From assembly GCA_001179505.1 (NCBI GenBank), contig CDMY01000359.1, positions 1-64,000 on the forward strand: a stretch of 64,000 bases of DNA, given 5' to 3'. A program made the position numbers and the translations under genes. Positions 1-64,000 of the stretch are shown one piece after another (the first letter of the stretch is position 1; every line of letters begins with the position of its first letter). The notes below the pieces were generated by a model that made no database searches, was not told the DNA's origin, and was given only the letters and a program-made list of their open reading frames with translations. This DNA is from Vitrella brassicaformis CCMP3155. Its lineage: Eukaryota > Protista > Chromerida.

Positions 1-3000
1 TCCCAGTTCGTCTGCTTCTTGTCCAAGTACGGACGAATGCCATCCTTCAGAGAGCGATTGAAACGCTCAATCATCCCATTGCCTTGTGGATGCAGCGGTG
101 AAGCCCGAGTATGTTTGATCCGCAGCCTAGTCGTCACCTCATGCATCAATTGGTTGACGAAGTGGCCCCCATTGTCGGTGATGATCTCTTCCGGAACTCC
201 GTGTCTCGCGATGACCCTGATGATTGCCTTAACCGTGTCTTCACCGGTCGGTGCACTGCGGAAAAGCTCAACCTCTGGCCATTTCGTGAAGTCATCCTGA
301 ATGGTGAGCGCCCACTGATTGCCATCTTCTGAAGGTTGAAACGGACCGATGAAGTCCATTGCGACCCTCTGGAATGGTCTCTCAGCTGGCGGTATCTGTA
401 TGCTCGCTCTCTTGTTTGTCCTCAGGTTTCGTTTGCTCTCGCAAGCCGGACAAGCGTCGATATGCTTGCGGAGGTCGCCATACATCCCTGGCCAGTAGGT
501 CTCGCGCCATGCGCTTGTAAGCCCTCTCAATTGCCAGATGGCCAGCCAAAAGGTGTTGATGGTGCAGCTTCATGGCCTCTAATCGCAGTGACGTGGGGAC
601 CAGCAATACTGGTCCATGCTCTTGGTGCTTCGACACGACTCTCACCAGCCCATCAAGTAGGCAAGCATCGTCAAGCTTCGACCAATATGATTTCGGAATG
701 GCGTCACGCAGCTGATCGAGCTCTCCTTTGCTTGTGTTGTTGTCTTTGGCCTCCAGGTACGCCTTCACGCGTGAGACGTCAGCACACTGGTCCTGGGCCT
801 CCATGGTCTGGTCAAGATGGAACAGGGGGCAATCGTCTATGGCCTCAAGGTCAATTGCCCCGAGTTGATACTCATGCACATCGACCGAAGCAGGGATGTC
901 TCCCATGTTTTCTTGTCCAGGAGGTCTCGAGAGTGCGTCAACGTCTGTGTGCTCCTTCCCAGGTCGATGACGGAAGATAAAATCGTAGTCCTGCAACATC
1001 AGCGACCATCGTTGTAGCTTCCGGTTGCCCTCCTCTGCGAATCCAGCTCAAATCGATGTCCAAACAGGTACGGGCGGAAATGACGAACGGCATAGTAGAT
1101 GGCGTGCGCCTCCCTTTCTGTTGCTGACCACTTCCGCTCAGAGACACCGAGAATCGCACTTGCATAGTGGATCGGTCTCTCTTTGCCGTTGCAGTCTCGC
1201 TGACAGAGAATCCGCCAACCGCATAGCCGCTCGCGTCCGTCTTGAGAATGAATGGCTTGTTGAAATCAGGCAAGGCCAACACAGGTGCCTGGATCATCCT
1301 GTCCTTCAGTGTTTGGAATGCCTTTCTCTCCTTTTCTCCCCACACGAATGGATTGCTCTTCTTTGTCAGGTCAGTGAGCGGCCTCGCCAAGTCGGCATAG
1401 CCATCTACAAATCGTTTGTAGAACTGGAAAACACCTAGGATGCTCCTCACTTCCTTCTTGTCTGTCGGCTCAGCCATGTGGACCATCTTTTCAATCTTCT
1501 TCGGATCAGCTTGCAGCCGTGCTCAGAGACGAGGAAGCCGAGAATTGATATGATTCTGGCGAAGAACGTGCATTTGCTCGGCTTCACTTTGACATTGGCT
1601 GCTTGAAACAAACGAAATGTCTCGAGGATGTGCTTGCAATGCTCCTCGAAGGTACGCGAGAAGATGACAATGTCGTCTACATACACGAATGTGCTCTTCC
1701 ACAGCACGGGTGCCAGCGTCTTGTCCATCACTCGCTGAAATGTCGCGACACTGTTACACAAGCCCATCGGCAAACGCGTCCACTGCTTCTNNNNNNNNNN
1801 NNNNNNNNNNNNNNNNNNNNNNNNNNNNNNNNNNNNNNNNNNNNNNNNNNNNNNNNNNNNNNNNNNNNNNNNNNNNNNNNNNNNNNNNNNNNNNNNNNNN
1901 NNNNNNNNNNNNNNNNNNNNNNNNNNNNNNNNNNNNNNNNNNNNNNNNNNNNNNNNNNNNNNNNNNNNNNNNNNNNNNNNNNNNNNNNNNNNNNNNNNNN
2001 NNNNNNNNNNNNNNNNNNNNNNNNNNNNNNNNNNNNNNNNNNNNNNNNNNNNNNNNNNNNNNNNNNNNNNNNNNNNNNNNNNNNNNNNNNGTCACTAGAG
2101 CAAGTCGGTAGCCATTTCCACACACAAACGCCAAGTGCCGTCCTTCTTCTTGACCATCACAATCGCAGCATTGTATTCGGAATCCGCAGGCTCGACAATG
2201 CCTTTGGCCTCCAGGTCACTCACTATCTTCACGGCTTGCTCATACTCCGTCTGCGCCAGCTTCCGTGGTTTCATGTACGGCGGATTGCCGCTAACAGAGA
2301 TTCGATGCACACCCAACGATGGATCGACATGACCGAGGTCAGTGCTGTCCTTTGAGAAAACCCCTGTTTGTTGTGTCTCTCGAATGATATCGATCGCCCG
2401 TCTCTTCTGTTGCTCGGTCAGGCCCTTGCCGACATGAATGCTGTGCTCGATGCCGTTCGCATTTGGGTAATTGCAGACGTCGTCTGTCTCTGGTGCAGTC
2501 CCCATCAAGTGATCAAGCCGCTCTCGATCAATCTCAGCAGGTATCGTATCAATCGCCATCGGCAGGTCGTCATCAGTCATTCTTAGTGCTGCTATTTGAC
2601 GTTTGGCTGTGTCAGATGTCTGAATTAGGGAACTTGCATCATCCAGGCTCGGCAATGTGACGAAATACCCCAGCAGGTAGTTCCTTGGCAGCACGGCCCT
2701 CTTCAGCGATTCATTGCGAAGCCTTACGTACACACGACGACCCTTCGTGACCTCCAGCATATGGTTGGCGACAGCAAGCCTGGCACCACCATGGTACGTG
2801 AGAGCAGGACAATCGATCAAACGAATGATGTCCCCTTCTTCGCCTTCAGTTCCACTCACTCGCGCTCGCACCCATGTCTCTTTGCCGGCTGGTATGGGCG
2901 TCCTTGCAGTGACGAGAACCTGGCACCTCGCCTTGTCGTGCCCGGCGCGTGGCTTCAAGCGAATTACGCCAATCGCAGTGATGCTGAACCCATCTGCCTC

Positions 3001-4313
3001 TCGTATTTGCGGCTCTTGCATGTCTATAGGTGGCCATTCTGGTCGGGATGTGATGCGCACTTTGCCCATTTGGAAGTCGACAATAATGCCTTCCTCACGA
3101 ATGGCTTTTCCCCCAAGTAAGATGACACTCCTCGGCCCATCAATAACGCAAAATCCACTAGAAGAGGACGCAAACACGTCGTGCTTGTGTCTGCTCCCTT
3201 GATCCCATCAGGCCACAGTGCGACCTTTGCGACGCTCTTCACTGTGGCCTCGGCATGATGCAGCATACTCAGCTTCACAGACGCCGGCGTCAGCGTTATG
3301 TCTCCAATCCCCTCGGCCCGCAGCTTATCAAGCATTGGCTTGCTGATCACGCTCACGTCAGCCCCAGTATCAACAAGCACCTCAGATGAGACCCCATTCA
3401 CTCTCATCGGGACGAATGTCTGCCAACGCACACCTCGCACAATCTCAGTGTGGCTTTCCTTCCATGCAGCTGTAGGAGCCTCATTGCCTCCGCTACATAC
3501 TGCGTTGTACACATCCTGACGTACAACATGACCACCCGTTTTCCACTCCGCCACTGGTGGGCCCAGCGACGTGACGGCATGCGAAGAAGAAGGCGTCCCA
3601 TCTCTTCGCCTACCGCCATGCACGACATCCGAGGAAAAAGGCGTCCCTCCTTCTCGTTTGCCGCCGTCGGGGTTTTCGGCGGAACTAGCCCCGTCCAGCT
3701 CCAGCCCTTCGCCAGTTATCATCAGTGGCTGCCCACCGCCACCGGTACCTCCGAGCCTACCCTCTGGCTGTGCCATCGCGAGACCCGCGTATCCCATAAC
3801 TGGCTGTCCTTGACTTCTATCCGCGCCCGCTGATGCATCAGGGTGTGCCATATTGGGGGGGTTGCACAATCGCTTGTCCGATGCACCCCAAGGACCTTCC
3901 GACCCGGCCACCAAGTTCTTGTCAAGAGGCTCTTTGGCTTTCCGACAATTGTCAAGATGCGCTGTGGCCCTCTGACAATCGTCAAGATGCTCTTTTACAC
4001 TCTGCAAATCGCCAAGATGCTCTACGGCCCTCTGGCGGTCCTTTGGCCCAGCCGCCGGGATATGGTGGTCCGGTTGTATCAGGTTGGTGGTACTTCTCGT
4101 ATCGACAATATCCACAGAATGGGGATCGCCCTGTTTCTCGAGTGCCTGTACATTCAGGGCTGCATCCGTGTGCGTCTCTCTCGTCAGCATGTGTCTCGTG
4201 CTCTCATCTCTCAAAAAGGAGTCTCGTAAAAATGAGTTCTTCATCAAAAGCAGGGCTTCACTTGCTGGTGTGTCCTCTCGCGCGCCCTGTAGCGGAGGAC
4301 CTATTCGTTTCCC
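1..4313 (-). pseudogene. pol: Retrotransposon pol (PR, dUTPase-like spacer, RT, RNase H, integrase), broken by several frameshifts
   Basis: Motifs are spread over ORFs 3024-4493, 2095-3177, 1447-1773, 938-1486, 382-999 and an open frame 1-380 (PFQRVAMDFIGPF...ITDNGGHF...GMIERFNRSLK). Frame changes near 3190, 1518, 1205, 1010-1040 (xTDH motif missing) and 490. RT is interrupted by gap 1791-2090. Confidence 0.9.
4272..4313 (-). promoter_or_regulatory. -1 programmed ribosomal frameshift signal (G GGA AAC + 6-nt spacer + stem-loop) at the gag/pol junction
   Basis: Minus strand reads CTG GGA AAC GAA TAG. The heptamer at 4307-4313 is in gag frame, two codons before the stop. A -1 shift gives GKRIGPPLQG, the pol ORF. 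GTCCTC...GAGGAC stem at 4272-4300. Confidence 0.78.
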
Positions 4314-5652
4314 AGCTGCGGTAGGTTGGAAACAGGGAGGGCCTTCACTTGAATGGAGTTTGTCCCTGTCAGTGCTGCTCTCTGCGTTTGTTCGAGGGAA
4401 GGCACCCAACCCTTCGGTCGCTTCCGGCAATCGATCCATCTGTGTCCACGTACGCCGCAGAAGAAACATCTGCCCAGGATCTTCTCTGTCCACTTGTCCA
4501 TTCTCCTGTGTGGCACTTGTGTCAAAGTTCCTGCTCTCTTAGAGTCGCCTGGTGTCTCGGGTTGGTTCTTCAGGCCAGCCACCTCTGCTTTGAGTGCATT
4601 GATGGACGCAGCAAGAGAGACCATGCCGTCACGGCCCTCCGTCTCTTTCTGCTTGTCGAGGCAATCTGCATCCCGTCCGTCAACCGCGTTGACCTCAAAT
4701 CGTGCGCTCTTTGACGGTCTCGTCATCTCGGCATCGCTGTCTTCTTCGTTGTGGCTGTTGCCGCGTTTGCGTGTTTGCAAGAGCCATACTTCCGCACTCA
4801 GTCCGAGTTCTCTGACGGTGCTGAACGTGCTGGGGTCGCTGTCTTTGTCGTATATCTTGTCCCTCAGGTCAGGCAGCAGGCCGTCAATGAACAGCTCCAC
4901 CGCCTCTGACTCCGACTTGCGCGTGCGCGTCTTTCTGACTCCGATTTGCGCGTGCGCGTCTTCTGATAAAGCTCGTTGAACTCGTTGTACGCTTCTTGGA
5001 ACGATTGAGTGGGCTTTTGCTTCCATGTCTTCATTTGCTCAGCTACGGCGATTGTCTGTGCCTGTTTCTGGCCAAACTCTCGAGCCAAGAAGCCCAAGAG
5101 CGTTTCCAGCTGCCGTGTGCTCATCCATCGAGTGACGCGAATGCGTGCAGTGCCCTGTAAGGCGCTCATGATGAATGGAAGTATCTGGCCTCCTTTGAGA
5201 TTGAACATGTTCTCAGCCAGCCTGACTTCATCAATGAATGCCTCCACAGTGTGTTCTGCGCCTCCATCGAACGACTGGATGGACACCGATGGTTTCTGTA
5301 GGTCGCTTCGCACACTCATGGCAGCCAACCTCGCTGAAATCTCCTCCACCCGGTCACTCATCGCTTCCTGCGGCGCAACCTGGCTCGGATGAGAGCTGCC
5401 TGTCTCGTGTGTCAGTGCATGTCCGGCATCCGGCAGGGCAATGATGCTCTCAGTGTCGTCGTTGTGGTTGTGCGCTGGCGAAAGATCGACGCCTCCTTCA
5501 TCTTGTGACTGTCTCCCCATGGTCTTCTTGTTGCGACGAGGCACCTGCACCACACCCTCAGGTGCGTTCCGCTTGCGCCTCTGTGTCGGTGCTCTCTTCG
5601 CCTGTGAGGGAGCTCCAGCCTCCGTACTCAGACCACTGCGTGTCCTCGCCAT
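4301..5652 (-). pseudogene. gag: Retrotransposon gag with CCHC zinc knuckle, frameshifted by a 29-bp tandem duplication
   Basis: ORFs 4864-5673 and 4301-5026 join into one frame (ELYQKTRTRKSESEAVELFIDGL) if one copy of the 29-bp repeat 4905-4933/4934-4962 is removed. Confidence 0.85.
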
Positions 5653-5728
5653 GTGGCGTTTCCAGCCGTACACCTCACTACCGTTCCCAGCCAGTCACCT
5701 CACACTGTACGGACCACCCCGAGTAAGC

Positions 5729-5746
5729 TTCACGGCAGATGCACCA
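5729..5746 (-). promoter_or_regulatory. Primer-binding site complementary to a tRNA 3' end, probably tRNA-Gly
   Basis: Minus strand TGGTGCATCTGCCGTGAA lies 4 nt after the LTR's terminal CA. Its complement TTCACGGCAGATGCACCA matches the human tRNA-Gly(GCC) 3' end as I recall it (TTCCCGGCCAATGCACCA) at 15/18. Confidence 0.7.
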
Positions 5747-5750
5747 AGAA

Positions 5751-6372
5751 TGTTTGAGTGCTCGCTGTTCCAGCTCCCGAGTGTCTATTCAGCGAGCGGG
5801 TCTTAGTGGAGAATGGATGTGTGAAGTGACGAGGCGGATTGGCTTGGTGGTGAAGATCTTCGCTGTGGTTGAGTGAGAGTGACCGACGATGAAGATATCN
5901 NNNNNNNNNNNNNNNNNNNNNNNNNNNNNNNNNNNNNNNNNNNNNNNNNNNNNNNNNNNNNNNNNNNNNNNNNNNNNNNNNNNNNNNNNNNNNNNNNNNN
6001 NNNNNNNNNNNNNNNNNNNNNNNNNNNNNNNNNNNNNNNNNNNNNNNNNNNNNNNNNNNNNNNNNNNNNNNNNNNNNNNNNNNNNNNNNNNNNNNNNNNN
6101 NNNNNNNNNNNNNNNNNNNNNNNNNNNNNNNNNNNNNNNNNNNNNNNNNNNNNNNNNNNNNNNNNNNNNNNNNNNNNNNNNNNNNNNNNNNNNNNNNNNG
6201 TACACCATGAGCACATACACATACACGAATCATACAGACCCAGAGGAGTGAAGGCAGACAGTGCACCCCCAGACAGTAACCCAAAAAGTGCTCGTGCGCT
6301 GATGGAGTGACGAATCACCGGCGATGAGGGATCTTCCCTCCCTTCATCAGCGCAGCGATATACACCACAACA
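5751..6372 (-). repeat. 5' LTR (interrupted by gap 5900-6199)
   Basis: On the minus strand it starts TGTTG at 6372 and ends AAACA at 5751 (TGTT...AACA termini), immediately upstream of the PBS. No second LTR is in the window to confirm the outer boundary. Confidence 0.6.
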
Positions 6373-6419
6373 TGCACGCAAGGCACCACTTTCCTCATGA
6401 CAGACTCATGATTGATGTG

Positions 6420-9400
6420 TCATTCCTTGCACCCTGCAACACAGCCGAGCACCACACCCAACACACCCACACACAAATCCCCGGGCGGCGCTGTGTTCAA
6501 CGACGAACCGGAGCAGTGGAAGAGCAGCAAGCTCCGGGCGGCGCGGCTGGCATGTTTCATGTTGCCCGCTGAAGATGATTGCGGCGAACTCAAGCCACGA
6601 CCACCTGAAGACAACAGGTGAGCAAGCCAGACACCCACGGACTCTGAAGGCACATGGAGAGAATGGATTAAGGGTTGAAGAATCGGCTCGATTGATACCT
6701 GACGCTATGGTTGATGAAGGATTCATCTCTACGAGTGCCCTACCCGCTGTTGGAAAACCTTTCACTTCATCAAATATTGAGGGGAGGAGATGATACGGAG
6801 CCTTATCATCCGGATACACTCGCTGCTGCTTCCTCTGGGCATTGCTTTCCGACTCGGCTGTCTTGGCGTCTTTGCTTGTTTTCTGTTTGACGATTGCAGC
6901 TTCTGGCCATGAAACGACGGTCGAGGGACCAGGCTGTGAGGTCTCCTACCTGAGAATCTCACACGAACGACGAAGACACCGTCGACCAACGCACAACTCT
7001 TCAATGTTGAAATGCACACTTGCACAAGGTCTGGCCAGAGTCACACGTCCACTTGTCTATCTTTTCCCTGCTGCCTATCTATAGACCAATCACTCAATGC
7101 CCTGCGACAGCTTAAACAGCTGTTCTATACTCGATCGGTACGCATCATCAATCGAAGAATTAGCAGACAGCCGTGCATGCGACCTGTTCATGGATCTGGT
7201 GTCCCCTTGTGTCTGGTTGAGGAAGACAGCAGTCGAGTTGAGCACATTGGCAGGGTGGGCACACTCGAGGGCGGCGAGAAGGGACAAACGAATGTCACAG
7301 AGCTCAACATGGCCATGACCTGACAGAAGGAGACACGGAGACTGGCGTTCTTGTGTGTCTGAGTCTCTTGTGCATGTCTGTGTCTGGTGTCTGCCTGTCG
7401 GGCTTTGGATTTCTATGAGGCTCCGCGAGACGGTCTCGGGGGAGAGCGGGCAGCCGTCGGGTTTCCCCACCTACACGCACATCCGAATTCATTGGTGTGG
7501 TGTTGGTATGCGTGTCTCTGTGTCTGTCGTGTGTCTCACTTTCGTTGGGAGCATGAAATGGGAAGCATATGCCCACTTCGACCTGTGCAGGAACTCCTTG
7601 TTGAACATGTGTTTGTGGTAGTACTCCACCGCATTGAGGGCATAGTCGTTGCTGAGAGACACAAATATGCATCTCTTCACCAGCGAGGATGCACGTGCCC
7701 ACTTGGTATCGAAGGGGAGGAACTCATACATCAGCCACAGCTCGACGATCTGATGGGTGTCATAGATGCGCAAAGCAGCAAGCGACACACACGCACAGGT
7801 GCACCCACGGTGATGGGTAGGATTGGTGGTTGTGGGTCGAAGGTGCCGTCATCGTTGGACAGGGGCGACAGGCTTGACGCACGGGCATGCTGAAGCGCTG
7901 ACACCAACAGATGAGCTTGTGCATGTCTCTATCTATTACTCACTCATTGTCACCTCTGTATAGGCCCTTGATGTTAAAGACTTCTGTGAACACGTCCTCA
8001 TGGATGCCCTCAGCCACCAGGTCTGCCGGCGTCATCGTCTTGCCGGTGCGGGTGCGGGATGCGCCAGACATCTTGCGGAAATCCCACTGTACAACAGCAA
8101 GAGACAAATGAAATGAACACTTGGGTCTCTCTCAAGTGTTGCCTCACGCAGAATTCGGCAGTTGTCGCGTTTTTGGTTTCTTTGTGGATGCATTTGTGCG
8201 GGGCCATCATGCACAAGACGTCTCCTTCGTCACCAGGTGGCTGACTCCAGAGCTCATGGGGACCGCCCGGCTCACCGAACTGACGAACAACATCATCCAT
8301 CGACAACGCAGACATGGATTGTTCTCTTTTGATGGCATTCGTTACCCACCTGTAGAGCGATCATAGCGTCAAAGTGTGCTGCTGCCGCATAGAGAGTAAA
8401 TGGGGTCGGCAGACACATCTCGCTCAGCGCCATCACCGTATCAGCGCTGGAGCCTGCAACAGCACACACACCTTGCCTCTCCGAATGCACTCATTGACGT
8501 GGCCTGTCTCTTACGTTCAATGCCCTTGGTCCATGCTAGGCCAAATGTGGCAAACATGCTCTTGATGGCGTGAAGGCGCGGCAGCTTCATGGGGTCCAGC
8601 GGTGGATCAGGAACGAAGGATGCCGTCAGGAGACTGATTAGGCAGAGAAGTTCCCATCAACATGTCCTATGTGTGTGCCGTCCGACCCTACATATATTGT
8701 GAGACAGGAATCCACTCGAGCAGATCCATGTGCTCATCGTGATTCAAGTTCACAACTGTGAGGAAGCGAGGCGGCCACAATGGCGAACAGTTATGTGTGC
8801 TGATGTCTGATTACCTGTCCACCACTGCATGACGTGCTCGTGGCATATCTGCACGTGCTCGCCTTTGCGTATCCCCGACGCCTCGATGAGCTTCGTCAAC
8901 GCACAGTGGAATTGGTGGAAATCGAGGACACCTGCGTTGGCACACTCGGCTGTGTACGTGCGTAAGTGCAGCTGGGGGACTGGACGCTGCGTCCGCTCAC
9001 CCGAGACCGTGAGCTCAAGAAATACATCGAGAATGAAGTGCTCCTGATAATACAGAAATGAACGCGAAAGATGTCATTTGCTTAGACACCCTTCGGGCCA
9101 TCGAAATTACGGTGTCTCGTTACGTCACGTACCCCAGGGCAAAGCCGCATGTCTTCGCTGTCGTCTCTGTTGGTGCAATCGTCAGCTGCCTTGGTATCGA
9201 TCCGCAGATTCTTGTTGATGTCGAGAACTGACACACACAGCAACACATGCACGGTGTGTATGAAAAGATGCAGGAAGGATGCACCAAGTTACGGAAGAAG
9301 ACGTATGTGGCTTCCATGATGGACGTGACGCCATCGGCAGAGAAGTCGAAGGCAGCGAGGGACCTCTTGTGCCGCAGCATGCACATGACCCACTCAGCGT

Positions 9401-10963
9401 ACCCACAACCTGACACACGGAACGTGACCAAAAGAAAGAGGTGGACATTGCACACATACGTGATGCATGGATACCTTCTGGCAGCCGATCGCTGTGCAGA
9501 CTGCCCCTCCTGTTTGTAAGGGTGACGTTGGCCGACTTCTGCAGCTTGGATACCATCAGCATGCGATCCGAGGGCGCCTCATCCTCACTCTCATAACCGC
9601 TCTGCGAGACATGCACCCACGCCTTTCATTCGGTATCCAAGAGACTCGGACTCGCGGACTTACCTCCTCGCTTTGTCGGTCCTCATCGGATTCCATGTCT
9701 GACTCAGGGGGCACCGGCTCGACCACCATCGGCCTGGGCGGCCCACGGAGGAGGGCGTTCTCCACTTCATGCTCGCTCCCACTCTCACTCTCACTCTTAC
9801 TCTCGCTGCCTTCGCTTTCGGTGTCGCTGAATTCACTCTCGGTGTCACTGCCTGTAAGCATCCACGCACACTCACTTGGAGACTCATTTTCGTTTCGACA
9901 TCTTCTTGCTTACCTTGTTCTGATTCTTCCTCGCTCTCCTCTTCCATGGGTGGCGCTCTGGTGATCGCCTTCGGCGGCGATGTGGGCAGCGGCCGCGGAG
10001 GCTCACGGGGCCTCTCCATTTCTGCAGAAAGAAAACATGGCCATCGGTGGATGCACTCAAGTCTCGTCTCCTGCAATTGGACCTTCGTCACATCCCTCGG
10101 AAGTGCCCGATACGACTGTCGTTGGCGGGTGAATGGGGTGAGGGCCCTGGATGCCCAGCGCCTCAAACAGATGATGCTGAAGCGAGACACAAACCACCAT
10201 TCTCATTCGATTATGAATGGATGATAGGTGGACGAATATATGTACCTTGAGTATTCCCAGCTCATCGACTCATGCGCAGTGCTCCAGTGGACGGCGGCTG
10301 CAGCCGCAACGCTGAAGGAACGAACACCCGTACCCATGCACATAGCAGCGGGTTTGTGCATACGCACCTCTGGCGTTGGGACGGCCCAAATGTCATCGGT
10401 GGCCTCCTCTGTCATCTGCAGATCGGGGCGCAGCATGTGCGCGAACTCACGCAACATGCCCTTCATCAACTTGTTCTGACACACACCATGCACAAACACC
10501 GTGGCGTGCCTGCCTGTCTCCGATAAGGCAACTCATGGATTGCCGTTACCTGGTCTCTTATCTCCTGTCGGAGTCTCATCATGGCCGCGTCCTTCATCCT
10601 GCCCGTCTCCTTCTCCCGCCTCAGCCCCTCAGTCAAGCCCTTCAAGTACTCAACAATGCCACGATTCTCACCCTGGGATAGCTCCGACGTCTCCTGCTGT
10701 TGCTTTCCTCTCTCGTGTGTCAGCTTGACGTGCATGTGGTGGTGCGCCTTGGCCTTGGTCGCGCCTGAGCCTCTGCGGAGGCTCATGAACGATTTCTTCA
10801 GCAGCTGTTTGAGCAGGAAGTCTGCCTCCTGGCTGTTTGCACTGTGGTTCGATGGCAACCCGGTGAGGAAAGGGATGAGCCAGGAAGACACCAGAATCAT
10901 ACAGATGAACTTCATTGCGACTAATGAGTAGCGAGGATGATGGGATTGCGCGCTCTTTTGCAC
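6420..10963 (-). CDS. Large multi-exon hypothetical protein with central Ser/Glu-rich tract
   Basis: A chain of minus-strand coding-like segments separated by GT-AG, CA/GT-rich introns, e.g. ENRGIVEYLKGLTEGLRRE, CQNKLMKGMLREFAHML, SDTESEFSDTESE, YAEWVMCMLRHKRSLAAFDF, IVELWLMYEFLPFDTKWAR. No family recognised; ends approximate. Confidence 0.55.
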
Positions 10964-11084
10964 TGCCTGACTGAAGGCACAGCCAAAAAGCGAGACGCTG
11001 TGTGAGACGCGGCAAGTAGAGGGCGTGCAATAAGAGAGAATTTGCCGAATTTCTCTCTGACGCCAAAGCGAGAGAGGGGAATCA

Positions 11085-11155
11085 CCCTGAAACCCGACTC
11101 TAGCGCGATATAGGTTCAGGGTTTAGGGTTTTTCGGTTGTGGCCGGTAACCCTAA
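11085..11155. promoter_or_regulatory. Cluster of telomere-like (telo-box) motifs in a divergent intergenic region
   Basis: CCCTGAAACCC (11085-11095), GGTTCAGGGTTTAGGGTTT (11113-11131) and TAACCCTAA (11147-11155) lie between two head-to-head genes. Regulatory role is inferred. Confidence 0.45.
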
Positions 11156-11389
11156 GGTGACTCTGACTCGAATCTTTCCCGGCTGATCTTGTCTTCTCTC
11201 TCACTGATACAATGACCCTACTGCACACCTAAACGGCAGCAGACAGCTTCACCTTTGCTGAAGCGACAAACGAGGCAACGCCGGCTAACGCCCTTGATGA
11301 CCGGCGCTGACTGAGCGTGTATACCTTATTTGTGTGGCCGAGGAGGCTGCCGAGAGGCGGCAGACAAGCAGACGAACAGACAGACAGAG

Positions 11390-14164
11390 ATGGCGCACTT
11401 CTACAAAATCAAACTCTGCAAGTGAGTGAGCGGACAGTCAGTAGAGTCGCAACGGGCAGCGGACACACTGAGTCAGCCAGGCTCACACACAACGGGGAGA
11501 AGCCAAGCACAGATGCACAGACGGCTGGGCATTCATCTGAGTGGCGGGAGGGCTTATTTCACTCGGGCACTCACTCTGGCTGTCTGTGTGTCCATTTGCT
11601 TGTCTGCGCAGGTTCTGGATGGAGGGGAGGTGCCAGAGAGGAGGTGGGCAGTCACTCACAAACCACACAGACAGCCACACGAGGAGGCAGGCGTGTCGGC
11701 GGGGTGTGACACTCAAGCGATCGGCACAGTCAATCACATGTTGTCTTATCGCTTGCTGTGCGTCAGAGTTTTGCACCTATGCGCACGGCGAGGAGGAAAT
11801 CAAAGATCTGCCTGATCGTAAGACCGATAGAAATCCCATTGGAGCTCGCACAGTGACATGCTCATTGCTCGTGGGTGGTCGCCTGTCTGTCTGTCTGTCC
11901 GACAGTCGAGAAGACGTCGTTGTGTCGCGATTGGATTCACAAGGGGCATTGCGCTGAGGGGGACAGATGCAGATTTGCACATGGACAGGACGTAAGCACT
12001 GACAAACATGCGCCACACACACAGGGACACTCACATCGTCGCTGTCTGTCTACTCCGGTGATGGATCGCAGGCCCTCCGTTCGACCGGCGCGTATTACAA
12101 GACAGCGTTGTGCATACTACACAAGAGGGGTCACTGCCCTGCGGGCGACAAGTGCAGACACGCACACAGCGTCGATGAGATCAGACCGCGAAAGGCCATG
12201 TAAGCCGATAGACCGCGCATCCGCTACAGACACAAAGCGCCATCCTCACCGTGTCGGTGTGTGTGTTGTCTTTGTGTTTGTGTTAATGCAGGTGGAAGCC
12301 TCAGTATGCGCCCGGCAGTGACCACCCCACCCCCCCACCGCTCGCGACGGCGGGCATGCCCCACCCGACTGCTAGAGCAGGCCCCGCCCCTCCCATCAGC
12401 ATTGTGCCCAGCGATCCCTACGCATCCATGATGCCCGCCCCCGCACCACCACCGCCAGCATCCATGGTCGGCATGGGCATGTACCCCACGCCACACACAA
12501 CCGCCACATACACCGGCGGATACGGTACGCGCACGGGCAGGGCACACATGGGTTTGTGGGCGGGAGGGCGGGTGACACAGGCAGGCACTGTGTGATTGAT
12601 TGGTGTGATTGATTGGTGTGTTGGCTCAGCTCCTGATCCGTTCTCGCCTCGTCCATCTTACTATCCTACTCACATGACAGGATACGACACCCACACTTAC
12701 ATGGTGAGGGGGGGGGATAGAAAGCACGCAGAGAGGTGGATTCGACATGGTGGTGACACGTCCATGTGTGTCTGACTGCAGCCTCCACCTATGGGCTCGA
12801 TACCGATGGACTACGGAAGAGGTACACGGGGAAAAGACGGAGAGAAACGACACCTGCGCGGACCTGACCTCTTGTCTTTGTCCGTCTGTGGATGTGTCAG
12901 CGGCCCCTTTGGTTCAGTTCTTTGGCCCCAGCCGCCCAGTTTACAGCCCACCAGCACCAGCACCCATGGCCACTTACTACCATACTAGGGTGAGCCAAGC
13001 AAGGCACACCATCAACACACCATCACCACCGTGTTGTTGTTGTCCCCCTTGCAGCCTCCCCCCTCTATGCCGCCATCGATGCCGCCGTCGATGCCGTATC
13101 CCGGCCAGGCCCCGATGAGCTATGGCGGCGCCACCAGCCAGATGCCCCCACCCCGCACCACCCTCCCCCCTCCCCCCGCTTTGGGCCACTCGCACACGCC
13201 CCAGATATCGCACACGCCCCAGATGAACCCCAGATGGCCACACCCTACACCTGGACATGGCGGAGACAGGGGCAGCCCGCCCAGAAGGTACACATACCGA
13301 GACCGAGGGAAAGCCACGACTGAACGTGAACGTGCGATGCATGTGTGTCGACGACAGGAGCGATTCTTTGCCCGAGAGTGCGGCAGTAGTTGGTACTGGT
13401 CAGCAGACGACCAGCGGGCCCCCCAGTGTGGCGGGCGTGTCGCGACCCACGTGTGTGTCGTCATCGCAGTACGTATGGGAGAGAGTTCCCACCATCACCA
13501 CATGCCCCTCAACCACGAGCTCACAAGCAGGTCGGTCGACACATACAGATGCACGTGTGCGCTTGTGTCATCTGTTGTGTGTGGTGTGCAGGTACAGTAG
13601 CAGGTGCCCGTTCTAAGGAGCCGCACAGTGGCCGACATCCCTCCACTCTGTCGATCGCCGGATCCTCACGCGCCTTCTCGCCTAGCCCATCAAGTCAGGT
13701 GTGCATAGATATCTAACCTCTCCAGGCACACACACGTGACCGTGTCGTTCCGTCCCTTGTCCTGTGCAGCATCACCCTCTTCCCCCTCCCCCCCAGTACC
13801 CAACGAGTGTCACGCCGGTAACCGCTGACGACGAATGGACACCACCCACTCCCGCATGGACATCAGGTATGTGGGCACGTGACAGCAGGCACGCGACACA
13901 TTTCTGACATCGACGCGACGCATGGTTTGTGTGTTCGATGCAGGCTCCACACACACCCAGACGGCCGATGGGTCAACCCCCGCTGCGACGCCCACAATGT
14001 CTGGGGGCGAGCGGCGGGCAGACAAGGGGGAGGAGAATGGCAACGGCACGGGCAACGGCAACGGCAACGGCAATGGCAGCGGCGCTGCTAATAATGGCAA
14101 CGGCAACGGTGCCAACGGCAGTGGCAACGAGGACAATGGCAACGGGGCGGACGACAGCGGCTGA
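11390..14164 (+). CDS. Triple CCCH zinc-finger RNA-binding protein with Pro/Met/Gly low-complexity C-terminus and (NG)n tail
   Basis: Spliced exons read MAHFYKIKLCK-FWMEGRCQRG-EFCTYAHGEEE; EKTSLCRDWIHKGHCAEGDRCRFAHG; YYKTALCILHKRGHCPAGDKCRHAH. That is three C-x8-C-x5-C-x3-H fingers with YK(T)xLC lead-ins. An upstream exon cannot be excluded. Confidence 0.87.
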
Positions 14165-14299
14165 CGAGTGGTCTAAGGTGTCTTTTGCTTGGTCTTGGTT
14201 CTTTTGTCGCCATTGTCTGACTTAGCGCGAAGTGTTGAAGGGGTCGATCCGATGGGTGGCCAACCCATTCAACTCTTGGCAGCCAGTCGGCAAGGGTTC

Positions 14300-17200
14300 G
14301 CGTCTTGGCTGCGCCTCTTCTAGTCTATCTATCTCACCAGCTCTCTCACCTTTCACTCACTGTCGTGCTCTCTGACCGACCAAGTGTCTCTCTGCTGTCT
14401 TTTCTTCTTGTCTATGTCGCGCTCTAGATGGGTCGAGGGAATGGATGCGTGGATGGGTGCATTGCAATGCATTCATGCTCCATGCTCCTTTCTTGTTTTT
14501 GAAGCCAAAACACGACGGACTCATCCCACCAGTCACGTCACGTCACGAAGGACATTTATGTACGTATGAGCACCAAGAGGGGGAGCAGCGAGCGAAGCAC
14601 ACACACACCGGGAAAGGAAAGGCAGAGGGAATCTACTCTTCTTTATCTAGCTACACCACCTAGATGGGTGAGGTGACATCTCTGTTGGTCTATGTTGTCT
14701 CGTTTTATCACAAGCTGGGGGCTGGCGCGGGTTTTTCTGTCAGCGAGTGGATATGAGATGGTCGGTGGGTCGCACGGTCGTAGAGAGGGGCACAGAAGCG
14801 CTGGCTGGCTATTTGATGGACAGACACAAGGGCACACGGGGACATGGCTGGCGTTGTGGGCCATTTACTGTACACCGTATGGCTCGCTAGGGGGCGGTAG
14901 GGGCGGCGCTTCATTGTATGAGCGGCTGGATGGCTGGTGGTGGATTTGCTGTGTGGCTGATCGACCAGTTGGTTGCTCTATACGTTTCCCCGCCATCCCC
15001 CTTCGCTACCGTGCCTCTTTTGTATCTATCGATTGATTGCTGACTGACGCATGATCTGCCTACTATGTTGTCTAATCCATAAATCTCTCTGTAAGCCTGA
15101 CAAGAGAATTCAGGCGCATGGAGGGGTCGATGGACAGACACACACAGACAGGCAGGGCAGATAAGGAGAATGATGAGACAGTGCAAAGGGGATGGATGGC
15201 TTAATCATGCGCCATTTGAGTGATGGTGGTGTCACGGTTATGGTCAGAGAGAGAGGGGAGGTATGGTCGCATGCCTGCGTGGCCCCATGAGTGTGCGCAT
15301 GTTGCTATGCTGTGTGTGCGCCATGTCTGCGTGGCCGAATGGATGGATGGATGGATGTATTGTGTGCGTTTGTGTACGTGTCAGTGTGAGTGTGTGTGGC
15401 CATACTACTGCCTTTATGTCTGTGTGTATGTATGTAGCTTCGTGTCGATTCCCTCTGTGTGCATGTGCGTGGTTTTACTATCTATTGCTTGCGCTAGCAA
15501 GGGGAGGGAGGGAGGGAGTTGGCTGTGGTGTTGCGGTCACAACACAACACAACACGCATCCACACACACGTGTTGGGGCATCGTATCGTGGGATCGGTGG
15601 GTGGGAGAGTCCATGTGCATGCTGTGAAGCCTAGCATTATCTCGTGTGCATTCCCGACATACATATTGTCGCTAGCTAGCTGGCTGTGAGTCTGTCTGCC
15701 CGGCCCCCTTCTCACCCATCCATCATCTGCCCAACCCACGCGTGTCGTATTCACTCATCCATCCCATTGATTCATCTGCCCATATCTCTCCTGTACATGG
15801 ACACTTAGCGGGGAGGGAGGGAGGGAGGGAGGGGCCACTCCACGGGCCTGGGGTATCTATCCTATCTCCCATGTATCTCTTTCCGTCCATCCATCCATCC
15901 ACATCATCGCATCTCCCGCCTCCCTTCTGTCTGTCTATCGCTTCTACTTATTGATTGTACGTACGTATCTATCCATGTAGACAGACAGATCAGATAAGTA
16001 CACTACGCTAGGTACGCCGACAATCGTCGCACGCCCAAGTGTTTGATCTTTGGTGAATCCATGACATGAGTCCATGCATCGCATCATGCCAAATAGAGCA
16101 AAGATCACTCCGGGGGCGGGGCGGGTGGGCTGGCGGGCGGGCAGAGAGGGGCGGGTATGAATTCGGAGAGAGGCCCATGCAGTGCGATTCGATGCAGCCG
16201 ATGGATGGATGGATGGATGCGTGTGTACTTTTCTATGTACACTGTACGTATTTTTCTCTCCTGATTGAATGAAAATGAAGCGGGGAGATATGTCCTTTGA
16301 TCGTTGGTAGAGTGGATGGCTCCCCCTTGTACCCCTCCCTCCCTCCCTAATTGCCTTGGTGTATTCCCCGCCCTCTCTATGCCATTGTCCCCTTTACCAC
16401 CATCCATCTCTTTCACACTCTCTCTCTCTCTCTCTCTCTGCCTTGTTCCATTTTTTCCCCCGTGCACCCTCCTCAGTTCTTTGTCAAGCTCTTCTCGCTC
16501 TCTCCCTCTAGCTCGTCTGTCTCACTACCTTCGCGTCCATGTGATGTGTGCTCTATCTGTCGGTCTATCTAACGCTCTTGCCGGCAACAAACGAATGTAA
16601 TTATGGTCCTCTCTCTCTCGCATGGGCTGTGTGTATGGTCTGCATGACATGCATCGCCTGGTCCATTTAGCGAATGGATGGAATCGATCGAAGTGTGGAT
16701 GCGTTGCGTGTGATGTGATGTGACGTGATGTGAACGTGATTTGGTTTGTGCTGTGTGTGCGTGTGTGCTACGGTTTGTGACGTATGCGTCGGTGTGTGTG
16801 CGTGTGGAAGCGATTGCTCGAAGAATATCCCTTCCTACTGTGGTGGCACGTGGTGGGTGGGTGGGTGTGTGGGGGCGGGGCTGGCTGGCTGGCTGTCTGA
16901 CATTCATCAAGTGACTGACGGACACTCACGTGCCCGGTGCTGTTCTGCACTCACGCCACCCACGGCACACCACACCGGGAAGGGACAAAGACTTACTGGC
17001 GATCGTCGTGTGTGATGTGTTACATGGATGGATGGATGGATGTGTGTGCGTGTGATCTCTGAAGTGACCTCACTGGGCTGGCTACGGCCTCTCTCTCTCT
17101 CTCTCCTCATTGCTTCTCACATCTCTCTCTCTCTCTCTCTCTCTCTCTTGCCCCCCCTCTCGGCCCGGCCCCCAATTGTTGCGGTCAGTTTCTCCCTCCC

Positions 17201-20200
17201 TCCCTCCCTGTTTTGGTCAGTGAGTGAGTGAATGAGTCAGTTGATCGAACAGCCAGTCACCGCAGTGAGGCATGTATACAATGAATGAATGAAGCGATGG
17301 ACCGATGAGATGCATCAATGCCCAACGCCCCCATATGCAATGCAATGCACGCCGCGCATGACGACGGACAGTTTTCCGCGCGGACACACATTGCNNNNNN
17401 NNNNNNNNNNNNNNNNNNNNNNNNNNNNNNNNNNNNNNNNNNNNNNNNNNNNNNNNNNNNNNNNNNNNNNNNNNNNNNNNNNNNNNNNNNNNNNNNNNNN
17501 NNNNNNNNNNNNNNNNNNNNNNNNNNNNNNNNNNNNNNNNNNNNNNNNNNNNNNNNNNNNNNNNNNNNNNNNNNNNNNNNNNNNNNNNNNNNNNNNNNNN
17601 NNNNNNNNNNNNNNNNNNNNNNNNNNNNNNNNNNNNNNNNNNNNNNNNNNNNNNNNNNNNNNNNNNNNNNNNNNNNNNNNNNNNNNNNNNNNNNGGGGGG
17701 GGGGCGGGCTGGGCATGGTTCTGTATTCTCTCTCTCTTACATGCAGGCGGGGCGGGCTAGGCATGGTTCTGTATTCTCTCTCTCTCACATGCACACACAC
17801 ACACACTTGTGACAACTTTTTTTATCATTTGCTGTTTGTGGGGCAGGGCGGGGCGAGGCGGCTGGGGGGAGGGGGAAGGGGGGGAGCAGCGTGCTGGCTG
17901 TGCGTGTGTCGATCGCTGGTTTGTTGTGTGTTGTGTGCGTGTGATGTATGTATGCCTTGTGTTGTGTGCTAAGGTGTTTTCTGTCAATCGTACTGGGTGG
18001 GGGATGCATACGGGCGCGAATGTGACTGCGCATTGGTTGGTTGTCTGTCGGTTGTCGTGTGTATGCGTTGCGATGCGTTGCGGGTGCGTGATCGACCCTT
18101 TTCCCACTCATTTATAAGAAGTGAGAGTGAGTGTCCTGCCTGCGTGAATGCAATGCGTCAATGTATGCGTGCGTGACTTCATCTGATCCATCGCTGATTG
18201 ATTGCCCCCATATGTCGTGTACACATCTTTTGTTAGCCAGGGAGGGATGGGGTTGTGACGGGACACGAGAGCATGCAGGCGGCCAGGCGCGTGCCCCACT
18301 CACCGAATGCCAATGGTGAGACAAGGGGCCCCCTGTGCGTGATGGGATTTGAAGCCGCAAGATACATCCAGCATTTGTGCGCGGGGCGGGGCATTGGATG
18401 GGGGGGGTCCGAACATTTTGTAAAAGCAAAATGGGCCCGAACAGGGAGAGAAAGGGGGAGAGGGAGAGAGAGAGAGAGGGGGAGGTGAGCGTTGCATTGC
18501 ACTCCCTTGAGTGAACTCACGTGTTGGTTGGTTGACCGACACGGAAGCGAACCCTGTAGATTTTTTTCGTGTTGCGGTGTGTGTGTTGTCCGTGCTTTGC
18601 TTTTCTCTCTCCATCAATAAATAAGGCAGACAGAGTGCGGTTTTCGCTGGTGTTAATTGGCCTTTCAATGCATTCAATGTGCGGTTCCGTTTCCTTCCCT
18701 TACTGTGTTGTAAACTGACTTGAGTGTTGTACATACCCACTAGGTAGCCACTTATGTGTATGCATACACCACGATGGATGGATGGATGGATAAAGTGTAT
18801 AACCCCATTTGCGTCTTTTGTTAGCTACTTCCTCTGACTGGTTCGCTGCTCCCCAACTCGGCTGCTCACTGTCTCGGTGCATGTCTCATGTTTCACACTC
18901 ACTCCCAGATGGACAGCCACTGGCTGGACCGGCTTGGCTTGGCTGGTTTGGCTACGCAGGCAGGAAGGCAGGACCCAACACAGCATACATTATTTGTGCG
19001 GATGTGCGGATACGGAGGCGTATTGACTACATATGTGTATCTACTACTGACTACATCACTGTGATGTGGTGTGGTGCCGTGACAGACAGGCGTTGGCCGC
19101 TGCGACCGATCGAGTGACGCTCCATCAATCATTTTTCCATCAACTCAGAGAGAGAGGAGGATGCATGAACACGACCTGACTGACACGGATCGGATACTCG
19201 CTACGGACACAGAAGTACGGGTCATGCGAACGCCACTGTAGCCGCCTCGTGATGTAGTGTGGAGAGATGGAACCTCTCGTGTCAGCCCGTGACAACGGAG
19301 CGGGCAGGACAGGTCACACTCTTCCGGCGCATTTCATGAAGCGGCCAAGGGCGATATGGCTATACGGAGTACAGATGGATGGATGGAATACGGTGCAAGG
19401 CCTACTCCTACCTGCTGCCGCTTTGGCATGTGCGTGTGTGTGTACGTGATGACTGACGTTTCGCTCTTATGTTACGTTTGTGTGTTGCCGAGAATTAGCG
19501 AGCATCGGAGGTGGGCGATAGATAAGATGGGCCCGGGGGGGCGTTATGGGGAGGGAGGGGGTCTATGATGGATGGATGGATGGATGCACAGCGTATAGCG
19601 CTTCTTCGTACGTACCCCATCTTAGCTACCTGCCTACACTTCTACGACGATAGATGGATGTATGTCTGTGGTCCGGTGTCCCTCCCCTGATGATGAGAGT
19701 TTCTTGCCGGGGAGAGGGGCACACACACGGACAGACAGACAGACAGACAGACAGCCAGACAGCCAGACAGATCGACCCCTGCCTCCCTGTAGATAGCTAC
19801 TCATACATGCGGGCCATCGACACGTCGATGCGACGCGCTCCTACTCCCTGCCTGCCTGCCTGCCTGCCTGCCTGCTTACCTACATGCCTGCCAGTCTTGT
19901 TGGCCAGTCTCACTCGTAGACGAATTCACGCGCGCACCCCTCCATAAATGAGGGTTTTGCGTGTGCGCGGGGATGACCTACTACCAGTGCCCTTCCTGCC
20001 TGCCTGCCTGCTGACCGATACTCTCAATTGACCGACTGCATATCCATCTGTTGAGTGCTTCTCGTGAGGTGAGTGTCAGAGACGATAGACAGCATGATGA
20101 TATTAACTACTCGACCAAACAAGTTAAATTCCCTGACTGTTTCCTGTCCGGGCGAGAGGTCAGAGAACAGCGAACGAGTCGTCACTGTACGTGTAGCAGC

Positions 20201-20250
20201 ACACAGCAACGACCCAAAAGCCAACCCAGCCATTGTTGGCCAGCATCGGG
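14300..20250. repeat. Microsatellite-rich non-coding interval
   Basis: Dense (GGAT)n, (CA/GT)n, (GA/CT)n, (CTGC)n and (CAGA)n runs. Only short low-complexity ORFs. A ~48-bp unit is duplicated at 17703-17795. Confidence 0.7.
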
Positions 20251-21502
20251 GGGGGGGGGNNNNNNNNNNNNNNNNNNNNNNNNNNNNNNNNNNNNNNNNN
20301 NNNNNNNNNNNNNNNNNNNNNNNNNNNNNNNNNNNNNNNNNNNNNNNNNNNNNNNNNNNNNNNNNNNNNNNNNNNNNNNNNNNNNNNNNNNNNNNNNNNN
20401 NNNNNNNNNNNNNNNNNNNNNNNNNNNNNNNNNNNNNNNNNNNNNNNNNNNNNNNNNNNNNNNNNNNNNNNNNNNNNNNNNNNNNNNNNNNNNNNNNNNN
20501 NNNNNNNNNNNNNNNNNNNNNNNNNNNNNNNNNNNNNNNNNNNNNNNNNNNNNNNNNNNTCGGGGGGGGGGGGGCCATGACGCCAGTGGGCTGTGGGCCG
20601 AGACGGAGTACTAGTAGTCTCCGAGTCTCCGCCCAGCTGTCCAGAATTCGAATGCTCCAGTCACAGATCTCAATTTCACGGAGGAAAGGATGTCAACAAC
20701 CGACAGCCCCGCCAGTGCTGCAAAGGTCAACAAGACACCCAAGCCGTGTCGGTCCACAGAGCCAGTTCTTCAAGTGGTTTGGCCTAGATCAGCAGCCATC
20801 ATCAGGAGTGAAATGAAGGCCCTGTGCACCGAACAGCCACATATGATCTGCGGCATCATTTCACCGCCTGCAAAGTGAAAAGATCCCCCGAAGTGAGCGG
20901 ATTTCGCGCAATCTGAGTCGTCTGGCCAACCTTTTGACCTTGGTCTGCCTTCTTTGGCCTTCTCTTGTCCGCAGAAAGCGAAATGCACGTGCGCCGAGAT
21001 TTTTCGCGAGGAGACGGCGACAAACCCGCAAACCCTGATTTGCGAATGAGAGACAGTTTTTCACAATTTCCGTCCGCGGTCGGCTTTCCAGCCTCATTTC
21101 ACCCACAGATCCTTCATTTCTCTTCCCTTTGAGCTGGTTTTCGGCTTGTGTGGTCCGCCTCACTCTGTTCCACCACTCCCAACTTGTCCGGACCTCATCC
21201 GCCACTTCCTTCCTCCACCGCCGTGCCCCGGGCGAGGCCTCGCCCGATAGTGTCCTGCCTTGTGTGAACCGGCCGGCGACTGCCTGGTGAGTTCCTGGCG
21301 TCAGCGTAGTGCGCGCGCCTTGCTTCTCCGTCAAACGACCTCCATCAGGTGAGCGCATAAGAGTTTGCTTTCTCGCGTCATGCCTCATGGCTGTGGTGAT
21401 GGCGTGTCGTATGGATGATCAGTGGAGATTAATGCATGGTGTGTTTCGATGCAGTGTGTGTTCTCATACGCCTCCCTTCGTCATATCTGTCCCTTTTTTA
21501 AG

Positions 21503-22194
21503 AGGTCTTTGAGGAGGGGGTTGTCGAGGAGACGGCGGCGCAGGAGACGGCAGACGAGGGAGAGGAGGGGGCCAGCGAGGAGACGCCCTTCCAGCGGGCG
21601 TGGAGGGAGACTTTTGAGACAAGCCAACGGCGCGAGCGGCTCAGGCAGCAGGTCAGCTGCACCCACAATGCCCCATTCGATTGGAAGCTCTCAACTTTCT
21701 AATGGTGTCCTGGTTGGCTTCTCAGTCCAAAAACAAGACAAAGACGTTCGAGGACCGACTGCGCGAGAGTTCCCACCGACACCTCCGCAAGGTCGCCGGC
21801 AGCGGCTACAGGAAGCCCCAGCCCAAGCTGCCCTCGGTGCCGGAGCAGACGAGAGGTGCGCTGAGACGATACGTCGAAAGACAAGCCGTGTGCCTGTCCT
21901 TCACTGTCTGCTTCTGTGTCTCTCTCAGCCAAGAAGATCGTGCTTCCAAGGAAGGCGACGCTGGACGGCACGCTGCTGCCGGGAGCGAGGCCACCTGCCC
22001 CAAAACCGTTCCTGGTGGGTGTTGCGCGCCGCCCCCTGGACGGAACATTCCCGCCTCCCACCTTCAAGCCCTATAAAAGGAGCTCCGGTGTTTCCGATGA
22101 CGAGATCTACAGGGCCACTCTCGTCACAATTGTATCATGTGTGTGATCAGGGAAAGCGAACGACGAGCGGCAGCCCAGGACGGTCCAACTTTGA
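21503..22194 (+). CDS. Family X copy 1: acidic exon + basic exon + Pro-rich exon, unknown function
   Basis: In-phase GT-AG exons: VFEEGVVEETAAQETADE...RERLRQQ / SKNKTKTFEDRLRESS...LPSVPEQTR / AKKIVLPRKATLDGTLLPG...PPPTFKPYK. True start upstream is not resolved. Confidence 0.6.
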
Positions 22195-22979
22195 GCTCTC
22201 AGTTCCCTCCACCCTCTCACTGACCACCAGCCTTTCAACCCTCCAACTTGTGGAGGAGAGAGAGGAGACGGCTGTCTCTCTCTCTGTCGCTCGCTGTGTT
22301 GCACATGTGGAGCNNNNNNNNNNNNNNNNNNNNNNNNNNNNNNNNNNNNNNNNNNNNNNNNNNNNNNNNNNNNNNNNNNNNNNNNNNNNNNNNNNNNNNN
22401 NNNNNNNNNNNNNNNNNNNNNNNNNNNNNNNNNNNNNNNNNNNNNNNNNNNNNNNNNNNNNNNNNNNNNNNNNNNNNNNNNNNNNNNNNNNNNNNNNNNN
22501 NNNNNNNNNNNNNNNNNNNNNNNNNNNNNNNNNNNNNNNNNNNNNNNNNNNNNNNNNNNNNNNNNNNNNNNNNNNNNNNNNNNNNNNNNNNNNNNNNNNN
22601 NNNNNNNNNNNNNGTTTTCGGCTTGTGTGGTCCGCCTCACTCTGTTCCACCACTCCCAACTTGTCCGGACCTCATCCGCCACTTCCTTCCTCCACCGCCG
22701 TGCCCCGGGCGAGGCCTCGCCCGATAGTGTCCTGCCTTGTGTGAACCGGCCGGCGACTGCCTGGTGAGTTCCTGGCGTCAGCGTAGTGCGCGCGCCTTGC
22801 TTCTCCGTCAAACGACCTCCATCAGGTGAGCGCATAAGAGTTTGCTTTCTCGCGTCATGCCTCATGGCTGTGGTGATGGCGTGTCGTATGGATGATCAGT
22901 GGAGATTAATGCATGGTGTGTTTCGATGCAGTGTGTGTTCTCATACGCCTCCCTTCGTCATATCTGTCCCTTTTTTAAG

Positions 22980-23674
22980 AGGTCTTTGAGGAGGGGGTTG
23001 TCGAGGAGACGGCGGCGCAGGAGACGGCAGACGAGGGAGAGGAGGGGGCCAGCGAGGAGACGCCCTTCCAGCGGGCGTGGAGGGAGACTTTTGAGACAAG
23101 CCAACGGCGCGAGCGGCTCAGGCAGCAGGTCAGCTGCACCCACAATGCCCCATTCGATTGGAAGCTCTCAACTTTCTAATGGTGTCCTGGTTGGCTTCTC
23201 AGTTCAAAAACAAGACAAAGGCGTTCGAGGACCGACTGCGCGAGAGTTCCCACCGACACCTCCGCAAGGTCGCCGGCAGCGGCTACAGGAAGCCCCAGCC
23301 CAAGCTGCCCTCGGTGCCGGAGCAGACGAGAGGTGCGCTGAGAGGATACGTCGAAAGCCAAGCCGTGTGCCTGTCCTTCACTGTCTGTTTCTGTGTCTCT
23401 CTCAGCCAAGAAGATCGTGCCCCCAAGGAAGGCGACGCTGGACGGCACGCTGCTGCCGGGAGCGAGGCCACCTGCCCCAAAACCGTTCCTGGTGGGTGTT
23501 GCGCGCCGCCCCCTGGACGGAACATTTGGCCCGCCTCCCACCTTCAAGCCCTATAAAAGGAGCTCCGGTGTTTCCGATGACGAGATCTACAGGGCCATTC
23601 TCGTCACAATTGTGTCATGTGTGTGATCAGGGAAAGCGAACGACGAGCGGCAGCCCAGGACGGTCCAACTTTGA
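22980..23674 (+). CDS. Family X copy 2
   Basis: Near-identical to copy 1; 22614 onward repeats 21137 onward. Scattered substitutions and a 3-nt insertion (GTFGPPPT). Confidence 0.6.
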
Positions 23675-23739
23675 GCTCTCAGTTCCCTCCACCCTCTCCC
23701 TGACCACCAGCCTTTCAACCCTCCAACTTGTGGAGGAGA

Positions 23740-24404
23740 GAGAGGAGGAGACGGTTAGCGAGGAGGAGCACCAGCCGGCGGCAACAGAGGGCTGCCGAAC
23801 GCCGCCCGCACGTCTGCTGCCCCGACGCAGCACCTCCAGCGGCGCCCTGGTGCTCGAGGACCCCGATGAGAGGCTGCTGGCGGAGATGCTCGAGGTGACT
23901 AGGAGAGTGGGCCAGTTCATGCAGGAGGTGAGCTGCACCGTCAACGCCACCGTTATGTTAAAAGCTTTTGACTTTCGATGGTGTCTTGGTGGCTTCTCAG
24001 TTTGCGGCCAAGGGCAAGACGTTCCGGGAGCGCCTGCAGAGGGTTCGCCACAGCCACCTCGACCAGGCGACTGGGAGCCGCCTCAGGGTGGCTTCTCGGG
24101 ACAAGAAGCCCTGTCTGCCGCCGGTGCCCGAGAAGACGCCCGGTATGCTAAGAGGATGCGTGCAGGCAGCGTTGCGCCTGGCCATCATGCATTAAGTGTC
24201 TGCTTATGTGTGTCTCTCTCAGCCAAGGAGGAGACACTGTCCAAGCAGAAGATGCTGGACGGCAAGACCCCGCTCCCATGGCGCCCACCCTTCCTCGTCG
24301 GCCTCCCCCGCCGTCCCCCTGACGGGACATTTGGCCCACCCCCGACAGTCACGCGGCCCAAGCCGCCCAAGCGGCCCAAGAAGAGATCAAGTACGTCCGA
24401 TTAG
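23740..24404 (+). CDS. Family Y copy 1 (divergent paralogue of X), 5'-truncated at a junction with the X2 tail
   Basis: Exons EEEHQPAATEG...LLAEMLEVTRRVGQFMQE / FAAKGKTFRERLQ...LPPVPEKTP / AKEETLSKQKMLDGKTPLPWRPPFLVG...KRSSTSD. Aligns with X exons 2-3 (KTFxxRL, LPxVPExT, LDG..PFLVG..RRPxDGTFxPPPT). Confidence 0.55.
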
Positions 24405-25655
24405 AAAATCTGCAGATACAAATCTCTTCACAAACGTTTTCTGCATGTCTGATGATCAGAGAAAGCCCTCGATAAAGAGCAGCCCACGACCGGCCACATC
24501 TGATGCTGTGGAGGAGGGTTTAGGGAGTGGGGAGGGAGGGTGGGGGGGCTGTGTTGTGTCTGTCTGTGGTGGATTTCGGCCGTCCAGGGGGCGCGTTTTC
24601 ACGAATCAGTATGTAATACGCATTCACACACAGGTGTGTGCGCGGCTCGTATGTGTGTGTGTCCATGCAGGATCGGTGTCTACATTTTATATTTGGCGTG
24701 TCTCTTATGGCGGGAGCATCGTCACCGGCAGGGCAAGGGCCATCCCAACATCGTGAGCATCGTGGTACGGACACTAACGAGACGACGACAATGCGTGGTG
24801 GGATATCATGACACATCCATCGCTGTGTTGTGTGTGCAGGGATGGGAGTTCCGGAGCGGCTCTACATAACCTGCGCGGAGATAACAGAAGCTGAGAAGCG
24901 AAGAAGCTTGTCAGCTGTCCCCTGTCGCGAGCACAGTGAGCCCATTGTTGCGTTGCGACCGCCGCAGCTGCCGCACACTCAAGAATGTCACCATGAGAAC
25001 GGATGTTGCTTCGGGGGAGGTAAGGAGGGCACTGCACTCAGAAAGAAAGGCACTGCAGAATGCCCGTCTGAGTCATCGAATGGTGTTGTCTCCAGGGGGA
25101 GGAGGTTTTGTCAGAGGAGTCCGCCAGACTGCCAGAGGGGCTGCTACTCAGCCGCATGCAGCCCCCGTGTGCAGCAGCTCTGCGTAAGAGACACGGCATC
25201 AACACGACGGCCCTCTTTTCAACATGCAGTACTTACGCAGTGTGTGGCCGTGTTAACTGTGTGTGCAGGATGCCCTGTGCACCAAGCAGTGCCACCGCAT
25301 GTTCGAGCTGCAGCAGGAATGGACCTCCACCAAAGCCAGCTCATGCACCGTGGGTNNNNNNNNNNNNNNNNNNNNNNNNNNNNNNNNNNNNNNNNNNNNN
25401 NNNNNNNNNNNNNNNNNNNNNNNNNNNNNNNNNNNNNNNNNNNNNNNNNNNNNNNNNNNNNNNNNNNNNNNNNNNNNNNNNNNNNNNNNNNNNNNNNNNN
25501 NNNNNNNNNNNNNNNNNNNNNNNNNNNNNNNNNNNNNNNNNNNNNNNNNNNNNNNNNNNNNNNNNNNNNNNNNNNNNNNNNNNNNNNNNNNNNNNNNNNN
25601 NNNNNNNNNNNNNNNNNNNNNNNNNNNNNNNNNNNNNNNNNNNNNNNNNNNNNNN

Positions 25656-26292
25656 GGAAGAGGAGGGGGCCAGCGAGGAGACGCCCTTCCAGCGGGCGTG
25701 GAGGGAGACTTTTGAGAGAAACCAACGGCGCGAGCGGCTCAGACAGCAGGTCAGCTGCACCCACAATGCCCCATTCGATTGGAAGCTCTCAACTTTCTAA
25801 TGGTGTCCTGGTTGGCTTCTCAGTCCAAAAACAAGACAAAGACGTTCGAGGACCGACTGCGCGAGAGTTCCCACCGACACCTCCGCAAGGTCGCCGGCAG
25901 CGGCTACAGGAAGCCCCAGCCCAAGCTGCCCTCGGTGCCGGAGCAGACGAGAGGTGCGCTGAGACGATACGTCGAAAGACAAGCCGTGTGCCTGTCCTTC
26001 ACTGTCTGCTTCTGTGTCTCTCTCAGCCAAGAAGATCGTGCTTCCAAGGAAGGCGACGCTGGACGGCACGCTGCTGCCGGGAGCGAGGCCACCTGCCCCA
26101 AAACCGTTCCTGGTGGGTGTTGCGCGCCGCCCCCTGGACGGAACATTCCCGCCTCCCACCTTCAAGCCCTATAAAAGGAGCTCCGGTGTTTCCGATGACG
26201 AGATCTACAGGGCCACTCTCGTCACAATTGTATCATGTGTGTGATCAGGGAAAGCGAACGACGAGCGGCAGCCCAGGACGGTCCAACTTTGA
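25656..26292 (+). CDS. Family X copy 3 (5' end in gap)
   Basis: Shares copy-1-specific variants (SKNKTKTF, GTFPPPT) and the copy-1 tail, with a few differences at 25710-25750. Confidence 0.55.
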
Positions 26293-26722
26293 GCTCTCAG
26301 TTCCCTCCACCCTCTCACTGACCACCAGCCTTTCAACCCTCCAACTTGTGGAGGAGAGAGAGGAGACGGCTGTCTCTCTCTCTGTCGCTCGCTGTGTTGC
26401 ACATGTGGAGCACCAACCCACCCATTCAGTACGGTCAGAGTGTTGGGGGACTCTCTGGCTGTCTGATCTGACGGATCCTCTCAATCGTGCTCCTGCTCCT
26501 CCGTCGGTTGTTTTGTTTGTGCGCCGACCCCCGGTTCCAGCGACTATCAAAGGCTATAGGAACCAAGAGTACAGAAGAATACATAGTGAATGCACAGCAG
26601 AGGATAACACAACACGACACAGACACACACCCCATCTCTCTCACGGGTATGCTTTGTGTGGGCTGCGCCAACAGGAGTTTTACTATTTGGGCCACTCATC
26701 GGCCTGTCTTTGAAGGACATCG

Positions 26723-27665
26723 ATGGAGGCAACCGAAAAAGAAAACCCTCATACGAAAGGTAAGTTGGAGACGGAGGAGAAGAGCGGCAGGCATATGGAG
26801 TGTGACTTTCTCTGTGTCAGGTCTGTGATGATTAGCGAGGCCATGGTTGACGTCGACCTGCGCGACGAATTCGACCGTGATGAGGAGGTCATCAAGGAGG
26901 AGAAGAACGAGGAAGGGGAGACGGCCGACGAGGGAGAGGAGGAGACGGCGAGCGAGGAGGAGACGGTTAGCGAGGAGGAGGAGCACCAGCCGGCGGCAAC
27001 AGAGGGCTGCCGAACGCCGCCCTTACGTCTGCTGCCCCGACGCAGCACCTCCAGCGGCGCCCTGGTGCTCGAGGACCCCGATGAGAGGCTGCTGGCGGAG
27101 ATGCTCGAGGTGACTAGGAGAGTGGGCCAGTTCATGCAGGAGGTGAGCTGCACCGTCAACGCCACCGTTATGTTAAAAGCTTTTGACTTTCGATGGTGTC
27201 TTGGTGGCTTCTCAGTTTGCCGCCAAGGGCAACACGTTCCGGGAGCGCCTGCAGAGGCTTCGCCACAAGCACCTCCTGCAGCGACTGGGAGCTGCTTGAG
27301 GGAGGTTTCTCGGGACAAGGAGCCCTTTCTGCCACCGGTGCCCGAGAAAACGCCCGGTATGCTAAGAGATGCGTGCAGGCAGCGTTGCGTCTTGCCATGA
27401 TTCATTCACTGTCTGCTTATGTGTGTCTCTCTCAGCCAAGAAGGAGACACCGTTCAAGCAGAAGATGCTGGACGGCGAGACCCCGCTCCCATGGCGCCCA
27501 CCCTTCCTCGTCGGCATCCCCCGCCGTCCCCTTGACGGGACGTTTGGCCCACCCCCGACAGTCAAGCGGCCCAAGCCGCCCAAGCAGCCCGAGAAGAGAT
27601 CAAGTACGTCCGATTACGACATCTGCAGATACAAATCTCTTCACAAACGTTTTCTGCATGTCTGA
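26723..27665 (+). CDS. Family Y copy 2 with full acidic exon
   Basis: VDVDLRDEFDRDEEVIKEEKNEEGETADEGEEE...; same intron positions as Y1. The tail 27665-28050 repeats 24404-24840. Confidence 0.6.
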
Positions 27666-28224
27666 TGATCAGAGAAAGCCCTCGATAAGAAGCAGCCCAC
27701 GACCGGTTACCTCTGATTGCTGTGGAGGAGGGTTGAGTGGAGAGAGACGGTGGGGGGCTGTGTTGTGTCTGCTGTGGTGGTTTTCGGCCATCCAGGGGGC
27801 GCGCTTTCACGAATCAGTATGTAATACGCATTCAGACACACGTGTGTGCGCGGCTCGTATGTGTGTGTGTCCATGCAGGATCGGTGTCTACATTTTATAT
27901 TTGGCGTGTCTCTTATGGCGGGAGCATCGTGACCGGCAGGGCAAGGGCCATCGCAACACCGTGAGGATCGTGGTACGGACATTAACAAGACGACGACAAT
28001 GCGTGGTGGGATATCATGACACATCCATCGCTGTGTTGTGTGTGCAGGGGTCTACACAATCTGCGGCGATTACTTCAAGAGAGTCGCCAAACTGGCGGCC
28101 CGCTGGCTGATTCATTTAGACATGCCGTGGGGACAGCAGTACCAGAGCAAGAACTACTGCCTGGACAAAATGGGCGACGGCAGTATGGTACGTGAAGGCA
28201 CGGACAACGTGTGCAATAATTTTG

Positions 28225-28257
<33 letters not shown>

Positions 28258-28543
28258 CACATCCTGAGCAGAAAAGGAGTGAAGTCCGCAATGAGAAAGG
28301 CCGACGCAAAGACGCATGCAGGTTTCTGTGTCTCAAATCGGCGCTGCATTTTACATTTGGCGTGTCTCTCACGACTCACACAACGAGGGAGGAGGTAAGC
28401 TTACGCACAGAAATGCCCGGCTCCCACCTCTTTTCATGTTTTCATGTTTTGCCTCTGTTTGCATTCTGTCTGTTGTTTAGTGTCTTCTCTTTTTCTTCGA
28501 TCGCTGCGTACACTTTATATTTCGGCGATTCATTTTGCATCAG

Positions 28544-29689
28544 ATCAACAGCAGCTTCGAGGAGCACGCGAGGGGCACAATTAAGGATGCTGGTACGCAC
28601 CCACAAGACAGCTATTGTTCGTTTCCATCTCCACTTGCTGTCTGCATGTGTTCATCTATCTATCTCCGCAGTGATTTTGAGGACGGTGACAGCCCCTTTC
28701 CTTCGTCGTACGTGCAGAAGTGCCACCTCCACGACATCGCGACAATGGAATACCTTGAAGAGCACCAGCGGTATGCGGAGGCCAAGTACGCCTCCGAAAT
28801 GCGGCCATTACGCCATCGAATCGACAAGGCCTTCGAGGACCACAAGAGGGGTGCAATCGACGACTGTCAGCTGGCGGAGAGGCTTCACGAGCTTTCCATG
28901 AGGGAGAAGGCAGTAATGAAGGAGTATGAAGCCGCCCAACGGGAGATGAATCTGCTGTACGAGAAAGCGTCGAGGTGGGCCACACTGCACTGCAGAGTGC
29001 CATTCCATAAAAAGTGTGTGAATGAATGCCGGATGAGTTGAGAGAGATACTTACGGGATTCGGCGCCGACCCCCGTATCGATGAGCTTTGCGTACGTAAG
29101 GGGCACAGACCGATTGCCTTTGCAGCATACAAAGCGTTCCTTGCTGTGTGTCTTGTGCGTGTGCACATGCCATTGTGCTGAGTAGGAGCGAGAAGGCCAA
29201 GCTGGAGCGGCGGGCCGGCCCATCACCGCACGACATCAACTTGGTTAGTGCCCTAAGTGGCGAGGAGGTGCTGCTTAAGATCATCGACCCATCCCTGCAG
29301 CCGCCGACGCAGGCAAGTAGATAGAGTGGCTGGTACACAGAGGGAAGGGCTGGCTGGGTGGATGTGTGATGTCTGTGTGTGTGTGGTGGCGCCTGCAGAT
29401 GGTGGACATGTTTGGCCTTCCAGCGACGGGATTTGATATCATGATGGAGCACCCCGTCATCCCCGCCATGATCGACATCATAGTCCATGACGGCCTCAAG
29501 GGCGTTCTCATGGAGGGCGGAGGAGGTAGATAGATACGAATACACAGAGGCAGGTAGGCAGGTAGGTCATCTATCTTCTGTCCTTCAGTACCGTTGGTTG
29601 AGTACATTGAGACTGTCGCCACAACAATGGCGCAGGCGAATGCGGAGGGTGCGAGTGAGGAGATGGTGAGGGGGATAGGACGCGGCTGA
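28544..29689 (+). CDS. Coiled-coil module gene, unknown function
   Basis: Exons INSSFEEHARG / DFEDGDSPFPSSYVQKCHLHDIATMEYLEEHQRYAEAKY...EMNLLYEKAS / EKAKLERRAG...QPPTQ / MVDMFG...DIIVHDGLKGVLMEGGG / VPLVEYIETVA. Homologous to the minus-strand 51050-51540 segment. Confidence 0.55.
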
Positions 29690-29889
29690 CCAGGCGCCCT
29701 CGACTTCAGCAACGCCGCGGCGGGGTATGTTTGTATCGCTGCCTTCATTTTATATTACGTTTGCTCTTTGACTCTCAATGACGGACACGTTGGCGTGACG
29801 GGTCAGCCTCCACTTTGACGTGAGCTTAATGGATGAACAACAGGAAGGTACGTCCGTGAGCCAGATGAGATGCTGTTGGTTGGTTGCAG

Positions 29890-31260
29890 ATGTCACTGCC
29901 TGAGGAGCGCCGGACGGACAGCCGCACATTGGCCAACGAGGCGCGTGTTGACAAGGGGGCCCAGACAGCCGAAGGGAATGACGACAGCTGGCTGACAGAA
30001 GCACCACACCGCCAGCACATAGCCCCGGTCGATGAGGCTCACTTTCTTGCCACCGGTCAGTCAGTCAGTCAGTCGATCGACATAATGAATTGATGCAGGT
30101 GGTCAGAGGAACAATGTGAAGTCTGTCTCGCGGGCGAGTGCCACATGTCGAGGGCGACAGAGATACGGGTCGACGGATGGGGGGACGAGTCGGACGTTTC
30201 CGCCTGGGACTTCTTTTCAGGTATGACAGATCAGCCAACGAGACTAAACACGCCAAGTGAGACCATTGTTTTTCTTCGCTCATTCACTGCCTGCAGTGAA
30301 CACACCACAGGCCCCATACCTGCCCGACAACCACCAAGTCGTACAGGGTATCGCTCGGGCGGCGGCTGGGGGCGGACAGGGCACTGAGGAGGGCACTGAA
30401 GTGCCATCTATGGCAGCCAGGGAGATAGCAGGTAGGCACGAGGTCAGACAGACAAATCATGGCCGATAACCCTCACACGAGCCGTTCCCTCGTCTCCTTT
30501 CCTTCCCCGCCCCGCAGCGTTGCGCGAAAGTATCGCATGGCTTGAAGGACAGTTGAAGGAGAGTGGCGAGGAGTTGTTCAGGCTTCAGACGCTCATCAGC
30601 CAGCAGCAGGTAGGTATTCATTCGACTGCCAAAGTACGTCATAGATCCCTTTGGTTCCCGGTGCTTGCAGTCGTTGATGGCCAGGTCAGAGGAGCAGCTG
30701 AGTGAGCTCCGCCACCGTGTGCAATCGGAGACACACGAAGGAGAAGACGCCGTAAGGAGATGAGACAGAGATGGACATGAGAGACATGGCTTGCACTTCC
30801 ACTCATTTGCCAAACACCAGGCCCTGCCTGAGGACGGCAGCCTGCAGAGTGGGCGAGTGGCATATGTCCGACGGGTCGACGGATGGGGGGACGAGTCAGA
30901 CGTTTCCGCCTGGGACTTCCTTATAGGTATGACAGATCAGCTCACGAGACGCAAGACGAGACACGCCAAGTGAGACCTTCTGTTCTTCTATGGCTGCAGT
31001 CAACACACCAGAGGCCCCTCACCCGCCCGACATCCAGCACGACGGTACGGTTGCAGGTGAGTTCGGCAGACTAACTGACTCATCCATAGCACTCACTTGT
31101 CCTCTGCTTAACGATCTGCAGCTTGATGAGCCGAAAGCCGCCCCACCGCCCGCCAAACGATTGAAGAGGTTTGCCTTTGGTGGCCTGAGGGACAGCATGA
31201 AGTGGGGCGACAAACGAGCGTTTGGCGACCCCCCGAAGCTGCAATCAAGTACATAGCTAT
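29890..31260 (+). CDS. Charged/coiled-coil exon set (GGQGTEE..QTNHGR; ALRESIAWLEGQLKES; GWGDESDVSAWDF), possibly fragmentary
   Basis: Homologous to minus-strand 50020-50700. The GWGDESD segment is duplicated internally (about 30145-30240 and 30860-30940). Confidence 0.4.
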
Positions 31261-32979
31261 CTGAATCTGAAGGCCCGACACAACCTGATATTCTCATTGC
31301 TGCGTCTTTTCAGAGAGACAAACACGGGATGGATGCAGACGAGGAGAGGCTGCAGCTGGCTCGGCTGCACGTGGCCATCCCCACATGATACACACACTCT
31401 GTGTCACACAACGAAGGAGGAGGTAAGCTTACGCACAAAAATGCCCGTCTCCCACCTCACCCACCTGTTTTCATGTTGTGCCTCTGTTTGCATTCTGTCT
31501 GTTGTTTAGTGTCTTCCCTTTTCCTCGATCGCTGCGTACATTTTATATTTCGGTGATTCATTACGGCATCAGATCAACAGCAGCTTCGAGGAGCACGCGA
31601 GGGGCATAATTGAGGATGCATGTACGGGTTTTCCTATCTATTTGTGCTTCCTTCCTTACACGACCAGGGCGAGAATCGATGCAAAGAGAAGAAAAAGCTG
31701 ACAGAGAAGAAGGTCCCACTTTTCGGGGAGGCCGCGATGGAGGTGATTGATGACTGCCTCAGTCAGTCAACACGGAAGCGGAAAAAGCAAAGCGTCCCTG
31801 ATGGAAATGCTTGGCTGAATGGCTGGCTGACTGACTGGCTGGCTGTCTGGGTGACTGGATGGATGGATGGATGCTTAGAAACGAAATGGATGCGTGGGCA
31901 AAGTGGCCTTCTTGGTCCACCCTTTCTTGCATGAAAGCTGTCTGTGTGTTGCCTCTGTATTGTCTATGTGTCCGCCCGTGTTGCATTATGGTGCGTGCTT
32001 CTGGTGGTTTGGCCGGATGGATGGATGGGTGGGCGGGGGGGCGGTGCGTGAGGATGGCGTGGCCGACGTGTGTGATGCCTGCTTAGTCATGAGAGTGTCC
32101 CTTGCATGGCTGCATGCAGCGTGTCCGCAAGAGACACCTGCAAGCGCCGGTCGTGTGTGTGTGTGTTGCTTTCGTCTGCCTGCCGTAGGATTGTGGTGGT
32201 TGGCCGAGTGTGTGGATTTGCGTGTTATTGGCCTGTTGCGTGCGATCAGTCATGAGAGAGGTGTGCGTCTGAACGGGCGCATGCAGTGTGTTCCTGCGTA
32301 TCGCTGTCTTCATTTTATATCACGTTCGTTGGTTCTTCGACTCTCGATGAAGCTTAAGGACACGCTGGCGTGACAGGCGGATGTAATTAACGTCTCTGAT
32401 CACGCATGCGATGTCGTACACTGACAACCGGACACCAGTCTGGCAGCCACACCCACACACCCACCGTCCCAACCCTTCTCAGCTGTGTGTATGTATCAAT
32501 CAAACTGACAGACTGACAGGCACACAGGAGTTGTCATTCAACCATCAGCCATCATGCACCATGCACCATGCACCATGCACCATTCAGAGAGAGAGGCAAG
32601 CCAAGGCGAGAAGGTGGCAGGCAGGCAGGCAGGCAGGCAGTTTGTCCGCTGGATGCTTCTGAGTGGCATTGCAGTGACAGAGTCAGTGGAGAAACCGCCG
32701 ATCGCCCATCCACTTACAAAACAAACATAGGGGAGTCTTCACCAAGCAGACACACATACCCATGACACAAAATCGCAGTCAAACGGAAACACATACGCTG
32801 AAGAATGACACGCCCACAGACATGGGCAGATTCGCGACGCTTATCCATCCATCCATCCATCCACTGTGTTGACGCCATGAATGTCTGGCTGACAAAAGGA
32901 TGTCATCAAAAAAAGATTCGCTCAGCCCACCCCCCACCCACCCACCCACCATGCACCCACCCACCAACGCCTCATTCAT

Positions 32980-34147
32980 TCATTCATTTTCGATGTCATC
33001 GTCAAACCACTGCTCGAGGCCGAGCCCGTCAAAGTCCACGCCCATCGAGTCAGTCAGCCGCTGGGCTGCAGCCCAGCACTGTGGGTGCCGACCATAGCCG
33101 CCCTGCGCACGGGACACAGGCGTCTCGAACGAAAAGAGGTCCAGCAGAATGGGAGGAGCGGGGTCGATCAGGACGGCCATGCTCCCCTCCAGCACGTGCA
33201 GGACTGCCGCGTAGGTGTCCTCCGCCTTGTCGCCCGCCAGCACGATGTAGCGCTCTTGGTAGACCATCGGGGGATGCAAGTCGCCCTCCATGCGCGTGCA
33301 TTCGACGACGGTCTTGTTCTCGACCGGCTCGTTCAGCAGCTTCCGGCCGCCGTCCTCGTTGACCTGCCCCTGGGCCAGCCCACCTGCTGCGCTGGTGCTG
33401 GCCGTGATCCGTTGGGTGATGTAGCCGCTGAATGAGGGGTAGACGTGATAGAAGTCACCGCTATACTCGTTAGGTGTGACTGATGTGCGGATCACGGGGT
33501 CCTTAGCGTTGAACTGGAAGCCGGCTCGTAAGCGATTGATGTTGAGGTCCTCGGGCGGGCAGCACGGCGATGGCCTTGTCGCCGATGCGGTACTGGCGCC
33601 TTCGCAGCCGAGTCAGCCCGAGAGTGCCGTCCTGGTCAGTGCCCAGCTGCCCTCCGAATGCAGCGAATTGCTCGATGGCGTGTGGCATGTTGGACATGGC
33701 TCTCTTGTAGGGGAAGGCCAGGTGGAGGGATGAGGGGCACATGAGGACAGGCAGGCTGTTGCTGCCGCTGATCATGCGCTTGTTGCGGGCGATGTAGATG
33801 CCCTTGGTCCATCTCTTCCAGCCCTTGGTGACGTCCAACAGGTACGCCGACCGCACCAGATAGTCGAAGTAGCTGAGGCCGTCGGGCAGAGGAATGCTGC
33901 TTGGCTGACGCGACACGTCGAGCAGTCCGGTCATGCCCTCGGCCGCCAGAGATGCGTCGATGCGCCCGAGGATGAGTGCGGGTGTCACTCCGCTGTGGCC
34001 ATCGGCTTTGTTGGTGCGTCGCAGCGCCACGCAGCTGGCCAGATCAGAGCAGAGGAGGATGAGTGAGAAGATGATGTCATCGATGAGGCTGAAGAAGAAG
34101 CACATCCCATCGGGGGGAGGAACGGACGCTTTGTCAGCTGGCGGCAT
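32980..34147 (-). pseudogene. Lineage-expanded family member A with degenerate F-box-like N-terminus; frameshifted
   Basis: ORFs 33503-34147 and 32980-33495 join (AVLPEDLNINRLRAGF) if the 4-bp duplication GGGC GGGC at 33553-33560 is removed. Could also be an assembly error. Confidence 0.6.
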
Positions 34148-35235
34148 TGCGCCAGGGGGGAAACTCCTGTTCCCTTCCTGGGATGAGAGAGCGGGTTGAT
34201 TGTTCCTGTTCCTGTTCGGGAGATGAGCTCGCGTTGAGAAACCGTTACTGAGAAACCGTTAGCATCGCACTCTGTGTGTGTACGTGTCCGCGTCGCCGTG
34301 TGTGTTTTCCTGCAGGGGACGGCCCGACATCGTTGCCTTCGCCCGACATGTTTGCCTGCGCCACACGGAGGAGGAGATCTTTGGCGTCGAGCTGGGCGGG
34401 CATCATCTGGAGTGGCTGGTGGTGGTGGAGATGACCGACAAGAAGATCGCGGCGGCGCCGGTGCTGCCCTACATGTGAGGAGGCGAAGCATGGCGACGGA
34501 CGGACAGTCAGACAGACAGACAGATGGATGGATGGATGGATGGGAACGAGATACGTGTTTGCGTTTGCGTGTGTGTGTGTGTCGCCAGGTCAAGCCGTGA
34601 CATCGTGGCGCACAAGGACGGCCTGCTGTTCGCCGTCAAGCAGGGCAACACCCAACGATTTAGTCGCCCTTCTTCTGCTCATTGAGCGGACCTTTCCGGC
34701 AGAGAAGCAAAAGGTTGACGTGGGCGGCACGAGCCACGGCTGCGGCAGCTGTGGCACGGCGACAAGTTCGCTGCCGAAGCGACTGCCTGGGTACCAAGGG
34801 CGGATCGTGTATCCTGCTCTGCCTCTGGCTTCAACGAGGCTTCGTGTGTGCTTTTGTTGCATGCAGGTTGTGGGTGAGCGAAGTGGGTGCCTTCCTGCTA
34901 TTCTCTTTTCTGAGGGCATGCGCATGATGCAACAACGGACAGGCTGAGACTTCACGTTTGTGTCGATCCGTCTATGTGAGAGCTTTATCAGTACCCGCCC
35001 TAGTGACGTGCACACTCTATCCATAAAAGACAGACAGCGTTCAAAACGGGCAATCGAAACATCTATCTGCAGGCGGCCACACGGATGTTGTCTGTACATC
35101 GTCATACCCACATACGCCGGCCTCATCTGAGCACTATGACGACACACGTGCATCTACCCAGCAACGCTATGCAGCCCGGCAGGCAGAGTGGATGAGTCCT
35201 GCTCTTAGAAACGACTCCAACGACTACAGAGAGGT

Positions 35236-36297
35236 CTAGGTTCTCTCTCCGAACACATCCTTCATCAGCAGCTCGCCCAACACATTCCCCACGGCAGAGC
35301 GTGTGAGGCGATAGGGGGATGCCTCGGTGGTGTAGATGCCAATACTGTGGTCGTTCAGCCTGATGGCCGCGATGTCCTGCATCCCAATGGTCACCACCAC
35401 CAGCCGATAACGCCGACGCCGCTCTCCTCGCTCCCAAACCTCATCGAAGACTCCTGGGCTTGCCGCCCACTCTTTGCTGTTGCGAGGGGTCGCCAGCAAC
35501 TCCTGCAGCCTATCGGCTGCAGCACGAGAGAGAGAGTATTCAAGAGTGACGCGATCTTGACGCATGCAGCCGCCATGACGGAGCCATGCGAACAAGATGA
35601 AGACCACCATGGCTGTGTAGGTGCTGTACACGTGGCCGCAAAGTCGTGTCGGAGGGTCCTCGGGCTCGAATATGTCAGGGAAGAGGGAGCTGGGGGCCAT
35701 CAGGAGGGTGGGAAGACAGTACACGTACTTGTAGAGGGGGCGAATAGTGTCGCCGTCCATCAGCCGAACGGCATCCCCCACACCACTATCGTCCACAGTC
35801 AGCCCCCAGCTCAGAATCTTCCACAGGCGTGGCGCCTCCCTCTCGCTCATAAACGCCGCTCGGCTGTCGAACAAGCCGAAATTGCCGTCGCCCAGCACCA
35901 GTGGTCCCTTGCGATGCAGATGATACAGCATGATCAGCACGAGCCTCCATCGAGCCCACTTGCCGCCATGGCACAGCATGAAGAACCGTCGCGTCAGCCG
36001 CTCCAGGAGGGCACTGCTGGCCACTGCAGCGGCCACCCCCTGCGCCACTTGGGGAATGGGCACATCCACCAGGACACCGAAGATGCCGGCAACCACAATG
36101 GGCAGCAAGCGGGTCAAGAGGGGTATGAGCATGGCGGGCGTGAGGGATGCGTGGCGAGTCCGGTCGATGAGGCGCAGGTTGGCCGTCTCTTTGTAGTTGT
36201 TGCCGAGGCACTTGGCGAAGATCGGCGTGACCACGCCAGGGACGGCATCAAAGCCCTCCGGCTGTGTGCGGCCTGCCACCGGGACACACACACACAA
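35236..36297 (-). CDS. Lineage-expanded family member B (~350 aa)
   Basis: Long single ORF. Shares the FFMLCHGGKWARW and VYSTYTAMV motifs with the other three paralogues. F-box-like N-terminal segment is tentative. Confidence 0.7.
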   Translation of the reverse strand: MCVCVPVAGRTQPEGFDAVPGVVTPIFAKCLGNNYKETANLRLIDRTRHASLTPAMLIPLLTRLLPIVVAGIFGVLVDVPIPQVAQGVAAAVASSALLERLTRRFFMLCHGGKWARWRLVLIMLYHLHRKGPLVLGDGNFGLFDSRAAFMSEREAPRLWKILSWGLTVDDSGVGDAVRLMDGDTIRPLYKYVYCLPTLLMAPSSLFPDIFEPEDPPTRLCGHVYSTYTAMVVFILFAWLRHGGCMRQDRVTLEYSLSRAAADRLQELLATPRNSKEWAASPGVFDEVWERGERRRRYRLVVVTIGMQDIAAIRLNDHSIGIYTTEASPYRLTRSAVGNVLGELLMKDVFGERT

Positions 36298-37363
36298 ACC
36301 GAGTAGTACGCCTGCATGCCTCCCATCATCTGCACGGTCACGGCTACCTGCAGCAATTGGTGACGCGGACGAGTGTCGCTTGCAGAGGCAGCCCCTTCAT
36401 GAGCAGTGTCCGACATCTGTGTATCACACACACACACACAGAGAGAGAGAGGAACAATTGTTCCTCCGAGTGGCTCTCTTTCCCTTGCCATACCTCAGCG
36501 GGTGCCCTTGGGCTGCAGGTGGTCGAGATCTGTTCCTTCTGTGAGCTGGGCTTCTCTCCTTCTCCGTTGCTCACAGCCACCACACCGACAAAAGCCAATG
36601 CCTGCCAAGATCTGCTGCAACACACGGAAATAAGGAGAATTGTTATCGTGTATGCCCTCGGCTCTTCCTGTCCCGCCATCTCTCACCCCAAATCGTCAGA
36701 ATGGCATCCACCATATGGAGGTGGTGACACTGACGCAGATCGATATCATCTCGAAGGCTCTTGATGCGTCACACAGCAGCTCCACACAGCCACGGCGTCA
36801 TCATCGTCTGAAGAAAGAAGCAATTTTTTCTGCATCTAAGCTCGCAGGATGAAGTGAAGTGAAGTGGAACCGCTGCTGAAGTGAAGTGAAATAAAGGCGA
36901 AGTGTGGTGACACGGGTCAATGAAAGAATCGCCTCACATACCTCACATATATGTCCAGCTCCGCAAACGCAATACAAAACGGCAAACAAACGTGCTTCAC
37001 ACACAAGACACATCCAGGCAGTCATCCATCCATCCATCCATCCAAGACACTCTCGCACCTCCATCCACAGTCAGCCTGTCTGTGTGGGACGGCTGGCATG
37101 GTCCCGCCATCCTCACTCACAAGCAGACAGCAGACCGACGGCCATTCTCCCCGACCACGCCAGCCACACAGTCTGCCTGCGGTGTGTGAGTCGACACACA
37201 TCCACACGCCCCACACTTATAGACACACATGTACAGCAGACAGCCGGCCACGAGACGTACACAAATGCTCCCTGCGTATGTCAAGGTGCGCACACAGCCG
37301 TCCGTCAGTGGCGGCGTACACCCACCCATCCACCGCCCCGGCATCCCCATCACCAATCACCAA

Positions 37364-38925
37364 TCACCAGGCTGCCCCATCCCATCTATCACCGCTCCGG
37401 CTGTGGGTGAGGGTGGGGCTGCCGTCTGAGCCGGTCATGTCGATGCCGACTCGCTGGCACTCGGCCGCGATGGCACGATACACCAACTCACACAGCCCCA
37501 GATTACGACGACCCGAACCCGCCGAAACCGACCAACACGGCAGACGCACCGCCCCGCCTATTATGTGCATCTGGCCCGTCCGCGCAAACCGCCGCTTGAC
37601 ACACTCGACATGGTGCGCCAGTTTCTCGTTGATGCGACGGCTCAGTGTGGCCTCGCCGATGGGGATGATGGGCGGCACCTGCCGCTGGTGGTAGCTCACG
37701 ATCCGCCGGGTGATCTCTTTGGGTAGGGGATGGGTGGGGTCGTGGGTCGGCCATTCGCCCGTCTTGGTGAGCCGGTTCAGCCGCGCCTGAGGTGGGTCGA
37801 TGGCCTCGATGGCGTCGTCAACGGCCCGAAGGACGAGGCGGGGAAGACGCTCCAGCAGATACACCCTATACACACGCAGCAGACGGCGGGCCCACGATGG
37901 CTGGCTTGGCTGGGTGGCGGATGATGTGGCAGTGCGTCTGGACGCTGCCTTGGGCGGGTCGCGAGGGGGCGGGGGCAAGTCGGGCAACGCCGCCCAACTT
38001 TCAAGCAGGGCGAGCAGCGTCTCCTCGGTGGCAGCAGGGTTCTGGGCGGCGAGCTCTAGGGCCGTGTTGGGGCGCCCCACCGGCTCCTTGACCATCTCAG
38101 CCGCCCGGTGCTGCAGCAGGAAGCCAACTGTGGCATTGGGATGCGGGGCTTCACATGCAAGCTGCAGCAGGGTCCGCCCCCCGTTGTCGCGTGCCATGGT
38201 GCATGAGGCGATGCCGCTAGTGATGCCGCCGTAGTGGACGAGGTGGTTGAGGGTCTGTCGCTGCAGCAGGCCGTCGTCCAGTGGATGGATGCAGAACCAC
38301 TGCAGCGGCGTCCTGCCGCTGTGGATGTCCAACTCCCTCGCCAATGACCGGGCGACAGCCAGCCGCCGCTGCGTGACGTCCTGCTGCTGCTGCTGGGGAT
38401 CCACGCAATGTGGCAGCAGCCGGTCGACCAGCCTTGCCTTGGCGGCCGGGTCAGCCATGCACTTGGCGACCTCTCGCAACAGCTGGATGCCCCTGACGAC
38501 GGGGTGCCGCTGCTGGAGAAGAGCCTCTGCAATGTCGAGCCGGACTCTCTTGATCGCCAGCTTGATCGGCCAGCCGCCGTCCACGTCTGTACCAGCCTGG
38601 ATGAGGGCTTCCACGACCTGCCGGGCGAGAGTGTCGTCCTCTATCTGGATGATGGCGAGTTCGATCAGGGTGCGTCGGGTGCCGCCCACGTGCACTGTCG
38701 CCATGACGTCGCACGACGAAGCACTGATGAGGTCGGGGAGGGTGGCAGGTGCGATGGTGCCGTTGACGATGCTGGTGGCGAGTTCCTTGGTCGGCTCGCT
38801 GGTGTCGGCATCGAATTCGAGCGCACCCAAGCTGTTGACCGGCCCTGCGGCCAGCCGAGGCGCTGATGGCGGGGGCAGCCGGCCAACAAACCCGCCGACA
38901 CCTCGGATCTTCGTCCTCCCAGCTG
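37364..38925 (-). CDS. Ankyrin-repeat protein
   Basis: 586-codon open frame with degenerate ankyrin motifs (VEALIQAGTDVDGGWPIKLAIK, SGRTPLQWFC, GGRTLLQLAC, PNTALELAAQN). Upstream exons not resolved. Confidence 0.75.
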
Positions 38926-39550
38926 CATGCATGCCTACACCCACGTGCAAAGACATGCGCGAATGCATGCGTGTGTGTCCATCGTCATTCCGGTTGGGTG
39001 AGTGTGTGTACCTTGCTTTGTGTGGTGTCTGGGTGGCGGGAGTGATGGTATCGGCGGCCTGAAGACGCCCTTGCGCGGGACAGCCGAGAGTCTGGTCTCG
39101 CCACCTGCATGCAGAGAAAACCACATGGATGGACGTGAATGCATAACTGTGTCAAAGCTGGTATGTACCTTCCTGGGCGTGGTGCTTGGGGGACTTCGAG
39201 CCGCCCCTGCGCAAGACGGTATGCCCACGGGGAGGTGGCGACGGGGCCGAGGGTGCAGACTGGTCATCTGCACGCAGGAACAGACGGGTGCTCGTGACAT
39301 TTCTTGCACGCATTTCTCGCTTACCATCGCCGTAGAAAGGTGCATCCTCCTCGCTTGAGCGAGACGCAGCAGCAGCAGCAGCAGCAGCCTGAATGGACAC
39401 ACACACATGGTTCTCTTGCGTGAGTGGACTCGTCCTTCGTTTGTTGTCTGTCCATCTGACTGACCTGCAGCTGCAGCTGAGCCGCAACTTGCACTGATCG
39501 ACATGTACGTACGACACACAAAGGACACCAAACCATTGATGGACGCGCTC

Positions 39551-40560
39551 TCACCTCGTTTTCCCCTCCCCCCTTCCCATGCGTACCTGTGGTGTCCAGC
39601 AGAGCATCCACGTTGAAGTTGTTGGCGCCTCTCGCGCCAGACCAAGAGCTACAGGGAACCTGTCCGCCCCCACCCCCACCACCGCCCTCTCCGCCGACAA
39701 CAGCCTCATCATTGCCCGCCGCCATCCCTTCAGCGGCCTCGCCTCCAAATACACTGCTGGCGTCAGATCTCCCTCTCCTTGTGTGCCGGTGTGGCCGGCC
39801 AGCACGATGAGGCGCGTCGTGTCGGGACCACGGGAGGCGTGTGAATCGATGACGAGTGTGTTGGGGATCTGGTTGGGTGTGGCAGTGAGGAGGGCCTGGT
39901 ATGTCGGGGGCAGAAGGGAGGCGGTCACGGGGGCAGACGCGACTTCCTTGAATGCGAGTGTGTCGTCGGCTGTGGGGTGGGTCAGGATCCTTATGGCGGC
40001 GTACTGGGAGAAGGTCGGGTACATGCACTTGGCACCGATGTCCTCCACCACCTGCAGCACACACAGATGACCACACAGATAAGTTAAGTGCGCCCATTCA
40101 TGGACTGACGTGTGTTCCCCTCTTTGCTCACGGGGTCGGCGCTAGAGTAGTGCCTGCGATAGCGGTCGTCCACCCCTCGCTCCATGCTCCCCACCACACG
40201 GAAGCGCCGATCCCCCATGCTAAACTCTGCCGCCCCGCCGCCGCGCCGCGCGATGCTGATGCCCAACCCGAGAGCGCTGCCGAAGGCCGCAAACTGGGCG
40301 ATGGCCTGGGGCATCCCGCACCGAGTGACGTCTGCCGCACTGGGGAAGTGCTTCTGGATAGAAGCCGGACAGATGGCCAGCTCGTGGCGGCAAAGCTGCC
40401 TCCTGGTAGCCAGCTCGAGGGGCTGCTCCCACCTGTCCCAGTTCCTCATCTCCTCCTTGAGCTGCGTCACCGTCTGCGTGTACGTGCCCAGCGAGAGGCC
40501 CCTTGGCATCCTTGTCGGGTCGGTCTCAGCATAGAGCAGCCGGGGCACGAGCTCAGTCCA
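39551..40560 (-). CDS. Lineage-expanded family member C (at least two exons)
   Basis: QLKEEMRNWDRWEQPL, PQAIAQFAAFG (compare PHAIEQFAAFG in member A), MYPTFSQYA, TRLIVLAG. Confidence 0.65.
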
Positions 40561-41029
40561 TCGCCGTCTTGGGAGCTGCTTCTTGCACCCGACATCTCAA
40601 TATGCTCTCTCAGCAGTGGACCGGCAGACGAATCGATGAGGCCGACAGAGTGAATGGGTCTCGGCACGTCGAAAGAAGCCGCGGCGCACTACCACAGCCG
40701 GCCATTGCATGTGCTGTGCTCGCAGCTCCAGACGGGCTTGTGGTGGAACGAAGGCGGGGCGCGATGAATCACTTATCAGCTAAGCCGACACGCGTCAGTC
40801 AGGCGACGAGCATTGCGTTATCTAAGAGGCAAGGAACGAAGAAGGAATGTGCCTCTCTGCAGCAGCAGGGTTTCATGGAGCACCCTAAGCGGCCTGGGAG
40901 TTGCGATTCAGTTGGCTTACAGATTACACGTAAGGAAGCAAGCAGGCATGCACGTTCCATCAGCCCCAAAGCACTGAATGCTCTCCTGTTGTCACTCACT
41001 CGACGTCCTTTCCTCACCTCAGGTAGCTC

Positions 41030-42334
41030 ATGGCGTTCCGGGCTCCCACTCGCCAGCGCCCGAACCCCCGGCCAGTGCCCTCCCTCTGGAGCATCGCACT
41101 CAACAAAGCCGCCACCATGGCCATGGCCGGCGAGGGCAGCAGCAGACGTGAGGCCCTCCTCGCGCAGCTCAGCAGACAGCCCATGACGGAGATCCCAGCT
41201 GGCGTGACTCTGCCGGTGGCCCTCGAGCAGCATAAGGAGCAGATCATGACTCGGGAGGGCCTCCATGGCGTGCTGTCGTTCGCCACAGGCAATGACCTGG
41301 AGGCGGCCATCAAGACGGTGTACGTGCTGGAGAAGGGCGGGGCGTGGCGGGAGTGGGTGGGGCCTCTCCATCTCGCCAAGCACCACGGGTGGGTGGATGC
41401 CCTGCCCATCCAGCTGGCGGCCGACGACCTGCAGCACATCGGAAGCAAGGCCACATTCGCCAGGCGGCCTGAGAGGGTGCGCCAGTACACCCTGTTTAGC
41501 CATCGATTGCGCAAGGGGGGCGAGGATCTGAGTTTCGAGGAGATGGAGGAGATGGGCACGTGGGGGTACCATGAGGGGCGGTCGGATGGCTGCTACTTCC
41601 CGTATGTCGCCAAGGACCCGCCGTGTGACGATAGCGACAGTGAGCCAAACACGATGAACCACAGATAGTTTCAGACATTCATAGCCCCCATGTTGTCCAT
41701 TTGCTTTGTGTGTGCAGACTTGTCTGGTGACAATGGGACATTTGCTACCTTTAGAGGTGCCGTCCTCTTCAGGTACAGACACACATACGCAACAGGGAGA
41801 ACAGAGGAGGTCATTCATCAATCGCATTTTCCTCCGTTGCCTGTTTCCAGCATCCAGTGCGGTGAGACGCTGCGGGGCGTTGAGAGACTCGCAAGCGACG
41901 ACATCTCCAAGGACCGCCAGCCGCGCCGCTACGCTCGCGCCGCGGCCATCCTGAATGACCGATCATCCACTCGCCTGACCACCAAATGGAGCGAGGAAGA
42001 CCCCGAGACGGGCAGCCCCACCTTCGGCAGCCGCATCACTCTGTATGGCGACAAGGCGGGCGACGAGTACGCCCTCTACTTGGCCATCGAGCTCAAGGAG
42101 GAGTTCCCCGAGTTCGTGATGGATGACGACGACGACGACGACGACGGCCCTGCGGAGAAGGCCGTGGTGGAGCTGCTGACCACGGCCAGGGGCAGCCAGC
42201 AGGAGGCTGCCGTGGCCAAGGCGAGGGAGCTGCTGGGCGAGGACGACGTGCGGCTGCTGTTTGGTAGCATCTCGTACCAGGCACTGGTGGCACAGAGGGC
42301 AGCGGACAATGAGCCGCTGCCGCCGCTCGTCTGA
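41030..42334 (+). CDS. Lineage-expanded family member D (multi-exon)
   Basis: TVYVLEKGGAWREWVGPL, GTFATFRGAVLF, SRITLYGDKAGDEYALYL (compare RYIVLAGDKAEDTYAAVL in member A). Confidence 0.68.
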
Positions 42335-42899
42335 TGTGCTGCTGAACGGGGCTAGTGGATGAGTGCTAGTGGGTATCTGTTGCCTGCATCTGTACATATA
42401 CTGTCTTGTGTTCGTTGAGTGGAGGGGAAGCCACGAGGTGACTCAGCTCGGTTGCTGATGATTGTAGTAATGATTGTGTGTGGGTGGTGTGCCAGCGATG
42501 GCGTGGTTGTCCGTCGTGCTGATGTATGCTGCAGCCGTCTTCGCGGCCGCAACATGTATCTATCACATGGGTGGCAACCACGCTAACGTCGGCTGGAGCC
42601 TGCACACGTGCCGAACCGACAAGAATGAAGTGTCTAGTAGTGAGTAATCTCTTGCGCATGCTGGACCGAGCTATTCCATTCATATCTGATGATGTATGTC
42701 ATGTCTTCATCTTGTACGGAAAGCGACAGATGAGCTCAGGTAATCTGTCGCGGTGCATGTGCACCACAGCAGTGCACATGCAGATGTTCATACGGATGGA
42801 TGGATGGATGGATGGGTGTGTTGGTATCTTGTCCCACCATCCTGCCCTTGTGCACAGGGTAGCACAGGGTAGCACAGGGCGCTGACAAATCCTGGCAGA

Positions 42900-43960
42900 T
42901 CTGCGCTATCTTAGCTCGCAAGGGGAAAAGGGGGAAAGAAGCGAACGGACTTTTGAGGCGTACCAGTGAGCACTTTGACGATGGCCCCCTCCATTGCTGA
43001 TGAGAATCCGTCGTTTGCTGTGAGCACCTTCCGAACGACCGTGGGCGACTTGGGGAGGGGCTGGAAGGTACGTATATGAGCATCGAAACGAATAGGGAGC
43101 AACTCTGAGTCAAAGGTCATCCCCTTGGGTGTGGCAATGCCGCTCTTTCTGTTTTCTTGCTCAGGCGACTAGTGGTGTTCGCATTGACCAGACAGAGATA
43201 CCGAAAATGGCAGATGTGATGGGCAGGAAGATGTAAGACGACGCACTTGGCAAGCACTTGGGGCACGAACAACGGCATATATTGACTTCTGCGCATCCAA
43301 CTATGCGTGTTTGTGCAGTTTGGTCAAGGCCCCACTGAGGCCGCAGATAGACACGAGCGCGTTTCCCTATCTGGAGAGCAACGAGAGAAAGGACAAAGAG
43401 AACCAGGCGGACAGGGTCAGCAGGTACGCCATGGGGGCGATGACTCATCCAACATTGCTGTGTGATGTCTATTCAGCGCTCACACGATCCCCCGCAAGTT
43501 TCGCTGCACTGCGGACAAAATCGAATATCCAGAGGACAGCAGGAAGGTGCGCGGACCGAGCAGCAACTGGCCAACCGCCTCGTCCATGACGATCGTCGCC
43601 CTTTGTCTTGCAGGGTGCGTCCAACCCTTTGTATGCCACTGCATCGCGTGACTACGGGTAAGAGAGATACAGGAGATAAGATCGATGAGCATGACAGCCA
43701 GATATGTGTGGATGTGAACGTCACTTGACAGAAAGGAGAAGCCCAAGCAGCACCAGCTGCCAGGTGACATGTGAGAGACAGAGACATGGAATCCCCTCTC
43801 TGTCTCGATTCCTGTATTGATCGATCAGAGCGTTACTTTCCCAAGTCAAATGCATTCACAAAGGGGTTCCCTGTGGGCGCCACACGGATGGCTGGCCTCA
43901 AGACGGCCGCGACGCGCAGCAATGTCCACAGCGCACTTGACAGATTCTACTAATCATAGA
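42900..43960 (-). CDS. Possible small multi-exon hypothetical gene
   Basis: Coding-like segments (ALWTLLRVAAVLRPAIRVAPTGNPFVNAFDLG; FDSELLPIRFDAHIRTFQPLPK) with GT-AG flanks. No motif recognised. Confidence 0.28.
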
Positions 43961-44228
43961 AAAAGACGAACTACCTGCTTTTGCGGACAGTATATCGATG
44001 CTCTTTCCTGCACGCACTGAATGGACATGACACTCGATCTGTCATTCATGAAAGACGTGTGGCAATCTGCACGTCAGGCGCCTCGGTTCTATGTGTGCGG
44101 CACGCTGCACAGAGCGTATGCATGTATGTATGTATGTATGTACGCGTACGTATGAGTGACTGTATTACGCGATCGATATCCGCTGATCGATCGCTTGTCT
44201 GAGTCACAAAGAGTTGTCGTCAATCACA

Positions 44229-45030
44229 ATGTCTGATCGGTCGATTGCGAAACGTGCGGGTGAGATCGGAGAGGCTTACCCCGCACTGGATCGGCACCTT
44301 ACAGGCCACGTGAATCTGCTTGCAAGGTACACATACTCACACACACTAAGCTCTCACTCATTGGATGGTTGTCTGTCTGTCTGTCTGTCTGCTGTCTCTT
44401 CTGATGGCTCGTCTCGCCAGACGTCAGTCTGCCCTTGCAGCTCCGGGTAACAAGGCCATGCAGACATTCACCTGACAATTGTGACTGTCTGTCTGTCTGT
44501 CTGTGTCTTGCTTCCTGCTTGTCTGCATGTACTTGTTGGCCGTCTTGGCGTCGCCTATCCGTTCATCGATCCATTCTTCGACGATGCAGTAAGGAAACCT
44601 CAAGAACCAAAGACAGATGACACACCTACTTGTGCTGTGTCATCTACGTCTTCTTTGTGCACACAAACGCAGGCCCGCCGTCCGTCGAAGGGACGAGATC
44701 GCATGGTCACTGAGCACACACTGCTCCCTCATGTGTGAATGTGTGTTGTGGTTCTCGTCTGACTCAGGCGCTGGAGAAGTGGCTCAAGGAACGCGGCCTG
44801 GAGAAACTGACAAACGCACTCCTTAGCAACAACGTTCGCTCTCTCGCGGTATTTACACGATTCTCTCTCACCCCCTCTCACCCTCTCTCTCTCTGCGTGT
44901 GTGTGTGTGATGTGTGCAGCGGTTGAAGAGGGTTACTCACTACGACAATATCGATGAGCTGCGCAACCTGACTGGCCTGACCTGTAGGCTTGATGGATAC
45001 ATGTACGTGCAGACAGACAGAGAGACATAC
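44229..45030 (+). CDS. SAM-like domain gene, tandem copy 1
   Basis: Exons from 44768: ALEKWLKERGLEKLTNALLSNNVRSLA / RLKRVTHYDNIDELRNLTG fit the SAM pattern WLxxxGLxx(Y)xxxLxxxxVxxxxxL. The upstream short exons are tentative. Confidence 0.5.
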
Positions 45031-45559
45031 ACATCTATGTGTGTGCATGGGTGCAGTGGTGGAGAAGGCAACGCTGGTTGGGCTGCACCACGCCATCCCC
45101 ACATGATACACACACTCATGACACACGAACACCGCATGAATGGAGCAGGGAAAGTGAGTGTGCTGGATGTCTGGATGAGGAAAGTGAGTGGATGCTCTCA
45201 CACAGAGATAGACAGAGAGAGAGGGGGACACAGAAGCGATGAGTGGACTGAGTGGTGAGAGAGGGTGCATGGCTGATCAAATGACTGACTGGATGCATGG
45301 ATGCTCACTGGCCGTGTCTCTTTTGTTTTGGAATGGCCACGTGCGTCTGGATGTACCGATGATGCACGCACGCTGCACCAGACCCTACACGCACGCTGCA
45401 CAGAACGCACGTGGGGAGGCCTTGTGATCGATTGAAGATCCGGAGGGGAACTTTCATTGACGATTTCTTTGACCGAAGACATGTTGGGGCCGGCCAAAGC
45501 TGGCAAGATGGGGACGAGATGCCCAGCCGTTCGTCGCTGATCGATTGTTGTGAATCACA

Positions 45560-46380
45560 ATGTCTCGTCGATTAATCGCGATGGCTCGTGGTCAGCTCCC
45601 GGAGTTTCTCGAGAGGAATATCGACGCACTGGATCGGCCCGCGCGGTACACACACGCACACACACTAAGCTCTCACTCAGTGGCTGGTTGTCTGTCTGTC
45701 TGTCTGTCTCGTGTCGCTGTCTCTTCTGATGGCTCGTCTCGGCAGACAGTCTGCCCCTGCAGTTCCGGGTAACAAGGCCATGCAGACATTCACCTGGCAC
45801 TTGCGACTGTCTGTCTGTGCCTTGCCTGCTTGATCGCATAATATGCATATGTGCTGCTCGTCTTGGCGTCGCCCATCCATGGATCCATCCATTCCATTCT
45901 TCGATCCATCGACGATGCAGTAAGGAGACGTCAAGAACCAAACACAGATGACACACCTACTTGTGCTGTGTCATCTGCGTCTTCTTTGTGCACACAAACG
46001 CAGGCCCGCCGACCGTCGAAGGGACGAGATCGCCTGGTCACTGAGCACACACTGCTCACTCACGTGTGAATGTGTGTTGTGTTTCTTGTCTGATTCAGGC
46101 GCTGGAGAAGTGGCTCAAGGGACGCGGCCTGGAGCACCTCGCCCACTCCCTCAAGGCCCGCGGCGTGGCGTCACTGGCCGTGGGCAAACTATCATACCAT
46201 CATAATAATCTTACATTACCTCTCTCTCTCTCTCTGTGTGTGTGTGCGTGAGATATGTGCAGGAGCTCAAGGAGGTGACTCGCAACCCTGATAAGCTGCG
46301 AAGCCTAACCCGCGGCGATCGCGATACCCGCCTGAGCCGTAGGCTTGATGGATACATGAACGTGCAGACAGAGAGACATA
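45560..46380 (+). CDS. SAM-like domain gene, tandem copy 2
   Basis: Direct paralogue of 44229-45030, introns included. From 46099: ALEKWLKGRGLEHLAHSLKARGVASLA / ELKEVTRNPDKLRSL. Confidence 0.5.
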
Positions 46381-47399
46381 CACAGATGTGTGTGCATGGG
46401 TGCAGTGGAGGAGATAGCAACGCTGGCTGGGCTGCATTGCGCCATCCCCGAATGATAGACACAGACTGAAGTGAAGGAGGGCCGGAGTGAGACTGTGTGG
46501 ACTGACTGGCTGACTGGATTGTTTCAGTGTGTCTGAGGTGCATGTGGATGGACGAATACCCTGACACACTGATGGTGGACTCGTCTCCACCGCTGCGACA
46601 CTGATGGTGACTCCAGCTGTTGCATGATGAACTCACTCGAATACGGTCGTGTTGGCTGGCTGGCACATGGGACAAGACAGATACTAAGTGTGGCACTAAG
46701 ACGCACACAGTCTTGGCTGTGTTGCAGTGTGCGTCTGTGCGGTGTTCCTTCATATGTGGCTGTTTGCATGGGCGACCGAGTCTCATGTCCTCAACCAACG
46801 ACTGCAAACCACACACAGAAAGGACAGCATTGATTGGATGCAGTCACACACTTTTGCAATTCTGTTCTCTGCCTTTGTCCGTTGTCTCACGAGGCCTGCT
46901 GTGAGATTTCTGTCCCGAGTCGAACATACTCCTCGATGAACGTCAAGACATGATTGATGCCAAGTACTCGTGTCTCTGTCGCACCCACCCCAAAGTCGAT
47001 GAGCCTATACGGTTTGCACCAAGAAACAACACAATAATACAAAATGCAGACAGCAATCTGCTGAACTACACACATTCCGCCTTCGATCAACATGTCTCTC
47101 CCTCTCCCGAGCCGATGTCGCCATTATATAAGCGGTACTTGTGGCTTGATCCTCCCCGTCTCTTCTGGCTTCCTTCCTTTGCTCTCAACTTCCTTTTTTC
47201 TGGCGGGGCTGAAGGTGGCCAGCCGCTGGCCCACGAAGGCCGGCCGACAAATCATCCATGAGGCTGGTCAAATTATCTTCTTCACTCGTCTCTGCTTGTC
47301 ACTGGCGGTCGTGAGACGAAGTGTAGTGTGGGCTTGGGGGTGGGGTGGGGTTGGGTGTGGCGAGAAAAGACGTGGCCAAGGGTTGGAAGGGCTGGTGGT

Positions 47400-48150
47400 G
47401 AGGGAGAGGGTAGAGGAAATTGGGGCTGAGAGCTTAAAGCTGGACCGTTATGGCTCGTCGTTCGCTTTCCCTGAGCACACACATGACACAGTTGTGAAGA
47501 GAATGGCCCTGTAGATCTCGTCATCGAACACACCGGAGCTCCTTTTAGGGCTTGAAGCTGGGAGGCGGCCCAAATGTTCCGTCCAGGGGGCGGCGCGCAA
47601 CACCCACAAGGAACGGCTTCGGGGCAGGTGGCCGTCCTCCTGGAAGGAGTGTCTTCCTTGAGGGGATGAGCTTCTTGGCTGAGAGAGACACAGAAGCAGA
47701 CAGTGAAGTATGATGACAGACACACGGCTTGTCTTCCGTTGTATCGTCTCAGCGCACCTCTTGTTTGCTCCGGCACCGACGGCAGCTTGCGCTTGGGCTT
47801 GGGCTTGGGCTTGGGTGTTGTCGCCCTCTCTCGCAGTCGCTCCTGGAACGTCTTTGACTTGTTTTTGAACTGAGAAGCCAACCAGGCCACCATTAGAAAG
47901 TTGAGAGCTTCCAATCGAATGGCGCATTGTGGTGCAGCCGACCTGCTGCCTGAGCCGCTGGCGCCGTTGGTTTGTTTCCGCAATATCCCTCCACGCCCGC
48001 TGGAAGGGCGTCTCCTCGCTGGCCCCCTCCTCTCCCTCGTCTGCCGTGTCCTGCGCCGCCGTCTCCTCGACAACCTCCTCCTCGCCCTCGGCTGCTGTGT
48101 CGTCAGAAGGCAGGCACTCAGTAGGTTGTCTAGTTGGTTCTTGAGTATTC
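47400..48150 (-). CDS. Family X copy 4
   Basis: SDDTAAEGEEEVVEETAAQDTADEGEEGASEETPFQRAWRD...; FKNKSKTFQERLRE...LPSVPEQTR. The third exon is diverged or frameshifted. Confidence 0.5.
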
Positions 48151-48289
48151 ACTTCTTTTTTGACTGCCGGCTGACGAGGACAGTCGGAAAAAGATAATAT
48201 GCTGGCGGCAGAAAGCTGCAGTACCTTCTGCTTGGAGAATGCAAGTGTTCGGGGCCGTCCTTCTGTCCGCAGGTTTCTCGGCTCGACAG

Positions 48290-48620
48290 CGTCAGAGGGC
48301 CCTCGTCTGCCGTCTCCTCGGCAACCCCCTCCTCTTCCTCGTCTGCCGTCTCCTGCACGGCCATCTCCTCGGCAAGCTCGGCAGCCGTGTCCTCCGCCGC
48401 CGTCTCCCCGACCACCCCCTCCTGTCCCTCGGCTGCCGCCTCGACGATCTCCTCCTCTCCCTCGGCTGCGGTGTCGTCAGAGGGCTGCTTGGGCATGATC
48501 TCTTCGTCCACGTCGAATGCGTCGCGCAAGTTGAGGGCCGCCGAGTCGCTCATCAAGCTCCCTGTTTTTCTCGGTGAGCGCCGCCCTTTGAGACGCAACC
48601 AAAGTTGCATGCATTGATCT
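48290..48620 (-). pseudogene. Family X acidic exon only (copy 5)
   Basis: SDSAALNLRDAFDVDEEIMPKQPSDDTAAEGEEE... without the following X exons. Confidence 0.45.
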
Positions 48621-48722
48621 GAAATGGAAAGGGCCTGTTGGTCCGAAGACACGACGGCACACGGAAAGCACCCAGACAGAGAGGTGTGGCGTGGCGGGCT
48701 AATGGATCATTGTAGGTGTCCC

Positions 48723-49968
48723 CTACCGCGAGTGATCGAATGCTAGTGCATTGCAGAGATGCTCCAGGCCGCGTGTCTTGAGGAAGTTGCTCAGTGCCTG
48801 AATCAGACAGGACACGCCTGTGTGTGTAGTGTGTGAGCAGTGTCTCTGTGTGTATTTCTGTGCAGGTGAGAGACACTGCGTACCAGTCGAGCCTGCTGTG
48901 CCGGTGCCGCATGCTTTTGGGCAGAAGGGACACACACAAAGGAGGGATCACACAGAGCCAAAGTGGGACTGTGTGGCGGTTGGTGTCTCCTTGCTGCACC
49001 ATGGATGGATGGATGGATGGACAGATGACGCGAACGACCAGCACACCCAAAGAAGCAAGGCACAGACAGACAGACATGCACACTTGGCCAAGTGAGGGTC
49101 TGCATTCCTTTCTTACCTTGTGTGTGTGTGTGTGTGTGTGTCTTGTCTTACCACCAGCGGGACGGATCGCGCAATCTTCATTTGGGAAGAGACGCCCAGA
49201 TATAAAATGTAGGCGGCGATGCTGATCGGAGGTCTTCGGCCTGGTTGAATGTCGATTACAAGCAGCACCCATCCCAGGGACGTCAGCCCCCTGCCACCAC
49301 ACAGCGCCCTTCCCTTCGCCCACCGCTTCACCAGCAAGGCTGAGAAAGAGAGCAAGCCGTGAATTGTCACACTGTCTTTTGTGAACGTTAGTGACCGGTG
49401 TCTCCGCTTACCCAGCTTCCTGATAATTGGAGAAGACTCCATATATGCGAGGAGGAGCTTGGCCTTGTGGCTCCCCAGGCCGTTGTTAAAGGCCACATCA
49501 GCCTTCCCCCTTCCTTGGCTCTGACCAGACACACACCAGACACAAACCATCATCTGAACATCTTCTGTTCCATGATTCTGTCATTTTGGTACCTTTGACA
49601 GATGGCAGTGCACTGTCGGCCAACGCGCCCCATTTCGGGCATGGATGGACATGTCGGCCCCATACTGTTGACATGCACGCAGCGCACATGTCTCTTTGTT
49701 CTTTCTTTCCTTTTTTCGTTCGTCCTTGGCCTTCACTCACCCGATGCTTCAGGTCATCCCCCAGCTTCTCGCAGGCCAGCATCCCGACATCCTGATGCCC
49801 CTGCCTGGCCGAGCCCTCTCTAAGCAGCTGGTCGGCCTTGTCGGCCGGGATGGCAGCCGACAAGTCGACGTCGCTCTCCCATAAAGCCAGCTTGTAAGCA
49901 GCTGAGCCGAAGAGAACGGCGTCGGTGCCAAAGACCCGGTGCACGGCCTTTCGGAGCCGCCGCGCCAT
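48723..49968 (-). CDS. Cid1/TUTase-like (non-canonical poly(A)/poly(U) polymerase family) nucleotidyltransferase followed by a truncated SAM-like exon
   Basis: Four in-phase GT-AG exons (49968-49741, 49664-49593, 49520-49412, 49339-) give MARRLRKAVHRVFGTDAVLFGSAAYKLALWESDVDL...GARWPTVHCHL...ADVAFNNGLGSHKAKLLLAYM...LALLVKRWAKGRALCGGRGLTSLGWVLL. This parallels S. pombe Cid1 as I recall it (FGSLESGLALKNSDMDL; DIGFNN; LLVKHWAK; LSSYGYVLM). SAM-like exon ALSNFLKTRGLEHLCNAL at 48797-48723; its linkage is inferred. Confidence 0.8.
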
Positions 49969-50019
49969 GGGCTCTGGTGGGTTGTTGATCGTGGAACGAG
50001 GCAGAGGACAATAAGTGCT

Positions 50020-51540
50020 ATGGATGACTAAGTAGTCTGCCGAATTCACCTGCAAGCGTACGTCTTGGTGGTTGTCGGGCGGGTGTCGGGCCTGTGGTGT
50101 GTTCACTGCAGGCAGTGGTCTCACTTGGCGTGTCTCGTGTGCTGATCTGTCACACCTTCAAGAAAGTCGTAGGCGGAAATGTCCGACTCGTCCCCCCATC
50201 CGTCGACCCGTCGGACATATGCCACTCGCCCACTCTGCAGGCTGCCGTCCTCAGGCAGGGTCTGGTGTTTGGCAAATGAGTGGAAGTGCAACCCATGTCT
50301 CTCATGTCCATCTCTGTCTCATCTCCTTACGGCGTCTTCTCCTTCGTGTGTCTCCGATTGCACACGGTGGCGATGCTCACTCAGCTGCTCCTCTGACCTG
50401 GCCATCAACGACTGCAAGCACCGGGAGCCAAACAAAGGGATGTATGACGTACTTTGGCAGTCGAAATGAATACCTACCTGCTGCTGGCTGATGAGTGTCT
50501 GAAGCCTGAGCACCTCCTCCTCGCTCTCCTTTAACCGTCCTTCTAACCATGCGATACTTTGGCGCAGCGCTGCGGGGCGGGGAAGGGAAGGAGACGAGGG
50601 GACGGCTCGTGTGAGGGTTATCGGCCATGATTTGTCTGTCTGGCCTCTTGCCTACCTGCTATCTCCCTGCTCTCCTCAATGCTCTCCTCAGTGCCCTGTC
50701 CGCCCCCAGCCGCAGCCGCCCGACCGATCTCGCGCAGCTTGCTGATGGTGTCCTCAACCGACGCACTCAGCTCCAGGCTATGGCCACCAGCAGACGCGCC
50801 CGCCAGTCCGCTCAGCCGTGCGTCCCTCTCCGGCAGCGGCCTCGATGGCGGCACTGGTGAGAGGATGGGCCGGTTGTCGTACCAGTGCTGCCGTGGGGAG
50901 GGCAGCTGCGAGTCGGTCATGGGCGTTGTCTGGCTCGGAGGGGTCAACTCAGAATGAAAATCAGAATCCTGACCGACCAACACGGACACAGGAGATGTCT
51001 GTCTGTCTGTCTGTCAACACACCCATTCGCGCACCTCCCCACCGTCGTCAGATCGGTGATCCAGGCCGCTACGCCAGTCGGCGGCCCCTCACCCGCCCCT
51101 GCCAGCAGCCCGTGGAGGCCGTCGTCCACCACATCCCGCTGGTATGAAACAGAAGATGCTTCCAACGCCGGTTGCTCTTGCTCCTTCCACTCTCGTCTCA
51201 CCTCGAGCTGTTTGAGGTCATGTTTGATCTTTCGACGCTCTCTGTCCATCTCTTGTTGGGCTTCCTCGTACTCGTTCATGGCTGCCCTCTCCCTCATGGA
51301 AAGCTGGTGCACCTTCTCTGCCAGCTCAGCATCGTCGATCGCCCCCCTCTTGTGGTCCTCGAAGGCCTTTTCTATTCGATGGCGTAAGGGGCGCATCTCG
51401 GCGGCGTACTTGGCCTCGCTGTACCGCTGGTGCTCTTCAAGGTATTCCATGGTCGCGATGGCGTGAAGGTGGCACTTCTGAACGTTTGACGACGGAAAGG
51501 CATCGTCATCGTCGTCCTCAAAATGACTGCGGAGAGAGAG
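50020..51540 (-). CDS. Coiled-coil and charged exon set upstream of the nucleotidyltransferase; inverted paralogue of 28544-31110
   Basis: HFEDDDDDAFPSSNVQKCHLHAIATMEYLEEHQRYSEAKY...; GGQGTEE..QTNHGR; SIAWLEGRLKESEEEVLRLQTLISQQQ; GWGDESDISAYDF. Confidence 0.5.
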
Positions 51541-51648
51541 AGATAGATACACACATGAAGACAGGAACAATAGCTGTCTTGTATGGTTGGTGCCTCTCGT
51601 TTCTTGCGTTTCTTTCTCTAGTTCGTGACTCAGTCGTGACTCAGTCTG

Positions 51649-51799
51649 CATCGCCGTCCTCGGCTCTGTCGTAGTCGTTGAGCGACACCGACAAGTGGAC
51701 GTCGCTCTCGCACAAAGCCAGCTTGTATGCAGCTGAGCCAAACAGCGGGGCGTTGGTCTCAAGGAGCTGGTGCACGGCTTTTCAAAGCCGCCGCGTCAT
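51649..51799 (-). pseudogene. Dead nucleotidyltransferase exon-1 fragment, copy 1
   Basis: MTRRL*KAVHQLLETNAPLFGSAAYKLALCESDVHL: CGA>TGA nonsense at 51782-51784 and catalytic DxD>DxH. Confidence 0.75.
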
Positions 51800-52549
51800 G
51801 GCGACCAACGGATACAGAGCAGGCGAATGTCAACACAGCCGGCAGATATAAAAAGTAGGCAGCGATCCTGTTGGGAGAGGTGCGGAGGGAGGAGGAAGCA
51901 TGGTGGGCGACTCTGATCATTAGACATGCAGAAAACGTTTGTGAAGAGATTTGTATCTGCAGATGTTGTAATCGGACGTACTTGATCATGCGATACTTTG
52001 GCGCAGCGCTGCGGGGCGGGGAAGGGAAGGAGACGAGGGGACGGCTCGTGTGAGGGTTATCGGCCATGATTTGTCTGTCTGGCCTCTTGCCTACCTGCTA
52101 TCTCCCTGCTCTCCTCAATGCTCTCCTCAGTGCCCTGTCCGCCCCCAGCCGCAGCCGCCCGACCGATCTCGCGCAGCTTGCTGATGGTGTCCTCAACCGA
52201 CGCACTCAGCTCCAGGCTATGGCCACCAGCAGACGCGCCCGCCAGTCCGNNNNNNNNNNNNNNNNNNNNNNNNNNNNNNNNNNNNNNNNNNNNNNNNNNN
52301 NNNNNNNNNNNNNNNNNNNNNNNNNNNNNNNNNNNNNNNNNNNNNNNNNNNNNNNNNNNNNNNNNNNNNNNNNNNNNNNNNNNNNNNNNNNNNNNNNNNN
52401 NNNNNNNNNNNNNNNNNNNNNNNNNNNNNNNNNNNNNNNNNNNNNNNNNNNNNNNNNNNNNNNNNNNNNNNNNNNNNNNNNNNNNNNNNNNNNNNNNNNN
52501 NNNNNNNNNNNNNNNNNNNNNNNNNNNNNNNNNNNNNNNNNNNNNNNNN

Positions 52550-52700
52550 CATCGCCGTCCTCGGCTCTGTCGTAGTCGTTGAGCGACACCGACAAGTGGA
52601 CGTCGCTCTCGCACAAAGCCAGCTTGTATGCAGCTGAGCCAAACAGCGGGGCGTTGGTCTCAAGGAGCTGGTGCACGGCTTTTCAAAGCCGCCGCGTCAT
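52550..52700 (-). pseudogene. Dead nucleotidyltransferase exon-1 fragment, copy 2
   Basis: Identical by eye to 51649-51799. Lies next to gap 52250-52549, so it may be an assembly duplicate. Confidence 0.6.
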
Positions 52701-52879
52701 GGCGACCAACGGATACAGAGCAGGCGAATGTCAACACAGCCGGCAGATATAAAAAGTAGGCAGCGATCCTGTTGGGAGAGGTGCGGAGGGAGGAGGAAGC
52801 ATGGTGGGCGACTCTGATCATTAGACATGCAGAAAACGTTTGTGAAGAGATTTGTATCTGCAGATGTTGTAATCGGACG

Positions 52880-53640
52880 TACTTGATCTTTTCTTGGGCG
52901 GCTTTGGCCGCTTGACTGTCGGGGGTGGGCCAAATGTCCCGTCAATGGGACGGCGGGGCAGGCCGACGAGGAACGTTAGGCGCCATCATGGGAGCGGGGT
53001 CTCGCCGTCCAGCATCTTTCGCTTGGACGGTAGCTGCTTCTTGGCTGAGAGACACACATAAGCAGACAGTGAATGACTCATGGCCAGACGCAACGCTGCC
53101 TGCACGCATCCTCTTAGAATACCGGGCGTCTTCTCGGGCACCGGTGGCAGAATGGGCTTCTTGTCCCGAGAAGCCACCCTGAAGCGGCTCCCTGTCGCCT
53201 GGTGGAGGTGCTTGTTGCGTGCTTTCTCACGCAGGCGCTCCTGGAACGTCTTGCCCTTGGCCGCAAACTGAAAGCGCACCAGGACACCATCGAAAGTCAA
53301 AAGCTTTCAACATAACGGTGGCGTTGACGGTGCAGCTCACCTCCTGCATGAACTGGCCCACTCTCCTAGTCACCTCGAGCATCTCCGCCAGCAGCCTCTC
53401 ATCGGGGTCCTCGAGCACCAGGGCGCCGCTGGAGTTGCTGCGTCGGGGCAGCAGACGTGCGGGCAGCGTTCGGCAGCCCTCTGTTGCCGCCGGCTGGTGC
53501 TCCTCCTCGCTCGCCGTCTCCTCCTCTCCCTCGCCGGCCGTCTCCCCTTCCTCGGGCTCCTCCTTGATGACCTCCTCGTCAAGGTCAAATTGGTCGCGCA
53601 TGTCGACTTCGACAACGGCCTCTGAGTCGCTCATCATGTT
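52880..53640 (-). CDS. Family Y copy 3
   Basis: MMSDSEAVVEVDMRDQFDLDEEVIKEE...LLAEMLEVTRRVGQFMQE / FAAKGKTFQERLRE...LPPVPEKTP / AKKQLPSKRKMLDGETP. Confidence 0.55.
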
Positions 53641-53699
53641 GGCGCTCCTTGTCAAGCGCTTTCTCTGATCCCCAGAAATGCAGAAAACGGTTGCGAAGA

Positions 53700-54850
53700 T
53701 ATTTGTATCTGCAGATGTTGTAATCGGACGTACTGGATCTCTTCTTGGGAGGATTTGGGCGTGGGCCAAACGTCCTGTCAATGGGGCGGCGGGGGATGCC
53801 GACGAGGAAGGGTGGGCGCCATCCTGGGAGCGGGGTCTTACCGTCCAGCATCTTCTGCTTTGACGGTATCTGCTTCTTCGCTGAGAGACACACATAAGCA
53901 GACAGTGAATGTGTGATGGCCAGAGACACCGCAGCGGTCTGCACCCATTCTCTCGGCATACCTCCGAAATCTTGCTTCCTCCCCGAATTTGTGCACATAT
54001 TCTGCGCCTACATAAGCCGCCGCACATTCTTGTGATTTTGTTGATCGTCTCGCCTCCCCGGCCGAGTATCAGCCCCCTCTCGGTCTGATGCAGGAATGAA
54101 AGCGCCACACACACATGCGTGGACGTATATCTCAGCCATGAGTGTGTATTTGCTCATCACTGGCGAGTTCATCTCGAATTTCTCGCGGATGAGCTTGCCG
54201 GGCCTTGGCGGGTTTGCCGGCAGATGGCCGATGACTTCATCGATGCTCTGGCCCGCCGCCAGGGACTTGAGGGTGCGATCGAACTCGTGCATCATCCGGG
54301 CGCGCATCTGAACAGGAGCATCAGAGGCAGAGACATGTGTGTGTGCATGCATCTGCGGCTCCATGCAATCGTCTGTATACCTGCGGCTTCACCGTGTACA
54401 TGCTGTCGGTCTCTATCGGGTCCTCGACCCACATGTCCTGAAGAGGCAGGGGAACTTCTCGCGTCAAAGCAAGCCTTTTGTCCATTCATTTTGTTGCTGG
54501 GTACCTCGGGGTGGTCAGCATAGTCCGTCTCCCTATCGTCGGCCCTCTGTGATGTCTGCAGGCGCACATGCCACATGCCGTGATGTGGTATCCCCTCTCT
54601 CCTTCTCATGTTACTTACGGTGGCGCTGTCTGTGTTGATGTATTTTCTCTGTCGTCGGTGTCGCTGCAGGTATTCTGCTTTGGTGACGACGTCGGGGGCC
54701 AGGCGGATGGCGACGACGTATTTGCGGACATCGAGCTGCTCCTTGTAGAAACTAAACAAGATAGAATCAAAGGAGAGAAGGTACACAAGCAGGGTTTTTG
54801 GCTGTGTCTCCATCCCTCCCTCCCTGTCTATCTCCCTGTGTGTGCGTATA
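53700..54850 (-). CDS. KH-like domain exons followed by a Y-family terminal exon
   Basis: Exon 54307-54125 (...GKLIREKFEMNSPVMSKYTLMAEIY), a ~40-nt intron, then TERGLILGRGGETINKITRMCG...AQIRG: GxxG loop and helix pattern of type-I KH domains. The next intron and exon are Y-type. Confidence 0.5.
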
Positions 54851-55009
54851 TATGAGGCCTACTCACCTGAAAAACTCATACAAGAGCTGGGGCAGCTCGA
54901 GATTCGCGCCGTTGGCGGCGTAGGGGTTTACCCGTCGCCTGTCACACACACACATAAAAGAGCTCGATAAGTATCTCAGGGAATCTCCTGTCTGCGGCTC
55001 AATTCACCT

Positions 55010-55950
55010 GAAGTTCCTTCTTCTCTCCAGCTCCTGTCTCGCCTCCTTGGGTGGAGGGAATTGGGGCTGCCGCTCATCATTCGCTCTCCCTGATCACACA
55101 CATGACACAATTGTGACGAGAATGGCCCTGCAGATCTCGTCATCGGACACACTGGAGCTCTTTTCGTAGGGGCTTGAAGGTGGGAGGCGGGCCAAATGTT
55201 CCGTCCAGGGGGCGGCGGGCGACACCCACTAGGAACGGCTTCGGGGCAGGTGGCCTCGCTCCCGGCAGCAGCGTCCCGTCCAGCATCGCCTTCCTTGCGG
55301 GCACGGGCTTCTCGGCTGAGAGAGACGCAGAGACAGGCACACGGCTTGTCTTTCGAGGTATCCTCTCAGCGCACCTCTTGTCTGCTCCGGCACCGACGGC
55401 AGCTTGGGCTTGGGCTTGCTGTAGCCGCTGCCGGCGACCTTCCTTAGGTGTCGGTGCTCACTCTCCCGCAGCCGCTCCTGGAACGTCTTTGACTTGTTTT
55501 TGAACTGAGAAGCCAACCAGGATACCATTCGAAAGTTGAGAGCTTCCAATCGAATGGCGCATTGTGGGTGCAGCTGACCTGCTGCCTGAGCCGCTCGCGC
55601 CGTTGGTTTGTTGCAGCGATCTCCCTCAAGGCCCGCTGGAATGGCGTCTCCTGGCAGTCGGCCCCCTCCTCTCCCTCGTCTGCCGCCTCCTCGGCAACGA
55701 GCTCGACAGCCGACGCCATCTCCTCGGCAACGTCGACAGCCGTGTCCTCCGCCGCCGTCTCCCCGACCACCCCTCCTGTCCCTCGGCTGCCGTCTCCTTG
55801 ACGGTCTCCTCCTCTTCCTCGGCAGCTGTGTCGTCAGAGGGCTGAGCCCCTTAAGCTTCTTTCAGGGTCTCTTCGTCGAGGTCGAACTCGTCGCGCAGGT
55901 CGAGGGCCTCCGAGTCGCTCGTTTCAATCTCGTGGGTCCTGGGGCTTCCA
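55010..55950 (-). pseudogene. Family X copy 6, in-frame TAA within the acidic exon
   Basis: SDSEALDLRDEFDLDEETLKEA*GAQPSDDTAAEEE... (stop at 55851-55853), then FKNKSKTFQERLRES... and AEKPVPARKAMLDGTLLPG. Could be functional if it starts downstream of the stop. Confidence 0.5.
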
Positions 55951-57024
55951 TGGATCCAAGCCGCGCACATCCCAGCCAAGGGATGGAGCTGTTGCGGAGG
56001 ACCGTGCAGCTGGCGTGCAGCCGCCTTCTCGGGCACCAGCTCGTCATGGGCGAGAGAGGCCAGACTGTCCTGCGCCGTTGCCGACGCTTCCTCTGCCGCG
56101 TCCTTCGCTGCGTGCCGCTGCTCCCAGCGGCACTGTCGGCATGGTGCTATGGGCATGGTGCGTCGCATCGTTTGCCTGCCGGAGGACTACCCTCCGACTA
56201 AGTCCTTCGCGCTCCTCCGCATTCTGCGAAGGACCGAGGAGGAGAAAGTGGAAACCACGAGCCTTGAAGAACGTCGGAATCGAAAGAGGTATAAAGGGGC
56301 CTTTTCGCGTTTTGTTAGCCTCAGTCTTTTTGGGCCCGTCTCCCCGTCTCCGGTCGAGAATCGCTTTTTGTGGACGCTACTGCTGCTGCTGTGTCACTCG
56401 GCCATCGGCCACCCAACGTCCTCAAATGTCCTCACCCTCGATGAATGCACCACGACAACAGACGGTACAACAGACAGACAACAGCCGACGGACAGACTCT
56501 GCTCATGAGGCAAGAATGTCACTATGGTGCCGCCTTCCACCAGCAGGGGAGGGATGTGAGGTGGGGAGGAGGAGGGAACGACCACGTGGTGTCCCTTCCG
56601 AGCGCGTCATGGCACTGATTTTGCAGTGTTTCTTTTCTCTCTGTCCAGCAATCGTGAACATTGAAGAAACTTTAAGGTCCACTTGCAATGAAACGAAAAA
56701 GGACGACAGCAATCTCCCCTGTCTTCTCACCCACACACACGCCATCCGTCACCTACTGGCAGTCGTCGCGGTCCTAATGAGGCTGCCGAGCTGCATCAGC
56801 CGCCAGAGGAGCAAGTGAAGAAAGACAGTGAACATGGGGAACGTCCTTGGAAGAAGGATGCAGGTGAGGAGCGGAAAATGAGAGGGGCGACATGGGCGAG
56901 TGCGAGAAGATGGAGACGGACAGGGGAATCCGCGAACGGTGCCAAAACTGTGGGGAGACATATATGCCAGCCAGGCAGCGATGATGTGCATGCTCGAGCT
57001 CCTTCTACATGGGCTGTTGGCTGC

Positions 57025-57549
57025 TTACGTAAAGTAGTGGTTTATCTCCGCTCTGACCAGCTGCTGTGCTCGCGCAGAAGGGGCCTGCATTCCCCACAAG
57101 GACACGCAGCATTTGCGGTCCATGGTATGTCCTGCCGCCTCTCTTTCAATCCGCACCTGCTGTTTGAACCGAGAGCGCTGCCCCACTGGCGGCAGGGGGT
57201 CTCGCCCACTGTCACTTGACCTTCTTGACTCGTTTTCATGTCCACCGCTCGAAGGCAGACGGTCGCTTTGTCGCCTTGCTTCCCATCTCCGATAGTAGGC
57301 CTCATCATACACTTGGCCGTAAGAGGGCCGTCTGGCGTTGTGGAAGAACCACACGCTGTCGTGCTCTCCTTGATAGTCGACCCCTGGCAAGCGCAGGAGG
57401 GGCAGGGGGCCTCTCTCGTGGTCTCGATGGTAGAAGACTTCATATACTCTGTCGGGCGCGAGTGGCGTGGGGGAGTGGCTGAAGTACCACGACGCGTCAT
57501 ACTCGCCAGCGAAATCGATGTCACGCACACTGTGCTGACGGGGGGGCAT
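57025..57549 (-). CDS. Hypothetical protein with two tandem ~35-aa aromatic-rich repeats
   Basis: RDIDFAGEYDASWYFSHSPTPLAPDRVYEVFYHR and PGVDYQGEHDSVWFFHNARRPSYGQVYDEAYYRR. May continue in downstream exons. Confidence 0.55.
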   Translation of the reverse strand: MPPRQHSVRDIDFAGEYDASWYFSHSPTPLAPDRVYEVFYHRDHERGPLPLLRLPGVDYQGEHDSVWFFHNARRPSYGQVYDEAYYRRWEARRQSDRLPSSGGHENESRRSSDSGRDPLPPVGQRSRFKQQVRIEREAAGHTMDRKCCVSLWGMQAPSARAQQLVRAEINHYFT

Positions 57550-57725
57550 CACCAGGACACCAACGATAAGGCGCAAACGCGAAAGACACGAGATTCTCCA
57601 GCCTGATTTCTGAGATCGAAGACGAAATGTGATCGCGCGGGACGCATCATTCATTGCGAGGGTTTTTCTTAGCAAGCCCCACCTCTTTGTCTGCCTGCTC
57701 TTCAATCGGGGACGCCGGCAGCATC

Positions 57726-58048
57726 ATGACGAAAGAGGTCAGCAATACTCAGGAGCAGCCCCGCGGCAGCGGTTGGAACAGCAAGGGCAACAAATGGACG
57801 GACCTCGGCAGTGGTGCCTACCACTATTCGAACTATGACGGCGGCGCGAACAAGTAAGGGGGACCCACGGATCTCTCTACTTCCAAACGACCGTTTTTTG
57901 CCTGCACGTGTTCAGTTCGTTCTACTACAAACACCAGGACGGCTCGTCTTACTACGGCAAAGTGGTGGAGGGGAAGCATGTGAGCGGAGTGTACACGTCG
58001 CCGAAGGGAGTGCGCAAGACATACGGCCCCTACAGCCGCCAGAAGTGA
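57726..58048 (+). CDS. 86-aa Gly/Ser/Tyr/Asn-rich small protein (2 exons)
   Basis: ATG 57726, intron 57854-57915 (GTAAG...TTCAG), TGA 58046-58048. In-frame product MTKEVSNTQEQPRGSGWNSKGNKWTDLGSGAYHYSNYDGGANNSFYYKHQDGSSYYGKVVEGKHVSGVYTSPKGVRKTYGPYSRQK. Confidence 0.8.
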
Positions 58049-60439
58049 GAGCTGGGGAGAGAGACCAAAGAGGGGGTTGCACGTGGAAAGACACTGCGTA
58101 CTGCGCAAGACACATGACAGACTCTGGCTCGTTAGCAATGAACCGCATTGCAAGCTGTTGTTTGGTGGGTGGCTTTGGCTCACACGTAGAGATGCCCTAA
58201 CGCATAAAGAGAATGGCCGCCAGTAATCACCACCATAATCATGATACAAAACGCATGAATGAGAGTGAGTCAATGCAGAGGTCAATTTTCGCCCACACCG
58301 GGCGAACTAGTCGTCACACACACGCAGGCAGACAGGCAGGCAGGCAGGCAGAGGGAGGGAGGGAGGGAGGGAGAAGGCCCCCATGCACACACACATACAG
58401 AGCATAGAACAACACAACACAACACCTCTCACACATTCGCTGCCATTCGCCCATCCATCCATCCATCCATGATGATCCATCCATATTTCCTGTCTGTCTG
58501 TCTGTCTGTCACGTTTCTGACATTACAAGAGTCCATCCACGTGCTGTCGATGGTTGCAATGCCACGCGAGGACAGATACATACACACCTCTGTCTGTCTG
58601 TCTGTCTGTCTAACTGTGAATGGCAGCAGGTGAGTGCCGTCATGGTCAGCGACGCAGGCTGCCCATCCATCCCTTCTGTCTCTGCCCGCTCATGTGCCGC
58701 TTGTGTCACGCTCGTGTGCCTTCGCAACTCAGTAGTGCGACCAGCCAGCCAGCCACATCTCTTATCGGTATCACTGACCTGTCCGAGCTCAAAGGCCTCG
58801 AGCACTCACGCAGTGACGACACACGGTTGCGCGACAGCGATTCTACCAACACACACACACACAAATCCCCCGCGCGCGAATTACAATTAGCCAGCCATCC
58901 ATCCACCCATGGATGCGTTGGGAAGCCAAGTGAGTGAATGAGTGTAGTGGTCACACGTTACTAACCGACTGGCACGCACGGAAAGCCACGCCGCCCTTCG
59001 TCACCACCCCTACCAACACACAACAGCAACACAGATCACCCCCCTCCCTCCCTCCCTCCCCCCTGTCCCTTATCGTGGATAAAAAAGGCGCATGGCATGG
59101 ATGGCATGGATGGCAGGAAGTATCGCGATGGAGGTTGGTGCGGTGCGATGGTGCAAATGCTGTATGTAGGCACATACATACACAAACATGCATAGATGCA
59201 TCCACCCCATGTACCTATCTCTGAGCAATGGGTGACGTCAAGCGAGCGCCTTTTGGCGGCTCCGTCCGTCCATTCCATCTACGCTTTCCTGGCCCATCCG
59301 ACTTCCTGCATACATCCTGTGCAGCTGAGTGAGGCCCGTTTGCCGCGACTGGCTGACCGTGTCCGTGTATCTGTGTGTGTGTGTGTGTATATTGTGAGTG
59401 TGTGAAAATCATTGGTTCAAAAATCACAAGCCCTACAGTATCGTCCCTAGCGCCGTCCCCCACTCACCCCCCCAGTGTCCGTCGTCTGTCTCAAATAGTT
59501 TGTGTGGAAAGCAAGTGTGCCGTGTGCAGTGCAAAGGGAAAAAAGACCCATGGCAATGGTATGTTGTGTGTGTCTGTGTATGTCTGTGCTTCAGTCTGTC
59601 TGCCGGTAGGTATAAAGAAATACACACGAAACAAAAAAGACCACACACACACGGCGCGGAGACGGGCAGAGCAGGCGGGCATGGCATATACATACATGTG
59701 TATAGAGTATGGAGTATAGAGAATTGCCGGTCGGCCGCCTCGTACCCACCTTCCTACCAACAGTCTACGATGGTACGCAAGCAATCGTACGCAAGCGATA
59801 GTAATCAGACAGTAATCAGACAGTCGGCCGATTCGATAAGGGGAGAAAACCTGAGGGTCAGCTTGTCGTCACCATGGTCAGTCAGTCTTTCTCAGGCACG
59901 CAGATAGGTAAAACAGATACTGCAATCACGTGTCTCGGTCGGTCGTCGATTCGGGGGTGTGTCGCTACGCGTTTGCGAGGGCTGAAGAGGAGGACACGGA
60001 GCATATGGGCTGCATTGAAGGCATGCTGCCCACACGCTCCAACTCCTCATCGTCACCCTCCACAGACACGCAGCGGCCGCCCACACCCGCCAGCCAGCAC
60101 TAATTCAGGCAGATTGATTGCTGTGTGTCCATGCAGCCCAAAATCAACACAGGTACCGCTTCCTCTCTCCTTGTCTGTCACACACACATAGATCACATCA
60201 CTAGAGGCAACGCCGCACGCACATTCAGACAGTCGAATACGATACGATACGAGAAGACTTTATCCATCTACGCCACCCCACGTCCGTCCAGACGTCATGC
60301 ATACCACACCATCCATCCCCTCCGCTCGCCTTCGTACCTACGACAAACTTACACACCACCACATCACAGACATACATCCGTGGATCAAGCGGCCAGCGAT
60401 ACAACGAACACCTGCAGGAAGGCAGGCCGGCCGGCCGCC

Positions 60440-63400
60440 TCAACCGCCCCTGCAGAACCGGTTCCTGGCTGTCCTGTCGCCCTCATCCCCCTCCACCTGC
60501 AAATATCGCTCCAGCCCCTGCCGCAAATACTCGCTCCTGCCAGTCATGTCAGCTCGATCCCTCGCTGTCTCGGGGGCCTCCTCCGGGGCACGCTGGAGGG
60601 CGTAATACGTGTTGCACGAGTACGTGTGTGGGGGCCGGTGGGTGTGTGCGGGCCTGGGGGTCGGTGTGGTCTCCTGCGTGATGGTGTGGGTGTGGGTGTT
60701 GGTGTGGGTGTTGGCTCGCTGCTGCTGTCTGTTGAATCGTCTGAATGAGAGTGGGCTGACGGTGGCAGCGAAGAGGGCGGGAATGGGCGAGGTGGGCGGG
60801 TTGGGCGTGGTGCGGGAGCGCATGAGGATGGAGGACATCGACCATCGTCGAGTGCTGCCGCCGGGGGAGTCAGTGGCTGACGCGCACCTGACAGACAGAC
60901 AAACAACATAGGATGTCTGTCTTCTGGGCCGCTGGTGTGGTGTGGTGTGGTGTGAAGTGTGTACCTCTTGCGCATGCCCCATCTGAGTTTGAGCTTGGGC
61001 CCCTTCTTCCTCTTGCCGCCCTTGGCGGTGTTGACCACCACGTCCCCATCACACACCTTGCCCAGCGCCTGTGTGTCCACCGCCTTGTCCTTCATCGCTG
61101 CCGGAACCTTCTTGGCCGGCGTGGGCGGATCCTCCTGGTCAGAGTGATGCAACTGAATAAGACAGACCAACACACGATGAGAGAGAGAGAGAGAGAGAAC
61201 ATGTCAACACACATGTGGATGGAGGGGGCGGAGGGATGGGTGTGTCTTCTCTCTCAACTCACCTCGTCCACAGGCGGCTCTTCGGGCACTGGGGGCGGTG
61301 AGGGCGACACCTCTCTCGGCGGAATGGCCATCGGCACGGGGTTGGGATGGCAAACAAAGGGGGACCCGTCGGCAGACGCGGGCGGCAGCGCCACGGGCAC
61401 CGGGCTCACACCCGGCACCACCACCTCATATGCCGTGACTGCCCGCCCGTCGTCTGTCTCCTTGTCCGTGTCGCACACACCACATGCGAACAGCGACCTT
61501 GGCTGGGAGCCCTTCTGGCTCTCGTCGTCCCCCGCCGCGCTTGGCTCGTCCGGCCATCTCTGGGAGAAGGGCAGGGGCGTCATGGACTGGACAGAGGAGG
61601 AGCCCGACACGGCCGACATGCACGACGGCAGCGTCACGAGCCCCCCGCCGTCCTGCCCGTCGCTCTCGAAGCACTCGCTGCCGCTGTGCAGGGGCGTCCC
61701 GAACGACACGCACGACGAGTCGCTGCCCGCCCCACCGCCGATGGCCATCCACTTGTCGTCGCTCATCACGCCCATCGGGGACTTCTTCAGCACTGTGGGG
61801 TCGCCCCCGTCGGCACGGTAGGCCACTGGTGGGAGGTAGGGTGCGATGGGGAGGGTCTGCTCGGGTGTGAGGGCCGTCATGACACAGGGGTCGGAGAACG
61901 CGCCGGTGGGGATGGGTGGGGGCGAAGGGGGCGGGGTCTGTGCTGCTGGGGGAGGGGAAAGGGGCCGGGGGATGGGGACTGTCGACGACGAGGCGAAGCC
62001 GTTGACACAGTTGTTGAGCGGCGAGTCTGTGGACTGGACGAAGGCGTCGATCTGCTCGAGGAATCCCGCGGCGGCGTGCCTGCCGCTCCTGCTGTCGGGT
62101 GACCAGCTCCTCTCGATCAGGTCGTCGATGCAATCGATGTTCTCGACATCAAAGCTCAGGCCGTCGTCGCTCGTCTGGTTCTCGTCGTCCTGGTTGGTCC
62201 CGCAGCTCCCCGCGCCCTCACCCGCACTCGTCGAAGGCGACACCGACCTGTCGGCCCGCTCGCTGTCGTGCTGGTGGTAGTGGGGCTTGTCGGCCTCCCC
62301 CTTGTGTGTGGGTGTGGGCGGCTTGCTGCCGCTGTTGAACCACCCCGTCCAGCCCATCTGCATGGCGGGGCCGAGGGAGAAAGAGGAGATGTTCTGGTTC
62401 TCGCTCTCGGTGTCGGCCTGCGTGTCGGTGTCGGGCTTGTCGTCGGCCAGGAGGGCGGGCTTGTCGTCACCCTCAGCGTCTTCCCCGTCAGGGTGCTTGT
62501 TGAGCGGTGTGGGTGGGAGGTGGAAGCACTCGGGCGGGATCTGGATGTCTTCAAACGCATAGTCCGGCAGCGGGAAGAACTGAGCTCAGGGCACCCATCC
62601 CATACACAGCACAGACAGCCGTGGAGTGGACACACACACTTGACGGACACGTGTGTACCTGCAGCATGGGCAGCACGAAGTAGTCGATGTTTTGGAGGAG
62701 GTTGCTGTTGTGGGTCATGTCCTTGGGCGTCACGAGCAGCTTCTTAGTGCCCGACGGGATGGCCGTGTAAAGACCCACCGCGTGTCGGTAGGGGATCAGC
62801 GTGTCCGACTGCCCGTGGATCAGCAACAGCGGCGCGCGGACCTGACACACACACACGCACACACACACGCACACGGGGGTGGACACGTGTCTGTGAGTGT
62901 TGTTCTGTGGGTGTGACCTGGCTGGCTGACCTTCTGAATGTGTTTGTAGTTTGGGAATCGTTCCTTGATGAAGTTGGCGACGAATCCCACGTTGGACCGC
63001 ACCACCTCCTTGATCGACAGGAAGGGCGACACCAGAATCACACCCGCCGCATCGCCGAACAGAGATCCCAGGTACACCGCTGGGCCAGTACCTGAGAAGT
63101 GAGACAAAAGAGAGAGAGAGGGGGAGGGAGGAAGGCGTGTACTGTGGCTGTCGTCGTGCCTACCGATTGATCTGCCCATGATGAAGATGGAGTCCTCAGG
63201 CCACTCAATCACGTCACGCAGGTACTCAAACACAATCCGGCTGTGAGAGAAAAGCGACACACACACACACACACCCCAAGACACAAGACACCAACGGAGA
63301 GAGGGATGCACACATGTTTTGGGTGTGGTGTGGGTCTTCCCTCCCTCCCTGCCCTGCCCTGCCCTCCTACCCTACCTGTGCGCATAAACGGTGTTCTCGT

Positions 63401-63930
63401 CAGGCACTCCGTCGGCAATACCGTACCCGGGATACTCCATCGCACACACCTGACGAGATACACGCGTCATGTTCACACACACAGACAGCTATCCGCACCG
63501 CCATGTCGTTCGTTCGTCCACCGTGTGTGTCAACCGTTCCTGCTTAGCTGCTTACGTGGACTTGGAACTGTTCCTTGAGGAGGTTGCAGAAGTGGTAGCA
63601 CCGGCCGACGTCCTCGGCGTTGCCGTGGAAGAACAAAATCACAAAACGCGCACTAGGGTACCGCAGGAACAGACACGGAATGCGATCACCGGTGGCACCC
63701 TCGCCAGACGACCCCTCCGAGGTGGCATCCCCACCACCACCACCGCCACCAGCCCCACCGCCATGATCAGATGTGTTGGCCCGGTGGCTGACGACCGTGT
63801 CGCGTGTGTCGTGTGGCTTGGGTATGAAGATGAGCTGGTTGGGGAAGGAGCGGCTGGTGTAGGAGGGGGGCGGCTTGGGGAACACCAGGGTGTCGACATT
63901 GAAGGGCAGACGCAGCGGCAGAGAGGCCAT
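60440..63930 (-). CDS. ABHD17-like alpha/beta hydrolase (putative protein depalmitoylase family) with long low-complexity C-terminal extension
   Basis: VFPKPPPSY; ILFFHGNAED; AMEYPGYG; nucleophile GRSIGTGP; GVILVSPFLS; LLLIHGQSDTLIP; MTHN. Ser-Asp-His triad intact across GT-AG exons. Confidence 0.9.
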
Positions 63931-64000
63931 GGCCGGCGATGTCAGTCAAGGTCAAGGAATGACGGAGAGAGGGCGAGGTCGGACGGACGGACGGACGAGC

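What the first reader, a model, noticed from the sequence alone, without database searches (positions are those of the whole stretch)
48723..49968. Apparently intact Cid1/TUTase-like RNA nucleotidyltransferase linked to SAM inside a duplicating RNA-binding-module array
Hand splicing of four canonical exons gives an open catalytic domain with all three acidic residues (SDVDL, DVAFNN) and the LLVKRWAK / LTSLGW central-domain helices. However, I see no PAP-associated / nucleotide-recognition segment (xEDPF-like). SAM-type exons follow instead, coiled-coil exons precede it, and KH-like exons lie nearby. I do not know this architecture. It could be a lineage-specific RNA-tailing system (silencing or surveillance, by analogy to Cid1, Trf4 or RDE-3) or a nucleotide-signal synthase evolving by birth-and-death.
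Basis: partly seen in the sequence, partly recalled or inferred. Interest (0 to 1): 0.78.

Follow-up and report, generated by a model that had tools for sequence, protein, structure and literature searches.

The report
Truncated Cid1-type RNA-tailing enzyme copy
This stretch of the alga Vitrella brassicaformis holds the front half of a Cid1-type RNA-tailing enzyme gene, already in the public annotation. It keeps the catalytic residues but has lost the nucleotide-recognition half. It carries no real SAM domain and is most likely a decaying duplicate.

Summary
On the minus strand, four GT-AG exons (49975-49152) give an open Cid1-type catalytic domain with FGS, SDVDL, DVAFNN, LLVKRWAK and LTSLGW.

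It is already annotated: exons 7-10 of Vitrella brassicaformis CCMP3155 protein CEM05504.1 (572 aa). Its best solved relatives are Cid1 (E 5e-6), URT1 and TUT4.

The interpretation does not hold.
- Similarity to Cid1 and to the gene's own paralogues stops just after LTSLGWVLLVI, at about Cid1 residue 220 of 405. Most of the central domain and the nucleotide-recognition motif are missing.
- The "SAM" part is one 24-codon exon ending in a stop. It scores 12.4 bits against a cut-off of 27, and it lies in an inverted partial copy of a neighbouring plus-strand unit.
- In the one RNA run, spliced contigs join that exon to other exons, not to the NTase. A further RNA junction puts a stop in the annotated ORF before the NTase.

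Fuller paralogues exist elsewhere. Contig C461 has an apparently full-length copy. C494 has a copy (CEM17692.1) that lost the DxD but keeps a PAP-associated-like segment and a KH-like tail.

Verdict: a truncated, chimeric product of segmental duplication, weakly transcribed and probably not an active transferase. Earlier notes of this scan (s1-201860, s1-212034, s1-231160) flagged the same gene family on this genome.

The parts
49741..49975 (-). NTase exon (P0002 exon 7). Holds ATG 49968, the helix MARRLRKAVHRVF, the G-S motif FGSAAY and the DxD motif SDVDL.
   Evidence: Frame and borders; exon map of P0002; NTP_transf_2 at 22.7 bits; aligned to Cid1 residues 36-70.
49593..49664 (-). NTase exon 8 (YGADMSIHARNGARWPTVHCHLSK), the beta-strand before the third Asp. 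ARWPT replaces the paralogues' ARVP(I/V).
   Evidence: Its 3' intron, 49521-49592, is confirmed by a spliced X5 contig.
49412..49520 (-). NTase exon 9, with the third catalytic Asp (KADVAFNN, matching Cid1 D160 and N164/N165). HKA replaces Cid1 H170-N171-T172.
49152..49339 (-). NTase exon 10. Its first ~28 codons are the first helices of the central domain (LLVKRWAKGRALCGGRGLTSLGWVLLVI). DNA homology to the C494 paralogue ends at 49255. The last ~34 codons have no significant relative.
   Evidence: The PDB alignments stop at this point.
48723..48797 (-). SAM-like 24-codon exon (ALSNFLKTRGLEHLCNALAFDHSR) plus a TAG stop; the annotated last exon of P0002. In RNA run X5 it is an internal exon joined to 48884 and to 48634.
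   Evidence: SAM_EPH reaches only 12.4 bits against 27.
48724..49117 (-). Inverted partial copy of the plus-strand tandem units 44446-44851 and 45768-46140. This copy supplies the SAM-like exon.
   Evidence: the repeat finder pairs I1 and I2; colinear blastn matches at 69-80% identity; genome DNA search.
50050..51450 (-). Upstream coiled-coil part of the annotated gene, P0002 exons 1-6. Exon 6 (50090-50050) is not supported by RNA: X5 splices out 50050-50155, which gives ...DFLEGEFGRLLSHP followed by a stop.
51677..51799 (-). Degenerate copy of the DxD exon (SDVHL, with an in-frame TGA). It recurs at 52578-52700, on the other side of an assembly gap.
54378..54940 (-). PAP-associated-like exons of another, 5'-truncated paralogue (...ELPQLLYEFFR; FYKEQLDVRKYVVAIRLAP; VEDPIETD). 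They lie upstream of the catalytic exons, not downstream.
   Evidence: tblastn with C461 exons; 90.7% DNA identity to C494:12456-13524; PAP_assoc at E 0.1.
54019..54081 (-). KH-like GxxG segment (ILGRGGETINKI) belonging to that upstream fragment.
   Evidence: KH_1 E 0.0011, 19.1 bits against a cut-off of 21.5.

Best explanation
The locus is a truncated, chimeric paralogue of a Vitrella-specific Cid1-type terminal nucleotidyltransferase gene, made by segmental duplication and rearrangement.

**What it keeps.** The Pol-beta palm: G-S, DxD, the third Asp, and the first two helices of the central domain with the triphosphate-binding lysines of VKRWAK.

**What it lost.** After ...LTSLGWVLLVI the gene breaks off. 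About 155 residues of the central domain are missing, including the nucleotide-recognition motif. The PAP-associated-like and KH-like segments that its nearest paralogue (CEM17692.1) still carries are also missing.

**What took their place.** Unrelated sequence, then an inverted scrap of a neighbouring unit. That scrap supplies a 24-codon SAM-like tail and a stop. Upstream, the annotation joins a coiled-coil gene fragment to the NTase.

**Expression.** The region is transcribed at low level and spliced. The RNA junctions seen do not support one continuous coiled-coil-NTase-SAM reading frame.

**Inference.** The product, if made at all, cannot position the base of the incoming NTP or the RNA 3' end as Cid1 does, so it is most likely an inactive relic.

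**Shown:** the exon structure, the family relationship, the truncation point, the origin of the tail and the RNA junctions.
**Inferred:** loss of activity.
For: **Family.** Cid1 E 5.2e-6, URT1 1.1e-5, TUT4 1.7e-4. PF22600 scores 26.8 bits.

**Truncation.**
- PDB alignments stop at Cid1 residue ~220 of 405. In Cid1 the central domain spans residues 166-377 and the NRM 327-339 (PMC13702519).
- blastn homology to C494 ends at 49255.
- P0003 residues 144-465 have no counterpart downstream.
- No PF03828 hit on this contig.

**Tail.** It is an inverted copy of 44446-44851 / 46081-46140 and reaches only 12.4 bits against 27 for SAM.

**RNA.** The junction 50156|50049 gives a stop 10 codons later. The SAM-like exon is joined to 48884 and 48634, and in the NTase frame a stop follows after 27 codons.

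**Sibling copies are fragments too.**
- C494 lost the DVD motif and has a TAG.
- The copies at 51.7 and 52.6 kb read SDVHL and carry a TGA.
- The C494 minus-strand copy has a TAG.

**Weak constraint.** Exon identity to C494 is 92.1% against 89.0% for introns. A conserved ARVP strand residue has become Trp.

**Not an assembly artefact.** Independent DNA contigs span 48389-49448 colinearly with the window.
Against: - The four catalytic exons are fully open and keep every catalytic residue.
- dN/dS against the C494 copy is 0.30 (16 non-synonymous, 17 synonymous changes). Selection therefore acted for part of the time since the duplication.
- With C461 as outgroup, the window copy has fewer derived replacements than the broken C494 copy, 3 against 6.
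- The locus is transcribed and spliced.
- The RNA evidence is one run of assembled contigs at depth 2-5, so other isoforms, including the annotated one, cannot be excluded.
- Palm-only nucleotidyltransferases do exist in bacteria.
Confidence: 0.72

Rival explanations
1. The truncated protein is functional. On this reading it is a coiled-coil-tethered, palm-only Cid1-type enzyme, or an inactive regulatory or decoy subunit. It would be kept by selection and might work with central-domain/KH-bearing paralogue fragments supplied in trans.
For: - The ORF is open and the catalytic triad intact.
- dN/dS is 0.30.
- It has fewer derived changes than the C494 pseudogene.
- It is transcribed.
- Complementary fragments exist: CEM17692.1 lacks the DxD but keeps the C-terminal half, and PAP-like and KH-like exons lie 5 kb upstream.
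Against: - No known Cid1-family enzyme works without the central domain and NRM (PMC13702519).
- N171/T172 and the base-stacking Tyr position are already changed: HKA and LTSLGW against Cid1 LSSYGY.
- An RNA junction breaks the annotated ORF upstream.
- The upstream PAP-like/KH fragment belongs to a different subfamily, 90.7% identical to the C494 minus-strand copy.
- Exons are barely better conserved than introns.
Confidence: 0.15
2. One reading: an intact NTase-SAM fusion that forms a lineage-specific RNA-tailing system or nucleotide-signal synthase.
For: - The annotated model CEM05504.1 does join exon 10 to the SAM-like exon.
- There is weak SAM similarity: SAM_EPH E 0.14 for the tail, and SAM_2 E 0.037 for the plus-strand paralogous exon.
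Against: - The tail is 24 codons followed by a stop and covers 22 of 60 SAM profile positions.
- No RNA contig joins exon 10 to it. X5 joins it to 48884 and to 48634.
- There is no OAS, cGAS or Mab21 hit; all PDB hits are Cid1-type TENTs.
- The central domain and NRM are missing.
Confidence: 0.04
3. Assembly or annotation artefact. In the organism the gene is complete, and its 3' half was lost because this repeat-rich region, next to an N gap, is collapsed or mis-joined.
For: - An N gap lies at about 52250-52570, flanked by 100% identical duplicates.
- Summed contig depth in the DNA runs is several-fold higher at 50.5-51.6 kb than in the flanks. The tool warns that this depth is not a copy number.
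Against: - Contigs assembled independently from DNA runs of two studies (X1, X3) cover 48389-48994 and 49151-49448. In X3 a single record covers both, with the right spacing. The break after LTSLGWVLLVI and the inverted scrap are therefore in the reads.
- The genome search finds no second copy of exons 9-10 with a better continuation, apart from C494.
Confidence: 0.06

Closest known systems
Cid1 / URT1 / TUT4-7 family of terminal uridylyl- and non-canonical poly(A) polymerases (TENTs; Pfam PF22600 plus PF03828)
   Same: - The Pol-beta palm has G-S, DxD and a third Asp in DVAFNN (Cid1 D160, N164/N165).
- The VKxWAK helix and the L(S/T)S.G. helix are present.
- These are the best PDB hits: Cid1 at 5e-6 and URT1 at 1e-5.
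   Different: - It lacks Cid1-equivalent residues ~221-377, that is most of the central domain, the NRM with H336, and PAP_assoc.
- N171/T172 are K/A, and the Tyr212-equivalent is Leu.
- In the annotation it is fused to an N-terminal coiled-coil segment.
CEM17692.1 / A0A0G4FSK1 (P0003), the Vitrella paralogue on contig C494
   Same: 81-96% identical over exons 7-10, with the same introns. It belongs to the same Vitrella-only subfamily: no other protein reached E 0.001 in 1.84 billion representatives.
   Different: P0003 has lost the DVD motif (7- and 3-nt deletions, and a TAG upstream). It keeps exon D (RTPPLLPNLQ...), a PAP-associated-like segment and a KH-like tail, all of which the window copy lacks.
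Paralogue on contig C461 (about 30.2-34.4 kb), apparently full length
   Same: Same exon order A-A2-B-C. It is 34-49% identical to the window exons, and the catalytic motifs are intact.
   Different: - It continues with RRPPLLPNLQ, ...LLYEFFK, FY..F......ASIRLAP and VEDPIETD-type exons.
- It reaches the Pfam cut-offs: NTP_transf_2 29.6 bits and PF22600 29.2 bits.
- I did not verify its complete spliced ORF.
SAM domain (PF00536, PF07647, PF22993)
   Same: An L..FLK.RGLEHL pattern resembles the first helix or two of a SAM domain.
   Different: Only 24 codons before a stop. It scores 12.4 bits against a cut-off of 27 and covers profile positions 3-24 of 60.

Membership tests
Cid1-type TENT (non-canonical PAP/TUTase) | Pol-beta NTase signature: hG[GS], [DE]h[DE]h and a third carboxylate | tested here: met
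   FGSAAY, SDVDL and KADVAFNN lie in one open spliced frame. NTP_transf_2 reaches 22.7 bits on exon 7 alone, cut-off 21. The motifs align to Cid1 D101/D103/D160.
Cid1-type TENT (non-canonical PAP/TUTase) | Significant sequence similarity to family members rather than to other NTase-fold families | tested here: met
   PDB phmmer gives Cid1 5.2e-6, URT1 1.1e-5, TUT4 1.7e-4, and also Star-PAP, CutA and TUT7. No OAS, cGAS or canonical PAP appears at E<=1. PF22600 scores 26.8 bits, just under its cut-off of 27.
Cid1-type TENT (non-canonical PAP/TUTase) | Complete central domain (Cid1 residues 166-377) | tested here: not met
   Alignments end at Cid1 residue ~220. Only 57 residues follow in P0002. 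Homology to the paralogues ends at 49255, or about 49225 at protein level.
Cid1-type TENT (non-canonical PAP/TUTase) | PAP-associated domain / nucleotide-recognition motif (PF03828; Cid1 residues 327-339) | tested here: not met
   P0002 has no Pfam hit for it. The genome-wide PF03828 search finds nothing on contig C359. The only PAP-like exons in the window lie upstream, in another fragment.
Cid1-type TENT (non-canonical PAP/TUTase) | Nucleotide-contacting residues N171/T172 and the aromatic residue of the LSSYGY helix | tested here: not met
   The alignment shows HKA in place of HNT and LTSLGW in place of LSSYGY. Residue roles are taken from PMC13702519 and, for the Tyr, from my own knowledge of Cid1.
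Cid1-type TENT (non-canonical PAP/TUTase) | Template-independent nucleotide addition to RNA 3' ends | not testable with these tools
   This needs a recombinant protein assay.
SAM domain | Match to a SAM profile at the curated cut-off over most of the ~60-70 residue domain | tested here: not met
   For P0002:515-572, SAM_EPH gives E 0.14 and 12.4 bits against 27, over profile positions 3-24 of 60. The exon-containing ORF alone gives no hit.
SAM domain | Transcript joins the NTase exons to the SAM exon in frame | tested here: inconclusive
   The annotation joins 49152|48797. The X5 contigs show 48884|48797 and 48727|48634 instead, and none reaches exon 10. This rests on one low-depth run of contigs only.
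OAS / cGAS (Mab21) nucleotide-signal synthases | Sequence similarity to OAS, cGAS or Mab21 family members | tested here: not met
   None appear among the PDB hits at E<=1 or the Pfam hits at E<=0.1.

The most novel reading that the evidence does not exclude
The coiled-coil-linked, palm-only Cid1 fragment (CEM05504.1) is a working subunit of a split or minimal RNA-tailing enzyme. The missing central-domain/KH functions would come in trans from sibling fragments such as CEM17692.1. On this reading, complementary decay of the duplicates has produced a two-piece TENT.
Probability: 0.05. Interest if true: 0.6.

Novelty: new member of a known kind. Interest (0 to 1): 0.2.

Why it matters
It matters little by itself. 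It is a truncated duplicate of a known enzyme family, already in the public protein set under an automatic name.

Its value is as an example and as a caution:
- Chromerid genomes contain clusters in which exons of Cid1-type tailing enzymes, KH-like modules and coiled-coil pieces are duplicated, inverted and re-spliced.
- Gene models in such clusters, here CEM05504.1, can stitch fragments into ORFs that the RNA does not clearly support.
- The wider Vitrella-only Cid1-PAP-associated-KH family may deserve study. The intact-looking copy on contig C461 and CEM17692.1 are better starting points than this locus.

Tried and rejected
1. **Exon-by-exon PDB search of the unspliced pieces.** It gave only E 0.5 to URT1. 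The match included a five-residue RRPPI identity. I first took this for real homology, then for read-through of a former intron. Neither view is supported statistically.
2. **Degenerate exon D.** I proposed that window 49254-49098 is a degenerate copy of the paralogue's intron plus exon D. Shuffling tests rejected this: 21 of 300 and 43 of 500 shuffles reach the observed score. A gap-free protein alignment, VLLVIDIQPGRRPPI against VLLVIYYDQMRTPPL, leaves open about 10 more homologous codons without the paralogues' intron.
3. **SAM-like exons as diverged copies of NTase exon C.** This rested on tblastn E 4e-4 to C461. DNA tests were significant only against C461, and there probably through (TG)n low complexity. 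Not supported.
4. **AlphaFold2 on P0002:335-572 without an alignment.** Mean pLDDT was 37, which is unusable, so no fold search was run.
5. **Word search for the downstream acidic ORF (48152-48652).** No annotated protein of 92-292 aa was found.
6. **Word search for exon 7.** It found only the C494 chimera P0001. The look-up of encoding contigs had no record of P0001.
7. **Literature searches.** They found nothing on Vitrella TENTs or on Cid1-KH fusions.
8. I handed no self-made spliced model to any search tool. The spliced protein was searched only as the public entry P0002. Scripts translated exons one at a time, carrying over the split-codon nucleotides. One roughly 130-nt spliced stretch of the C494 paralogue was built inside a script for the alignment test.

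Full report
**Identity of the sequence.** The window is contig C359 of a 72.7-Mb, 1064-contig genome. Protein look-ups name the organism as Vitrella brassicaformis CCMP3155.

**The observation.** The gene lies on the minus strand. Hand-derived exons 49968/49975..49741, 49664..49593, 49520..49412 and 49339..49152 have GT..AG borders and join in one open frame. The encoded peptides, exon by exon, are:
- MARRLRKAVHRVFGTDAVLFGSAAYKLALWESDVDL...KHR
- YGADMSIHARNGARWPTVHCHLSK
- SQGRGKADVAFNNGLGSHKAKLLLAYMESSPIIRKL
- ALLVKRWAKGRALCGGRGLTSLGWVLLVIDIQPGRRPPISIAAYILYLGVSSQMKIARSVPLV

A search of 1.84 billion representative proteins with the exon 9-10 piece returned the public annotation of this very locus: P0002 = CEM05504.1 / UniProt A0A0G4F2B0, 572 aa. 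UniRef names it 'Polymerase nucleotidyl transferase domain-containing protein'. Mapping P0002 back onto the window shows it uses exactly these four exons as its exons 7-10. Six coiled-coil-type exons precede them (51450-50050), and one last exon, 48797-48726, follows and runs into a TAG.

**Family.**
- Exon 7 alone reaches Pfam NTP_transf_2: 22.7 bits, cut-off 21.
- P0002:345-572 gives PF22600 (MTPAP-like central palm) at 26.8 bits, cut-off 27.
- In the PDB its best matches are S. pombe Cid1 (E 5.2e-6), Arabidopsis URT1 (1.1e-5), TUT4 (1.7e-4), Star-PAP, CutA and TUT7. No OAS, cGAS or canonical PAP appears.
- KADVAFNN aligns to Cid1 D160-N165. VKRWAK and LTSLGW align to Cid1 VKHWAK and LSSYGY.

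It descends from a Cid1-type TENT.

**Why it is not intact.**
- All PDB alignments stop at P0002 residue ~515, which is Cid1 residue ~220 of 405.
- In Cid1 the central domain spans residues 166-377 and the nucleotide-recognition motif residues 327-339, with H336 (PMC13702519). About 155 residues of that domain are absent here.
- P0002 has only 57 residues after LLVI. They give no Pfam hit apart from a 12.4-bit, 22-position SAM_EPH match against a cut-off of 27.
- PF03828 (PAP_assoc) is found on four other contigs of this genome but not on this one.
- Cid1 N171/T172 are K/A here, and the aromatic position of LSSYGY is Leu.

**Paralogues.** Genome searches with the exons find three kinds of relatives.

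1. *Contig C494, plus strand, 8886-9592.*
   - It is 87.8% identical in DNA to window 49990-49255, after which homology stops.
   - It is annotated as P0003 = CEM17692.1, 465 aa. Deletions of 7 and 3 nt have removed the DVD motif, and it has a TAG upstream.
   - It continues past LLVI with an intron, an exon RTPPLLPNLQQSCGG...YIKHN, a ...FYEFF segment and a KH-like tail.
   - P0003 residues 144-465 have no counterpart downstream of the window's exon 10.
2. *Contig C461.*
   - It carries an apparently full-length and more distant copy, 34-49% identical. Its motifs are intact (GSDVDM, VDITFEN).
   - It has exons for RRPPLLPNLQ, LLYEFFK, FY..F...IASIRLAP and VEDPIETD.
   - It reaches the Pfam cut-offs: NTP_transf_2 29.6 bits and PF22600 29.2 bits.
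3. *C494, minus strand.*
   - This is a third type, with an in-frame TAG inside its catalytic exon.
   - Its C-terminal half is 90.7% identical to window 53969-55050.

That window segment holds PAP-associated-like exons (54940-54378) and a KH-like GxxG segment (KH_1 E 0.0011). It lies upstream of the catalytic exons and belongs to a 5'-truncated fragment. Degenerate copies of exon 7 (SDVHL, with a TGA) sit at 51.7 and 52.6 kb. No protein outside Vitrella reached E 0.001.

**What replaced the 3' half.** The 34 codons after LLVI have no significant DNA similarity to the paralogue's intron or exon D. A gap-free protein alignment, DIQPGRRPPI against YYDQMRTPPL, leaves open about ten more homologous codons. 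From 49117 to 48724 the sequence is a colinear, inverted partial copy of the plus-strand tandem units at 44446-44851 and 45768-46140. The 'SAM-like' exon is the scrap of those units that happens to be spliced. The plus-strand exons themselves reach only SAM_2 E 0.037 and SAM_EPH E 0.11.

**RNA evidence.**
- *Which runs are RNA.* Of the runs holding this DNA, X1, X3 and X4 behave as genomic DNA: contigs up to 225 kb that contain the introns. X5 holds contigs with GT-AG joints on the minus strand, so it is RNA.
- *What X5 confirms.* It confirms introns 50570-50655 and 49521-49592 of P0002.
- *First disagreement.* X5 joins 50156 to 50049, skipping annotated exon 6. In the coiled-coil frame this reads ...DFLEGEFGRLLSHP followed by a stop, about 50 nt before the NTase ATG.
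- *Second disagreement.* X5 joins the SAM-like exon upstream to 48884, not to exon 10 at 49152. It joins it downstream to 48634, instead of ending at the TAG. In the NTase frame this gives a stop after 27 more codons. Another frame opens a long acidic ORF, MSDSAALNLRDAFDVDEE....
- *Limits.* No X5 contig links exon 10 to the SAM-like exon. Depth is 2-5 and these are assembled contigs from one run, so other isoforms cannot be excluded.
- *Assembly check.* DNA contigs from two studies cover 48389-49448 colinearly with the window. The truncation is therefore in the reads and is not a scaffolding artefact.

**Selection.**
- Against the C494 copy, exons are 92.1% identical and introns 89.0%.
- dN/dS is 0.30, from 16 non-synonymous and 17 synonymous changes. 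The catalytic exons were therefore constrained for part of the time since the duplication.
- With C461 as outgroup, the window lineage has 3 derived replacements and the C494 lineage 6. One of the window's is V440W, in the conserved ARVP strand.

This is the main evidence against a long-dead relic. It keeps a functional reading alive at about 15%.

**Conclusion.** The finding is a real Cid1-type catalytic module that is already annotated. It is a truncated, chimeric duplicate in a cluster of shuffled fragments, not an intact NTase-SAM enzyme. The ideas of a new tailing system or a nucleotide-signal synthase do not. Related Cid1-KH copies were noted earlier by this scan on other pieces of the genome (s1-212034, s1-231160), and the cluster itself in s1-201860. 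I checked those leads only as far as CEM17692.1 and the C494 and C461 loci.

**Limits.**
- Structure prediction without an alignment failed, with pLDDT 37.
- No self-made spliced model was sent to any search tool. The public entry P0002 served in its place.
- The complete spliced ORF of the C461 paralogue was not verified.

Noticed in passing
window 1-5700, minus strand: Long ORFs look like a Ty3/gypsy-type retrotransposon pol: integrase-like ...RVAMDFIGPF..., RT/RNase H-like segments and a gag-like ORF. This was read by eye from the ORF list only.
   Followed up: no
window 52250-52570 and flanks: A run of N (assembly gap) is flanked by 100% identical duplicates: 51649-51948 equals 52550-52849, and 50548-50810 equals 51987-52249. 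This looks like a scaffolding artefact in a collapsed tandem array. Summed contig depth in the DNA runs at 50.5-51.6 kb is several-fold that of the flanks.
   Followed up: partly
window 46550-48172, minus strand: A 1322-nt spliced RNA contig (X5) has four GT-AG introns. Its open frame reads acidic repeats, then ETPFQRAWRDIAETNQRRQRLRQQ, FKNKSKTFQERLRE, ...PPSFKP and a stop, with no Pfam hit. The same module recurs at about 52.9-53.7 and 55.07-56.1 kb. No annotated protein of 92-292 aa matched the ORF just upstream of this contig (48152-48652).
   Followed up: partly
window 44300-46500, plus strand: Tandem duplicate units with a period of about 1331 nt carry a SAM-like exon (ALEKWLKGRGLEHLAHSLKARGVASLA). 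SAM_2 gives E 0.037 and SAM_EPH E 0.11. Run X5 shows no RNA over 46000-46373.
   Followed up: partly
G000:C461:30200-34400 (L016:2200-6400), plus strand: An apparently full-length Cid1-type paralogue has intact catalytic motifs, large insertions and a long Pro/Gln-rich tail. It is the best candidate for a working enzyme of this family. Its spliced ORF was not verified.
   Followed up: partly
G000:C494:12400-14800 (L015:7400-9800), minus strand: A third paralogue type has an in-frame TAG between LFGSYV and the SDIDLV motif. Its PAP-like/KH half is 90.7% identical to window 53969-55050.
   Followed up: partly
G000:C494:7854-8881 (P0001, 257 aa): An annotated chimeric protein has an intact copy of the first 50 residues of the NTase exon (through SDVDLSAAIPADKADQLLREG). 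This piece runs directly into the coiled-coil module.
   Followed up: partly
window 28857-28950, 30362-30611, 32996-34192 and 41030-42261: Further blocks are 74-92% identical to C494:3689-8881. Contigs C359 and C494 therefore share a larger, rearranged segmental duplication.
   Followed up: no
window 57028-57723, minus strand: A 232-aa open frame has a repeated motif (D/E)YDASWYF / HDSVWFF and no Pfam hit.
   Followed up: no
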